From the NCBI GenBank assembly GCA_964493205.1, contig CAZBMJ010000001.1, positions 9,611 to 73,610 on the forward strand: 64,000 nucleotides of DNA, given 5' to 3'. The first letter of the stretch is position 1. Every line of letters starts with the position of its first letter. The notes below the pieces were generated by a model that was not told the DNA's origin, made no database searches, and saw only the letters and a program-made list of their open reading frames with translations. Shown here piece by piece: positions 1 through 64,000 of the stretch. The stretch comes from an uncultured Myxococcales bacterium (GTDB lineage: Bacteria > Myxococcota > UBA727 > JABDBI01). Made by a program: the position numbers and the translations under genes.

Positions 1-2647
1 AAGACCAATTATTGTACCAAGTCAGGATATAGTTTTAGGTTGCTATTACATGACCAGAAGCAGACCTTTTGCTAAGGGCGAAGGGATGGTCTTTTCAAAC
101 TTATCAGAAGTTCGTAGAGCATATGATGCTAACGAAGTGGGTTTGCATGCGTCTATTAAATGCAGAGTAGAAGATAAACTATTTGAAACTACTGTTGGAC
201 GTGTCTTATTATATGAAGTTGTGCCAGAAATAGTTCCTTTTACCAGTATTAATAAAGTATTAGGTAAAAAAGAGCTTGGAGCTCTAATAGATCGCTGTTA
301 CCGCTTAAAAGGCCAAAAAGAAACTGTGATTCTGTGTGACCGTCTTCGTACGTTGGGTTATACGCAAGCTACTAAATCAGGTATTTCTATTGCCATGATC
401 AACATGGTTATCCCTGCCAAGAAAAAAGATATTTTGGCACGATGCCAAGGCGAAGTAGAAGAAATAACTAACCAATATGTTGAAGGTTTAATTACTAACG
501 GCGAGCGTTATAACAAAGTAGTTGATATTTGGTCTAAAGCTGCTGAAGAAGTAGCTGAAGAAATGATGAAAGTTGTTTCCACAGACGAAGTTACTTCTGA
601 AGATGGTAAACATAAAAAATTAACTCCATCTTTTAACTCTTTGTATATTATGGCTGACTCTGGAGCTCGGGGATCTTCTCAGCAGATGAAACAGCTTGCT
701 GGTATGCGTGGTTTGATGGCTAAACCATCAGGTGAAATTATTGAAACACCTATTACGGCTAACTTTAGAGAAGGCTTAACGGTGCTACAATACTTCAACT
801 CAACTCACGGTGCTAGAAAAGGTTTAGCTGATACGGCGCTTAAAACTGCTAACTCTGGTTATTTGACGAGACGTTTGGTTGACGTAGCCCAAGATTCTAT
901 TATTACAGAATATGATTGTGGAACTATTGATGGTATTGAAATAACTCCATTAATAGAAGGTAACGATATTGTTGAAGGTATTGGCGATCGTATTTTAGGT
1001 AGAGTAGCACTTGAAGATATTGTAGATCCAGTAAGTGGTGAAGTTTTAGTAACTATGGGTTCTGAAATAGATGAATACTTAGTCGCTAAAATAGAAAATG
1101 CTAGTATCTCTCGTATACGCATTCGTTCTGTTCTTACTTGTCAAACACGTCGCGGAATTTGCGTCCAATGCTATGGTCGTGATCTTTCACGTGGACATTT
1201 AGCGAACGTGGGCGAGGCTATTGGCGTTATTGCTGCCCAGTCTATTGGTGAACCTGGAACTCAGCTTACCATGCAGACCTTCCATATTGGGGGTATTGCT
1301 TCTGGTTCAGCTCAAGAATCTAGTCATGAGTCTAGAGGCGAGGGTAGAGTAGTTTTTGAAAATCTTGAAGTTGTTGAAAGAAAAGATGGTAAATTCGTCG
1401 CTCTAAACAGACAAGGTGCCATTAAAATTGTTGATGATACTGGAAGAGAAAGAGAAACCTATCCTGCTGTTTATGGTGCTGTTATTGGTGTGAAAAATGG
1501 CGATATAGTTAAACCTGCAACTAAATTGGTTGAATGGGATCCTTATTCTGTGCCTATTTTAACAGAAGCTTCTGGACAAGTTCATTTTGGTGATTTGTTT
1601 GAAGGTGTGACTCTCACTGAACAAGTTGATGAAGGCTCTGGTTTATCTCATAAAGTAGTTATCGAGGGCAAGGATGCTAATGCTCGGCCAAGAGTAACTA
1701 TAAAAGATGCTGCTGGAAATCCTATAGCTCTAAAGGGAACATCAGTTGCTCGCTATCTACTTCCTGTGGGAGCAGTAGTTTTAGTAAATGATGGTTCGAA
1801 AGTAGAAGCTGGTGATATTTTAGCTAAAGTAAGCCGTGAAGCTTCTAAAACTAAAGATATTACCGGAGGTCTGCCAAGGGTAGTTGAATTATTTGAAGCA
1901 AGAAGGCCTAAAGATCATGCGGTGATCTCTGAAATAAGCGGTATGGTTTCTTTTGGTAAAGATACCAAGGGTAAAAGAAAAATTTTAGTTACTCCAGAAA
2001 TTGGTGATGCTAGAGAATATTTAATACCAAAAGGTAAGCATATTAGAGTTCGTGAAGGCGACTTTATTAGAGCTGGCGAGCCTTTGATGGACGGCTCTGT
2101 GAATCCTCATGATATTTTAAATGTTTTGGGTGAAAAAGCTTTGGCGAAATATTTAGTTGAAGAAATTCAAGAAGTTTATCGTTTGCAAGGTGTGCGTATT
2201 AACGATAAGCATATTGAAACGATTGTCCGACAAATGCTTAGAAGAGTTAAGATTAAAGATTCAGGAAATACTCGTTTCTTAAATGAAGAGCAAGTTGAAA
2301 AACAAACTTTTGAAACAGAAAACGACCTAGTTATACAGTCTGGTGGTAAGCCAGCTATTGCTGAGCCTTTATTGCTTGGTTTAACTAAAGCGTCTTTGTC
2401 TACAGAATCTTTTATTTCTGGAGCTTCTTTCCAAGAAACAACTAAGGTTCTTACAGATGCGGCGGTTTCTAGTAAAATAGATTACTTACGTGGCCTAAAA
2501 GAGAACGTGATTATGGGTAGACTAATACCAGCTGGTACAGGGTTGCCTAACTATCGTTATCTTAATGTTGTAGTGGATGATAACGGCTCTATTAATGAAG
2601 GTGGTTTGATGGAAAGTATTCCAGTTGAATTGCTAGAAAGTCCGTAA
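1..2647 (+). CDS. rpoC: DNA-directed RNA polymerase beta' subunit, C-terminal ~880 codons (5' partial, runs off the window start)
   Basis: The frame is open from nt 2 ([23 protein letters not shown]...) and reads as the conserved beta' middle and C-terminal regions. The listed ATG at 50 is internal. Stop is TAA at 2645-2647. Confidence 0.95.
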
Positions 2648-2668
2648 AAATCTAGAATAAGTATTTTT

Positions 2669-2707
2669 AAAGCCTCAAGTTTAAATTGAGGCTTTTTTAT
2701 TTTTTCC
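2669..2707 (+). terminator. rho-independent terminator after rpoC
   Basis: Hairpin AAAGCCTCAA gtttaaa TTGAGGCTTT followed by a T-tract. Confidence 0.6.
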
Positions 2708-2804
2708 TATTTGACAAATAGCCGTAAATAGTAAATAAAACTCTTGATTAAACATTTTTTCACTTTTTCACTTTAAAAATGAAAGAGTTTTTGGAATTTT
2801 TTAT

Positions 2805-4559
2805 ATGATTAGCAAGGATAGTACAGCAATAAACGAAGAAGAATTATCATTTGAGAAACTTTTAGAAGAGCAGTATTCTAAAGATAATGTATCAGAAGGC
2901 GGAATTGTATCTGCTACAGTTTTATCAATAAATAAAGACTTCGTGCTAGTGGACGTAGGCTATAAATCTGAAGGGTTAATAGCAACTAGTGAATTTGCTG
3001 TTGTAAATGGTGAGCCGCAGATTAAAATTGGCGATAAAGTAGACGTATTGGTTGAAACTCGTGAAAACGAGTATGGCCACATGGTCTTAAGCAAAGAGAA
3101 AGCTGATAAACTAAAAATATGGGATGAAATATCTCTGGCTTCTGAGCGCAATGAAGTTGTTGAAGGAACAGTTTTAAGCAGAGTCAAAGGCGGATTACAC
3201 GTAGATATTGGTGTAAAAGCTTTCTTGCCAGGCTCTCAAGTAGATTTACGACCTATTCGCAACTTAGACAAACTAATAGGTGAACGCTTTACTTTTAGTA
3301 TCATTAAATTTAACAAAAAACGTGGCAATATAGTTTTAAGCCGTAGAGCTCTTCTAGAAAAAGACAGAGAAGAAAAACGTAAAGAAACCCTAAAACACCT
3401 TAAAGAAGGCGCAGTGATGGAAGGTATTGTTAAAAACCTTACAGATTACGGTGCATTTGTTGATTTGGGTGGCGTTGATGGTCTATTGCACGTAACAGAT
3501 ATGAGCTGGGGCCGCATTCAAAACCCAAATGGCTTATTGGAAGTAGGGCAGCCTGTTAAAGTTGTTGTTCTTAAGTATGATGGCGAATCAGAACGTGTAT
3601 CTCTAGGCATGAAGCAAACTCAAGAAGATCCATGGCAAATGGCTCAAAGAGACTTCCCGGTTGGAACGAAAGTTTCAGGTAAAGTAGTATCTCTTACAGA
3701 TTACGGCGCATTTATTGAGCTTAAACCAGGTGTTGAAGGCTTAATTCACGTATCAGAAATGTCTTGGACTAAGCGTGTTAAACATCCATCAAAAATAGTG
3801 AATATTGGCGATGAAATTGAATCTTTAGTGCTTGAAATTGATGAAAAAGAGAAAAGAATATCATTGGGTATGAAACAAGTAAAACCAAACCCATGGTCCT
3901 TGTTAGAAGAAAAATATCCAGTTGGCACAGTAATCCGTGGCCAAGTAAGAAATCTTACAGACTTTGGTATCTTTATTGGCATAGAAGAAGGAATCGATGG
4001 TTTAGTGCATATTAGCGATTTGTCTTGGACTCAACGAGTTAAGCATCCTTCAGAAATGTTCCAAAAAAATGATGAAGTTGAAGCAGTTGTTCTTAACATT
4101 GATGTTGCTAGTGAAAGATTTTCCTTGGGTATCAAGCAATTGCACGAAGATCCTTGGAGTAGAATTCCTCAAGTATATCCTCGTGGTGCTAGAGTTAAGG
4201 GAATCGTTACTAAGGTCGCAGATTTTGGTGCCTTTATTCAAATTGAACCAGGTATTGATGGTCTATGCCACGTATCAGAGTTTTCTAGCGAACATGTAGA
4301 AGACCCACATTCTTTCTTGAAGCCAGGTGATGAAGTAGACGTAATGATCATCGACAACGACAAAGAAGAAAGAAAAATTGGGTTGTCTATTAAGGCAGTA
4401 AGCAAAGCTGACAAAGGCTTAGACTATAGGGCTTATTTGGCAGAACAAAATAAACCTAAAAAATCAGGTCCAGCAAGCAGCAGCGGTTCTCAAGGTATGG
4501 GTACTTTGGGAGATGCACTAAAAGGCAAACTATCTGGTGGTAACTCTGATAACGAATAG
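2805..4559 (+). CDS. rpsA: 30S ribosomal protein S1 (six S1 domains)
   Basis: 584 aa with repeated S1-domain motifs (GxV..vxdfGaFVdl.g..GLlHvS). The C-terminal tail is typical of RpsA. Confidence 0.9.
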   Translation: MISKDSTAINEEELSFEKLLEEQYSKDNVSEGGIVSATVLSINKDFVLVDVGYKSEGLIATSEFAVVNGEPQIKIGDKVDVLVETRENEYGHMVLSKEKADKLKIWDEISLASERNEVVEGTVLSRVKGGLHVDIGVKAFLPGSQVDLRPIRNLDKLIGERFTFSIIKFNKKRGNIVLSRRALLEKDREEKRKETLKHLKEGAVMEGIVKNLTDYGAFVDLGGVDGLLHVTDMSWGRIQNPNGLLEVGQPVKVVVLKYDGESERVSLGMKQTQEDPWQMAQRDFPVGTKVSGKVVSLTDYGAFIELKPGVEGLIHVSEMSWTKRVKHPSKIVNIGDEIESLVLEIDEKEKRISLGMKQVKPNPWSLLEEKYPVGTVIRGQVRNLTDFGIFIGIEEGIDGLVHISDLSWTQRVKHPSEMFQKNDEVEAVVLNIDVASERFSLGIKQLHEDPWSRIPQVYPRGARVKGIVTKVADFGAFIQIEPGIDGLCHVSEFSSEHVEDPHSFLKPGDEVDVMIIDNDKEERKIGLSIKAVSKADKGLDYRAYLAEQNKPKKSGPASSSGSQGMGTLGDALKGKLSGGNSDNE

Positions 4560-4582
4560 TTACTAAGCTATACATACCTTTA

Positions 4583-4609
4583 AGGCGCGTTTTTACGCGC
4601 TTTTTTATT
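4583..4609 (+). terminator. rho-independent terminator after rpsA
   Basis: GGCGCGT tttt ACGCGC followed by TTTTTTATT. Confidence 0.6.
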
Positions 4610-4665
4610 CTGTTACCAAAATTTCAACTAACTTGCTATATATCTTAAAAGAGGCTTTAAATAAC

Positions 4666-6252
4666 ATGAACGAAGTAGTAGTCTTGAAAGAAGATTCTCA
4701 TAAAAACATTACCTATGCCACGTTGATACAGGCATTTTTTACTTCTTTATCACGTGTTTTTGGTATGATTAATAATGTTATTATGCTTCATGTTTTTGGC
4801 GCAAGCTTTGTTACTGATGCATTTTGGATGGCTTATACAATACCTAATGTTTTGCGTAGATTTTTTGCTGAAGGTTCGCTATCTATGGCATTTGTTCCTG
4901 TTTATTTACAGACTAAAGAAGATGACAAAGATAAAGCTAAAGATTTTTTTAGGGATACGTTGGGCTTTTTATTAATTACTCTTTTTATTATTACTGTATT
5001 ATGTATTTTTTCTTCTTCTATTTTAGTAAAAATGTTTGCTTATGGCTTTACTGATAACGCTTATCAATTTTCTATTACCAATACTATGACCAAGTGGCTT
5101 TTTCCCTACGTTTTTATGGTCAGTATAGTAGCTTTATTTGGAGCTTATTTGCAGTGCCATAAAAAATTTGCAGCTATGTCTGCCTCACCAATACTTTTAA
5201 ATATTTCTATGATCTTATCTATGATCTTTTTATCAAGCTTTTTTATGCCGTCTATTTATTGTTTAATAGTTGGAGTTTTGTTAGGTGGTCTTTGCCAAAT
5301 AATTTTAATGATATTTGCTTTATATAAAAACTCTTTGTTAGTAAGCCCTAGATTTAATTTTAAAACTCAAGCAATGAAAAAACTTATGCGCTTACTTGGC
5401 CCAGCATTATTTGGGGTGTTTGTGTATCAATTGAATATTATTGTTTTAAGGCAACTGGCAAGCTTTTTAGGCGAGGGACAAATAACTTACTACTCTAATG
5501 CTGATAGATTAACCCAGCTCATAAGTGGAGTTTTTGGAGCTTCTATTGCAGCAGCAGCCTTACCTCAGTTAAGTATAGACGTTAGTAAGTCAAGCCTTAA
5601 ACAACTTTTTAATACCTTAGAGTTTAGTTTAAAGCTAAATAGTTTTATTATTACGCCGTGTGCATTAGGCCTATTAATTTTTGCCAAGCCAATAGTGGCC
5701 ATTGTTTATTTTCATGGAGCGTTTAATTTTAAAGATGCTCATTTTACTGCTATTACTTTGATGGGTTTTGCTCCAAGTTTAATCTCATTTGGTTTTTCTA
5801 GGGCTGTTATGCAAGCATATTATGCTCTAAACGATACAAAAACACCGGTGATTATTGGGTTTTTTACGGTTTTTATTAATTTGATCTTAGGTGTGTTGCT
5901 GTTTAACTATGCAGTGCTAGGACTAGCTTTGACGTTATCTGTCTCAAGCTTTTTTCAATATTATTTATTAATATTTTATTTAAAGAAAAAAGTGGGCGAT
6001 GAGTATGATTTAAAAATTAATAAAACTTTTTTGGCTCATTTAGCTATTTCTCTTGTTGCCTGTATGGTGGGATTATTAATTCAAAATTTAGGAAACTTTT
6101 CCATAGGATTTAGTGTTTATAATGCTTGTGTCTTGGGATTAATGGCTCTATGTTGTGGAACTTGTTATTTTAGCTTTTGTTATTATTTTGGTTTTAAAGA
6201 GGCAAAAACTTTTTTTTCTATGCTTACAAAAAAAATTAAAATGCCTAAATAA
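4666..6252 (+). CDS. murJ: lipid II flippase MurJ/MviN
   Basis: Polytopic membrane protein carrying the MurJ N-terminal motif NVLRRFFAEGSLSMAFVPVY. ATG 4666 is preferred over the listed TTG 4633 because AAAAGAGG lies upstream of it. Confidence 0.8.
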   Translation: MNEVVVLKEDSHKNITYATLIQAFFTSLSRVFGMINNVIMLHVFGASFVTDAFWMAYTIPNVLRRFFAEGSLSMAFVPVYLQTKEDDKDKAKDFFRDTLGFLLITLFIITVLCIFSSSILVKMFAYGFTDNAYQFSITNTMTKWLFPYVFMVSIVALFGAYLQCHKKFAAMSASPILLNISMILSMIFLSSFFMPSIYCLIVGVLLGGLCQIILMIFALYKNSLLVSPRFNFKTQAMKKLMRLLGPALFGVFVYQLNIIVLRQLASFLGEGQITYYSNADRLTQLISGVFGASIAAAALPQLSIDVSKSSLKQLFNTLEFSLKLNSFIITPCALGLLIFAKPIVAIVYFHGAFNFKDAHFTAITLMGFAPSLISFGFSRAVMQAYYALNDTKTPVIIGFFTVFINLILGVLLFNYAVLGLALTLSVSSFFQYYLLIFYLKKKVGDEYDLKINKTFLAHLAISLVACMVGLLIQNLGNFSIGFSVYNACVLGLMALCCGTCYFSFCYYFGFKEAKTFFSMLTKKIKMPK

Positions 6253-6484
6253 CGCCATTTTTTTGAGGTCTGATAAAAAAAATGTGTTTTTACCTCTAGC
6301 CTTTTAACATAAGCTTTTTATTGTGATGTATATTTTAAAAATAAGTTTAAAAAGTTTGTTGGTACTTTACTAAAACTTAAATCAGCTATAGTCACTTGCT
6401 TAAAAATTGATTTTTTGATCGATTAAGAATGAATTTTCTAAAATTTTCGAGCAATGTTATGGCAAGAACTAATGGGGGACTAAT

Positions 6485-8782
6485 ATGAATACTGTTAATA
6501 AAAAATATAAAGAAAAAGAGGCTATTAGCATAGCTGAAGAATTTCTGATTGCTCACTCGGCTTCTTTACCTGACGTTAATCTTAAAAACTTAAAAGAAAG
6601 TTTTATTAAAAGCATGGCTCAGGAAATTAGCAAAAAAGAGATTTTGGAGATCTTAGTGAGGCAAACAGCTTCTTTAATCAAAGAAGATCCTAGTTATGGG
6701 AATTTGGCAACAAGCCTTTTAAATCAGCTTATCGAAGATGAAGTAGCCCAGCAAACAGTAACTACTTTTAGTGATTCCATAGCATTAGCTTTTGAACAAA
6801 AGCTATTAACAAATCAAATATATGAATTTGTTATGAGCAACAAAGATGCTCTCAATGCTAGTATAGATAGTAAGTTTAATACACTTTTTAGTTATTTTGG
6901 CCTTTCCACTGTTTATGATCGTTATTTATTAAGACATCCTACCATCAGAACTGTTATAGAGCGTCCACAGTATCTATTTATGAGAGTTGCGTGTGGTGTT
7001 TATCAGGATGTGCAAAAAGCTGTGGAACTTTATGGCTTAATGGCTTCTTTTGATTATATGCCAGGTTCTCCTACGCTCTTTAACGCAGGGAGCAAAAATC
7101 CTCAATTATCATCTTGCTTCTTAATGGATTCGCCTAACGATAGCATTGAAGATATTTATGAAAAATATAAAGAAGCCGCTATGCTCTCTAAACACGGTGG
7201 TGGTATAGGTATTTCCTATTCTAAAGTTCGTTCAAGAGGGTCTTTAATTAGGGGAACTAATGGTAAATCTAGCGGTATTATTCCATGGCTAAAAACTCTT
7301 GACTCTTCTGTGGCTGCTGTAAATCAAGGTGGACGACGAAAAGGCGCTTGTTGTGTTTATCTAGAAACTTGGCACCCAGATATTGAGGCATTTTTAGAGT
7401 TGAGAGATAATACGGGTGATGAATCTTCCCGTACCCATAATATCAATATAGCTAATTGGATTCCTGATTTATTTATGAAGAGAATAGAGCAAGATGCTAT
7501 GTGGTCTTTGTTTGATCCAAGCCGTCACCCAAAGCTTAGTGATACCTATGGTGAAGAGTTTGAAAGAATTTATCTAGAAGCAGAAAGCAATAAAACTTAT
7601 GATAAACAAGTAAAAGCAAGAGATCTTTATGGCAAAATGATGAGGACACTGGCGCAAACAGGTAATGGCTGGATGACTTTTAAAGATACTTCTAATTTAA
7701 AAAGTAACCAAACCTCAGTAAGTGGGCAAGTTATTCATTTATCTAATTTATGTACAGAAATCTTAGAAGTTAACTCTGCCAATGAAATTTCTGTTTGTAA
7801 TCTAGGAAGTATTAACTTATCTAGACATATGAATGGCAGAAATTTTGATTTTGATAAGCTTAGACAAACAGTAGATGTAGCCGTTAGGCAATTAAATAAA
7901 GTTATTGATACTACTTATTATCCAGTAACTCATGCTAAAAATTCTAATTTACGATGGCGACCTGTCGGTTTAGGTCTAATGGGGTTGCAAGATGTGTTTT
8001 TTAAAATGCGTATTCCTTTTGATTCTAGTGATGCCAATGCTTTAAGCCAAAAGGTCTCTGAAGAAATTTATTTGCAAGCTTTGTCTACAAGTTGTGATCT
8101 GGCCAGAATAGAAGGTCCTCATCAGGATTTTTATGAAACAAGAGCAGCAAAGGGATTATTACAACCAGATCTATGGAATAATAGTCAAGCCAATAAAAGA
8201 TTTGATGAAGTAAAAGAAAAAATACAAAAATATGGCTTAAGAAATTCACTTTTGATAGCCATTGCCCCTACAGCTACTATAGCTTCTATTGTTGGATGTT
8301 ATGAGTGTATTGAACCTCAAATCTCCAATATATTTAAGAGAGAGACGCTATCTGGTGAATTTTTACAAATTAATCAATATTTAGTCGCTGAGTTAAAACA
8401 GTTAAATCTTTGGAACGATCGCGTCAAAGAACAAATTATTGATAACAATGGCTCTATACAAAACGTTTTGGATATTCCACAAGAGTTAAAGATTCTTTAC
8501 AAAACTGCTTGGGAAGTTCCTCAAAAGGCATTAATAGATCTAGCAGTTTCTAGGGGTCGATTTATTGATCAAAGCCAATCACTAAATCTCTTTATGGAAA
8601 CTCCTAATATTGGGAAATTATCTTCTATGTATTTTTACGCTTGGCAGCAGGGTTTGAAAACTTGCTATTACTTGCGTTCAAGACCTGCCACTGAAATTAG
8701 TAAGACTAAAAATATAACAACAGATACACAAGCAGTATCATGTTCATTAGAAAACCCAGAGATGTGTGAATCTTGTGGTTAA
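6485..8782 (+). CDS. nrdA: class I ribonucleotide reductase alpha subunit
   Basis: 765 aa with an ATP-cone-like N-terminus, the CNLGSINL active-site motif and a C-terminal CESCG redox pair. RBS GGGGGAC. Confidence 0.9.
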   Translation: MNTVNKKYKEKEAISIAEEFLIAHSASLPDVNLKNLKESFIKSMAQEISKKEILEILVRQTASLIKEDPSYGNLATSLLNQLIEDEVAQQTVTTFSDSIALAFEQKLLTNQIYEFVMSNKDALNASIDSKFNTLFSYFGLSTVYDRYLLRHPTIRTVIERPQYLFMRVACGVYQDVQKAVELYGLMASFDYMPGSPTLFNAGSKNPQLSSCFLMDSPNDSIEDIYEKYKEAAMLSKHGGGIGISYSKVRSRGSLIRGTNGKSSGIIPWLKTLDSSVAAVNQGGRRKGACCVYLETWHPDIEAFLELRDNTGDESSRTHNINIANWIPDLFMKRIEQDAMWSLFDPSRHPKLSDTYGEEFERIYLEAESNKTYDKQVKARDLYGKMMRTLAQTGNGWMTFKDTSNLKSNQTSVSGQVIHLSNLCTEILEVNSANEISVCNLGSINLSRHMNGRNFDFDKLRQTVDVAVRQLNKVIDTTYYPVTHAKNSNLRWRPVGLGLMGLQDVFFKMRIPFDSSDANALSQKVSEEIYLQALSTSCDLARIEGPHQDFYETRAAKGLLQPDLWNNSQANKRFDEVKEKIQKYGLRNSLLIAIAPTATIASIVGCYECIEPQISNIFKRETLSGEFLQINQYLVAELKQLNLWNDRVKEQIIDNNGSIQNVLDIPQELKILYKTAWEVPQKALIDLAVSRGRFIDQSQSLNLFMETPNIGKLSSMYFYAWQQGLKTCYYLRSRPATEISKTKNITTDTQAVSCSLENPEMCESCG

Positions 8783-8807
8783 AATTTATAAAGAATAAGG
8801 TGAAATT

Positions 8808-9806
8808 ATGTTATTAGATGCAAAACTTAATTTAACGCTTAGGCCAATGCTTTATCCTAAGTTTTATGAAATGTATAAAAATGCCATTAAAAATACTTGG
8901 ACGGTTGACGAAGTTGATTTGCGCTCTGATATAGATGACATTAGTCAAAAACTAAACGACAAAGAGATACATTTAATCAATCGCTTGGTAGCTTTTTTTG
9001 CTACTGGCGATTCTATTGTTGCTCATAATTTAGTGCTAAATCTTTATCAGCACATTAATTCACCAGAAGCTCGAATGTATTTATCTAGACAGCTATATGA
9101 AGAGGCACTACATGTGCAGTTTTATTTGACGTTACTAGATACTTATTTGCCTGATCCTAAAGAACGGCAACAAGCTTTTAATGCCATTAACGATATTCCG
9201 TCTATTAAAAAGAAAGCTGAATTTTGTTTTAAATGGATGGATTCCATTCAAGATATGAAAGTGGCTAAAAGCACCGCTGAAAAAAAGAAATTTTTACTCA
9301 ATATGATGTGCTTTGCTTCTTGCATTGAAGGTCTATTTTTCTTTGCAGCTTTTGCGTATGTTTATTATTTGCGTTCAAAGGGTTTATTGCATGGTTTGGC
9401 CACAGGAACCAATTGGGTTTTTCGCGATGAAAGTGCTCATATGGATTTTGCTTTTAGCGTAGTTGATACTATTAGACAAGAAGAACCATCGTTATTTGAT
9501 GAACAGCTTGCTAATGACGTAAAAGCCATGATGAACGAAGCTATTGAATGCGAATATGCTTTTGGTGAAGATGTTTTGGGGGGCGGAATTTCAGGTTTTT
9601 CTTTGCCACAACTAAAACAATATCTGGAATTTGTAGCTGATCAAAGATTAGCTCGTTTAGGTTTTAAGCCTATGTTTTTTAGTAAAAATCCTTTTCCTTT
9701 TATGGAATTACAAAATGTTCAAGAATTAGCTAATTTTTTTGAGCGTAGAGTTTCAGCTTATCAGATGGGAATTTCTGGTGAAGTAGAACTGGATCAAAAT
9801 TTTTAG
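8808..9806 (+). CDS. nrdB: ribonucleotide reductase beta subunit
   Basis: 332-aa ferritin-like diiron protein sitting directly downstream of nrdA. RBS AAGGTG. Confidence 0.9.
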   Translation: MLLDAKLNLTLRPMLYPKFYEMYKNAIKNTWTVDEVDLRSDIDDISQKLNDKEIHLINRLVAFFATGDSIVAHNLVLNLYQHINSPEARMYLSRQLYEEALHVQFYLTLLDTYLPDPKERQQAFNAINDIPSIKKKAEFCFKWMDSIQDMKVAKSTAEKKKFLLNMMCFASCIEGLFFFAAFAYVYYLRSKGLLHGLATGTNWVFRDESAHMDFAFSVVDTIRQEEPSLFDEQLANDVKAMMNEAIECEYAFGEDVLGGGISGFSLPQLKQYLEFVADQRLARLGFKPMFFSKNPFPFMELQNVQELANFFERRVSAYQMGISGEVELDQNF

Positions 9807-9818
9807 TTGGAGTATTAA

Positions 9819-11474
9819 ATGCAGATATTAGCTGGTATTTTATTATTAGGTGTTTTGGTAGCTTTTCATGAGTTAGGGCATTTTTTGTTTGCCAAAATGC
9901 TTGGTGTGCGAGTACTAGTTTTTTCTGTTGGTTTTGGGCCAAGAATATTTAGCTTTACCAAAGGCCATACTGAATATCGTCTTAGCATTATTCCATTAGG
10001 CGGTTATGTGCGAATGTTTGGAGAGTCTTTGGATGAAGACTTAACTGATGAACAAAAAAGCTATAGCTTTTTACATCAAGCCACATGGCGAAAATCTTTA
10101 ATAGCATTTGCTGGCCCTTTGTTTAATTTTATTTTGCCTATTATTTTAATGTTTTTTTTATTTGTAGGCACAGAAGAAGTTTTATTGCCACAAATAGGAA
10201 GTATAGCTCCTAATTCGCCAGCCCAAAAAGCAGGTTTTAAACCTAATGATTTAGTTAAAGAAATTAATGCTAAACCGATAGAATCTTTTATGGATTTATC
10301 AAGCATAATAGCTGCTCATCCTTTAGAGGAGCTTAACTTTTTAGTTGAAAGAGAAAATACCAATATAAATTTATTGGTTACTCCAGAGGAAAAAGACTCA
10401 CAAGGTCGTATAGGAGTAATGCCTGTTATACAAAAACCTATAATTACTTTGTTACCTCAAAGTCCTTTAAAAAATTATGGTTTGGAAACATTAGATGAAA
10501 TTGTTTCTATAAATAACACTAAAATTATTTCTATAGAAGATTTATTATTAAATATAAATATTTTAAATAATTCTGTGACTAAAATAATAAGAAATAATAA
10601 AGAGATAGTCTTAAATATTGGTGAATTTAAGCAATATAATTTTGTATGGTCAGATATTGTTAAAAAATATACTAGTTTTATAGATCAAGAATCCTTAGAA
10701 AAAAGCCTAAAATTACTTAACGAAGAAAAATTATCTCTAGATGCTAGCTACGGCTTAGCCAGTGCTAAAGGGGTAGTTTCTAGCGTAGCTGCTCAGTCTA
10801 TAGCTTCAGATCTAAATTTAGAAGTTAATGATCGCTTATTAGCTATTAACGGCGAAGCAATAGTTAGCTCTCCTTATTTAGAACAAACTTTTATTAATAA
10901 TCTAAATAAAGAACATTTATTGAGTGTTATAAAAGCAAATGGTGAAATACAGATTTTAGGGGTTAAGTTTAAGAAAGACACTGAAAATACTTTAAATTTA
11001 AGTACTAATTTATATACTTTGTTTGGAGTTGATTTATTACCAACTTATTCAATGGGAAAAACTAAAATTAGAAATGTTGGTGTATTTGAAGCTTTATCTA
11101 AAGCATATAATCAAACTGTTAATATTGCTGTTGTTACTGCAAAATCTTTATTTATGTTGGTAAAAATGGAAGTGCCTTCGTCACAAATTGGTGGTCCTAT
11201 TATGCTTTTTGATATCGCTAAACAAGCTTTTGATAAAGGACTAGCTTTTTATATTATGGTTATGTGTATGCTAAGTGTTAACTTAGGACTATTAAATTTA
11301 TTGCCTATACCTGCTCTTGATGGAGGGCATTTATTGCTCTTTGGTATAGAAGCTATTCAAAGAAAGCCGCTTACTCCAAAAACCAGAGCCATAGCCACTC
11401 AAATAGGCTTTGCATTATTGTTATTTATTATGGTCTATGCTTTGTTTAACGATATTAGTAGGTTGATAAAATAA
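9819..11474 (+). CDS. rseP: site-2 protease RseP (zinc metalloprotease with PDZ domains)
   Basis: HELGHF zinc-binding motif and a C-terminal LLPIPALDGGHLL motif. At 551 aa it is longer than the usual ~450 aa. Confidence 0.85.
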   Translation: MQILAGILLLGVLVAFHELGHFLFAKMLGVRVLVFSVGFGPRIFSFTKGHTEYRLSIIPLGGYVRMFGESLDEDLTDEQKSYSFLHQATWRKSLIAFAGPLFNFILPIILMFFLFVGTEEVLLPQIGSIAPNSPAQKAGFKPNDLVKEINAKPIESFMDLSSIIAAHPLEELNFLVERENTNINLLVTPEEKDSQGRIGVMPVIQKPIITLLPQSPLKNYGLETLDEIVSINNTKIISIEDLLLNINILNNSVTKIIRNNKEIVLNIGEFKQYNFVWSDIVKKYTSFIDQESLEKSLKLLNEEKLSLDASYGLASAKGVVSSVAAQSIASDLNLEVNDRLLAINGEAIVSSPYLEQTFINNLNKEHLLSVIKANGEIQILGVKFKKDTENTLNLSTNLYTLFGVDLLPTYSMGKTKIRNVGVFEALSKAYNQTVNIAVVTAKSLFMLVKMEVPSSQIGGPIMLFDIAKQAFDKGLAFYIMVMCMLSVNLGLLNLLPIPALDGGHLLLFGIEAIQRKPLTPKTRAIATQIGFALLLFIMVYALFNDISRLIK

Positions 11475-11475
11475 G

Positions 11476-29932: not shown

Positions 29933-31384
29933 ATGTTACAACGAATTTATTGCTTATTAATTATTTTACTTTTTACTTTTACTTTATCTGCTGAAAATTT
30001 TGATTTTATAAATAGTTATCATATTAATAATCTTCATAAAAAAGGCATAAGTGGTGAGAATTATGAAGTAGGTATTCTTGAAAAAGGTTTAATTAATCAT
30101 TGTTCTCTTAATAATATACAATCTATAAGTGGTAGTTATAAAACAGATGTGGACCCTCATGCTAATCACGTAGCTGCCATATTAGCGGGTAATAGGTGCG
30201 AATCAGGTGATTTTAAAGGTGGTGTTTTAAAAAATGCTCAATTAGTACAAGCGCCCATTAACACTTATTTTGAACTAAAAAATGAAACACAATATAATTA
30301 CACCGATAATATCATTGATGCCCTTGAAGCTTTAGCTAAAAAAACTAAAATAATTAATTTTTCTCAAAGTTTTACAGATGTAAAGCGCACAACTTGGGGA
30401 TTTTCTAGAGAAAAATTTCATAAATTTTCTGATGAACAGATTGAACGCATAAAAAATATTTTAATTACAAATAATGCTGTTTTAATAAAAACTGCTTCTA
30501 ATGAAAGTAAGTATAGATTTGGAGAGGAAGATAGTGCAACGTATGGTATTCTTCAATTATTAAAGGCAGGGCTTGAAGATTATATATTGATTGTAACTAA
30601 CCTTGAATATGTGGATAGTCAAGATCTTAAAAATGAACGTGATTTTTACTTAGGTATGCAAGATTTAGTCAAAATTCTTGACCATAAAAAAAACGAAAAA
30701 ATAGAATACCATAAGCTTGGAACTATTATGAGCGATTATATTATTAATACGATGGAATATGAAAAAACTAATAGTTTTACTAAAGAGGAGTTGGTCAATG
30801 CAATTCCAGAACTATATACTGATTCTACGACACTCGAGCTATTTATGAAAGGAGGAGATGTTGAAGAGGGACTAAGAAAAGATTATCCCAAAATAGCAGG
30901 CTTTATTTCTGAGTTAGTTAAAGAAATTAATTTATTTATTACTATTAGGCCAACTATTAGCGATAAAAGTCAAATAGATGATCTAACGTATGAAGAAATT
31001 ATAGATTCTGCACAAAAAGAGATAAATAATCTAGCCCGGCTTCCTCAAGGAGAAGAACAAAATTTTGAGAATGCTGGTAAACTGAGAACTATGATTGCTG
31101 GAAATAATGAAATAGTGCAAAGAAATTTTATTGCTGCCTATGGAACTAATATTTATTCAGCTGGTAAAAATTTTAATGAATTTAAAACTGATACTGGTAG
31201 TAGTCAGGCTGCTCCTATTGTAACTGGTATAGCTGTATTGCTTCATGAATATTTGCGTAAAGAAAATAAAAATATTTCTTTTGTTGATGTTATTAAAATA
31301 ATCAAAGAAAATGCACGTCAAATAGGGGATGCTAGTTCTTTTGGTAGAGGAATTCTAGATGTTAAAAAACTTTTTAAAGATTAA
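29933..31384 (+). CDS. secreted subtilisin-like (S8 family) peptidase, with Glu at the catalytic-Asp position
   Basis: Signal peptide MLQRIYCLLIILLFTFTLSA. His motif HANHVAAILAGN, Asn motif TASNES and Ser motif GSSQAAPIVTG. The segment VGILEKG aligns to subtilisin VAVIDSG. The start codon is ambiguous (29873, 29921 or 29933). Confidence 0.6.
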   Translation: MLQRIYCLLIILLFTFTLSAENFDFINSYHINNLHKKGISGENYEVGILEKGLINHCSLNNIQSISGSYKTDVDPHANHVAAILAGNRCESGDFKGGVLKNAQLVQAPINTYFELKNETQYNYTDNIIDALEALAKKTKIINFSQSFTDVKRTTWGFSREKFHKFSDEQIERIKNILITNNAVLIKTASNESKYRFGEEDSATYGILQLLKAGLEDYILIVTNLEYVDSQDLKNERDFYLGMQDLVKILDHKKNEKIEYHKLGTIMSDYIINTMEYEKTNSFTKEELVNAIPELYTDSTTLELFMKGGDVEEGLRKDYPKIAGFISELVKEINLFITIRPTISDKSQIDDLTYEEIIDSAQKEINNLARLPQGEEQNFENAGKLRTMIAGNNEIVQRNFIAAYGTNIYSAGKNFNEFKTDTGSSQAAPIVTGIAVLLHEYLRKENKNISFVDVIKIIKENARQIGDASSFGRGILDVKKLFKD

Positions 31385-31449
31385 ATATTAGCATTATTAC
31401 TGTATTAAATTATATGCTTAACAAGTGTAGAATATTGGAATAAAAAATC

Positions 31450-32262
31450 TTGTTAAGTATAGACCAAAAAATAAATATAAAAAATTTTGTTTGGCCTTGG
31501 CTATTTTCATTTTTATTATGCTCATTAGCAATTTTCTTATTTATTCTTAGTATTTTTATTGAAGTGCCATTAAAAATTTCAGGAAAAGGCTGGTTTTTAA
31601 TGCATGGAGAGATTCATCAAATTACTAGTCTTCATCATGGTATTATTGACGAGTGGTTAGTAAAAGAAGGTGATAATGTAGAAATTTCTCAAATAGTTGC
31701 AAAAATTATAAGTGAAGAAGATCCTACAAAATTCATAGAAATAAGAAGTTTGCATAAGGGTATAATGGCTGAAATTTTAGCTTTTAGTGGATCTAAAGTG
31801 GTATTTGGACAATCATTAGCATTGATTACTCCTCATGGTGACAAGCACCAAGATTTACAAATAATGGCTTTTGTTTCATCGCTAGATGGTAAAAAGATTA
31901 GACCAGGTATGGCTGTAGAAGTTTTTCCAAGTATTACAGATTTTCATCAAAATGGATATTTAGTTGCGCAAGTTTCAGAAGTTTCTAAGCTGCCAATAGC
32001 TAAATCTGCGCTGTATTCACTCATAAAAATACCTGAGTTGGCTAAGTATATAAGACAAAGTGTGCAAGCTGAGCCTTTTGTTATATCTTTAAAGCCTGTT
32101 TTAAATAGTAATCATAAAACTGGTTATTTGTGGCAGGGTAAGGGTCCATTATTTGCTCTAGATTCTGGTATTATTGCTGATGTTTATGTTATTTATGAAT
32201 ATTCAAGTATACTAAAACTCATATGGCCATCTTTTCATAATCTTTTATTTAGAGATGAATAA
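31450..32262 (+). CDS. short HlyD-like membrane-fusion/accessory protein lacking the alpha-helical hairpin
   Basis: N-terminal TM helix and two lipoyl-like half motifs separated by only ~25 aa. TTG start. Translationally coupled to the next gene. Confidence 0.5.
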   Translation: MLSIDQKINIKNFVWPWLFSFLLCSLAIFLFILSIFIEVPLKISGKGWFLMHGEIHQITSLHHGIIDEWLVKEGDNVEISQIVAKIISEEDPTKFIEIRSLHKGIMAEILAFSGSKVVFGQSLALITPHGDKHQDLQIMAFVSSLDGKKIRPGMAVEVFPSITDFHQNGYLVAQVSEVSKLPIAKSALYSLIKIPELAKYIRQSVQAEPFVISLKPVLNSNHKTGYLWQGKGPLFALDSGIIADVYVIYEYSSILKLIWPSFHNLLFRDE

Positions 32263-34191
32263 ATGTTTAGCAATATAAAAAAAACAAAAAGTTTACTGCA
32301 AATAAATCCTGTGGAATGCGGTGCTGTTTGTCTTAGTATTGTATTAAAATATTTTAGAATAAATCATAATCTTAATGAATTAAATAATAGTATAGGATTA
32401 TCATCTGCTGGCTGTAATGCCTTAAATTTAATTGAAACTATAAAGAAGTACTCTTTAAATGCTGAAGCAAAAAAATATTTATCTAATGATGTAAAAAAAG
32501 ATTCTCATATGCAAATTTTATTGTTTAATAACAGCCATTTTGTTGTTTATGAAGGATTTTATCATAAAAAATACTATATTAACGATCCAGCCTGTGGTCG
32601 TTATTGTTTAGCTGAATCAGAATTTAAAAAAAAATATTCTAATTTTAGTATTATTATTTTAAATAATCTTAATAATAATTTTTTTAAGATGCTTAAAAAT
32701 ATAAATATTAAAAATTATATAAATAATATATTTTTATATTTATGTGGATTTTTAGTTGGATTATTATTTTGTTTTATAAGCTTTACTGTAAGTAATTTAA
32801 TGTTTAAATCTTTAATTTCAAAACATTATTTAAGTTTAATTTTTTTTATTTTTATATTTTTTAATTATTTTTTATTTTTATATTTTGATAAATTAAATTT
32901 ATTATTATCTGTTAAATATTATAAAAAATTATTAATAAATATTTTTAATGTTAAACCAGACTTTTTTAATAATAACCCGTCTTATTTAGTTTCTAGTAAA
33001 ATCATAAATGACTTTTTTAGTTTTTTACAAAACAAAAAGCACGCTATAAGAACACCAATTTTTACTGGAATAGTTTTTTCTTTAATTTTTTCATTTTTTG
33101 TTTCTAATAAAAATATTTTTTTATCTTTATTATTAATATTAGGTTTTTTACTTGTAATTTTATTAGTTTTTAAAAATAAAATACAAGAATTTTTACGAGA
33201 AAAAGAACAATTTAGTTCTACCATTTCTTTTGCCCTTTTTAATAGCTTATCTTTTAATAAGGGATGGCAGCAAGAATCAAATAACCAAAAATCAATAAGA
33301 TCTTTAATGAAAAGTGAGTTTTTATTTTTATCAATTAATTTTAATAAGATTATTTTATATAATTTTCTTCGTCATATGAATAGTATCTGCTTTTTATTTA
33401 GTGTATTATTATTAAGCGTAGTTGGTTTTTCTGAAATGCATGTTGGTCGTATTTATATTTCAGAATTAATGGCCTTATTATTTTCTTTACCTTTGTTGTA
33501 TTTTCTTCTTAATTATTTATTGATATATAATAATAGTGATAATAATGCAGGTGATTTAAGATTAGAATATGAAGGTTTAAAAAAAGAAAATTTTAGCTCT
33601 TTAAACTTAAAAATAGAAAAGAATAAAATATATGCTTTAATAACTGTTTCAGAGCGGGAAAAAATAGAATTTTTAACTGATTTAACTAATAATAAAAAAT
33701 ATGATTTTTTATATTCTTTAATAAACAATGAGAGCTCTTTGATTAATGGAAGCATTATTGAAAATATTTGCTTAGCTACTTTTGAACATAATGAACAAAA
33801 AATTATAAAAGCATTAGAGCTAGCTTGTATTAATGAAATTTATTTTAATAGACCAATGGGTTTGTTAACTTTTATTGATAAGTATGGAAGCACTATTAGT
33901 CATGGCCAAAAAAAGCGTTTGTTATTGGCTAGAAGCTTATTTTATAATCCAGAATTATTATTACTCGATGATTTTTTTGATGCTCTCCATCAAGAAGTAG
34001 TTATAAAAATTTTAGAGAACTTAAAAAAGATACAAATTACTACTATTTTTACAGCTACCCGTGAATTTGAGCTATTGCAAGCTCATGAAATAATTTTTTT
34101 ACATAATAATAAAGTAGTGCAAGGAACTCATGAAGAGCTCTTAAGAAGCAATAAGCATTATCAAGGAATTTTTGTCAAATGGACAATTTAA
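32263..34191 (+). CDS. ABC half-transporter with an N-terminal C39 peptidase domain and a degenerate NBD
   Basis: C39 motifs QINPVECGAVC (Cys), NSHFVVYEGF (His) and NDPACG (Asp). A TMD follows. The NBD has no Walker A and carries signature ISHGQ, Walker B LLLDD (no Glu) and no H-loop His. Confidence 0.7.
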   Translation: MFSNIKKTKSLLQINPVECGAVCLSIVLKYFRINHNLNELNNSIGLSSAGCNALNLIETIKKYSLNAEAKKYLSNDVKKDSHMQILLFNNSHFVVYEGFYHKKYYINDPACGRYCLAESEFKKKYSNFSIIILNNLNNNFFKMLKNINIKNYINNIFLYLCGFLVGLLFCFISFTVSNLMFKSLISKHYLSLIFFIFIFFNYFLFLYFDKLNLLLSVKYYKKLLINIFNVKPDFFNNNPSYLVSSKIINDFFSFLQNKKHAIRTPIFTGIVFSLIFSFFVSNKNIFLSLLLILGFLLVILLVFKNKIQEFLREKEQFSSTISFALFNSLSFNKGWQQESNNQKSIRSLMKSEFLFLSINFNKIILYNFLRHMNSICFLFSVLLLSVVGFSEMHVGRIYISELMALLFSLPLLYFLLNYLLIYNNSDNNAGDLRLEYEGLKKENFSSLNLKIEKNKIYALITVSEREKIEFLTDLTNNKKYDFLYSLINNESSLINGSIIENICLATFEHNEQKIIKALELACINEIYFNRPMGLLTFIDKYGSTISHGQKKRLLLARSLFYNPELLLLDDFFDALHQEVVIKILENLKKIQITTIFTATREFELLQAHEIIFLHNNKVVQGTHEELLRSNKHYQGIFVKWTI

Positions 34192-36125
34192 TTTTAAATT
34201 TAGCTAAATTACGAAAAGTTAGCGCTAATAAAGAAGAAAAGTCTTTGGATTGTGCAGTGCTTTTCTATTTACTTGATCATGCAAGAAATTTTTTTAACAT
34301 ACCATCAAAAATTACTTTTAATTTTTTTATAACAAATACTTTTATTACAGTTTTATATGAATTATGCAAACAAGCTCAATTAAATTTTATTGAATTTAAT
34401 GATTTCAATACTAAATATTTAAATGCTTTTTTACCATTAATTGGAGTTCATAAAAAAAGTTTTTCTTTTTCTTTATTTATTCCTTATGGATTAAGTAAGT
34501 ATAAAATTATTGAGTATGAAAATAAAAACAAAAATATAGTATCAAAAAATATGTTAAAGGACGACTATGTTTTACTAGGAGCTTTTTATCCAAAGAATAT
34601 AAATCTAAACTCTATTTTTTCATTACATAAAATTATTGTATTTTTAATTTTTTTTTCTTTGTTAGTAATTGCATGCTTTTTATTTGTTAGTTATTTTAAT
34701 TATATTAATAATTTACTTCTTTTGTTGATTTCTTTATTTATTTTTTTGTTTTTCCTGGTGTTTATATATATTTTTATTGTCACTAAACTACCTCTTTTTG
34801 TTCTTATTTGTATGCATAAATTTTATGAAAAGTCTTTAATTCGTCAAGAGCAGAAAAAAATTGAAGATTTTTATGGTATTATTTTTAATTTTATATGGTT
34901 GCTGTTTTTTTGTTTAGTATTGTTATTTAGTGTAATTTCTATTGCTATATTCTTGAAAAATTTTATGTTTATTATTTTTTCTTTAGTGAGTTTATTATTC
35001 TTAATAATATATTTTTATTTTAACATTCAACTTCAAAAATTACAAAGCAAAATAGAATCATCAAAAATAAATATTATTGATAAAACCAATGAATATTTTG
35101 AAATATTTTCTTTTATTTTGTCTTTTAAAAAACAAGAATTTTTTTTTCAAAAAATTATAACATATTTTGATGGTTTATTATTAAATATTATAAAATATAT
35201 TAAATATTTTAATATGAAAATTTTATTTATTATGGCAAGTTCTTTTGCTTGGTTTTTTGTGTTAAATTTATTTATTATTGTTTTTAAGTTAACTATCTTA
35301 GATTGGCAAGTATGGTTTTTATCAGTTTTAAGTGTGATATTTTTGTTTTTTATGGAACGAACTAATAATTATATTTATCTAATGCTAAAATTTTATAAAG
35401 ATTATTTACATTTTTCTACTCAAGATTTTTCTAAAAAAATAAAAGTAAGGCCTGTTCATATAGAAGGTTCTATTGAGTTAATTAATATTTGTTTTTCTTT
35501 TGATGAGCAAAGCTCTTTATTATTTAAAGATTTGTCGCTAAGTATTAAACCAGGAGAAATGGTCGCAATAGTTGCTAAGTCTGGAGCAGGTAAATCTAGC
35601 TTGCTGAGTATACTGGCAGGTATCACTAGGCCTACGAAAGGTTTAGTCGTTTTTGATGGTCAAGATGCACAAAGCCTAGATTTGTTAATGCTTAGTGATT
35701 ATTTTGCTTTAATTACCCATGCCACAAAATTATTTGCAGGCAGTGTTTTTGATAATATTAATTTTGGTCGTAATATTTCTTTTTCAAAAGTTAATAAGCT
35801 TATTAATTCTCATGAGATATTTTCTTCTTTGCTACAGTTGCCAATGGGATTAAATACTTATGTTTTTTGGCATGCAAAAAATATTTCTAGATTTGATTCT
35901 TATCTGATATTTTTGGCCAGAGCATTAATAGAACAACCAAAAGTACTTTTGCTAGATGAAGCTTTGGCTGGATTGAGTATTCAGCAGCAAATCAGCTTAT
36001 TAACTTATTTGAAAAATTTAAATCTAACTTGTGTTATTTCTAGTAACGATTTAGTTCCACAAAATTATTTTGACCAAATATTTGAAATATACGAATTTTC
36101 TTTGAACAAAATCCATCTCGCATAG
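34179..36125 (+). CDS. ABC half-transporter with an N-terminal C39-like domain and a Walker A/B-competent NBD
   Basis: Walker A AKSGAGKSS and Walker B VLLLDEA. The signature is degenerate (ISRFD) and the H-loop is degenerate. Overlaps the upstream gene by 13 nt. Confidence 0.7.
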   Translation: MDNLILNLAKLRKVSANKEEKSLDCAVLFYLLDHARNFFNIPSKITFNFFITNTFITVLYELCKQAQLNFIEFNDFNTKYLNAFLPLIGVHKKSFSFSLFIPYGLSKYKIIEYENKNKNIVSKNMLKDDYVLLGAFYPKNINLNSIFSLHKIIVFLIFFSLLVIACFLFVSYFNYINNLLLLLISLFIFLFFLVFIYIFIVTKLPLFVLICMHKFYEKSLIRQEQKKIEDFYGIIFNFIWLLFFCLVLLFSVISIAIFLKNFMFIIFSLVSLLFLIIYFYFNIQLQKLQSKIESSKINIIDKTNEYFEIFSFILSFKKQEFFFQKIITYFDGLLLNIIKYIKYFNMKILFIMASSFAWFFVLNLFIIVFKLTILDWQVWFLSVLSVIFLFFMERTNNYIYLMLKFYKDYLHFSTQDFSKKIKVRPVHIEGSIELINICFSFDEQSSLLFKDLSLSIKPGEMVAIVAKSGAGKSSLLSILAGITRPTKGLVVFDGQDAQSLDLLMLSDYFALITHATKLFAGSVFDNINFGRNISFSKVNKLINSHEIFSSLLQLPMGLNTYVFWHAKNISRFDSYLIFLARALIEQPKVLLLDEALAGLSIQQQISLLTYLKNLNLTCVISSNDLVPQNYFDQIFEIYEFSLNKIHLA

Positions 36126-36161
36126 CTATATATATTTTTAATAAGCTTGAAAGAGGTTTTT

Positions 36162-39146
36162 GTGCCTAAAGTAGAAAATAATATCGTTCAAAATAGTCAA
36201 AATCTTATTTTAGAAAACATTGATAATAATAAAAAAAATACTTTTAGTATAATGGGTATCAGCATATCTGGCCTTGATTCATCATGCATAAATAATCTTA
36301 ATTTGGTGCTTAATGTAGATTTAGCTGCGGGCAAAAAGAAAATTAGATTTAAAAATAAAGAAGCTCTTCTAGATGTAAGGCCCAATACAAAAGCTTTAAT
36401 TCAAATTAAATTATTTAAAAATATAAACAAACTTGCCATAGAGCAGATTAAAGTTTCTTTTGAAAAAAAACTAATTATTAAAAATCCTGCTTCTTCAATG
36501 AGTTCTAATCCTAATAATTTGACTAATACTATTAAAGACTCATTAGTGGATTTAAAGCTTAAAGAAGTTTTAATAGATCAAGAAGGTAATGTTTCGGTAA
36601 ATTCTAAAATTAAAATTCTTAAATTATTTAATAAAAAAATTAAACCATTAATTAATCCTTTAAAAATGCCTGATCTAGAAGAAATATTTTTATCTAATTT
36701 GGGTATAAGTAATGATGAAAATAGTATTGATAATTTAAACTTAAAAAATCTTTTAAAAGATTTAGGTTGCTTGACTTCTCAAGCATTTTTTAGTCTTGAT
36801 GTTAATGGACCTGTTAAAGACCTTTTTCTAAACGGCAATGGGGTAAAAATAAAAGGTCATCAAGAAATGCTAAAAATTTTTGTTAAAGGTGCTTTTGATC
36901 TAGATAAAGAGGGCGGGCTATCAATAAACATACACAAAGATTATTCACACATACAAAGTAGCTTAGGAAAAACAAATTTTGAAGCAGATATTTATATTCC
37001 TAAAATATATAATGCTAAGAAAAAACCTATAAATTTAAGTTTAAAAGCAAGTATTACCAGCGAAATAAACGATATTTTTATTGAAGCAGCTACTGATAAA
37101 GCTATCACTCAGATGATGCCACGAACGCAAAAAAAAGATGATAAGGCCACAGAATCCATAGTAGATGATTTTAATACATCTTTTGGTAGTAAAAAATTAG
37201 TAGCTACTATGGGTATAGATATTAAGGCTGCATTAGATCCAAAAATGAATATTTCATCAATGAATGGATACGCAAAGATGCGTACAAAATTTACCGATGC
37301 TTTTGGTTTATCAAAAGATAGAGGAATAGAGCTGTCGGGAAAACTTTATACCGATGTTACTATTAACAAATTTAGTTATCATCAAGGCGATGCTTTTATT
37401 AAGAGTAAAGGCAGTGCTGCATTTCTAATAAAACCTTCTCGCAAAATAGAAGAAAAATTTCCTGGTATTAAGCCATTTAATACTAAATATAAATTTAGCA
37501 CTAATAGCACTGCTCAAGCAAAAATAGTACCATCTAGCAAGGGTTTGACACATTTTTTATACCCTGTAAAAAATTTAGAAGGTCATTATGAAAGAATAAA
37601 TAATGATTTAACGAAGAATAATATTTGTGAAATAGGAAGCAAAGAGTATTTTGAACAAATAAAAAGAATTACTGGGGCAAGCATAAGAAATACTCAAAAA
37701 GTTAAGCTTTTAATAGATGGCCAAGCTTCTATGCCAGAGCGAATAAAGCTAATTAATGAAGCAAAAGATTTTATTTGCTTTCAAACCTTAGTTTTTAAAG
37801 GCGATAAAAGTGGTTTAGAATATGCTAATGCTTTAATCAATGCTTCTCAAAGAGGGGTTAAAATTTATGGTATTATAGATTCTCTTGGTAACATTGAGTC
37901 TTTTGATGAACTTGAGCATGAACACCCGATTTATAAATTATTGAAAGAAAATGGGATAAAATTTTATTTATATAATTCTTTTTTAGAAGATGGTTTAAGA
38001 GGCTTATTTAAAATCGTAGATCAGTATCCAAATGTTTTTGGAGTGATGAATGCTAAAAATACTAAAAATATACATCAGATAATTAAATTTTTTCAAAAAA
38101 TTATGGAAGTTATTGATTCTAGCGAAACTAAAGATTTTGATAAAAGCAAAAAACGTGAACTAGCTAGAGCCATGCATACATTGTTTGGTGGTAAAACTGA
38201 AGTCTCTACTCAAACGGCTATTAATGAAATTAGAGAAGCTTTAGAAAGTAATAGACTCGATTTAAATGCCATATTGAGCGCGGTGAAACATTTAAGTGAT
38301 ATTTCTTATAGGTGGCATGAAAAATATTTAGTTGCCGATGGTGATAAAGCTATTATTGGTGGAATGAATATTGCTGATGAGTATTTGATGGGTGGAAGTC
38401 CTGAAATTCTCAACCTTAAGGGAAAAGAACAGCTTGCCTGGCGTGACACAGATGTTTTATTGCATGGCGATGGTGCTTGTGACGTTTATAAAAATTTTCG
38501 TAGAAATTGGTTTTATTTATCCAATCATCGTTTAGAAAAAGGCCCTAAGATTAGTCATCCAAGTACTGGTAAACAGGTAGCTATATTGCAGCATCGGCCT
38601 ATGATCGATCAAGACCACAATATTTCAAATTTTTTGCTCTATAACTTAAGAACTCTTAGCCCAGGACAAAGAGCTTGGTTTGAAACAGCATATTTTTTAC
38701 CACGCGGCGTTTTAAAAATTTTGCAAGAAGAATTAGTCAGTGCAGCTAAAAGGGGAGTAGACGTAAGAATACTAACTAATAGCGAAAAAACTAGTGATTT
38801 TGGTCCGTTGGTAGAATCTTGTATTTTTGACACCAGAGAACTTATTAGGGCGGGAGCTAAAGTTTATCACCGCAACGAAGGCCGTATGGTACATTCTAAA
38901 GTGTCTATTTTTGGTGATAATTTAACGTTGGTGGGCTCTTGGAACTTTGATAATCGTTCAGCTTTTCATGATTCAGAAGATGCTTGCGCTATTTATGACC
39001 AAGAGCTAACAAAAGATATGATTGCTACTTTAGAAAAAGATATGTATGAAGATTCCTATGAAGTTAAATTAGCGGACATAAAAAATCAGCCCATAGCTAA
39101 TGAGTTAAAAAGTGCTGTTATGCTTCTTGGGGCTGAATTGTTTTGA
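36162..39146 (+). CDS. large phospholipase D-superfamily protein (two HKD motifs), N-terminal ~490 aa unassignable
   Basis: GTG start preceded by AAGAGG. HKD motifs WHEKYLVADGD and VHSKVSIFGD. No signal peptide. Confidence 0.7.
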   Translation: MPKVENNIVQNSQNLILENIDNNKKNTFSIMGISISGLDSSCINNLNLVLNVDLAAGKKKIRFKNKEALLDVRPNTKALIQIKLFKNINKLAIEQIKVSFEKKLIIKNPASSMSSNPNNLTNTIKDSLVDLKLKEVLIDQEGNVSVNSKIKILKLFNKKIKPLINPLKMPDLEEIFLSNLGISNDENSIDNLNLKNLLKDLGCLTSQAFFSLDVNGPVKDLFLNGNGVKIKGHQEMLKIFVKGAFDLDKEGGLSINIHKDYSHIQSSLGKTNFEADIYIPKIYNAKKKPINLSLKASITSEINDIFIEAATDKAITQMMPRTQKKDDKATESIVDDFNTSFGSKKLVATMGIDIKAALDPKMNISSMNGYAKMRTKFTDAFGLSKDRGIELSGKLYTDVTINKFSYHQGDAFIKSKGSAAFLIKPSRKIEEKFPGIKPFNTKYKFSTNSTAQAKIVPSSKGLTHFLYPVKNLEGHYERINNDLTKNNICEIGSKEYFEQIKRITGASIRNTQKVKLLIDGQASMPERIKLINEAKDFICFQTLVFKGDKSGLEYANALINASQRGVKIYGIIDSLGNIESFDELEHEHPIYKLLKENGIKFYLYNSFLEDGLRGLFKIVDQYPNVFGVMNAKNTKNIHQIIKFFQKIMEVIDSSETKDFDKSKKRELARAMHTLFGGKTEVSTQTAINEIREALESNRLDLNAILSAVKHLSDISYRWHEKYLVADGDKAIIGGMNIADEYLMGGSPEILNLKGKEQLAWRDTDVLLHGDGACDVYKNFRRNWFYLSNHRLEKGPKISHPSTGKQVAILQHRPMIDQDHNISNFLLYNLRTLSPGQRAWFETAYFLPRGVLKILQEELVSAAKRGVDVRILTNSEKTSDFGPLVESCIFDTRELIRAGAKVYHRNEGRMVHSKVSIFGDNLTLVGSWNFDNRSAFHDSEDACAIYDQELTKDMIATLEKDMYEDSYEVKLADIKNQPIANELKSAVMLLGAELF

Positions 39147-39171
39147 TGTATTTATAAAACTTGGTGTTTTC

Positions 39172-40449
39172 ATGCATGATCTAAAATGGATTGAATTAAA
39201 TAGTGATGAAGCAAGGGTATTGCTTAAAAAACGCGGTAATATCGGTGAATTTGATTCTCTAATAGCTTTGATTAAACAAAGAAAAGAACAAATAAAACTA
39301 GTTGAAGACCTTCAACAAAAGCGCAATGCTATAAACCTTACCCTCAAACAAGCCAGTAAAGAACAAATAGATGCAGCTAGAGAAGAAATGAGAAACTTAG
39401 GTGCCACGATTAAAGATCATGAGCAATCCTTAGATTCTATTCAAAGCAATCTAGAAAAAATCTTACTACAAGTACCTAATTTTCCACTTAATAGCGTACC
39501 TGAAGGTAAATCAGAAGACGATAATGTTGTAATAAAAGTTATGCTAGACAAGCCAAGTTTTAACTTTACCATACGTGATCATGTAGAAATAGGGCAACTC
39601 ACAGATACTATAGATATGCCAAGAGCAGCCAAAATATCTGGTACTAGATTTACCTTTTTAAAAGGAATGGGCGCTAGACTTAATAGAGCGTTAATACAAT
39701 TTTTTTGTGATTTTCATGCAAGCAAGGGCGATACTGAGTTTAGCACTCCTTATTTAGTTAAAGAGCCAGCAATGATTGGTACAGGCCAATTTCCCAAATT
39801 CAAAGAAGACGCATTTAGAGTTATTAAAGAACCTGATGAAGAATATTTTTTAATACCCACCGCAGAAGTGCCCTTAACTAATTATTATGCCGATGAAATT
39901 TTACCAGAAGAAGTATTGCCCTTAAGATTTTGTGCTTATTCTGCTTGTTTTAGGGCAGAAGCTGGAGCAGCAGGTAGAGACACCCGGGGTATGATCAGGC
40001 TTCACCAATTTGAAAAAGTAGAAATGGTGCGCTTTGCCAAAGAAGAACAGGCCATGGCAGAACTAGATTTAATGGTATCAAGAGCTTCTGAATTGCTTAG
40101 CTTACTAGAATTACCTCATAGAATTATTGAACTTTGTAGTGGCGACTTAGGCTTTGGCAGTGAAAAAACTTTTGACTTAGAAGTATTTTTGCCAAGCCAA
40201 AATATTTATAAAGAAATATCTTCATGCTCCTCTTTTGGTGGCTTTCAGGCCAGGAGAGCTAAAATTAGATATAAATCAGGAACAGATAAGCCAAAAATAA
40301 TAAATACTCTCAATGGTTCGGGATTGCCTTTGGGGAGAACTATTGTTGCGCTTTATGAAAATCATCAGCAAGCAGACGGTTCTGTAAAAATTCCTGAAGT
40401 TTTACAAAAATATATGAATGGTCTAAAAGTTATACCTGTTATGAAATAG
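39172..40449 (+). CDS. serS: seryl-tRNA synthetase
   Basis: N-terminal coiled-coil arm and class II motifs (FRAEAGAAGRDTRGMIRLHQF). ATG 39172 is preferred over the listed 39112. Confidence 0.9.
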   Translation: MHDLKWIELNSDEARVLLKKRGNIGEFDSLIALIKQRKEQIKLVEDLQQKRNAINLTLKQASKEQIDAAREEMRNLGATIKDHEQSLDSIQSNLEKILLQVPNFPLNSVPEGKSEDDNVVIKVMLDKPSFNFTIRDHVEIGQLTDTIDMPRAAKISGTRFTFLKGMGARLNRALIQFFCDFHASKGDTEFSTPYLVKEPAMIGTGQFPKFKEDAFRVIKEPDEEYFLIPTAEVPLTNYYADEILPEEVLPLRFCAYSACFRAEAGAAGRDTRGMIRLHQFEKVEMVRFAKEEQAMAELDLMVSRASELLSLLELPHRIIELCSGDLGFGSEKTFDLEVFLPSQNIYKEISSCSSFGGFQARRAKIRYKSGTDKPKIINTLNGSGLPLGRTIVALYENHQQADGSVKIPEVLQKYMNGLKVIPVMK

Positions 40450-40488
40450 CGAAAATAGTTCTTTATATAACTCAAGGTCTAGCTAAAC

Positions 40489-41205
40489 ATGCCTGAAATA
40501 TTTTTAGATCCACAAACATATTTAAGTTTTTTATTATTGACAGCCTTAGAGATTGTACTTGGTGTCGATAATATTCTTTTTATAAGCATTATTGTAAGTA
40601 GATTACCAAAAACTAAAAGAAAACTTGCGCGTAGATTAGGCCTTTCAATGGCCTTATTTGGTAGAATAGGTTTATTATTTTCCTTAAATTTTGTGATGTC
40701 TTTAACTAAACCTTTATTTAGTTTATTTAATTTTGAGTTTTCTGGTCGAGACTTAGTGCTTGGTTTGGGAGGCTTATTTTTAGTATATAAAGCTACACAA
40801 GAGATATTTTTTCATTTAGAAGAATCAAAAACTATCAATGAAGAGTCGAAAAAACCTATTTCTATGAGTTCAGCCATTGTTCAAATACTTGTGCTAGATT
40901 TAGTATTTTCTCTTGATTCTATTATCACTGCTATTGGTTTAGTTTCAAATGTAGGAATAATGGTAGCAGCTATTTTTATTGCAATTATTATTATGCTATT
41001 CTGCGCTGAAGGTATTAGTAATTTTCTTGATGAGCATCCTTCTATGAAGGTATTAGGCTTGGCGTTTTTGCTTTTAGTGGGTGTGTTATTAATAGCCGAA
41101 GCTTTTGGGCATCATGTTCCCAAAGCATATGTTTATTTTGCGCTAGCTTTTTCTACCTGTGTTGAAATGATCAATATTAAGCATAGAAAAAATGGGAAAA
41201 AGTAA
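40489..41205 (+). CDS. TerC family integral membrane protein
   Basis: LTALEIVLGVDNILFISII motif with multiple TM helices. Confidence 0.8.
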   Translation: MPEIFLDPQTYLSFLLLTALEIVLGVDNILFISIIVSRLPKTKRKLARRLGLSMALFGRIGLLFSLNFVMSLTKPLFSLFNFEFSGRDLVLGLGGLFLVYKATQEIFFHLEESKTINEESKKPISMSSAIVQILVLDLVFSLDSIITAIGLVSNVGIMVAAIFIAIIIMLFCAEGISNFLDEHPSMKVLGLAFLLLVGVLLIAEAFGHHVPKAYVYFALAFSTCVEMINIKHRKNGKK

Positions 41206-41350
41206 ATTTATTCCTTACTCTTTTTAGGAAAGATTTATTGACAGATAAAATATATGTATATATATATTCATTTTTAATTAATCTATGAGTAATAGTATGT
41301 TTAAAGTGATTATTTTTTATATTATATTTTATCTTGCCTTCGTGCCTCCA

Positions 41351-41368
41351 AACATAAAATATGCTCCC
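41351..41368. repeat. 18-bp direct repeat (left copy), an exact match to the dabB 3' terminus at 42796..42813
   Basis: CCAAACATAAAATATGCT is present at both sites, flanking the 41494..42705 gene. Confidence 0.6.
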
Positions 41369-41493
41369 GACTTCTGCACAAAGTAGATATTGACAAAAAA
41401 AATTGTGATGATTCTTGGTTATTATTTAAGCTCTTATTGCTTTTTGATTTATTGCACCTAGTAACTTGCCATTTGAGAGATGCCTAATTATCT

Positions 41494-42705
41494 TTAAAAG
41501 ATAAAATAACTGACCACTGCTATCGAACAGGCTATAGCAGCTCCTATGCCCAGAGCTTTATGGTTGAAATAATAGTTTTTTTTATTTTTTTGTTTAAAAA
41601 ACATTTTACTTTTGATTTTTACAGATTTCTCAATTTCTATGAGTGGCTTGTTTATGTCCACAATTAACTTACTTACTTCGCTAGCTGGATTAAAAATTTC
41701 ATAGCCTTGAGCATTAGATGCTAAGTCTATTATTTGCATTAAATTATTTTTTAGAACTTTTTTATCGTTACATGAAAAATTTTTCTCATAAAAAATTTGG
41801 CAAGAAGACTGATAGTGATAGGGAAAGTGAAATTCTAGATGCTTTGAATTTGTCCCAAGAGTAGCTAAAATTCTCAGGTCAAGCTGACATGAAATAATTT
41901 CAAAAGTCTCAACACCATAGTCAATTGCCCAAACAATATGAGAAGGCATCCTTATTTTATTTTCCACATCCTCGATATAATCTTTTACATCAGAATAAAT
42001 AAATATTTTTATATTTTGAAAAAGGTACTGCATTAAGTTATTAAATTGAGTCATTTTTGTTTCATTGCTTAATTGTGAATTATTAATATATCTATCATAA
42101 GATTTATCAATCAAATTTAGCTCAATATTTAAATTTTTTACATGTTTTATTTTACTCAATGAAAGCATTATAAGTAAATCTTGAAATAAGCCACCACTCG
42201 CAAATGAAGTAATAACTAATGTATTATTTAAATCACTTAAAATAGATGTTAATAGTGCTGGGTGAGCAAGTTCAGTACTAATAGCTCGTATTATGGTATC
42301 CCTTAAACTGGGGTCGCTCTTTCTATAATAGGGGCAATAATTTGTGCTGCATTCATCAAGCTTAGAGCATAAATTGGTATCAAAATTTTCAGTTGGTTTA
42401 GATAATTTGCTTTGCTCTTCATGCCAGATTTTTATTTTATTTTGGTAAATTTCTTTTGGGTTATTTTCTTGTACAACCCCTGGATGCATTTGTATAAATT
42501 CTTCATAACTTAGAGGCTGTTGGTTATAAAGAATAGAGTGCAAAATTTCGGAAGGACATTTTTCAAGAAAATATTGTAAAGCTGCAAATTGCTCATGATT
42601 AATTTCCGTATGATGCTTGAGCTCAAGGCCCTGCATAGACCATGAAAAGCTTGACCAGAGATATAAAATTGATATTATTGTCCATAAACATTTATATTGT
42701 TTCAT
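41494..42705 (-). CDS. hypothetical secreted protein with a C-terminal TM anchor
   Basis: Signal peptide MKQYKCLWTIISILYLW. RBS GGGGAG. C-terminal helix ALGIGAAIACSIAVVSYFIF. No recognisable domain. Confidence 0.5.
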   Translation of the reverse strand: MKQYKCLWTIISILYLWSSFSWSMQGLELKHHTEINHEQFAALQYFLEKCPSEILHSILYNQQPLSYEEFIQMHPGVVQENNPKEIYQNKIKIWHEEQSKLSKPTENFDTNLCSKLDECSTNYCPYYRKSDPSLRDTIIRAISTELAHPALLTSILSDLNNTLVITSFASGGLFQDLLIMLSLSKIKHVKNLNIELNLIDKSYDRYINNSQLSNETKMTQFNNLMQYLFQNIKIFIYSDVKDYIEDVENKIRMPSHIVWAIDYGVETFEIISCQLDLRILATLGTNSKHLEFHFPYHYQSSCQIFYEKNFSCNDKKVLKNNLMQIIDLASNAQGYEIFNPASEVSKLIVDINKPLIEIEKSVKIKSKMFFKQKNKKNYYFNHKALGIGAAIACSIAVVSYFIF

Positions 42706-42787
42706 TTTTTTCTCCCCAACTCTCATAGCAGACAAATATCTTGTAAGCTAGTAAGGGAGTAAGCACTTGGTTTAAGCAGATTTAACA

Positions 42788-44812
42788 TTAGTTACCAAAC
42801 ATAAAATATGCTGCAAAATTACCGACAATAAAAATAGTTAGGCACATAAGAGCTTTTAAGTGGGAAAAGTCTGGCAATAATTCTTGTGTGGTAGTTTGTC
42901 TTTTGCCATAGAGTACTGATGAAGTCATTTGTATAAGATTTATACCATTTATAACAAATATTAAGTGAAAACAAATAACAAATAACAGTCCTTTGTGAAT
43001 AGATAAATGCAGTAATAAATCTTCTGCAAAAAATGAAGTTGATAGAGGAAAAGCTATTATTCCTAAAATACTAATTAAAAATAGTGTTCCAGCACGAGGG
43101 AAAAAATAATAAAGACCTAAAAATTTTTCGAAAGAAACTATTTTTTTGTGCTTTTTAATATGATGCATGCAGTAAAGACAGACAAAAAAAGATATTACTA
43201 ACCCTAAAAAAAAGAAAATAATAGCTCGTAGGGAAACATCATTTACAAAAATAATACAGAGATAGCATAAAGCATAGCTAAGAATAACTAAACTAAGAAG
43301 TAAGACGGGGTCTTTTTTTTCAGCAAGAGCACATAAACTTAAAAACAGGCTTAAGGTTAACGCAAGCGCTTGAAAAAAATATAACTCTGGCCATAAAAGT
43401 AAACTACTAATAACGCTAAACATAAGTAATAAAGGAGGTATAAAAGAAAAAAATATAGTCTCAGAAATGGCGTTTAGTTTACTTCTTGAAGAGATCTTAT
43501 TAAAAATAAATAAATTATTGTAACAAGCTTCACTTACTATTTTTATTGGCGTAACAAAAATTTTTATTAAAATTGCTTCAAAATATCCTTCGTTTAGGGC
43601 AAAGATAAATAATCCTTGATGAAATTTTTTGGGTACTAAGTTAAGTACAGAATATCTTTGTAAAAAATAGGCAGGTTTTTCTAGACTTTGTAATTGCAAG
43701 TGAGTTGCTATAATAGAAGGTGAAACAAGCAACTGAAAACAACGCAAAAATGTGTTTCCTACCATATGAAATAAAGCTAAATATTTAAGACCTAGAGCAA
43801 GTTCTATGAGTATTATTCCAACTTGAGCAATAGAAGTATAGCCAATTTGGCCTTTAATATTTGATTGTACATGAGCAAAAAGGCTACAGCTTAATGTTGT
43901 TATTAATCCAATGCTTGCGAGCAAATAACTAAAACCAGGAGTGCCTTGCCAAATAGGCATGGTTCTGATGAGTAAAAAAACTCCTGCATGTATTGATAAG
44001 GAACCATAAAAAAGTGCACTGGAAGAAGTAGGGCCTTCCATAGCTTTAGGAAGCCAAAAACTAAATGGAAATTGAGCAGATTTCCCTAAGACTGGCAGCA
44101 ATAAACAGATGCTTAAAATCCAATGCCAAAAAAGAGAAATAGGCATTTCTGATTGCAAGTTCGACCACTTGTTAAGTTCTTCAAAAGTTGTGGCATCATG
44201 CCAATAAAAATGCGTAATTAAAACTCCAGCCAAAAATCCTAAATCACAAACACGAAAAATATAATATGCTCTATTAGCTGCTACAATAGCTTTTGGCCGG
44301 TGCCAAAAATATCCTATTAATAAGAAAGATGAAATTCCCATTATTTCCCAAGCAGCAAAAGTTATGTCGAGAGTTCCTGATAATGAAACCAAATTAATAC
44401 CAAAGGTAAAAAATGAAACTACAGTAAAAAACCTAGTAAAACCGGGATCACGGTGCATATATTTAGTGGAGAAAAAACATATTATATTGACTATTAATGT
44501 TGAGCATAACAAATAAATTATAGATATTAAATCTACAAATAATGAAAAATGCAGATGATAATCAGGTAAAATATAGAGTTTAAATAATTCGTAAGATTCA
44601 GTTGGCATAAACGCTCTTATCCAAGCAATAAAAGCCATTAATGTAAAAAATAAATTTATTAAAAAAATACTTTTGATAATTATAACAGTAAGATATTCTT
44701 TTTTTATTATAGTAATTTTATTTAAATTAAGAAGACTTAAGCAAAGCCCAGATAATAATGGAGTAAATAGGCAAACTAGTAATGAAAACCATAATAAATT
44801 CAGGTTAATCAT
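42788..44812 (-). CDS. dabB: DabB, NuoL/MnhA-like proton-translocating membrane subunit of the DAB inorganic-carbon pump
   Basis: 674-aa polytopic protein with NuoL/Mrp antiporter-like helices. Its stop overlaps the dabA 3' end. Confidence 0.7.
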   Translation of the reverse strand: MINLNLLWFSLLVCLFTPLLSGLCLSLLNLNKITIIKKEYLTVIIIKSIFLINLFFTLMAFIAWIRAFMPTESYELFKLYILPDYHLHFSLFVDLISIIYLLCSTLIVNIICFFSTKYMHRDPGFTRFFTVVSFFTFGINLVSLSGTLDITFAAWEIMGISSFLLIGYFWHRPKAIVAANRAYYIFRVCDLGFLAGVLITHFYWHDATTFEELNKWSNLQSEMPISLFWHWILSICLLLPVLGKSAQFPFSFWLPKAMEGPTSSSALFYGSLSIHAGVFLLIRTMPIWQGTPGFSYLLASIGLITTLSCSLFAHVQSNIKGQIGYTSIAQVGIILIELALGLKYLALFHMVGNTFLRCFQLLVSPSIIATHLQLQSLEKPAYFLQRYSVLNLVPKKFHQGLFIFALNEGYFEAILIKIFVTPIKIVSEACYNNLFIFNKISSRSKLNAISETIFFSFIPPLLLMFSVISSLLLWPELYFFQALALTLSLFLSLCALAEKKDPVLLLSLVILSYALCYLCIIFVNDVSLRAIIFFFLGLVISFFVCLYCMHHIKKHKKIVSFEKFLGLYYFFPRAGTLFLISILGIIAFPLSTSFFAEDLLLHLSIHKGLLFVICFHLIFVINGINLIQMTSSVLYGKRQTTTQELLPDFSHLKALMCLTIFIVGNFAAYFMFGN

Positions 44813-47168
44813 TTAGTCCTCCTTCTAAAATTTTAAATTCTTTTGTTTCTGTACAAAAAATCCATAGTTTATTTTCAGTAATGGATAAACAACCAAGCTT
44901 CATCCAGTCATTAAAAATCCAATTATGAAATGCTTGATTATTTTGTATTATTTTTTTAATTATTTCTTTCTCTTGTTCTATTACTAAAAAAAGCCGTATG
45001 GGATCATGTAGTTCTGTCATTTGGATAGGTAGACCAGTTCTTAAGTCATCATCTGCTCCATTGCCTACCCCTAAAAGACTTGAAACATTATGAGAAACTT
45101 TACTTCCACAACCATAGATGCTTGGGTCAAGTCTAGAAAAATAGTATGCTAAATTAATCCCTCCAGCTACTGGTATTAATGCTGACAAAATTTCATTAAG
45201 AATAATGCCTTCTGGATCAGTTAAGGGATCATAGCTTTGCAGAAATGCTCTGCGATTAAAATTTTTTCCATAAGAACGCTGACGTCTTGCTACAATTGCT
45301 AAAGCATTGGTGGCATTCCCCAGTTCTGGCCTGGGTTCAAAGAGTGATAAAGAACGTTTTTTGACTTCTAACAAAGCATCTTTGGGGCTTATATCTTTGG
45401 AGACTAAAGCAAATTTTTCGCATCTTTCTTTAGCATTATGCATACAAACTTTATGAAGAATTTTTTTAAAGTTAGAAATATGATTTTTGTGGTTAGGAAG
45501 TAAATTTTTAGTATCAAAAAATTCTACTTCGTCTGTGCATGTATTATGTGAGCCAGCTACAAATATGGTAGAGTCAGGTATTTTTAAATCTTGTTGTTCT
45601 AAAAGTTTTCTTACTTGCCTATTATTAGCCATTTGAGCTAAAATAATAGCGTTAATAGTGCCCGGCTGGCCGCAACATGCTCCACAATTATATCCAGCAA
45701 AATGGGGATTGTTAGTGCTAGTTGATCCATGAGCCATAAAAATTATTAAAGGCGCAAAATTATTCAGTAATCCTATTGAAGTAAGAGTTTTTTTAACAAT
45801 AAATGCCATTTCGTCTTCAGTATAGCCAATTTGATATTGTTTATACTTTGGAAATTTTGAATCAAAAATAAAATCAAAATTATTAAAAGTTTCCTTAGTA
45901 ATAGGTCCTTGCCACCATTTTTTTTGTGGCCATACAAGACTTGCAAGCATGCTCAATAAAGAAAGATGTCCAAGGGTATGGGTGGCGATAAAGTCGAGAA
46001 AAATATTATGAGAGCCATATTTAGCGGCATAATTAGTAAGAGCTAAATATTTATTTTTTTTTGGTTTATTTTTACGAATTATTACATGAGTGGGATTTAG
46101 GGGGAGTGGGCAAATTTTTTCTTTTTGTTTTGAGCTTTCATCTAATAAAAAACTGTCTATATTAAAAAAACCAGGCATGCTAAAAGTCTCAATATTCAAA
46201 GAAAAATGTTCTAACCACCTTCTGAAAGATTCTTCTCGAGCATCTATGCAACAAATTACTTGGGTATCAATTGTAGATTCTATTTTATTTGGTGCCAAAA
46301 CTAAAAGTTTAGCAACTTTTTCATAATAAGTAAGCTCCATAGCTTCATGCCAAATTTTTTGTAAATTTCTAACTTGGTTATTTTTATTAAAATCTGCTTC
46401 AAGTTTGCTTAGGTAAACAGTAGTTTTTTTATATTTTTCTATGAACAGATATTCTAGAACAAGTTTAAAAGCCAATACTTCTTTTAGGGTTATATTTACT
46501 GGTTGATTTAGTAATTTTGAACTCTTTTCTAAAGAATTTACCATTCCTGACCAGCCAGGGTGAACTAGTAGTGATTCAAAAATATATTGTTCATAATAAA
46601 TTTCGTCTTTAGTAATTAATTTAAGTATATCTAGAATTATTTTATCAGGCTCATTAATTAAGTATTGATTTAAAGTTTTATTACTCGCAAATGAAACTAG
46701 CGGCATAGTGCTCTTAGTAATTAAATCCCGTACGCTTATTAAAAATCCTTTAGTTTTATCTAAGTAATTCCATAAGCTAATACCTTGATCTGTGTAAAAG
46801 CTAAGTAATCTAAATAATATTGGATTAATGTGATGATCAATATTTTTCTTTATTTGCTTATTGATTAAATCCCTAAAAGTTCTTTTTTTAAAAATTTCTT
46901 CTGCCTCATTAAAATTATTTAAATCATGCAAAGTTATTTTTTCATCAGATATTTCTTGGTTTTTATATTTTTGTCTATAAAAAGATAAGGGCATATAGCT
47001 GTAAGAGTTATATATCTCTGAGGCTTTTTTTATGCCTTCATGAAAATTATAGTCCATAAAACTAAGTAGAATATTTTGTTGGACAAAGTTTTTGATGGGA
47101 CCTTGAATAGGCAAATATTTCCTAACATAACTTAGACAATCATCTAAGTTAAAGTTGTTATTATTCAC
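44805..47168 (-). CDS. dabA: DabA (DUF2309) carbonic-anhydrase-like subunit
   Basis: 787 aa with the conserved CCIDAREE and HGSTSTNNPHFAGYNCGACCG metal-ligand regions. GTG start with GTGAGG RBS. Overlaps dabB by 8 nt. Confidence 0.75.
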   Translation of the reverse strand: MNNNNFNLDDCLSYVRKYLPIQGPIKNFVQQNILLSFMDYNFHEGIKKASEIYNSYSYMPLSFYRQKYKNQEISDEKITLHDLNNFNEAEEIFKKRTFRDLINKQIKKNIDHHINPILFRLLSFYTDQGISLWNYLDKTKGFLISVRDLITKSTMPLVSFASNKTLNQYLINEPDKIILDILKLITKDEIYYEQYIFESLLVHPGWSGMVNSLEKSSKLLNQPVNITLKEVLAFKLVLEYLFIEKYKKTTVYLSKLEADFNKNNQVRNLQKIWHEAMELTYYEKVAKLLVLAPNKIESTIDTQVICCIDAREESFRRWLEHFSLNIETFSMPGFFNIDSFLLDESSKQKEKICPLPLNPTHVIIRKNKPKKNKYLALTNYAAKYGSHNIFLDFIATHTLGHLSLLSMLASLVWPQKKWWQGPITKETFNNFDFIFDSKFPKYKQYQIGYTEDEMAFIVKKTLTSIGLLNNFAPLIIFMAHGSTSTNNPHFAGYNCGACCGQPGTINAIILAQMANNRQVRKLLEQQDLKIPDSTIFVAGSHNTCTDEVEFFDTKNLLPNHKNHISNFKKILHKVCMHNAKERCEKFALVSKDISPKDALLEVKKRSLSLFEPRPELGNATNALAIVARRQRSYGKNFNRRAFLQSYDPLTDPEGIILNEILSALIPVAGGINLAYYFSRLDPSIYGCGSKVSHNVSSLLGVGNGADDDLRTGLPIQMTELHDPIRLFLVIEQEKEIIKKIIQNNQAFHNWIFNDWMKLGCLSITENKLWIFCTETKEFKILEGGLND

Positions 47169-47175
47169 TAGTGCC

Positions 47176-48753
47176 TCACGCGGTTTTATGAGTTGCTAAG
47201 CAATGATTAGAAACAGGTTTTAGTTTAATTAAGCCTGTTATTTGTAATTTTTCAGCTGTAAATTTAGATAAAAAATTTTTTAAACATATCATCGTTGTGT
47301 GGTCAATAATATTTACTTGCGATACATCTAAAATAACTTTTTTAGAATTATTAAGTTCTTTATTAAGCAAATTTTGTAGCTGTAGGGAATTAGAAAATAC
47401 TAAAGCTCTTGTTACTTCAATAATTGTTTGCTCGTCAGTATGGGTTATTTTACTTTTTAGAATAAAAAAATCTTTAATAGTAAGGCCTCTGCTTAAATGA
47501 AAAATCACTTTAACTAATAAACCAGCCATTACACCTATCAGTAAATCTTCCGCTAAAGTTACCAATAAAGTTGTACAAAACATTAATAATTGATCTATAC
47601 CGATACTTTTTGCATGCTTAATTTGACTTGGAGCAGCTAGTTTAAAGCCAACCATAATTAACATAGCAGCCAGTGCTGAGAGAGGTATTTCTCTTAGTAA
47701 ATCACCAAAAAATACTACAGCAATCAATAAAAATAAACCATGAAAGAAAGCTGACCATTTATTGCTTGCTTTGCTGTCAATATTAGCTTTACTTCTTACT
47801 ACTTCTGAAATCATAGGCAGCCCACCTAATAGTGAGCTAATCAAGTTGCCCACACCAATGGCTAGAAGATCTTTGTTTAAGTCAGATTCTTTTTTTGTCT
47901 GCGTTATAGAATCCACAGCTATAACTGTTAATACAGACTCAAGACTGCCCACTAAAGCAAGCATGGCAACATATTTATACGCAATAGCTTGTTGTAAAAT
48001 ACTAAAGTCAGGCCATACCAATGAATCTAGTAAGCTATGGGGTATATTTATTAAAAATTCAGGTCCAACGTTAAAGTCATAACCAAATAAAGTATAAGAA
48101 TGAGCATCGTGTAAATGCCAAACGATGCTTAATGGAACGACTATTAATAAGGCAGCCAGTGCTGGGGGTATGGTTTTGATTATTCTATTATTATTTTTAG
48201 GCAGTAAAACCATGCAGAAAATAGTTATTAATCCAATAAATAAAAGTTCTGGATTAGCGTGCATAATACTATTAGGTATTTCACTTAATAGTTCAAAAGG
48301 AGTTTTTCCAGAAGGAATATTACCTAGTAAAATATGGCTTTGCTTAGCAATAATAATGACTCCAATAGCAGCAAGCATTCCATGAATTACAGAAGGTGGC
48401 ATTATTTTACCAAATTTGGCAGTTTTAAATAAAGCCAGTAAAATTTGACATAAAGCAGCAACAACTCCTACAGCTAACGCTCTTTTATAACCTAGTACTA
48501 CATCTCCTTGCCCCAAATCATTTACAGTCGCCATTACAATAACGATAAGTCCAGCAGCAGGGCCCTTTATAGATAACTTACAACCAGCTAAGTGACTGCA
48601 GACTATTCCTGCAACTATAGCCGTTATTAATCCAGCAATGGGAGGAAAAGAACTTGCAGAGGCTATACCAAGGCTTAAAGGCATAGCTAATAAAGCAATA
48701 AAAAAACCAGATTGAATATTTTTAAAAATATGATTATCAAGTTGTCTGTTCAT
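47176..48753 (-). CDS. SulP family anion transporter with a C-terminal STAS domain (candidate bicarbonate transporter)
   Basis: SulP TM core plus a STAS domain. Its stop lies 7 nt before the dabA start. Confidence 0.75.
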   Translation of the reverse strand: MNRQLDNHIFKNIQSGFFIALLAMPLSLGIASASSFPPIAGLITAIVAGIVCSHLAGCKLSIKGPAAGLIVIVMATVNDLGQGDVVLGYKRALAVGVVAALCQILLALFKTAKFGKIMPPSVIHGMLAAIGVIIIAKQSHILLGNIPSGKTPFELLSEIPNSIMHANPELLFIGLITIFCMVLLPKNNNRIIKTIPPALAALLIVVPLSIVWHLHDAHSYTLFGYDFNVGPEFLINIPHSLLDSLVWPDFSILQQAIAYKYVAMLALVGSLESVLTVIAVDSITQTKKESDLNKDLLAIGVGNLISSLLGGLPMISEVVRSKANIDSKASNKWSAFFHGLFLLIAVVFFGDLLREIPLSALAAMLIMVGFKLAAPSQIKHAKSIGIDQLLMFCTTLLVTLAEDLLIGVMAGLLVKVIFHLSRGLTIKDFFILKSKITHTDEQTIIEVTRALVFSNSLQLQNLLNKELNNSKKVILDVSQVNIIDHTTMICLKNFLSKFTAEKLQITGLIKLKPVSNHCLATHKTA

Positions 48754-48888
48754 AATTTTTCCCATTGGATTCACTACCAGTATAGCTTTATTTGCTGTAT
48801 TTGGAAGGAATTTTAGGCATATAGTCAAGTATTGACAAACAAATTTAAAATTGATCAAGCTTTATTTAAATTTTACAGGAATTTAAAA

Positions 48889-49686
48889 ATGAAAAAACTA
48901 ATGGTTATATTTTTTTTGATGGCTTCTTTTTCAGCAACAGCAAGTAATACTTCCAGTAGCATATTAACTATGGCTGATATAGCTATATATATGAAAGAAT
49001 TTAAGGAACCTAAGACTCATTGTTTCGCAAATGAAAAATTTGTTAGAAAATTACAAACTATAAATACCTTTTTTATTGATAATAACGATTGCAAAATGCA
49101 AGAAAAATATCATTCGCTAATTTCTGAAGTTATTTCTCCTATTTGCGCTCGTGCAAAAATTAAAAATCTAAATATAAATAATTTTAATATTGATCATAAT
49201 TTTATTGGTCTTCTTTTAGCAGAAAGAAGCTCTTTTTCTTGTTTAACTGAATTAAATTTATCATTTAATAGTCTTCTGGCTATTCCTGAGAGTGTATATT
49301 TGATTTGTCAATTACGAGTATTGAAACTGCACTTTAATGATATAAAAAATATTGGCAAAAAAATATCTAATTTAACCAATTTAGAGCAGCTTATATTAGA
49401 TAATAATAATATTGTTAAATTGCCGTCCAGTATTTGTGAGTTAAAAAAAATAAAATTAATCAGTTTATTAGATAATGATACTGTAATAAGCCATAGTATG
49501 GAAAATCATTTTGAGAAAATAGGATGCAAGATTATTTTAGATCAAGAGGTAACAGAATCAATAGAGGGAAGCACTGAAGCTTTAGAGCAAACTGGCGAAG
49601 AAATAGAAGCAACAGAATCCTTAGAACAAAGTGGCGAAGAAATATTTCCTATGGATATAGATGATGAAGATAGTTCACAGGATTAA
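48889..49686 (+). CDS. secreted leucine-rich-repeat protein with an acidic C-terminal repeat
   Basis: Signal peptide MKKLMVIFFLMASFSATA. LRRs (LTELNLSFNSLLAIP, LRVLKLHFNDIKNI, LEQLILDNNNIVKLP). C-terminal TEALEQTGEEIEA/TESLEQSGEEIF. Confidence 0.7.
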   Translation: MKKLMVIFFLMASFSATASNTSSSILTMADIAIYMKEFKEPKTHCFANEKFVRKLQTINTFFIDNNDCKMQEKYHSLISEVISPICARAKIKNLNINNFNIDHNFIGLLLAERSSFSCLTELNLSFNSLLAIPESVYLICQLRVLKLHFNDIKNIGKKISNLTNLEQLILDNNNIVKLPSSICELKKIKLISLLDNDTVISHSMENHFEKIGCKIILDQEVTESIEGSTEALEQTGEEIEATESLEQSGEEIFPMDIDDEDSSQD

Positions 49687-49715
49687 AAAAGCTAGTTTTT
49701 AAGCTAGCCAAAATA

Positions 49716-50360
49716 TTATTTAAGTTCTTTTTCGTTAGGCCAAACGCCTTTATAGCTTGGTCTGGAACGAAGCCGTTCTCTCCAGGAAAATAAATGAGAG
49801 TAAGCGTCTTTTTCAAGCCCATGAACCATTTCTAAAAGATCTAGAAGCGGGGTCGCCATTGTATCTGCCAGTGAATAGTCTCCAGACAAGAAAGCTCTTC
49901 TTGCTAAGTGCTTATCTAGAATATCTAGTGTTACAAAAAGTTTTTGAATATATTCGTCGTTATGAGTTTTTTCTTGTTCATTATGAAGACTTTCGTCTAG
50001 AGCATCCCATAGTTGTACAGCAAAACCGCAACTAATAAAACTAAGCCATGATAAACTTTGTGCCTTAGAGGATAAGTCTTGAAAACTTATGGATGTATCT
50101 TCAAATCTTTCAGCTAAAAATAGTAAAATAGCAGTAGTTTCAAAAATGGCGAGCTCACCACCTGGGCGATGTTCAACAAGGGCAGGTAATGTTCCAAAAG
50201 GGCTTCTTTTTAAGAAAGCTGCTGTTCTAGGTTTATCATAATCCACTTCTCTTGGGGTAAAAGACACGTTGCATTCATTAAGAGCAATTCTCACTGCTAC
50301 ACAAAATGGGGATGGTCTATATTCGTACAATGTAAACGGTGGTGCCTTTGATTGTGCCAT
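49716..50360 (-). CDS. glutathione S-transferase family protein (SspA-like)
   Basis: 214 aa with a thioredoxin-like N-terminal domain and a helical C-terminal GST domain. Confidence 0.7.
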   Translation of the reverse strand: MAQSKAPPFTLYEYRPSPFCVAVRIALNECNVSFTPREVDYDKPRTAAFLKRSPFGTLPALVEHRPGGELAIFETTAILLFLAERFEDTSISFQDLSSKAQSLSWLSFISCGFAVQLWDALDESLHNEQEKTHNDEYIQKLFVTLDILDKHLARRAFLSGDYSLADTMATPLLDLLEMVHGLEKDAYSHLFSWRERLRSRPSYKGVWPNEKELK

Positions 50361-50433
50361 TTCTCGCTCCTCTTGTTTTTAAAACAAAATCTTATAATCT
50401 ACTAATTAGTTTTAATTACCTGATGGATATTAC

Positions 50434-50829
50434 ATGAGAAAAAGTTTTTGGAAAGGACTTAGGCTTGCTGATTTAATAGTTATATTTTTCGTAGTAGTAC
50501 TTTTTATAGGGATTATTTACTATAAATACGATACGTTTGCATGCACTTCTATGCAAAGTGAAGCAAAATTTTCATTACAGCAAATCGCAGCGGCCCAAAT
50601 GCTTTATTTTAATGAGTTTGGCTCTTTTGCTACAATAAATAAATTAGAATCAGAAAAACGCATTGACTTAGCAAAACTTTATTATAATTTTGTTGATGGG
50701 CCCACAAAGCCTGGTTTTGGGTTTAGCGCAAAAGCTGTTGGAAAAGCAAAAACTTTGGTGGATGGCGAAATTTGGGAAATCGACGAAAAAAAATCTTTAA
50801 CAAATGTTGTAAATAAGTGTCAGAAATAA
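50434..50829 (+). CDS. type IV pilin-like / pseudopilin-like protein with a non-canonical leader
   Basis: Leader MRKSFWKG, then LRLADLIVIFFVVVLF (Gly at -1, Leu at +1, Asp at +5), then a pilin-like SEAKFSLQQIAAAQMLYF. Confidence 0.35.
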   Translation: MRKSFWKGLRLADLIVIFFVVVLFIGIIYYKYDTFACTSMQSEAKFSLQQIAAAQMLYFNEFGSFATINKLESEKRIDLAKLYYNFVDGPTKPGFGFSAKAVGKAKTLVDGEIWEIDEKKSLTNVVNKCQK

Positions 50830-51761
50830 GAGTTTGTCAAAAATGGCCAATACCATCTGATGCTTTTGGATTACGAGCGGATTTATATTTGCAACGAAAA
50901 ATGGGCAGAATTTCACGAAATAGGGCACAAAAAATAATTTTGAATCAAGATTTTTTGCTCAATAACCAGCCCATAAAGTCCAGTCAAAAAGTCAAAGTGG
51001 GCGAAATGGCCTGTTTGTGGAGATTTGCTCCTGATGAACCTGACAGTATTAAAGACTTTAATGTGGAAGTTATTTATGAACATAAAGATTTTTTAGTTTT
51101 AAATAAACCTCACGGATTAAATATTCATCCAAGCGCTAAAAGCCTTTATAAAACCCTCACTTTTTGGTTAAAAGTTAACTATCCAAATTTTAAGATAAAC
51201 CCAAGTCACAGGCTTGATAAAGATACCAGTGGCGTAGTGATTTGTTCAAAAAATAAAGTGACCGATGCTTTGCTTAAAAAGCAATTTTTAAAAAAACAAG
51301 TTAAAAAAATCTATTTGGCAGTAGTACAAGGGCATTTTAAGTCATCGAAAGTTATTGATATGCCCATAGCTACTCAAGAAAATGGTTTACGAATTCGCAT
51401 GGTTCACGACAAAAATGGTAAAAAAGCCATAACTAAAGTAAGAGCCGTAAAATATTGTAGCGAAACTCATAGGACGCTAGTTTTATGTAGACCATTAACA
51501 GGCAGACAGCATCAAATTCGCAGCCATTTAGCGTTAATAGGATTCCCCATTGTGGGAGATAAACTTTATGGAAAAAGTGACAGCTTTTTTAAAGCGATCT
51601 GTGCTAAAGAGCCACAAGCATGGGCTTTGTTAGAACATGAACGCCATGCCTTACACGCATTTAAGCTTATGATTACTATTAATGAAAAAAAATATATATT
51701 TAGGGCAGATATACCCAAGGATTTTTACCGCTTAAAATTATTTGCAAAACCCTCTTGTTAA
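50817..51761 (+). CDS. RluA family pseudouridine synthase with an S4 domain (RluC/D-like)
   Basis: HRLDKDTSGVVI catalytic motif and an S4-like N-terminus. GTG start overlapping the upstream gene. Confidence 0.8.
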   Translation: MSEIRVCQKWPIPSDAFGLRADLYLQRKMGRISRNRAQKIILNQDFLLNNQPIKSSQKVKVGEMACLWRFAPDEPDSIKDFNVEVIYEHKDFLVLNKPHGLNIHPSAKSLYKTLTFWLKVNYPNFKINPSHRLDKDTSGVVICSKNKVTDALLKKQFLKKQVKKIYLAVVQGHFKSSKVIDMPIATQENGLRIRMVHDKNGKKAITKVRAVKYCSETHRTLVLCRPLTGRQHQIRSHLALIGFPIVGDKLYGKSDSFFKAICAKEPQAWALLEHERHALHAFKLMITINEKKYIFRADIPKDFYRLKLFAKPSC

Positions 51762-51803
51762 ATTTATTTAGAGGTTTTATTTATTATCACTAGCTATTAT
51801 TAG

Positions 51804-51879
51804 GGGCCTGTAGCTCAGCGGTAGAGCATTCGGCTCATAACCGACAGCGCGCTGGTTCGAATCCAGCCGGGCCCACCAT
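51804..51879 (+). tRNA. tRNA-Met (anticodon CAT); elongator Met or lysidine tRNA-Ile2 cannot be told apart
   Basis: Cloverleaf reading GGGCCTG / CGGGCCC-A-CCA, anticodon loop CTCATAA, T-arm GCTGGTTCGAATCCAGC. Confidence 0.8.
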
Positions 51880-51919
51880 CATTACAAAGCTACTTACCTA
51901 TTACTTAAAGAGAGACCTT

Positions 51920-52648
51920 ATGGATGTCAAAGAACAAGTAGTGCTTTTGTCTGAAATTTGCCGACACGACTTAGCTTTAATGGCGAGTAAAAATAAAATT
52001 AATCAGTTAACTAAAGAAACCAGTACAGCTAGTAAAAACGTTGGTAGTCTAGAAACATCTATTGAAGATTTACTTAAAAAGAAAGAACAAAATTTACAGA
52101 GATCACGTTTGCTTGATCAAAAATTACAAGAAGAAAAAGTTAGTTTAAGAAAATGGGAAACGAGAGCTGAAAAAATTAAAGGTGAGCGTGAATATACAGC
52201 TTTAACAAGCGAAATAGCGTCACAAAAAAGAAGTATATTTGGCGTAGAACATGAATTGTCAGAAGTTAATAACGAAATTAAAGCGGTTTTACATCAAATA
52301 CAAAAGCTCTCTGGTGATAAAGAGCAAAATGTAGGTAGGGCAAAAGATTCTTTTGATGCTGTAAAAGAGCTTCTAGATCAAGAAAATGAATATGTTTTAG
52401 GTGTGGAAAAAGCAAAAAATATATTACTTGATAAGCTTCCTGCTATGGTTAAATCTAGTTATAGTCGTATTTATAAAAACCGTAATTTTTCTGCTATAGC
52501 TTTTGTGGACCAAGCTGTTTGTCAAGCGTGCATGAGAAGAATTCCTCATGAAATATCTATTAAAGTTTATCGGTGTGAAGGCTTAGAACAATGCCCTTCT
52601 TGTCAAAGGTTTTTAGTCCCTACTCTGGTGCAAGAATCGCAGGGGTAA
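51920..52648 (+). CDS. C4 zinc-ribbon coiled-coil protein (DUF164/COG1579-like)
   Basis: Coiled-coil body ending in CQAC...C...CPSCQ. Confidence 0.6.
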   Translation: MDVKEQVVLLSEICRHDLALMASKNKINQLTKETSTASKNVGSLETSIEDLLKKKEQNLQRSRLLDQKLQEEKVSLRKWETRAEKIKGEREYTALTSEIASQKRSIFGVEHELSEVNNEIKAVLHQIQKLSGDKEQNVGRAKDSFDAVKELLDQENEYVLGVEKAKNILLDKLPAMVKSSYSRIYKNRNFSAIAFVDQAVCQACMRRIPHEISIKVYRCEGLEQCPSCQRFLVPTLVQESQG

Positions 52649-52651
52649 AAA

Positions 52652-53866
52652 ATGTTTTTAAAACAATCTGACGAACTTATTTATAATCTTATTAAGTCTG
52701 AAGAGCTTAGACAAAAAAACACGCTATCTTTAATCGCCAGTGAAAACATTACCTCAAAAAGTGTTAGAGAAGCAGTAGGTAGTGTCTTTACTAATAAATA
52801 TGCAGAAGGTTACCCCAATAAAAGATACTATGCAGGGTGTGAATTCAATGACGAACTTGAACAAGTTGCGATTGATAGAGTAAAAAAGCTTTTTAATGCG
52901 CAAGCTGCCAATGTGCAGCCTCATTGCGGATCCAGTGCTAATTTAGCTGCTTATTTTGCTTTAGCTAACACTGGCGATACGATACTAGCCATGGATTTAG
53001 ATCATGGTGGTCATTTAACCCATGGCGCTAGTGTTAATTTTAGCGGTAAATTATTTAATTTTGTTCATTATGGCGTTAGCAAAAAAGACTCTATTATAGA
53101 CTACGAACAAGTCCGTGAATTGGCATTACTACATAAACCAAAAATAATTATTGCGGGAGCTTCGGCCTATAGTAGATTTATTGATTTTGCTAAGTTTAGA
53201 GCCATAGCAGATGAATGCCAAGCATATTTTTTAGTTGATATGGCTCATATTGCTGGTTTGATAGCTGCTGATCAGCATCCTTCTCCAGTGCCATATGCTG
53301 ATATTGTAACTTCTACCACTCATAAAACCTTAAGAGGACCACGAGGTGGTTTAATACTTTGCAAAGAAGAATTTAAGAAAAAGATCAATAGCTTAGTTTT
53401 TCCTGGAATGCAGGGTGGACCACTTATGCACGAAATTGCAGGCAAAGCTGTTTGTTTTAACGAAGCTTTAAGCCCAAAGTTCAAAGAGTATCAAAAAAAT
53501 ATAGTAAGTAACGCCAAAATTTTGGCTGAAACGTTAATCAATAATGGCATGAATTTGGTATCTGGTGGCACTGATAATCACTTAATTTTAGTTAACTTAC
53601 AAAATAGTGGTTTGACAGGTAAAGAAGCTGAAGGAATGCTTAACGAGATAGGTTTGATCGTTAATAAAAATAAAATTCCTTATGACGAAACTCCAGCAAC
53701 TATCACTAGTGGCATACGTTTAGGCACACCAAGTATAACTTCGAGAGGGATGCTTAAGCCGCAAATGCAGATAATAGGCCAAATTATTGTTGATTGCCTC
53801 AAAAAAAGATCGAGCAATGCTAGCCTAAAGCAAAAAGTTTTAGAATTAGCAAATGATTTTATCTAG
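52652..53866 (+). CDS. glyA: serine hydroxymethyltransferase
   Basis: [21 protein letters not shown] and [12 protein letters not shown] (the PLP-binding Lys). Confidence 0.95.
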
Positions 53867-53974
53867 TACCATGTTTTGTTAATGTCAGATGAGGCACATT
53901 AAGAAGAAAGACAAATATGGCTTACAGTACCATAATAAAAAACGTAAAAATTATATTGTTTTAGTTAATTAAAT

Positions 53975-54003
53975 TTGACAAAAAATGTTACCGTTTGTAC
54001 AAT
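53975..54003 (+). promoter_or_regulatory. sigma70-type promoter with operator-like palindromes for the TA operon
   Basis: TTGACA, 17 nt, then TACAAT. Perfect palindromes TTGTACAA and CAATATATTG overlap the -10. Confidence 0.55.
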
Positions 54004-54027
54004 ATATTGCACAGATAGGTAAGCTGA

Positions 54028-54327
54028 ATGATTAAAATTTATCGAACTATTGAATTTATTGAATGGTTTTCGCTAGAAAGTGAGAAATCGAAAGTTCAAA
54101 TTGATGGTCGCCTATCAAAAATTCAAGATGAAAATTATTTTGGTTCCCATAAATTTGTTGGTGATGATAAAGCTGAAGTATGGGAACTTAAATGGAAAAA
54201 TGGTCGCAGAGTTTATTATGCTTACCTGCCAGAAAGCCAGATTTTAGTTTTATTTTGAGGAATAAAAAATGCTCAAAAAAAAGATATTAAAAACGCAAAA
54301 AGCCTCTACACTAAATATGTTGAATAA
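54028..54327 (+). pseudogene. RelE/ParE-superfamily 'addiction module killer' toxin gene with an in-frame TGA at the conserved Cys codon
   Basis: The ORF stops at 54256-54258, but the same frame continues as GIKNAQKKDIKNAKSLYTKYVE*. That matches the canonical family C-terminus ..LLCGGDKSTQQKDIKKAK.. with TGA where Cys normally sits. Confidence 0.6.
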
Positions 54328-54607
54328 TCATAAACCAAAAAAGCTAAAATTAAATGCCGATGTAAAACCTTATAACCCTACTAAAGCACTGTTAGATGAA
54401 AATAGAATAGGTAAAGCTATTTGGGAGTGTCTTAAAAATGGTGATACTGAAGGTGTTATTGAAGTGATCAGTATTCATCTTGAGGCACTGAATAAAACTC
54501 AATGTATACAAAATGCACAGATACCTAAAACAACTTTTTATCATACTTTGAGAAGTAAAAATCCAACTCTTAAGACGCTTGCAAAGCTTATTCATGCTTG
54601 TGCATAA
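54269..54607 (+). CDS. HTH 'addiction module antidote' antitoxin
   Basis: 112 aa with a C-terminal HTH (TTFYHTLRSKNPTLKTLAKLIHA). Overlaps the toxin's 3' end in a different frame. Confidence 0.6.
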   Translation: MLKKKILKTQKASTLNMLNNHKPKKLKLNADVKPYNPTKALLDENRIGKAIWECLKNGDTEGVIEVISIHLEALNKTQCIQNAQIPKTTFYHTLRSKNPTLKTLAKLIHACA

Positions 54608-54789
54608 CTATGTTCAAAGCACATTGGATGTTGGCAAGTGACGAATTAAAAATTTCATATATTTATTAACCCATTATTTATTATTACAACTTTATATAGT
54701 AAAAATATGCCTTATGAACAAGCGATCTGAATGAAACTTTCGTTTTTATGGTTTCAATAAAGTTAAATTTTAAAAAAAGAGGTGTTGCG

Positions 54790-56055
54790 TTGATTAAACT
54801 TAGCCAAGGCGTAGTTGTTATGGGTGGTCAATGGGGAGATGAAGGCAAGGGCCGCTTGGTTGATACTATAGCCGAATATTGTGATGTGGTCGTCAGATTT
54901 CATGGTGGAAATAATGCCGGTCACTCTTTGCATATTGGTAACTCTTCTTTAATATTGCATCTTATACCTTGTGGGATTGTTCGGCCTAATAAACTTTGTT
55001 TAATTGGCAATGGTGTAGTTTTTGATCCACAAATATTTTTTGAAGAAATTTTAAAACTTGAACAAAATGGCATAAAAGTTAGTAATGAAAATCTTAAAGT
55101 TTCTTACGACGCTCATATAATTTTTCCTTTTCATAAGTCTCTTGATTCACAGCGCGAAGCAAGTGCTCATGGTTTAGGTACTACTAAACGTGGCATTGGG
55201 CCCTGTTACGAAGATAAAATAGCCAGAGTAGGTATACGAGCTAAAGACTTAGTATGTAAAAATATTTTAGAGAAAAAACTTTCTTTTTTTGCAGAAACTA
55301 AAAATATTAATTTAAATGAGCTGTTAGTAGAATTTTTGCACTATGGTGAAAAACTAAAACCATTTTTAGCAGATGTTGGCGAAATCCTACAGCAAAGCTT
55401 TGATAATAATAAACGAGTTTTATTTGAAGGTGCACAGGGTGCATTATTAGATGTAGATCATGGTACCTATCCGTTTGTTACTTCGTCTAACTGCGTAGCT
55501 GCCCAGGCGTCTATTGGTTCGGGTATAGGCCCAAACTATTTGCAAGATATTTTTATGGTTTCAAAAGCTTATTGTACTAGGGTAGGCGATGGTCCTTTCC
55601 CCACTGAAGGCACAAGTGCTGAGCAAGAAGTGATCAGGGCTAGAGGTTTTGAATATGGGGCTACAACTAAGCGTCCACGTAGATGTGGTTGGCTTGATCT
55701 GCCTGCACTTAGATATGCCGCTAGAATTAACGGTGCTACTGGAATTTTACTGACTAAAATAGATATTTTATGCGATATGGGTCCAATAAAAGTATGTGTA
55801 GGATATAAAGATTGTTTGGGTAATACTATTTATAATTTTGCAGAGGTTTTAAAACTTATTCAACAAAATGAAAAAGTTTATCCTCATTATGCAGAGTTTA
55901 ATAACTTGCCAGCTATGCCAAATAGCGTTAAGCAAACAAGTGATTTATCAAAAGAAGCACAGGAATTAATTTTATTAATTGAAAAAGAAGTGAAAGTGCC
56001 TGTAAAAATGTTATCATTTGGTAAAGAAAGAGGTAAAGAAATTTGGTTTAATTGA
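54790..56055 (+). CDS. purA: adenylosuccinate synthetase
   Basis: GGQWGDEGKG P-loop. A TTG start at 54790 is preceded by AAGAGGTG. The listed ATG at 54748 would add an atypical 14-aa extension. Confidence 0.9.
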   Translation: MIKLSQGVVVMGGQWGDEGKGRLVDTIAEYCDVVVRFHGGNNAGHSLHIGNSSLILHLIPCGIVRPNKLCLIGNGVVFDPQIFFEEILKLEQNGIKVSNENLKVSYDAHIIFPFHKSLDSQREASAHGLGTTKRGIGPCYEDKIARVGIRAKDLVCKNILEKKLSFFAETKNINLNELLVEFLHYGEKLKPFLADVGEILQQSFDNNKRVLFEGAQGALLDVDHGTYPFVTSSNCVAAQASIGSGIGPNYLQDIFMVSKAYCTRVGDGPFPTEGTSAEQEVIRARGFEYGATTKRPRRCGWLDLPALRYAARINGATGILLTKIDILCDMGPIKVCVGYKDCLGNTIYNFAEVLKLIQQNEKVYPHYAEFNNLPAMPNSVKQTSDLSKEAQELILLIEKEVKVPVKMLSFGKERGKEIWFN

Positions 56056-56065
56056 TTTTTAGTTG

Positions 56066-56094
56066 TTGACAATTATTCTAAAAGATTTTAGTAA
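56066..56094 (+). promoter_or_regulatory. possible promoter for the tRNA cluster
   Basis: TTGACA, 17 nt, then TAGTAA. The -10 is weak. Confidence 0.3.
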
Positions 56095-56133
56095 AAAGCA
56101 TTGCTAATTGAAGTGATAGACGATGAGTAAGAA

Positions 56134-56208
56134 GCTGGCGTAGCTCAATGGTAGAGCATCTGCCTTGTAAGCAGGAGGTTGCGGGTTCAAGTCCCATCGT
56201 CAGCTCCA
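56134..56208 (+). tRNA. tRNA-Thr (anticodon TGT)
   Basis: Acceptor GCTGGCG/CGTCAGC, anticodon loop CTTGTAA, CCA encoded. Confidence 0.85.
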
Positions 56209-56215
56209 AAAATAT

Positions 56216-56301
56216 GCAGGGATGCCCGAGCGGCCAATGGGAGCAGACTGTAAATCTGCCGGCGCAAGCCTTCGAAGGTTCGAATCCTTCTCCCTGCACC
56301 A
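56216..56301 (+). tRNA. tRNA-Tyr (anticodon GTA), long variable arm
   Basis: Acceptor GCAGGGA/TCCCTGC, anticodon loop CTGTAAA, 86 nt, CCA encoded. Confidence 0.85.
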
Positions 56302-56307
56302 ATTTTC

Positions 56308-56383
56308 GCGGGAATAACTCAATTGGTAGAGTGTCAGCCTTCCAAGCTGAATGTCGCGGGTTCGAGCCCCGTTTCCCGCTCCA
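56308..56383 (+). tRNA. tRNA-Gly (anticodon TCC)
   Basis: Acceptor GCGGGAA/TTCCCGC, anticodon loop CTTCCAA. Confidence 0.85.
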
Positions 56384-56387
56384 TTTG

Positions 56388-56464
56388 GCTGCCATAGCTC
56401 AGTTGGTAGAGCACGTCCTTGGTAAGGACGAGGTCACCAGTTCGATCCTGGTTGGTAGCTCCAA
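56388..56464 (+). tRNA. tRNA-Thr (anticodon GGT)
   Basis: Acceptor GCTGCCA/TGGTAGC, anticodon loop TTGGTAA. Confidence 0.85.
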
Positions 56465-56530
56465 ATATTGTTTGTTTTTTGTCTCGATTTAATTTTTGAA
56501 ATAGTGTATTTGTATTAAGAAGGTTTTTAT

Positions 56531-56607
56531 AGGTCACTGGCTCAATTGGTAGAGCATCGGTCTCCAAAACCGAGGGTTAGGGGTTCGAGTCCCTTGTGGC
56601 CTGCCAT
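56531..56607 (+). tRNA. tRNA-Trp (anticodon CCA)
   Basis: Acceptor AGGTCAC/GTGGCCT, anticodon loop CTCCAAA. Confidence 0.85.
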
Positions 56608-56622
56608 CCTTTGGAGGAAAAT

Positions 56623-57012
56623 GTGAAATCTTTAGGTGCACGGGTTTTCGTGTTTTTTATGTTTGCAACTTCTATGGTTGCCTTGGCTTTTAGTTTTGCC
56701 GCAAGAGATATATTTTCTTTTTTACAAGTAAATAATATTGAAGTATTGGGTGATTCTTTTAGATTAAGCTCTTTAGTTGGGGTATCTTTCGCCATTTTGC
56801 TTGGTTTATTCTTTGGTATATTTTACCCAAAATCAAGACATTATGTAGAACAATGTGTAGCAGAATTTGATAAAGTTGCGTGGCCGTCATTGCCTGAAAC
56901 TAAAAAAGCTACTCTCACAGTGGTTATGGTATCTTTTATAGCTTCATGTATTTTGGGTGTTTTTGACACAGCTTTTTCATGGCTTACAAGTCATAACTTA
57001 TTTATGTGGTAA
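56623..57012 (+). CDS. secE: preprotein translocase subunit SecE (three-TM, E. coli-type)
   Basis: GTG start 5 nt after GGAGG. Conserved C-terminus FDKVAWPSLPETKKATLTVV. Three predicted TM helices. The listed ATG at 56596 lies inside tRNA-Trp. Confidence 0.75.
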   Translation: MKSLGARVFVFFMFATSMVALAFSFAARDIFSFLQVNNIEVLGDSFRLSSLVGVSFAILLGLFFGIFYPKSRHYVEQCVAEFDKVAWPSLPETKKATLTVVMVSFIASCILGVFDTAFSWLTSHNLFMW

Positions 57013-57045
57013 AAATAGTATATTTTTTAATAACTTAGCTTTTCA

Positions 57046-57075
57046 AAAGACTTATATTTAAGTCTTTTTTATTTT
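57046..57075 (+). terminator. intrinsic terminator/attenuator between secE and nusG
   Basis: AAGACTT atattt AAGTCTT followed by TTTTTTATTTT. Confidence 0.5.
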
Positions 57076-57147
57076 CCCCGTGGGCTCTTGCATTTAATTG
57101 AAGCAAATGACAGACTCTCGCTTGTATAATTTAAGGTAAAATACATT

Positions 57148-57738
57148 ATGACTACAGAAGATAATGAAAATTTAGATACAGAAATTGAAATTGAGCCACA
57201 AAATCCAAACATGAAATGGTATGTTCTTCATACTACTTCTGGCATGGAAAATAAAGTTAAAGCCTCGTTGGAAGAAAGAATCGCTAAGTTTGGTTTTGCT
57301 GAAAAGTTTGGCGAAATTTTAGTTCCCACAGAAACTGTAGAGCATGTAAAAAATAATGTTCGTAGAATGGCGAGCAGAAAGTGCTTGCCAGGATATGTAA
57401 TTTTACAGATAGAGCTTAACCCAGAAACCAGCCAGCTAGTAAGAGCCACATCTAAAGTTTTAGGGTTTGTTGGTGGTAGTAAAAAAATGCCTCTGCCTAT
57501 TACTAAAAGAGAAGCAGAAAGAATGCTGCAACTTGCCAAAGGTGTAAAAACTACGGTAGTAAGCATAGACTTTAATGAAGGTGAAAATATTAAAATAATA
57601 GATGGTCCGTTTGCTAATTTCCAAGGTGTTATTGAAGAAGTCAAATCAGATAAGAAAAAACTTAGAGTTATGGTATCTATTTTTGGACGTTCCACCCCAG
57701 TTGAGCTTGACTTTGCTCAGGTTGAAAAAGTGCGTTAA
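57148..57738 (+). CDS. nusG: transcription termination/antitermination factor NusG
   Basis: NGN domain ([15 protein letters not shown]) and a C-terminal KOW domain. A perfect TATAAT sits at 57125-57130. Confidence 0.9.
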
Positions 57739-57809
57739 GATTATTTATTGTTTATAATTTTATTAAGTCATATTTTTTAATATGGCTTTTTGTTTATTTG
57801 AAGGTTTAT

Positions 57810-58805
57810 ATGAAAAAATTAATTCTATTTCTTTTAATTTTTAGTTTTTTAGGTGCAAATTGCGATATTAATCAATCACCTAATGCACCAGCAGTTACTT
57901 CAATTAATCAAAATATTGGAAAAGATCTAGTTATAGGGGAGACCACAATATCCAATGGCGAGAAAGTTTATTTTGGGTTTGAAATCATTGATAAAGATAA
58001 TTACCAATTTTGGCATCAGTATAGAAGAGAAGCCCGCGATATAGCAAATATTCTTAGGATATATCCTCTAAGAATTGAGAACATAAACATTGAAAAAAAC
58101 CGTAAATTTTTAGACTATCCTAACGCGTTAGCTACTAGCCTTGGATATACACAAGAAGAGCATCACGAACTAATAAATTTTTTTAAAAATAGCCCTAAGA
58201 ATATAGCAGAAGAAGATAGAGAGGATAATTATTTTTATGAATTATTTGAAGGAGTAGGGAATGGCTTTGGGGGAATGGATCTTGCAGAAAGCTCGGGCCA
58301 AGGGAAGCGTTCTTTTTATATGATTTATGCATCCAAAATTCCAATTACAAAACGTTTTAAAAATGAAGATTATGATAAGAGCCTAAATTATAGGAAAAAT
58401 TTTGGTAATATTATTATGAGTATGTCAGGAATAACAGCTTTCGATGTTCCTACAGTAACGCATACCGGGATTGCTAGAAATCCTATAGAGTTCTTAGCTG
58501 ATAAATTACAATATCCTAAGATTTCCATGGAGTTGCATGGCTTTGGAGCTCAGGTTTGGTTAAAATTTTTTGAAGATAAAAAATATATGATTACACGCCC
58601 ATTAGACCATATGGCAGAGATTTTTAACAAATCTGGGTTAAAGATAAACGATAACTTTTGGCTTAAAAATCTACCAGCTCAGCTGCAGGCGTTGAAAGAT
58701 GCTAAAAAAGACTTCAATTTTTCTTTAGGCGGTATTCAGGACTTAACTACAGTTACCCTTGAAGCATTAGCTAAGTTTTATAAAGGCAGTGTTGATTTGC
58801 CTTAG
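57810..58805 (+). CDS. hypothetical secreted protein or lipoprotein inserted between nusG and rplK
   Basis: Signal peptide MKKLILFLLIFSFLGANC. RBS GAAGGT. No recognisable domain. Confidence 0.5.
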   Translation: MKKLILFLLIFSFLGANCDINQSPNAPAVTSINQNIGKDLVIGETTISNGEKVYFGFEIIDKDNYQFWHQYRREARDIANILRIYPLRIENINIEKNRKFLDYPNALATSLGYTQEEHHELINFFKNSPKNIAEEDREDNYFYELFEGVGNGFGGMDLAESSGQGKRSFYMIYASKIPITKRFKNEDYDKSLNYRKNFGNIIMSMSGITAFDVPTVTHTGIARNPIEFLADKLQYPKISMELHGFGAQVWLKFFEDKKYMITRPLDHMAEIFNKSGLKINDNFWLKNLPAQLQALKDAKKDFNFSLGGIQDLTTVTLEALAKFYKGSVDLP

Positions 58806-58859
58806 TTTAGTTAGTTATATCCTATTGCTATTTGGCTTATTTTTGTTAAGACAAGAGCA

Positions 58860-59050
58860 AAAGTGTGTAGGTGGCAGCTTAGGGAGTTAATGCAGAAAAT
58901 CTCTAGTCTCTACGTGCCACGCCTTGTGCGAGGCATCCAGGTAATTAGTTTTCTGGATACCGTGAACAAGTCACGGTACGTAGGAATAGCTAAATTCCTT
59001 AAATTGCTACCTATAAAACCACAGTGGGAGCTTAAAAAGCGTTAGTACCA
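58860..59050 (+). promoter_or_regulatory. candidate structured leader upstream of rplK (L1-operon autoregulatory RNA?)
   Basis: A locally GC-richer, self-complementary segment (GTGCCACGCCTTGTGCGAGGCATCCAGG ... CCGTGAACAAGTCACGGTACG) in an AT-rich genome. The listed 60-aa ORF here has no RBS. Confidence 0.3.
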
Positions 59051-59063
59051 CAAAGGAGAAAAC

Positions 59064-59507
59064 ATGGCTAAAAAAGCTACTGCGTATATTAAGTTGCAAA
59101 TACCTGCGGGTAAGGCTAATCCTTCACCACCGGTAGGACCAGCTCTTGGTCAACATTCTGTTAATATCATGGGATTTTGTAAAGAATTCAATGCTAGAAC
59201 CCAAGATCAAATGGGTATGGTTATCCCTGTTGTTATTACAGTGTATCAAGATAAGTCTTTTACTTTTGTTACCAAAACCCCACCTGCCCCTATTTTGATC
59301 AAAAAAACTCTTGGTCTTAAAATGGAGAAAAAACCTGGTTCAGGCGCTAAAAACCCTGGAAAAGAAAAAGTAGGTAAAATTACTCAAAAACAATTAGAAG
59401 ATATAGCTACGCTAAAAATGGCTGATTTGAATTGTTACGATGTGAAAGCTGGTGCAAAAATTATTGCTGGAACAGCGCGTTCCATGGGCATCGACGTCGT
59501 AGGTTAA
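59064..59507 (+). CDS. rplK: 50S ribosomal protein L11
   Basis: [54 protein letters not shown]. Confidence 0.95.
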
Positions 59508-59541
59508 TTTTTAATGTTTTTGAGATAAAAAGAGGAATAAA

Positions 59542-60243
59542 ATGGCTAAAAAAGGCAAAAGATATACAAAAGTTTCAGCAAAACTAGAACACAACAAATG
59601 CTATGATCTTGCATCGGCTTGTGCTTTGCTTAAAGAAACCAAAAGTGCAAAATTTGATGAATCTGCTGATATTGCTATAAATCTTGGTGTGGATCCACGC
59701 CATGCTGACCAAATGGTGAGAGGGGCAGTGGTTCTTCCACATGGTACAGGAAAAACAGTTCGTGTGGCAGTATTTGCCAAAGGTGCTAAAGCTGAAGAAG
59801 CTAAAGCGGCTGGTGCAGATATTGTTGGTGCAGAAGATCTAGCTACTAAAGTAGAACAAGGATTTTTGGACTTCGATAGAGTTATCGCTCATCCAGAAAT
59901 GATGATCGTTGTTGGTAAACTTGGAAAAGTATTAGGCCCAAGAGGTTTGATGCCCAATCCTAAAGTTGGTACCGTGACCATGGATGTGGCTAAAGCTGTG
60001 CAAGAAGCTAAGGGCGGAAAAGTAGAGTTTAAAGTTGATAAAAATGGAGTACTGCATATTCCATTTGGTAGAGCTTCTTTTGATAAAGAAAAGCTTGAAG
60101 GCAATTTAAAAACTTTATTAGAAACTGTACAAAAACTAAAACCTCACAGCTTAAAAGGTATCTATATGAGAAAGATAGTTCTTTCTTTGACTATGGGACC
60201 GTCTATTAAACTTGATATGCAACAAATCATAGCTAGTTTATAG
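59542..60243 (+). CDS. rplA: 50S ribosomal protein L1
   Basis: 233 aa matching the L1 family. RBS AAGAGG. Confidence 0.95.
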
Positions 60244-60267
60244 TATTTTAAGTTATTTAAACTTATG

Positions 60268-60293
60268 AAGCGCGCTTTTTAGCGCGTTTTTTT
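60268..60293 (+). terminator. rho-independent terminator after rplA
   Basis: AAGCGCGCT tttt AGCGCGTT followed by TTTTT. Confidence 0.6.
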
Positions 60294-60299
60294 ATGTTT

Positions 60300-60518
60300 G
60301 CTATTGCCAAGCTGTAATCTTTATGCAATGCAGTAAGCTGATTTTGATGTTTTTGATCAAAGACAGCAGGTGGAAGTTTCCATAAAATTTTTGCTAACAA
60401 GCAAAAGTGCCGGCCGAGATTAAGGATGAAAATAATATTATTCTTCCCCAAAAAATCGGCTGTTATGGACTTTAAGTATCTGTTTTGTTAATCCAAGTTT
60501 TTACTTGAGGGTTGTACA
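60300..60518 (+). promoter_or_regulatory. rplJ (L10) leader region, with a candidate promoter and L10(L12)4-binding leader
   Basis: A 220-nt untranslated stretch precedes rplJ, as in the gammaproteobacterial L10 leaders. The listed antisense 62-aa ORF is probably spurious. Confidence 0.35.
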
Positions 60519-61043
60519 ATGAGCAGTTTGCAAAAAGAAGAACAGATATCTTTTATTAAAGATTTAGTGCAAAAGTCTGAATGTTTGATTCTTGCAGGGG
60601 TTGAAGGGCTGAATGCTGGTCAAGTGGCTGAGCTTCGTCGTAATCTGCATAAAGAAAATATCGGGTTTAAAGTCATCAAAAATAAATTAGCTAAAATTGC
60701 TATTAAAGATACAGATGCCTGTGTTTTGGATAACGATTTTGCTGGTTCTACTGCTATTGCTTGGAGTGAAAGCGATCCTGTAACACCTGCGAAAATTTTA
60801 GTTAAGTTTGAAAAAGAATTTGAAAAACTACAGTTAAAGTCTGGTTTTAATAGTAGTAAGCGTTTGAATTTTGAACAAATTAAAGCACTTTCTGCATTGC
60901 CAAATCTAGACGAACTTCGTGCTCAAATGCTTGGATTGTTTAATACTCCTCTTGCTAAGCTGCTTGCACAAATTAATGCACCAGCGAGCAACATGGTTGG
61001 GGTACTAAGCGCTAAAATCGATAAAGAAAAAGATAGCGAATAA
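60519..61043 (+). CDS. rplJ: 50S ribosomal protein L10
   Basis: 174-aa L10 family protein. RBS GAGGG. Confidence 0.9.
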   Translation: MSSLQKEEQISFIKDLVQKSECLILAGVEGLNAGQVAELRRNLHKENIGFKVIKNKLAKIAIKDTDACVLDNDFAGSTAIAWSESDPVTPAKILVKFEKEFEKLQLKSGFNSSKRLNFEQIKALSALPNLDELRAQMLGLFNTPLAKLLAQINAPASNMVGVLSAKIDKEKDSE

Positions 61044-61069
61044 TTTTTTAAAATTTTTTGGAGGAAAAA

Positions 61070-61450
61070 ATGGCTGATTTAGAAAAAATAAGTGAAGAGT
61101 TGTCAAAGCTTACAATTTTGGAAGCTGCTGACTTGGTAAAATTACTAGAAGATAAATGGGGCGTAAAAGCTGCTTCTGGTGGTGGCATGATGATGGCTAT
61201 GCCTATGGCTGGTGCTGGCGCTGCTGCTGCAGAAGAAAAAACTGAATTCGATGTAATTTTAGCTTCTGCTGGCGAGAAAAAAATTCAAGTTATCAAAGTA
61301 GTTCGTGAAGTTACTGGTCTTGGTCTTAAAGAAGCCAAAGATTTAGTAGACGGCGCACCTAAAGCGGTAAAAGAAAAGATCTCTAAAGCTGATGCTGAAA
61401 GCATAAAAGCTAAAATCGAAGCAGAAGGCGCTAAAGTAGAAATAAAGTAG
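61070..61450 (+). CDS. rplL: 50S ribosomal protein L7/L12
   Basis: [11 protein letters not shown]..., Ala/Gly-rich hinge and a conserved C-terminal domain. ATG 61070 lies 5 nt after GGAGG. The listed start at 61058 is a TTG. Confidence 0.9.
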
Positions 61451-61482
61451 AGATTACTTAATTTTTTCTTTATAACGTTAGT

Positions 61483-61513
61483 GCTCGCAAATTATTGCGG
61501 GCATTATTTATTT
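61483..61513 (+). terminator. rho-independent terminator after rplL
   Basis: GCTCGCAA attat TGCGGGC followed by a T-rich tail. Confidence 0.5.
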
Positions 61514-61520
61514 GGTGCTT

Positions 61521-62381
61521 ATGAATAATTCTGGAATTTTACTGATAAATAAACCTGTTGGCATGTCTTCTTTTTTTGTTGTTAAAAAAGTTCGTCAGGC
61601 TTTTGGTGTTAAAAAAGTAGGTCACGCTGGTACTCTTGACCCTCTTGCTTGCGGCTTAATGATTATAGCGCTAGGAAAATATACCAAACTATGTGAATAT
61701 TTGTCTGCTAAAGATAAAATTTATGAAACGACTTTTTGTTTGGGCACTAAAACTTCTACTGATGACGCTGAGGGCGAAATTATTGAGCAAAAAAATTTTT
61801 CTCATATTACTCTTACAGACTTACAAAAAGCCATAGAAAGTTTTAGAGGCAAAATAGCCCAAGTGCCACCAAACTTTTCTGCTATTAAAGTAAACGGCAA
61901 AAGGGCTTACAGCTTAGCGAGAAACAATGAAGAAATTAGTTTAAAAGCCAGAAATATAGAAGTTTTTAGCATTGAACTTACTAAGTTTGAGCTGCCATTT
62001 ATTAGCTTAAAAATCCATTGTTCAAAAGGCACTTATATACGCTCAATAGCCCGAGATTTAGGCGAAATGCTTGGAGTAGGTGCCTATGCAAGTTTTATTA
62101 AACGCACAGCTTGCAGTAATTTTAATCTAGATCAAAGTGTGGAATTAGAAGATTTATTATGTAGTGATCCACATAAATATTTTTTGCCAAATTTGCAAAT
62201 TACTAAAAGCTTTAAAACTCTAGAGTTAAGCTTAGAAGAAAAAGACAAAATTATTAATAATCAAGTTTGTAATTTTAAAAATAACCAAACCAATGAACCA
62301 ATAGCTTTATTGCATGGTGAAAGCTTTATTGCTATGCTTAAAAACAGTGATAATAAAGCTAAGGTTATAAAGTTTGTTTAA
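61521..62381 (+). CDS. truB: tRNA pseudouridine(55) synthase
   Basis: GHAGTLDPLACGLM catalytic motif. ATG 61521. Confidence 0.85.
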   Translation: MNNSGILLINKPVGMSSFFVVKKVRQAFGVKKVGHAGTLDPLACGLMIIALGKYTKLCEYLSAKDKIYETTFCLGTKTSTDDAEGEIIEQKNFSHITLTDLQKAIESFRGKIAQVPPNFSAIKVNGKRAYSLARNNEEISLKARNIEVFSIELTKFELPFISLKIHCSKGTYIRSIARDLGEMLGVGAYASFIKRTACSNFNLDQSVELEDLLCSDPHKYFLPNLQITKSFKTLELSLEEKDKIINNQVCNFKNNQTNEPIALLHGESFIAMLKNSDNKAKVIKFV

Positions 62382-63116
62382 ATGAAGTGTAATATGGTTC
62401 TATTTTTTTATAAATTTAGTATATATACTTTTTTATTTTTATGTGTTGCTTGCAATATTACAGTAATACCATCTTCTTTAAAAAAATCTGATAATTCAGC
62501 TGATGTGGCTAATGATTCAAAACCGTATACTGGTCTTAATACTAGTCAAGAAATTTATATTAAATTAAATGACGAAGATGTTTCTTTAAAAGAGAAAGAA
62601 ACTGTACTGTTAGATGCTATTAAAAACTCTTCTATAAGTTATATGTTTGGAGACATATTAAAAGATAATAATGATGAAAATAAAAAATTTTATCAAGAAC
62701 AAGTTCTAGATATTATATTTAAACAAAAAGAAGACAGTTTATGGGAAATCTTTTTTAAAGAAAGGTTCTTTAAAAATGAAGCTGGAGGTATACCAAGTGC
62801 TAATTTACTGAGCTTTTACTGTAATTGGTTAATAAAAAAACAAAATGTAGATAGTCTTAAGTTTTTATTAAGTACTGAAGCTGGTAAACCATATAAAGAA
62901 AGAATTTTTAAAACTTTAGCAAATAATATAGTAAAGTTAGCCCTTCAAGAGAAATCAAAGGAAGAGCAAAATACTTATATAGAATCTGCTGTTAAGTTTT
63001 TGAAAACTAAATACCCTGAAGTTCAATGGAATGATGTTATTCAACAGTACGCTGTATATCTTGATAAAGCTAGCCAAGAATATATTTTAATTCAAAATTA
63101 TTTATTAAATAATTAA
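62382..63116 (+). CDS. hypothetical lipoprotein
   Basis: Lipobox LCVAC. Start abuts the truB stop. No recognisable domain. Confidence 0.45.
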   Translation: MKCNMVLFFYKFSIYTFLFLCVACNITVIPSSLKKSDNSADVANDSKPYTGLNTSQEIYIKLNDEDVSLKEKETVLLDAIKNSSISYMFGDILKDNNDENKKFYQEQVLDIIFKQKEDSLWEIFFKERFFKNEAGGIPSANLLSFYCNWLIKKQNVDSLKFLLSTEAGKPYKERIFKTLANNIVKLALQEKSKEEQNTYIESAVKFLKTKYPEVQWNDVIQQYAVYLDKASQEYILIQNYLLNN

Positions 63117-63157
63117 TTAGAAAAAAATTTGTGTGAGCTTTGCATTGCTAGCTTGGC

Positions 63158-63376
63158 TTAGCCAACCATCTTTAATTTCGGTGATATATCCCTAATTTTT
63201 TCATTAATCCAAAATTTTATAACTGCTTGCCTAGAAATACCAAGGTGATTAGCTTCCTTATCAAGCGCTTCAATCATCCATTCAGGGAAGTCTACAAGAA
63301 TTCTTCTTGAGGCAGTGGGCGCATCAAAGTATTGTAAAATATCTTCTTTGTTTTCATCAAACTTCTCATCAAGCAT
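63158..63376 (-). CDS. ribbon-helix-helix (CopG-like) small protein, possibly an orphan antitoxin
   Basis: RRILVDFPEWMIEALDKEANHLGISRQAVIKFWINEKI fits a beta-strand plus two helices RHH fold. No partner toxin ORF is adjacent. Confidence 0.4.
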   Translation of the reverse strand: MLDEKFDENKEDILQYFDAPTASRRILVDFPEWMIEALDKEANHLGISRQAVIKFWINEKIRDISPKLKMVG

Positions 63377-63588
63377 TTTTGCGTTAATATGTCCTTTACT
63401 TTTATTGCTATTTCTCTTTAATTAGCAAAGCTTAGGTGGGCAAGTTTATATGCTTAATTTAGATCTATGAGCAACAGCTGAAAAAGGCTAACCAATCGTT
63501 AAATAAAGTAAATTTATAACCAGTTAACCTATTGGCTTATTTTTTTTTAATCTATTGATATGTGTTTTAAAAATGTTAAATAAATATC

Positions 63589-64000
63589 ATGAAAAATATT
63601 TTTAAAATCTATTTTATTATTGCATTGTTATTTTTTATATCTTCTTGTGTTGATGTTGGGAAATCTGCGGAAAGAAAGCAATCTGGCGCCACAGAAAGTA
63701 CAGATTCTAAATCTAAAAAAGAAGCAGAAGAAAAAGCTGAAAAAGCCGAAGAAGAAAAATTGGCGAAAAAAGAGCCAACTGAATCTAAAGCTAACAAAAT
63801 AGAAATAGTAGGTGAGAATAAATATTTCAAAGTTAGTAAACAAGCTGGGAAAACTAGTCATGAAATAAAAAAAGCAGTTGATTCGCCTGTATTAATAAAA
63901 AATGACGGCACTGTAGTAGAAAATCAAGATTTAGATAAAATTTCTGATGAAGATTTTTCTAAGTTGTCTCACGTTATTTTGCCTGACTCCAATCCTTTGA
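63589..64000 (+). CDS. lipoprotein, 3' partial (runs off the window end), with a K/E-rich low-complexity region
   Basis: ATG 63589. Lipobox MKNIFKIYFIIALLFFISSC. The frame is open to the window end. The three listed ORFs at 63609-63861 are overlapping low-complexity artefacts in other frames. Confidence 0.5.
   Translation, partial: MKNIFKIYFIIALLFFISSCVDVGKSAERKQSGATESTDSKSKKEAEEKAEKAEEEKLAKKEPTESKANKIEIVGENKYFKVSKQAGKTSHEIKKAVDSPVLIKNDGTVVENQDLDKISDEDFSKLSHVILPDSNPL

Follow-up and report, generated by a model that had tools for sequence, protein, structure and literature searches.

The NHLP/Nif11 bacteriocin export cassette (TIGR03794/TIGR03796/TIGR03797) was described by Haft et al. in 2010 (PMC2887384). 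A cassette of two ABC proteins plus an HlyD protein was also reported in Legionella, in the LB2SS/LB3SS systems (PMC6959600). The stretch of DNA analyzed here, 64 kb in length and called the window below, contains the same layout. Adjacent genes encode an HlyD-like adaptor, a C39-ABC protein (ABC1), and another ABC protein (ABC2) that carries no active peptidase. The top NCBIfam match of each was the corresponding member of the NHLP cassette. The adaptor matched TIGR03794 (NHLP system HlyD) with an E value of 1.2e-32 and 113 bits against a 156-bit cutoff. ABC1 matched TIGR03796 with 183 bits against 853, and ABC2 matched TIGR03797 with 141 bits against 709. All three scores are far below the family cutoffs, so a function equal to that of the NHLP exporters is only putative.

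The gene trio was present in all related loci. The canonical relatives (L005-L013) contain the same trio with consensus NBD motifs in both ABC proteins, and Nif11 or GG-leader ORFs were present near the cassette in L005, L010, and L012. The window trio is a very divergent version of this known NHLP/Nif11-type cassette and not a new type of system. The original prediction had called the layout atypical; two ABC genes with an HlyD gene are instead the described three-gene cassette, also found in Legionella. The dead ABC1 NBD next to an intact C39 catalytic set, the non-catalytic ABC2 N-domain, the dead signature of the live ABC2 NBD, the adaptor without a hairpin, and the lack of a nearby GG-leader gene are derived features of a subclade. 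The hosts of this subclade are uncultured bacteria, and their closest named relatives are Myxococcota MAGs.

Layout of the locus

The cassette is followed on the same strand by a gene for a PLD-superfamily protein (PLD). The features of the locus were as follows.

29873..31384, + strand: S8 subtilase-like neighbor with a Sec signal, outside the conserved unit (Pfam S8, E 4.5e-10)
31450..32262, + strand: HlyD-like gene, 270-aa ORF; short-form HlyD-family periplasmic adaptor with a TM helix, a lipoyl-like domain, and a beta-barrel domain, the coiled-coil hairpin missing
32263..34191, + strand: ABC1, 642-aa ORF; C39 peptidase, transmembrane domain, and degenerate NBD
32287..32658, + strand: C39 peptidase domain of ABC1, residues 9-132 (PF03412, E 8e-25), catalytic residues intact
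33580..34188, + strand: degenerate NBD of ABC1, from alignment with canonical cassettes and clade relatives
34179..36125, + strand: ABC2, 648-aa ORF; C39-like domain, transmembrane domain, and competent NBD
34269..34595, + strand: C39-like non-catalytic N-domain of ABC2, about residues 31-139 (hhalign)
35424..36122, + strand: NBD of ABC2 (Pfam ABC_tran, E 1.6e-19, full length)
36147/36162..39146, + strand: PLD-superfamily protein, 999/994 aa from two possible starts
36149..36156, + strand: Shine-Dalgarno-like GAAAGAGG, located 5 nt before the PLD GTG, as read from the DNA itself
36162..36239, + strand: disordered N-terminal tail of PLD, residues 1-26 (pLDDT below 50)
36240..37541, + strand: beta-rich N-domain of PLD, about residues 27-460, lineage-restricted
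37629..39143, + strand: catalytic half of PLD with two HKD motifs (HEKYLVADG; HSKVSIFGD...GSWNFDNRS)

The ORF table and profile searches reproduced all of the coordinates, junctions, and domain calls of the original prediction. The searches that it proposed matched Peptidase_C39, ABC_tran, HlyD, and PLDc, but Pfam ABC_membrane was undetected in ABC1. The HlyD and ABC1 genes are separated by 0 nt, ABC1 and ABC2 overlap by 13 nt, and a 36-nt spacer lies between ABC2 and PLD. Touching or overlapping stop and start codons join only the first three genes. The adaptor and the two unlike half-transporters (one C39, one C39-like) do form one coupled unit, as predicted. The translational coupling proposed for all four genes did not extend to PLD, which has its own spacer and ribosome-binding site. 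Its GTG start at 36162 is the start in the public gene call. The PLD gene is probably cotranscribed with the cassette. Same-strand neighbors are all tightly packed here, with 50 nt between rimO and the S8 gene and 25 nt between PLD and serS.

The DNA of the locus is AT-rich. The intact ABC ORFs run to 642 and 648 codons, far beyond chance, since 200 shuffles of 32263..36125 gave stop-free stretches of at most 134 codons. The ORFs are intact in seven lineages.

The adaptor and the two ABC proteins

The adaptor contains a single N-terminal TM helix (residues 19-37). Residues 17-87 align to positions 5-75 of type_I_hlyD, and residues 97-263 align to positions 255-420 of TIGR03794. The models are covered to position 75 and then from 255, so about 180 positions, corresponding to the hairpin, are missing. 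The short form is common to the clade, with lengths of 264-278 aa in six of six relatives compared with 425-470 aa in the canonical cassettes. No gene for an OEP-family (TolC-like) partner was present in the subset of window ORFs that was scanned.

ABC1 contains about five hydrophobic segments between residues 156 and 421. Its C39 domain carries the motifs LQINPVECGA (Gln13, Cys19), HFVVYEG (His92), and NDPA (Asp108). This Gln/Cys/His/Asp set was kept in the alignment of the window with L004, L017, L021, L022, and L024. The NBD is degenerate. Walker A is lost (ALITVSEREK), Walker B reads LLLDD, the H-loop His is missing, and the signature (ISHGQ) is kept. Pfam ABC_tran matched it only partially (E 8.6e-6, model positions 68-134). 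In the clade, Walker A of ABC1 is lost or altered, Walker B reads DD, DE, or DH, and the H-loop His is absent. The signature is of the xSxGQ type in three of the four aligned relatives and LSYGE in L021.

ABC2 contains hydrophobic segments between residues 152 and 391. Its N terminus had no Pfam match and no PDB sequence match. By profile-profile comparison, this N-domain is homologous to C39. The hhalign comparison of 13 N-domain sequences with a C39 profile of 12 sequences gave a probability of 94.4% and an E value of 9.2e-8 over 107 columns in register, and the reversed control gave an E value of 0.31. The His and Asp positions of C39 are not conserved in it. The ABC2 orthologue of L024 does not contain the N-domain. 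The ABC2 NBD contains intact Walker A (KSGAGKSS) and Walker B (LLLDE) motifs with a degenerate signature (ISRFD). The pattern of intact Walker A and degenerate signature was also present in L004, L014, L017, L021, L022, and L024. Walker B of the clade ABC2 proteins ends in DE in four of five relatives and in DD in L014.

The complementary loss of NBD motifs is common to seven loci (the window, L004, L014, L017, L021, L022, and L024). ABC1 has a dead NBD that keeps its signature and ABC2 a live NBD with a degenerate one, which points to an obligate heterodimer with one competent ATP site. ABC1 would supply the intact C39 peptidase and an ATPase-dead NBD with a usable signature motif. ABC2 would supply the non-catalytic C39-like domain and the sole competent Walker A/B. 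With its motifs split in this way, the transporter may run on one composite ATP site, much as exporters of the TAP1/2 or TM287/288 type do. A substrate may dock on the C39 domain, be cleaved, and then be driven across the membrane domains. Because the hairpin that would dock TolC is missing from the adaptor, the periplasm may be the end of the route. The gene structure, the family assignment, the asymmetry of the motifs, the pattern of synteny, and the lack of a GG leader were observed directly, whereas we infer the heterodimer function, the single ATP site, the periplasmic end-point, and an unlinked cargo.

The PLD gene and the cargo of the transporter

PLD matched PLDc_2 (E 1.4e-28), and its PLD fold carries the two HxK(x)4D motifs of the superfamily. 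Its AF2 model, built from a 21-sequence alignment, had a pLDDT of 82.8 and a pTM of 0.76. PLD scored below the cutoffs of both cardiolipin synthase models (121 against 290 bits for TIGR04265 and 91 against 281 for ClsB). It looks like an active, cardiolipin-synthase-like enzyme with two HKD motifs, preceded by a beta-rich N-domain that is restricted to this lineage and has no family assignment. The claim that PLD does not carry a signal peptide was borne out. It contains no hydrophobic or TM segment, and a Sec signal is absent throughout the family.

The gene order PTPS, S1 protein, rimO, cassette, PLD, serS, GST, pilin-like, rluD was present in the window, L017, L021, L022, L024, and L014, which speaks for vertical inheritance. 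The four genes from HlyD to PLD are contiguous in these six lineages, and both flanks vary. The ABC2-to-PLD junction is uninterrupted, on the same strand, and 36-118 nt long in all six. On the upstream side the insertion is the S8 gene or a 228-aa gene, and L024 has another gene there. On the other side, insertions of one to three genes lie between PLD and serS. Only this lineage has the S8 gene between rimO and the cassette; the gene is missing there in L004, L021, and L022. L017 carries the unrelated 228-aa gene, for a lipoprotein, at this position. The S8 gene and a 492-aa gene of L002 are not homologues. A functional unit under selection would be expected to show such an intact junction with varying flanks. 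The linkage also lies within a longer conserved block, so adjacency alone is no proof of a cargo relationship. Conserved linkage was what the original prediction would need, and the contiguity in six lineages agrees with it. The unit is split or absent in four other lineages, however. In L001, L002, L016, and L020, PLD has no cassette beside it, and L004 has the cassette but no PLD.

Inspection of motifs and ORFs turned up no GG-leader ORF in the spacers or the whole 64-kb window, and no precursor of the NHLP (TIGR03793) or Nif11 (TIGR03798) type with a GG cleavage site, which agrees with the original prediction that no precursor-peptide gene lies near the cassette. None was called beside the cassette in L004, L017, L021, L022, or L024. 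Neither the window nor the surroundings of the cassette in any relative yielded another candidate cargo. The real substrate of the C39 domain probably has its gene elsewhere in the genome.

PLD is a conserved same-strand downstream neighbor of the cassette, and the cargo role that the original prediction proposed for it is possible, though we consider it doubtful. The heterodimer would recognize the disordered N-tail, or the unfolded protein, through its C39 and C39-like domains. The 110-kDa protein would cross the inner membrane without Sec, its tail possibly trimmed, and would be released to the periplasm or envelope, given the adaptor without a TolC-docking hairpin. Binding of large unfolded substrates is established for the C39-like domains of HlyB-type transporters. 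The contiguous four-gene unit with its varying flanks, the lack of another cargo gene nearby, the signal-less family, and the 26-aa tail with its weakly conserved MPKVEN-like start are consistent with this role. The tail itself, however, does not contain a GG motif. Its length ranges from 8 to 90 aa in the homologues, and its sequence is not conserved beyond weak similarity in the first six or so residues. No GG/GA/GS site or conserved cleavable N-terminal leader was found in about 27 PLD family representatives. Residues 28-36 (FSIMGISISG) form beta strands within the folded domain of the AF2 model. The glycines of this conserved hairpin follow M, F, L, N, or S and belong to a structured strand. 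In contrast to membrane barrels, the N-domain is poor in aromatic residues (Tyr 0.2-2.3%, Trp about 0). RTX repeats and known C-terminal type I signals are missing, and the conserved C terminus aligns with the end of the cardiolipin-synthase model. PLD also persists without an adjacent cassette in four loci. Its catalytic half is conserved to about the same degree as SerRS (51-60% against 64% between the window and L014), a level that suits a housekeeping enzyme better than an effector. A search of the literature did not turn up a C39 transporter for which a PLD cargo is reported, which also counts against this role. PLD contains no feature of a C39 substrate and would most likely not be threaded through the transporter in the canonical way. 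That the hairpin-less, single-site C39-ABC heterodimer is a dedicated Sec-independent exporter of its signal-less operon partner is likewise a tentative proposal. If it is true, PLD would be the first large folded-enzyme cargo of a bacteriocin-type (PCAT) transporter, and a new mode of recognition would be implied. The enzyme would then reach the envelope or beyond in a lineage rich in eukaryote-like proteins. The host-associated look noted in the original prediction fits the ankyrin, LRR, RCC1, and papain-like proteins in the window and the F-box and RCC1 proteins in relatives.

It is improbable that the cassette has been re-purposed, or is slowly decaying, as a partner of a PLD-type lipid enzyme in envelope or lipid handling, with no peptide export. 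It might, for example, move the lipid or lipid-linked product of the enzyme, with C39 regulatory or vestigial. The ABC genes do evolve fast (identity of 36% for ABC1 and 35% for ABC2, compared with 73% for RimO), and Pfam no longer detects ABC_membrane. The dead NBD, the lost adaptor hairpin, the lost ABC2 N-domain of L024, the search for precursor genes that found none, and the persistent linkage with a cardiolipin-synthase-like enzyme point the same way. Against this, every lineage strictly keeps the catalytic residues of C39 and the motifs around them, which speaks for continued proteolysis. The sites have degenerated in an orderly way, with one consensus site always kept as in functional heterodimeric exporters, and seven lineages have intact ORFs. 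Chance arrival of the low-GC ABC genes beside PLD as a recently acquired bacteriocin island is very unlikely. The GC content does fall to 0.22-0.23 across 32-36 kb, compared with about 0.32 around it. The drop is mainly in codon positions 1 and 2, however, and reflects amino-acid drift. The same genes occur in the same place in relatives with GC contents of 0.33 to 0.50, and no mobile-element genes flank the region. The reading that we prefer, with about even confidence, is a vertically inherited, divergent NHLP/Nif11-type cassette that works as a single-site heterodimer, with PLD not a canonical cargo and the true substrate encoded elsewhere. The cassette would have become specialized in one uncultured Myxococcota-affiliated lineage. 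The original observation of the locus is confirmed, and its interpretation is partly supported.

Comparison with known systems

PCATs (PCAT1 of Clostridium thermocellum, ComA, CvaB, and LagD) are homodimeric, whereas the window system consists of two unlike subunits. In both, an ABC exporter core is fused to an N-terminal C39 domain that carries the Gln/Cys/His/Asp set, and cargo cleavage at export is expected. The window system differs in its single active peptidase and single competent ATP site. The C39 polypeptide does not carry a competent ATPase, since ABC1 is without Walker A, the Walker B Glu, and the H-loop His. No N-terminal double-glycine leader was found in the window or the PLD family.

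TAP1/TAP2, TM287/288, TmrAB, LmrCD, and BmrCD are heterodimeric ABC exporters with one degenerate ATP site. None of these is known to have a peptidase domain or a periplasmic adaptor. In these exporters and in the window pair alike, one subunit has lost the Walker B Glu and H-loop His, the other has lost the signature, and one consensus ATP site is retained. In contrast to these exporters, several clade members lack even the Walker A of the degenerate site.

Type I secretion of the HlyB/HlyD/TolC type shares an ABC protein with a non-catalytic C39-like domain and an HlyD-family adaptor, and it exports very large signal-less proteins. HlyB is a homodimer, its adaptor has a long alpha-helical docking hairpin, and the protein that it exports carries RTX repeats and a C-terminal signal. 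Nothing of this kind was present in the window, where the adaptor is hairpin-less and PLD gave PLDc matches only.

PLD may be compared with ClsA/ClsB, PssA, and secreted effectors such as P. aeruginosa PldA. It falls below the Cls cutoffs. It differs from the lipid enzymes of the superfamily by having no N-terminal TM helices and by its 430-aa beta-rich N-domain.

The second ABC protein of the canonical NHLP cassettes also contains a C39-like N-domain by profile comparison, as in the window. The canonical cassettes keep all motifs in both ABC proteins, whereas the ABC1 NBD and the ABC2 signature are dead in the window. The window cassette also differs from them by its hairpin-less adaptor, by its surroundings, in which no NHLP, Nif11, or GG-leader gene was found, and by the gene of about 1,000 aa for PLD attached downstream in six lineages.

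Four-gene locus and the family of its transport genes

The locus contains four genes, all found in the ORF table exactly where the original prediction had placed them.

31450..32262, + strand, HlyD-like adaptor gene
32263..34191, + strand, ABC1 (C39-ABC) gene
34179..36125, + strand, ABC2 (second ABC) gene
36162..39146, + strand, gene for the 994-aa phospholipase-D-type (PLD) protein, with a GTG start and GAAAGAGG 5 nt upstream

The junctions also measured as described: 0 nt between HlyD and ABC1, a 13-nt overlap of ABC1 and ABC2, and a 36-nt spacer before PLD. The mechanical ORF start of PLD is a TTG at 36147. The ABC1 and ABC2 ORFs span 642 and 648 codons in DNA of 22% GC. Chance cannot account for them, since open stretches in 200 shuffles reached at most 134 codons. 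A promoter and terminator scan gave the same counts as in shuffles. Searches with Pfam and NCBIfam models agreed with the domains expected: Peptidase_C39 (E 8e-25), ABC_tran in both ABCs, a HlyD-family adaptor, and two PLD motifs.

The best NCBIfam matches were TIGR03794 for the adaptor (113 bits versus a curated cutoff of 156), TIGR03796 for ABC1 (183 versus 853), and TIGR03797 for ABC2 (141 versus 709), all far below cutoff. These are the members of the NHLP/Nif11 bacteriocin export cassette. Haft et al. defined this cassette of three genes in 2010 and noted that TIGR03797 lacks the peptidase domain (PMC2887384); it has also been reported from Legionella as LB2SS/LB3SS (PMC6959600). The layout of two half-transporters plus HlyD, predicted to be atypical, is therefore of a known kind.

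A profile scan of genome contigs with the ABC1 alignment retrieved only distant canonical cassettes, and a scan of metagenome contigs with the HlyD alignment retrieved no matches. The canonical cassettes were from Planctomycetaceae, Acidaminobacter, Alphaproteobacteria, Paracoccaceae, a Legionella MAG, and a Nif11/radical-SAM locus, and all contain the same trio. Several have classical precursors nearby (...LSDDILEKVAGG|A in loci L010/L012; Nif11 ORFs in locus L005).

Genomic setting and lifestyle

The window encodes two proteins with six S1 domains (26543..28438, +; 2805..4559, +). The gene at 2805..4559 is the true rpsA. Its product, ribosomal protein S1, is 87-88% identical to that of the closest unnamed relatives and 83-85% identical to that of the closest named relatives, which are Myxococcota/Myxococcales MAGs. 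One of the latter, CP060221.1 (GCA_023898405.1), is a complete 2.5-Mb chromosome with the same locus.

The GC content is 0.22 over the ABC genes and 0.32 around them. The dip is mainly in codon positions 1 and 2, and the ABC genes occupy the same place in relatives with GC contents of 0.33 to 0.50. The dip is therefore attributed to amino acid drift in fast-evolving membrane proteins. Conserved synteny and the comparison of GC1/GC2 with GC3 ruled out a horizontal-transfer island and, likewise, recent horizontal acquisition of the cassette. Apparent near-identity of the GST gene with that of locus L014 was considered as a sign of transfer and dismissed; the DNA is just 68% identical, which is ordinary conservation.

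Among the proteins encoded in the window are an ankyrin protein of 925 aa, an LRR protein, a protein with RCC1 repeats, and a papain-like protease, and F-box, RCC1/WD40, and ankyrin proteins occur in relatives. These make a eukaryote-associated lifestyle plausible, and the predicted host association stands at that strength. The papain C1 protease, the RCC1-repeat lipoprotein, and the LRR protein form a cluster of eukaryote-like secreted proteins (17139..19306, +; 48832..49686, +), which suggests that the lifestyle of this Myxococcota-affiliated lineage is tied to eukaryotic hosts. The F-box and RCC1/WD40 proteins of relatives are at 9048..10028 (-) in locus L024 and 1..74 in locus L016. Upstream of the cassette, L024 also encodes a protein with Asp-rich thrombospondin-type repeats (2..1510, +). 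It ends in a hydrophobic, Arg-rich tail that contains Cys and resembles a MYXO-CTERM sorting signal, which fits a Myxococcota affiliation.

A stretch with a GC content of 0.26 is bracketed by genes for two paralogues (11476..11868, +; 16683..17069, +), ~130-aa proteins with signal peptides that share 67% identity and have no Pfam family. The stretch contains the ankyrin-repeat gene (12046..14823, -) and a BAAT/dienelactone-hydrolase-type gene (15568..16497, -). The two paralogues could be the duplicated boundary of an effector-like island. Between these two genes, ~740 bases (14824..15567, -) contain no ORF of at least 120 aa. A short ORF there (especially 15051..15212, -) resembles a fragment of a TatD-type hydrolase and is probably a decayed paralogue; an intact TatD-like ORF is at 19938..20708 (-). 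The window also encodes a weak Gp49/HigB-like toxin with a HI1420-type antitoxin (54028..54607, +; Pfam E about 1e-3 to 1e-4) and, near its end, a separate small antitoxin-like ORF (63158..63376, -).

The PLD protein and its linkage to the cassette

Linkage could be read in 10 PLD-family loci and 1 cassette-only locus. In the list, "unit" is HlyD-ABC1-ABC2-PLD, and L numbers are related loci.

Gene order at the loci readable for linkage
Window: rimO, S8, HlyD, ABC1, ABC2, PLD, serS; contiguous
L017-L019: rimO, 228-aa gene, unit, 144-aa gene on the other strand, serS; contiguous
L021: rimO, unit, serS; contiguous
L022/L023: rimO, unit; contiguous
L024: different upstream gene, unit, three inserted genes, serS; contiguous
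L014: contig begins inside ABC1, then ABC2, PLD, ankyrin gene, serS; contiguous
L001, L002: mqo, ppa, PLD; no cassette adjoining
L016: protein kinase gene, PLD; no cassette adjoining
L020: marine relative (30% identity), PLD; no cassette adjoining
L004: rimO, HlyD, ABC1, ABC2, then thyX on the other strand; cassette only

Conserved synteny was thus found in part: six loci have the contiguous unit, but PLD stands without an adjoining cassette in L001, L002, L016, and L020, and the cassette stands without PLD in L004. In all six, ABC2 and PLD are separated by an uninterrupted spacer of 36-118 nt, and insertions have been accepted at both flanks. L004 and L016 share a sample of origin and are alike in GC content, so one organism may carry the cassette and PLD unlinked. 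SerRS of the window is 72% identical to that of L001 and 64% identical to that of L014, and RimO is 73% identical to that of L004. From these housekeeping distances, the contiguous unit is the ancestral state and was broken at least twice. The unit sits in a longer conserved block from PTPS to rluD, and slow genome rearrangement thus accounts for part of the linkage. Overall, stability is highest in the trio, which was never broken, lower at the ABC2-PLD junction, and lowest at the flanks of that junction.

Other genes of this neighborhood vary. Only in this lineage does a gene for an S8 subtilase-like protein (29873..31384, +), which has a Sec signal, lie between rimO and the cassette. At the position of the catalytic-Asp motif of subtilases (D-T-G), the protein reads VGILEKG, and the Asp may be replaced by Glu. 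It was ruled out as part of the system, being absent from all relatives, and it shows no similarity to the 492-aa gene next to PLD in L002, so homology with that gene was dismissed too. L017 instead encodes a 228-aa predicted lipoprotein between rimO and the adaptor gene (4168..4854, +). It has no Pfam match, is absent from the window, and has a glycine-rich, hydrophobic C-terminal half (GAGKTLGMGIETFGTYVGVSVGLAIG...). In L004, L017, L021, and L022, the gene for the second S1-domain protein (26543..28438 in the window; 631 aa) always immediately precedes rimO and the cassette. A block encoding DabB-like (proton-antiporter family), DabA, and SulP proteins, with terC and a 413-aa gene (42788..48858, -), is inserted between serS and the GST/pilin-like/rluD group relative to L014, L017, and L024.

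The PLD protein contains no hydrophobic segment. A whole-library HMMER search with its N-terminal 480 residues retrieved no more than 27 clusters from 1.84 billion representatives; nearly all are ~1000-aa proteins of the same architecture. None of the family members found has a Sec signal, so its reported absence from PLD extends to the whole family. The N-terminal tails are polar, 8 to 90 aa long, and conserved only at a weak M-(P/T)-(K/R)-(I/V)-(E/N) start, and they contain no GG/GA/GS site. The first six residues (36162..36179 in the window; homologues P0002 and P0003; L021 9905..) read MPKVEN, MPRIEN, MPKIEN, MPRVES, MTKING, and so on, ahead of the variable disordered tail. For P0260, the homologue from L021, the start in the public gene call is probably 32 codons too late.

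An AF2 model built with 3 sequences was unusable (pLDDT 38.8), whereas that with 21 homologues was confident (pLDDT 82.8, pTM 0.76). In the latter, residues 1-26 are disordered and residues ~28-460 form a beta-rich domain. The conserved FSIMGISISG segment lies within the folded domain as strands. H719, K721, and H911 show no variation, and at least 90% of the sequences share D726 and K913. The catalytic half is conserved about as in SerRS. The conserved C terminus lies inside the cardiolipin-synthase model, so it need not be a secretion signal.

C39-ABC transporters have been studied as homodimers exporting small GG-leader peptides. We looked for GG leaders in small intergenic ORFs and at the N termini of large ORFs, and with a position-weighted motif. 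As predicted, no precursor was found in the spacers, nor was a GG-leader ORF found anywhere in the 64-kb window; motif matches were only internal, in housekeeping genes. No literature linking C39 transporters and PLD was found.

Proposed division of labor in the transporter

The clade comprises the window, L004, L014, L017, L021, L022, and L024. In its alignment, the nucleotide-binding domain (NBD) motifs are degenerate in a complementary fashion. ABC1 has a lost or altered Walker A (ALITVSEREK in the window; GEPLCGKST kept only in L017), a DD/DE/DH Walker B, and no H-loop histidine. Of the four relatives aligned for it, three keep a signature of the xSxGQ type (L021 has LSYGE). In ABC2, Walker A is kept, Walker B reads DE in four of five relatives (L014 has DD), and the H-loop His is usually retained. 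The ABC2 signature has been lost (ISRFD, ITPFE, LSKAQ, LSPFQ, ISRTE). A head-to-tail NBD dimer would thus be left with one competent site, formed by ABC2 Walker A/B and the ABC1 signature, and one dead site.

No clade member departs from the C39 catalytic set of Gln13, Cys19, His92, and Asp108 or from the motifs around it. The N-terminal ~140 residues of ABC2 had no match in Pfam or, with the N-domain profile, in a PDB sequence search. Profile-profile comparison (hhalign) supported the predicted C39-like domain. The match was weak with 9 sequences (probability 38%) and decisive with the enlarged alignment (probability 94%, E 9e-8; reversed control, E 0.31). The C39 catalytic residues are absent from this domain, and the L024 orthologue lacks the domain itself. 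The adaptor is 264-278 aa long across the clade. It fits the family model at both ends and lacks ~180 positions, the coiled-coil hairpin. This hairpin is used to reach TolC.

We judge the chances about even that the trio is a divergent, vertically inherited NHLP-type heterodimer with one protease, one ATP site, and a hairpin-less adaptor. Its substrate would not be encoded nearby, and PLD would be a conserved, probably cotranscribed neighbor and not a canonical cargo. Export of PLD by the ABC pair, as first proposed, draws on the conserved four-gene unit, the lack of any other cargo found, and the universal absence of a signal peptide from the family. It appears rather unlikely, however, given that PLD has no leader of any kind, occurs at loci without the cassette, and is conserved at a housekeeping-like level. 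It is less probable still that the cassette is repurposed or decaying and acts with the PLD-type lipid enzyme.

The locus holds moderate interest as it stands; with PLD as the cargo, the interest would be high. Repeated linkage to a signal-less 1000-aa PLD-type enzyme with an uncharacterised domain raises the question of whether large proteins that have no GG leader can be handled by transporters of this kind. Export of PLD would widen the known range of type I-like secretion. It would also hint at delivery of a lipid-modifying enzyme by a poorly known, possibly eukaryote-associated, Myxococcota-affiliated lineage. Otherwise, the locus is an ordinary divergent bacteriocin-type exporter next to a lipid enzyme.

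Under the divergent-heterodimer reading, labor is divided between the halves of a natural, conserved C39-ABC transporter, with the protease in one and the ATPase in the other. The hairpin-less split exporter would be a ready-made system for studying how export can be driven by a single ATP site and a single protease. Canonical NHLP/Nif11 cassettes keep Walker A, signature, Walker B, and H-loop in both ABCs in the NBD alignment, whereas the clade does not. One competent and one dead ATP site are typical of obligate heterodimeric exporters such as TAP1/2 and TM287/288, and the motif pattern of ABC1 and ABC2 in the clade is like theirs.

What the first reader, a model, noticed from the sequence alone, without database searches (positions are those of the whole stretch)
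36162..39146. Roughly 994-aa protein: unknown N-terminal half fused to a dual-HKD phospholipase D domain, with no signal peptide
Large PLD-domain proteins are used as effectors by several pathogens. Here two HKD motifs (HEKYLVAD, HSKVSIFGD) follow ~490 aa of unassignable sequence. The GTG start is backed by a strong RBS. No Sec or Tat signal is present, which fits export by the adjacent ABC system or a contact-dependent route.
Basis: partly seen in the sequence, partly recalled or inferred. Interest (0 to 1): 0.55.

Follow-up and report, generated by a model that had tools for sequence, protein, structure and literature searches.

The report
Lineage-specific phospholipase D with orphan beta domain
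The gene is real and encodes a 994-residue enzyme whose C-terminal half is an intact cardiolipin-synthase-like phospholipase D and whose N-terminal half is an all-beta domain of unknown fold, but it behaves like a vertically inherited core gene of an uncultured bacterial lineage, and nothing tested here shows that the neighbouring ABC exporter secretes it.

Summary
The ORF at 36162-39146 (+) starts at GTG with an AAGAGG ribosome-binding site 5 nt upstream and encodes 994 aa. Both catalytic motifs are present, and there is no Sec or Tat signal and no TM segment. Residues 1-~505 match no Pfam, NCBIfam or PDB entry.

The protein belongs to a rare family: 32 clusters among 1.84 billion representatives, and nearly all full-length members (~890-1130 aa) show the same architecture. 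The N-domain was found only with the PLD half or in 172-647-aa proteins, at least one of them truncated.

AlphaFold (pLDDT 84, pTM 0.78) predicts a ~430-residue all-beta N-domain with no convincing structural neighbour. The C-half is a bilobed PLD fold closest to PLD1/2 and PssA. By sequence it is closest to cardiolipin synthases, but far below their family cut-offs.

The upstream HlyD/C39-ABC/ABC trio is a RiPP-type, double-glycine peptide exporter with an intact catalytic Cys/His. The PLD has no double-glycine leader. The adjacency holds in 7 of 12 loci, but it sits inside a syntenic backbone of housekeeping genes (S1-MiaB ... serS-GST-RluA), and PLD-serS adjacency is at least as frequent.

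Best reading: a lineage-specific lipid-modifying PLD. Secretion is unproven.

The parts
36151..36156 (+). Shine-Dalgarno-like AAGAGG, 5 nt upstream of the GTG start
   Evidence: Read directly from the sequence
36162..39146 (+). Complete CDS, 994 aa plus stop: N-terminal orphan beta domain fused to a PLD-superfamily catalytic half
36162..36239 (+). Residues 1-26: polar, predicted-disordered N-terminus. The family-wide start is MPx[IV], followed by a linker of variable length. No signal peptide and no double-glycine leader.
   Evidence: pLDDT <50 for residues 1-26; alignment of N-termini; regex tests
36240..37541 (+). Residues 27-460: all-beta N-domain of about 26 strands, several 15-22 residues long, with disordered loops at 154-163, 176-190 and 311-337. 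Fold unassigned. The NP(A/S)S motif at residues 108-111 has N108-P109 invariant.
   Evidence: AlphaFold models; no Pfam, NCBIfam or PDB match; family profile search; invariant columns
37542..37682 (+). Residues 461-507: highly conserved linker (THFLYPVKNLEGHYERIN...YFEQIKRITG). It is modelled confidently only when the PLD half is present.
37683..38531 (+). Residues 508-790: first PLD lobe, including a helical insert at about residues 607-714 (nt 37980-38303)
   Evidence: AlphaFold secondary structure; Foldseek against PLD1/2, PssA and bacterial PLDs; relatives of the C-half that cover 96-100% of it
38316..38339 (+). HKD motif 1, HEKYLVAD (residues 719-726), followed by GGMNIADEY as in Cls-type enzymes
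38571..39086 (+). Residues 804-975: second PLD lobe (Pfam PLDc_2 best stretch 836-960)
38892..38918 (+). HKD motif 2, HSKVSIFGD (residues 911-919), followed by GSWN. In this family Gly is the commonest residue at the canonical Asp position.
39093..39143 (+). Residues 978-994: conserved C-terminal amphipathic helix (...ELKSAVMLLGAELF), shared with shorter members of the same PLD subfamily
31450..32262 (+). Context only: HlyD-like adaptor (NHLP-system type). Not shown to belong to the PLD's function.
   Evidence: TIGR03794 E=1.2e-32, below cut-off; orthologues in 6 other loci
32263..34191 (+). Context only: ABC exporter with an N-terminal C39 peptidase domain (Cys19/His92/Asp108 kept). Walker A is degenerate in this copy.
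34179..36125 (+). Context only: second ABC exporter subunit (NHLM_micro_ABC2-like). Its stop lies 36 nt before the PLD start.

Best explanation
The gene encodes a catalytically competent, lineage-specific member of the PLD superfamily from the cardiolipin-synthase/PssA-like, lipid-directed branch.

Shown:
- Two lobes each contribute an HxK motif to one active site.
- The family keeps these motifs under purifying selection.
- The catalytic half is preceded by a ~430-residue all-beta domain plus a conserved linker. These occur with this PLD in nearly all full-length family members, and the model places them in a fixed arrangement with the catalytic half.

Inferred:
- The enzyme uses the standard PLD ping-pong mechanism (a phosphatidyl-histidine intermediate resolved by water or an alcohol) on membrane glycerophospholipids.
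- With no export signal or membrane anchor, it acts as a soluble or peripheral protein on the cytoplasmic face of the cell's own membrane, in lipid remodelling or headgroup exchange.
- The N-domain serves as an accessory substrate- or membrane-engaging module.

The gene is a vertically inherited backbone gene of an uncultured lineage whose closest rpoC relatives are MAGs labelled Myxococcales/Myxococcota. Its closeness to the C39-ABC exporter is best explained by shared ancestry of gene order.
For: - Family membership: PLDc_2 99.8 bits and PLDc 26.8 bits. The best NCBIfam hits are cardiolipin synthases (TIGR04265, E=4e-35).
- Fold: Foldseek matches PLD1/2, PssA and bacterial PLDs at E=1e-14 to 1e-11.
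- Motifs: the first HxK...GGxN motif is found in 23 of 26 aligned members and the second HxK...GSxN motif in 23 of 26.
- Family size and architecture: only 32 clusters among 1.84 billion, and nearly all full-length members (~890-1130 aa) have the same architecture.
- Model: the full-length model has pTM 0.78. The N-half modelled alone drops to pLDDT 71.6 and loses confidence in residues 460-505.
- Localisation: no signal peptide or TM segment.
- Backbone position: PTPS-S1-MiaB-...-PLD-serS-GST-x-RluA recurs in loci whose PLD is only 27-52% identical.
- Evolutionary rate: in the same genomes the catalytic half (51-52% identity) diverges at about the rate of S1 (53-55%) and RluA (50-56%), and only a little faster than serS (62-65%).
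Against: - No activity, substrate or localisation can be read from sequence.
- All Cls equivalog cut-offs are missed by a wide margin (121.6 vs 290; 90.9 vs 281), so the reaction is unknown.
- The positive charge of the N-domain (+22) is limited to the low-GC clade. Distant members range from -31 to +12, so electrostatic membrane binding is not a conserved family property.
- The conserved MPx[IV] start plus a disordered polar leader, the large size, the eukaryote-like repeat proteins in the genome and the recurring exporter neighbour (7 of 12 loci) all fit an exported protein.
- I could not check whether these genomes also carry canonical cls/pssA genes.
Confidence: 0.5

Rival explanations
1. 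The protein is an exported phospholipase toxin or effector. It leaves the cell by a non-classical route (type III/IV/VI-like or contact-dependent) and attacks host or prey membranes. The N-domain would serve for targeting or membrane insertion.
For: - No Sec/Tat signal, but a conserved MPx[IV] start followed by a polar, disordered 20-100-residue leader across the family.
- An N-domain of long amphipathic beta hairpins, whose weak best Foldseek neighbours are outer-membrane barrels, autotransporter beta-domains and the lipid-binding P47/OrfX proteins.
- The N-half evolves much faster (27-31% identity) than the catalytic half (51-52%).
- The genome encodes ankyrin, RCC1, LRR and papain-like proteins typical of host-associated bacteria.
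- A PLC-type phosphoesterase sits next to the PLD in L092.
Against: - No secretion-system gene (VgrG, Hcp, PAAR, T3SS, T4SS) and no immunity-like partner was seen in the 31 window ORFs scanned against Pfam or among the called genes of the related loci.
- The gene sits at a fixed backbone position between housekeeping genes and is inherited vertically down to 27% identity, unlike typical mobile effector genes.
- The structural matches have TM-scores of only 0.08-0.2.
- High-GC family members show the same architecture, so the function is not tied to the low-GC, eukaryote-like-protein-rich genomes.
Confidence: 0.27
2. One reading: the PLD is cargo of the adjacent HlyD/C39-ABC/ABC exporter. That would make it an unusually large substrate without a canonical leader, for a peptidase-containing ABC transporter.
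For: - Same strand, with 36 nt between the ABC2 stop and the PLD start.
- The HlyD-ABC-ABC-PLD order recurs in 7 of 12 loci, including one at 27% PLD identity.
- There is no room for a precursor-peptide gene between MiaB and HlyD in three of the loci (gaps of 27-199 nt), and no Nif11-like peptide is encoded anywhere in the window. The PLD is therefore the only recurrent non-housekeeping neighbour.
Against: - The C39 domain is catalytically intact, which implies a double-glycine leader substrate (PMC6959990).
- The query has no G-G/A/S in its first 120 residues, and no family member has the consensus.
- The one conserved Gly (G32) lies in a predicted beta hairpin of the folded domain.
- There are no RTX repeats.
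- Five loci keep the PLD without the trio (L002, L003, L084, L085, L094). In sample SRR21358169 the trio stays with S1-MiaB (L173) while the PLD lies on another contig (L085).
- The serS adjacency, which has no plausible functional link, is even more constant.
- RiPP precursors are often encoded far from their exporter (general knowledge of prochlorosin-type systems).
Confidence: 0.1
3. The protein is a PLD-fold nuclease or anti-phage defence component (Nuc, DrmC or MkoB-like) rather than a lipid enzyme.
For: PADLOC hits to MkoB (6e-12) and DrmC (2e-9), and a PDB profile hit to Nuc 1byr (9e-9). All are confined to one lobe, residues ~842-961.
Against: - The Cls models score far better and span both lobes (E=4e-35).
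- The GGxN...EY and GSxN elements are Cls-like.
- The top structural neighbours are lipid enzymes.
- No defence genes lie nearby.
- The gene sits at a stable backbone locus rather than in a defence island.
Confidence: 0.03

Closest known systems
Bacterial cardiolipin synthases ClsA/ClsB (TIGR04265, NF009107, NF008427)
   Same: They are the best sequence matches for the catalytic half. Both share a single chain with two HKD lobes, the GGxN(I/V)xDEY element after motif 1, GSxN after motif 2, and a hydrophobic or amphipathic C-terminal tail.
   Different: The scores are far below the equivalog cut-offs (121.6 vs 290; 90.9 vs 281). There is no PLDc_N or TM anchor. Lobe 1 carries a ~100-residue helical insert. 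The second motif has Gly instead of Asp. A ~505-residue orphan N-terminal region precedes the catalytic half.
Type I phosphatidylserine synthase PssA (PDB 3hsi, 8yr5) and human PLD1/PLD2 catalytic domains (6ohr, 6ohm)
   Same: The same bilobed PLD fold. These are the top Foldseek neighbours, with E=1e-14 to 1e-12 and TM-score normalised to the target of 0.44-0.60. PssA is also a soluble or peripheral enzyme without a TM anchor.
   Different: Sequence identity is only 11-15%. None has the N-terminal beta domain. The reaction chemistry (CDP-DAG-dependent versus hydrolytic) cannot be transferred.
Secreted PLD effectors of pathogens (e.g. P. aeruginosa PldA/Tle5, PDB 7v53)
   Same: Large (~1000 aa) dual-HKD proteins without a Sec signal.
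   Different: There is only a marginal local sequence match (E=3e-5 over 37 residues). No VgrG, Hcp or immunity-gene context was found. The gene sits at a housekeeping backbone locus.
NHLP/Nif11 RiPP export trio (TIGR03794/03796/03797), i.e. peptidase-containing ABC transporters such as PCAT1
   Same: The three upstream genes match these models best, keep the C39 catalytic residues, and have a distant relative inside a Nif11 + radical-SAM cluster.
   Different: All scores are well below the cut-offs. No precursor peptide is encoded nearby. ABC1 has lost its Walker A motif in this genome. The trio lies between miaB and the PLD in a housekeeping backbone.

Membership tests
PLD superfamily (HKD enzymes) | Two HxK(x)4D-type motifs in one chain (or in a dimer), forming one active site | tested here: met
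   HEKYLVAD at 719-726 and HSKVSIFG-D at 911-919, followed by GGMN and GSWN. The second motif has Gly at the Asp position, the commonest residue there across the family.
PLD superfamily (HKD enzymes) | Profile match above the curated threshold | tested here: met
   PLDc_2 scores 99.8 bits (cut-off 27) and PLDc 26.8 bits (cut-off 21.9). All 26 aligned family members match PLDc_2.
PLD superfamily (HKD enzymes) | Bilobed alpha/beta PLD fold | tested here: met
   The AlphaFold model has pLDDT mostly >85 in residues 508-994. Foldseek gives E=1.6e-14 to PLD2, 3.5e-13 to PssA and 1.4e-11 to Streptomyces PLD.
Cardiolipin synthase ClsA (TIGR04265 / NF009107) | Score at or above the equivalog cut-off | tested here: not met
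   121.6 bits vs 290, and 104.5 bits vs 787.
Cardiolipin synthase ClsA (TIGR04265 / NF009107) | N-terminal transmembrane anchor (PLDc_N, PF13396) | tested here: not met
   No PF13396 hit. The maximum 19-residue hydropathy is 0.92, and no window reaches 1.6.
Cardiolipin synthase ClsA (TIGR04265 / NF009107) | Forms cardiolipin from phosphatidylglycerol | not testable with these tools
   Needs an enzyme assay or lipidomics.
Cardiolipin synthase ClsB (NF008427) | Score at or above the equivalog cut-off | tested here: not met
   90.9 bits vs 281.
Cargo of a peptidase-containing ABC transporter (PCAT) | N-terminal leader ending in a double-glycine (GG/GA/GS) cleavage site, with hydrophobic residues at -7 and -12 | tested here: not met
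   There is no G[GAS] dipeptide in residues 1-120 of the query or its two closest relatives, and no consensus in 25 family members. The consensus is taken from PMC6959990.
Cargo of a peptidase-containing ABC transporter (PCAT) | Conserved genetic linkage with the transporter beyond background synteny | tested here: inconclusive
   Adjacent in 7 of 12 loci, but within a conserved S1-MiaB...serS-GST-RluA backbone. The two lie on separate contigs in SRR21358169.
Cargo of a peptidase-containing ABC transporter (PCAT) | Transporter-dependent secretion | not testable with these tools
   Needs secretome analysis of wild type against a transporter mutant.
Classical type I secretion (RTX-type) substrate | GGxGxD nonapeptide repeats and an uncleaved C-terminal signal; the transporter has a catalytically dead C39-like domain | tested here: not met
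   No GGxGxD motif. The C39 domain keeps its catalytic Cys and His. The conserved C-terminal helix is shared with non-neighbouring PLD subfamily members.
Sec- or Tat-exported protein | N-terminal signal peptide or twin-arginine motif | tested here: not met
   The N-terminus is polar, with no hydrophobic core and no RR motif.
T6SS Tle5-type PLD effectors | Linkage to vgrG/hcp/PAAR and a cognate immunity gene | tested here: not met
   No such domains among 31 Pfam-scanned window ORFs or the called genes of the related loci.
TULIP/BPI-like lipid-binding domains (candidate for the N-half) | Profile or structural match to LBP_BPI_CETP, SMP or P47/OrfX | tested here: inconclusive

The most novel reading that the evidence does not exclude
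The ~430-residue all-beta N-domain is a new membrane-engaging or lipid-extracting module. The protein would then be a self-targeting phospholipase exported through the neighbouring precursor-less C39-ABC/HlyD machine by a leader-independent mechanism. That would be the first large enzyme cargo of a peptidase-containing ABC transporter, in a lineage of probable host- or prey-associated bacteria.
Probability: 0.08. Interest if true: 0.75.

Novelty: new variant of a known kind. Interest (0 to 1): 0.35.

Why it matters
If the best reading holds, this adds a rare, architecturally distinct branch to the PLD/cardiolipin-synthase superfamily. It also defines an orphan beta-rich domain that travels with a lipid enzyme in nearly all full-length family members, which is useful for annotating an uncultured lineage and for finding new lipid-handling folds. 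It would matter more if the protein proved to be secreted, because large PLDs are potent membrane-targeting effectors and a PCAT-type exporter moving a 110-kDa enzyme would be new. The practical result of this check is a caution: conserved adjacency to an exporter here sits within conserved housekeeping synteny and should not be read as a cargo relationship.

Tried and rejected
- **Pfam, NCBIfam, PADLOC and PDB sequence searches of the N-half** (single sequence, 16- and 26-member sets): nothing consistent.
- **Internal-repeat test of the N-domain by hhalign:** negative, with best probability 25%.
- **Conserved basic charge as a membrane-binding mechanism:** rejected, because distant members are acidic.
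- **GG-leader and RTX signals:** absent.
- **Nif11/NHLP precursor in the window:** none by tblastn and by inspection of small ORFs.
- **Promoter and terminator scan of 26.0-41.6 kb:** counts equal the shuffled expectation, so it says nothing about operon structure.
- **GTDB representative genomes scanned for the PLD family:** no hit. The organism could only be placed through rpoC, whose closest matches (68-87% identity) are MAGs labelled Myxococcales/Myxococcota.
- **Literature searches** for the related complete genome (CP060221 / GCA_023898405) and for a host-associated Myxococcota lineage: nothing usable.
- **A correction to my own work:** after I concluded that the ABC neighbourhood is not conserved. 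I revised this when more distant loci showed it.
Full report
**Observation**

The ORF is real. The ORF listing gives 36147-39146 (+) from a TTG. The GTG at 36162 is the better start. AAGAGG lies at 36151-36156, 5 nt upstream, and the closest homologues start MPK/MPR at exactly this position. The product is 994 aa.

HEKYLVAD is residues 719-726 and HSKVSIFGD is residues 911-919. Pfam finds PLDc_2 (99.8 bits, two lobes) and PLDc (26.8 bits), and nothing in the first ~500 residues. No 19-residue window exceeds a Kyte-Doolittle mean of 0.92. There is no twin-arginine motif and no RTX repeat.

**The protein family**

A word-indexed search of 5.8 billion proteins found only the protein itself and two relatives of 62-63% identity. 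An exhaustive HMMER profile search with the N-half (alignment A2) against 1.84 billion cluster representatives found 32 proteins. Nearly all full-length hits are ~890-1130 aa and carry the PLD half. The shorter hits (172-647 aa) lack it, and at least one of them ends inside the PLD region, so it is a truncated fragment. The N-region and the PLD thus form one dedicated architecture in a rare family.

The first HxK...GGxN motif was found in 23 of 26 aligned members, and the second HxK...GSxN motif in 23 of 26. In the second motif, Gly is the commonest residue at the canonical Asp position. A C-terminal amphipathic helix (E-L-x-x-A-x-x-x-L-L-x-E-L-x) is conserved. It is also present in shorter PLDs of the same subfamily, so it is a feature of the catalytic module and not a secretion tag.

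**Catalytic half**

NCBIfam places the catalytic half nearest to cardiolipin synthases: TIGR04265 at E=4e-35, NF009107, and ClsB NF008427. All are far below the curated cut-offs (121.6 vs 290; 90.9 vs 281). The 504-residue C-half has full-length relatives of 528-680 aa, some with a hydrophobic N-terminal hairpin. After those come ordinary 460-480-aa cardiolipin synthases that align only over about half its length.

The AlphaFold model, built on a 26-sequence family alignment, has mean pLDDT 84 and pTM 0.78. Foldseek against the PDB returns human PLD1/2 catalytic domains, PssA, a bacterial PLD and Streptomyces PLD at E=1e-14 to 1e-11. This is an intact, lipid-type PLD domain with a helical insert at about residues 607-714. 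A nuclease or defence reading rests only on one-lobe matches (Nuc, DrmC, MkoB), and I consider it unlikely.

**N-terminal half**

- Residues 1-26 are predicted disordered.
- Residues 27-460 form about 26 beta strands, several of them 15-22 residues long, with three disordered loops.
- Residues 461-507 are a highly conserved linker that is modelled confidently only when the PLD half is present.

The high pTM of the full-length model suggests the N-domain packs against the enzyme in a defined way. This is an inference.

Nothing assigns the fold. There is no consistent Pfam or NCBIfam hit for any of 16-26 members and no PDB sequence hit. Foldseek against the PDB and BFVD gives only TM-scores of 0.05-0.2, to porins, autotransporter barrels and LptD, and weakly to the lipid-binding P47/OrfX proteins. 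I found no internal repeats.

**The neighbouring ABC system**

The three upstream genes match the NHLP/Nif11 bacteriocin export trio best: HlyD-type TIGR03794, C39-ABC TIGR03796 and ABC TIGR03797. All score below the cut-offs. The C39 domain keeps Gln13, Cys19, His92 and Asp108 in the five orthologues aligned, so it should be an active peptidase. The window's ABC1 has lost its Walker A motif. A distant relative (P0170, locus L174) lies in a textbook RiPP cluster with Nif11-leader peptides and radical-SAM enzymes.

Such transporters recognise an N-terminal leader with L(-12), L(-7) and G(-2)G(-1) (PMC6959990). The PLD has no G-G/A/S dipeptide in its first 120 residues, and none of 25 family members has the consensus. 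The single conserved glycine (G32) lies in a predicted beta hairpin of the folded domain. The S8 protease upstream (29933-31384) has its own Sec signal and is not conserved in other loci. No precursor-like peptide is encoded in the window.

**Gene neighbourhood**

I compared 12 family loci, counting the window.

- **Order HlyD-ABC-ABC-PLD present (7 loci):** the window, L086 (complete genome CP060221.1), L089, L090, L091, L093 and the high-GC L092. In L092 a PLC-type phosphoesterase lies between the trio and the PLD, and PLD identity to the query is only 27%.
- **Order absent (5 loci):** L002 and L003 (the closest relatives, where Mqo and pyrophosphatase lie upstream), L084, L085 and L094.

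The same loci also share PTPS-S1-MiaB upstream and serS-GST-x-RluA downstream. PLD-serS adjacency, within three genes, holds in 9 of 12 loci. In sample SRR21358169 the trio stays with S1-MiaB on one contig (L173) while the PLD stays with GST-RluA on another (L085). The adjacency can therefore be explained by a slowly rearranging housekeeping backbone. It neither proves nor excludes a functional link.

In the same genomes the catalytic half is 51-52% identical, against 62-65% for serS, 64-68% for MiaB, 53-55% for S1 and 50-56% for RluA. The N-half is 27-31% identical and the trio 27-44%. The catalytic half is constrained like a housekeeping enzyme.

**Organism**

The window is about 31% G+C. 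Its RpoC fragment is 68-87% identical to MAGs labelled Myxococcales/Myxococcota and about 60% identical to everything else. The PLD family is absent from GTDB species representatives at the sensitivity of the pattern scan. The window encodes a 925-aa ankyrin protein and RCC1, LRR and papain-like proteins. These suggest association with eukaryotic cells, but they are circumstantial.

**Conclusion**

The best-supported reading (about 0.5) is a lineage-specific, vertically inherited PLD/Cls-like lipid enzyme with a dedicated accessory beta domain, acting without classical export. An exported phospholipase using an unidentified route is the main rival (about 0.27). The specific claim that it is cargo of the adjacent C39-ABC system fails its defining test, the leader, and rates about 0.1. 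A nuclease or defence role rates about 0.03.

The architecture and the N-domain are new as far as these libraries show. The enzyme class is known, so I rate this as a new variant of a known kind, of moderate-to-low interest unless secretion is demonstrated.

Noticed in passing
window 31450-36125: The HlyD/C39-ABC/ABC trio is only 21.6-23% G+C, against ~31% for the window. ABC1 has lost its Walker A motif (IYALITVSEREKIEF) but keeps the C39 catalytic Cys/His/Asp. No precursor peptide is encoded nearby or elsewhere in the window, so this is a RiPP-type exporter without a visible substrate, fixed between miaB and the PLD across a whole lineage.
   Followed up: partly
L173 and L085 (both from sample SRR21358169): The ABC trio (PTPS-S1-MiaB-HlyD-ABC-ABC-Thy1) and the PLD (kinase-PLD-...-GST-RluA) lie on different contigs of the same sample. 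This suggests a backbone break exactly between ABC2 and the PLD, with both parts retained.
   Followed up: partly
L092 8351-9922 (-): In the high-GC relative, a PLC/acid-phosphatase-type phosphoesterase (PF04185) is inserted between the ABC trio and the PLD, and NfeD/Band_7 genes follow the PLD. This is a second lipid or membrane-related neighbourhood signal.
   Followed up: no
window 12046-14823 (-), 17139-19306 (+), 48832-49686 (+): Eukaryote-like proteins: a 925-aa ankyrin-repeat protein in a 26% G+C stretch, a papain-family C1 peptidase, an RCC1-repeat protein and an LRR protein. These suggest a host-associated lifestyle.
   Followed up: no
window 41494-48858 (-): A DabA/DabB-like pair (PF10070 plus a proton-antiporter subunit), a SulP transporter and a 413-aa protein without any family match are inserted between serS-TerC and the GST-RluA block, relative to the syntenic loci.
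   Followed up: no
window 50-2647, 56134-61450: The rplK-rplA-rplJ-rplL genes are followed by truB and not by rpoBC, whose 3' end lies ~57 kb away at the window start. The Thr-Tyr-Gly-Thr ... Trp tRNA cluster has no tuf gene in it. The window also holds two separate six-domain S1 proteins (2805-4559 and 26543-28438).
   Followed up: no
window 15568-16497 (-) and 19336-19815 (-): Two BAAT/dienelactone-hydrolase paralogues lie 3 kb apart. The second is only 159 aa and matches just the C-terminal half of the domain, so it may be a truncated duplicate.
   Followed up: no
P0029/P0032: Shorter members of the same PLD subfamily (~607 aa) carry an N-terminal ~40-residue glycine/alanine-rich bilobed hydrophobic segment in place of the beta domain. 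The same catalytic module is therefore paired with different N-terminal targeting devices in different lineages.
   Followed up: no
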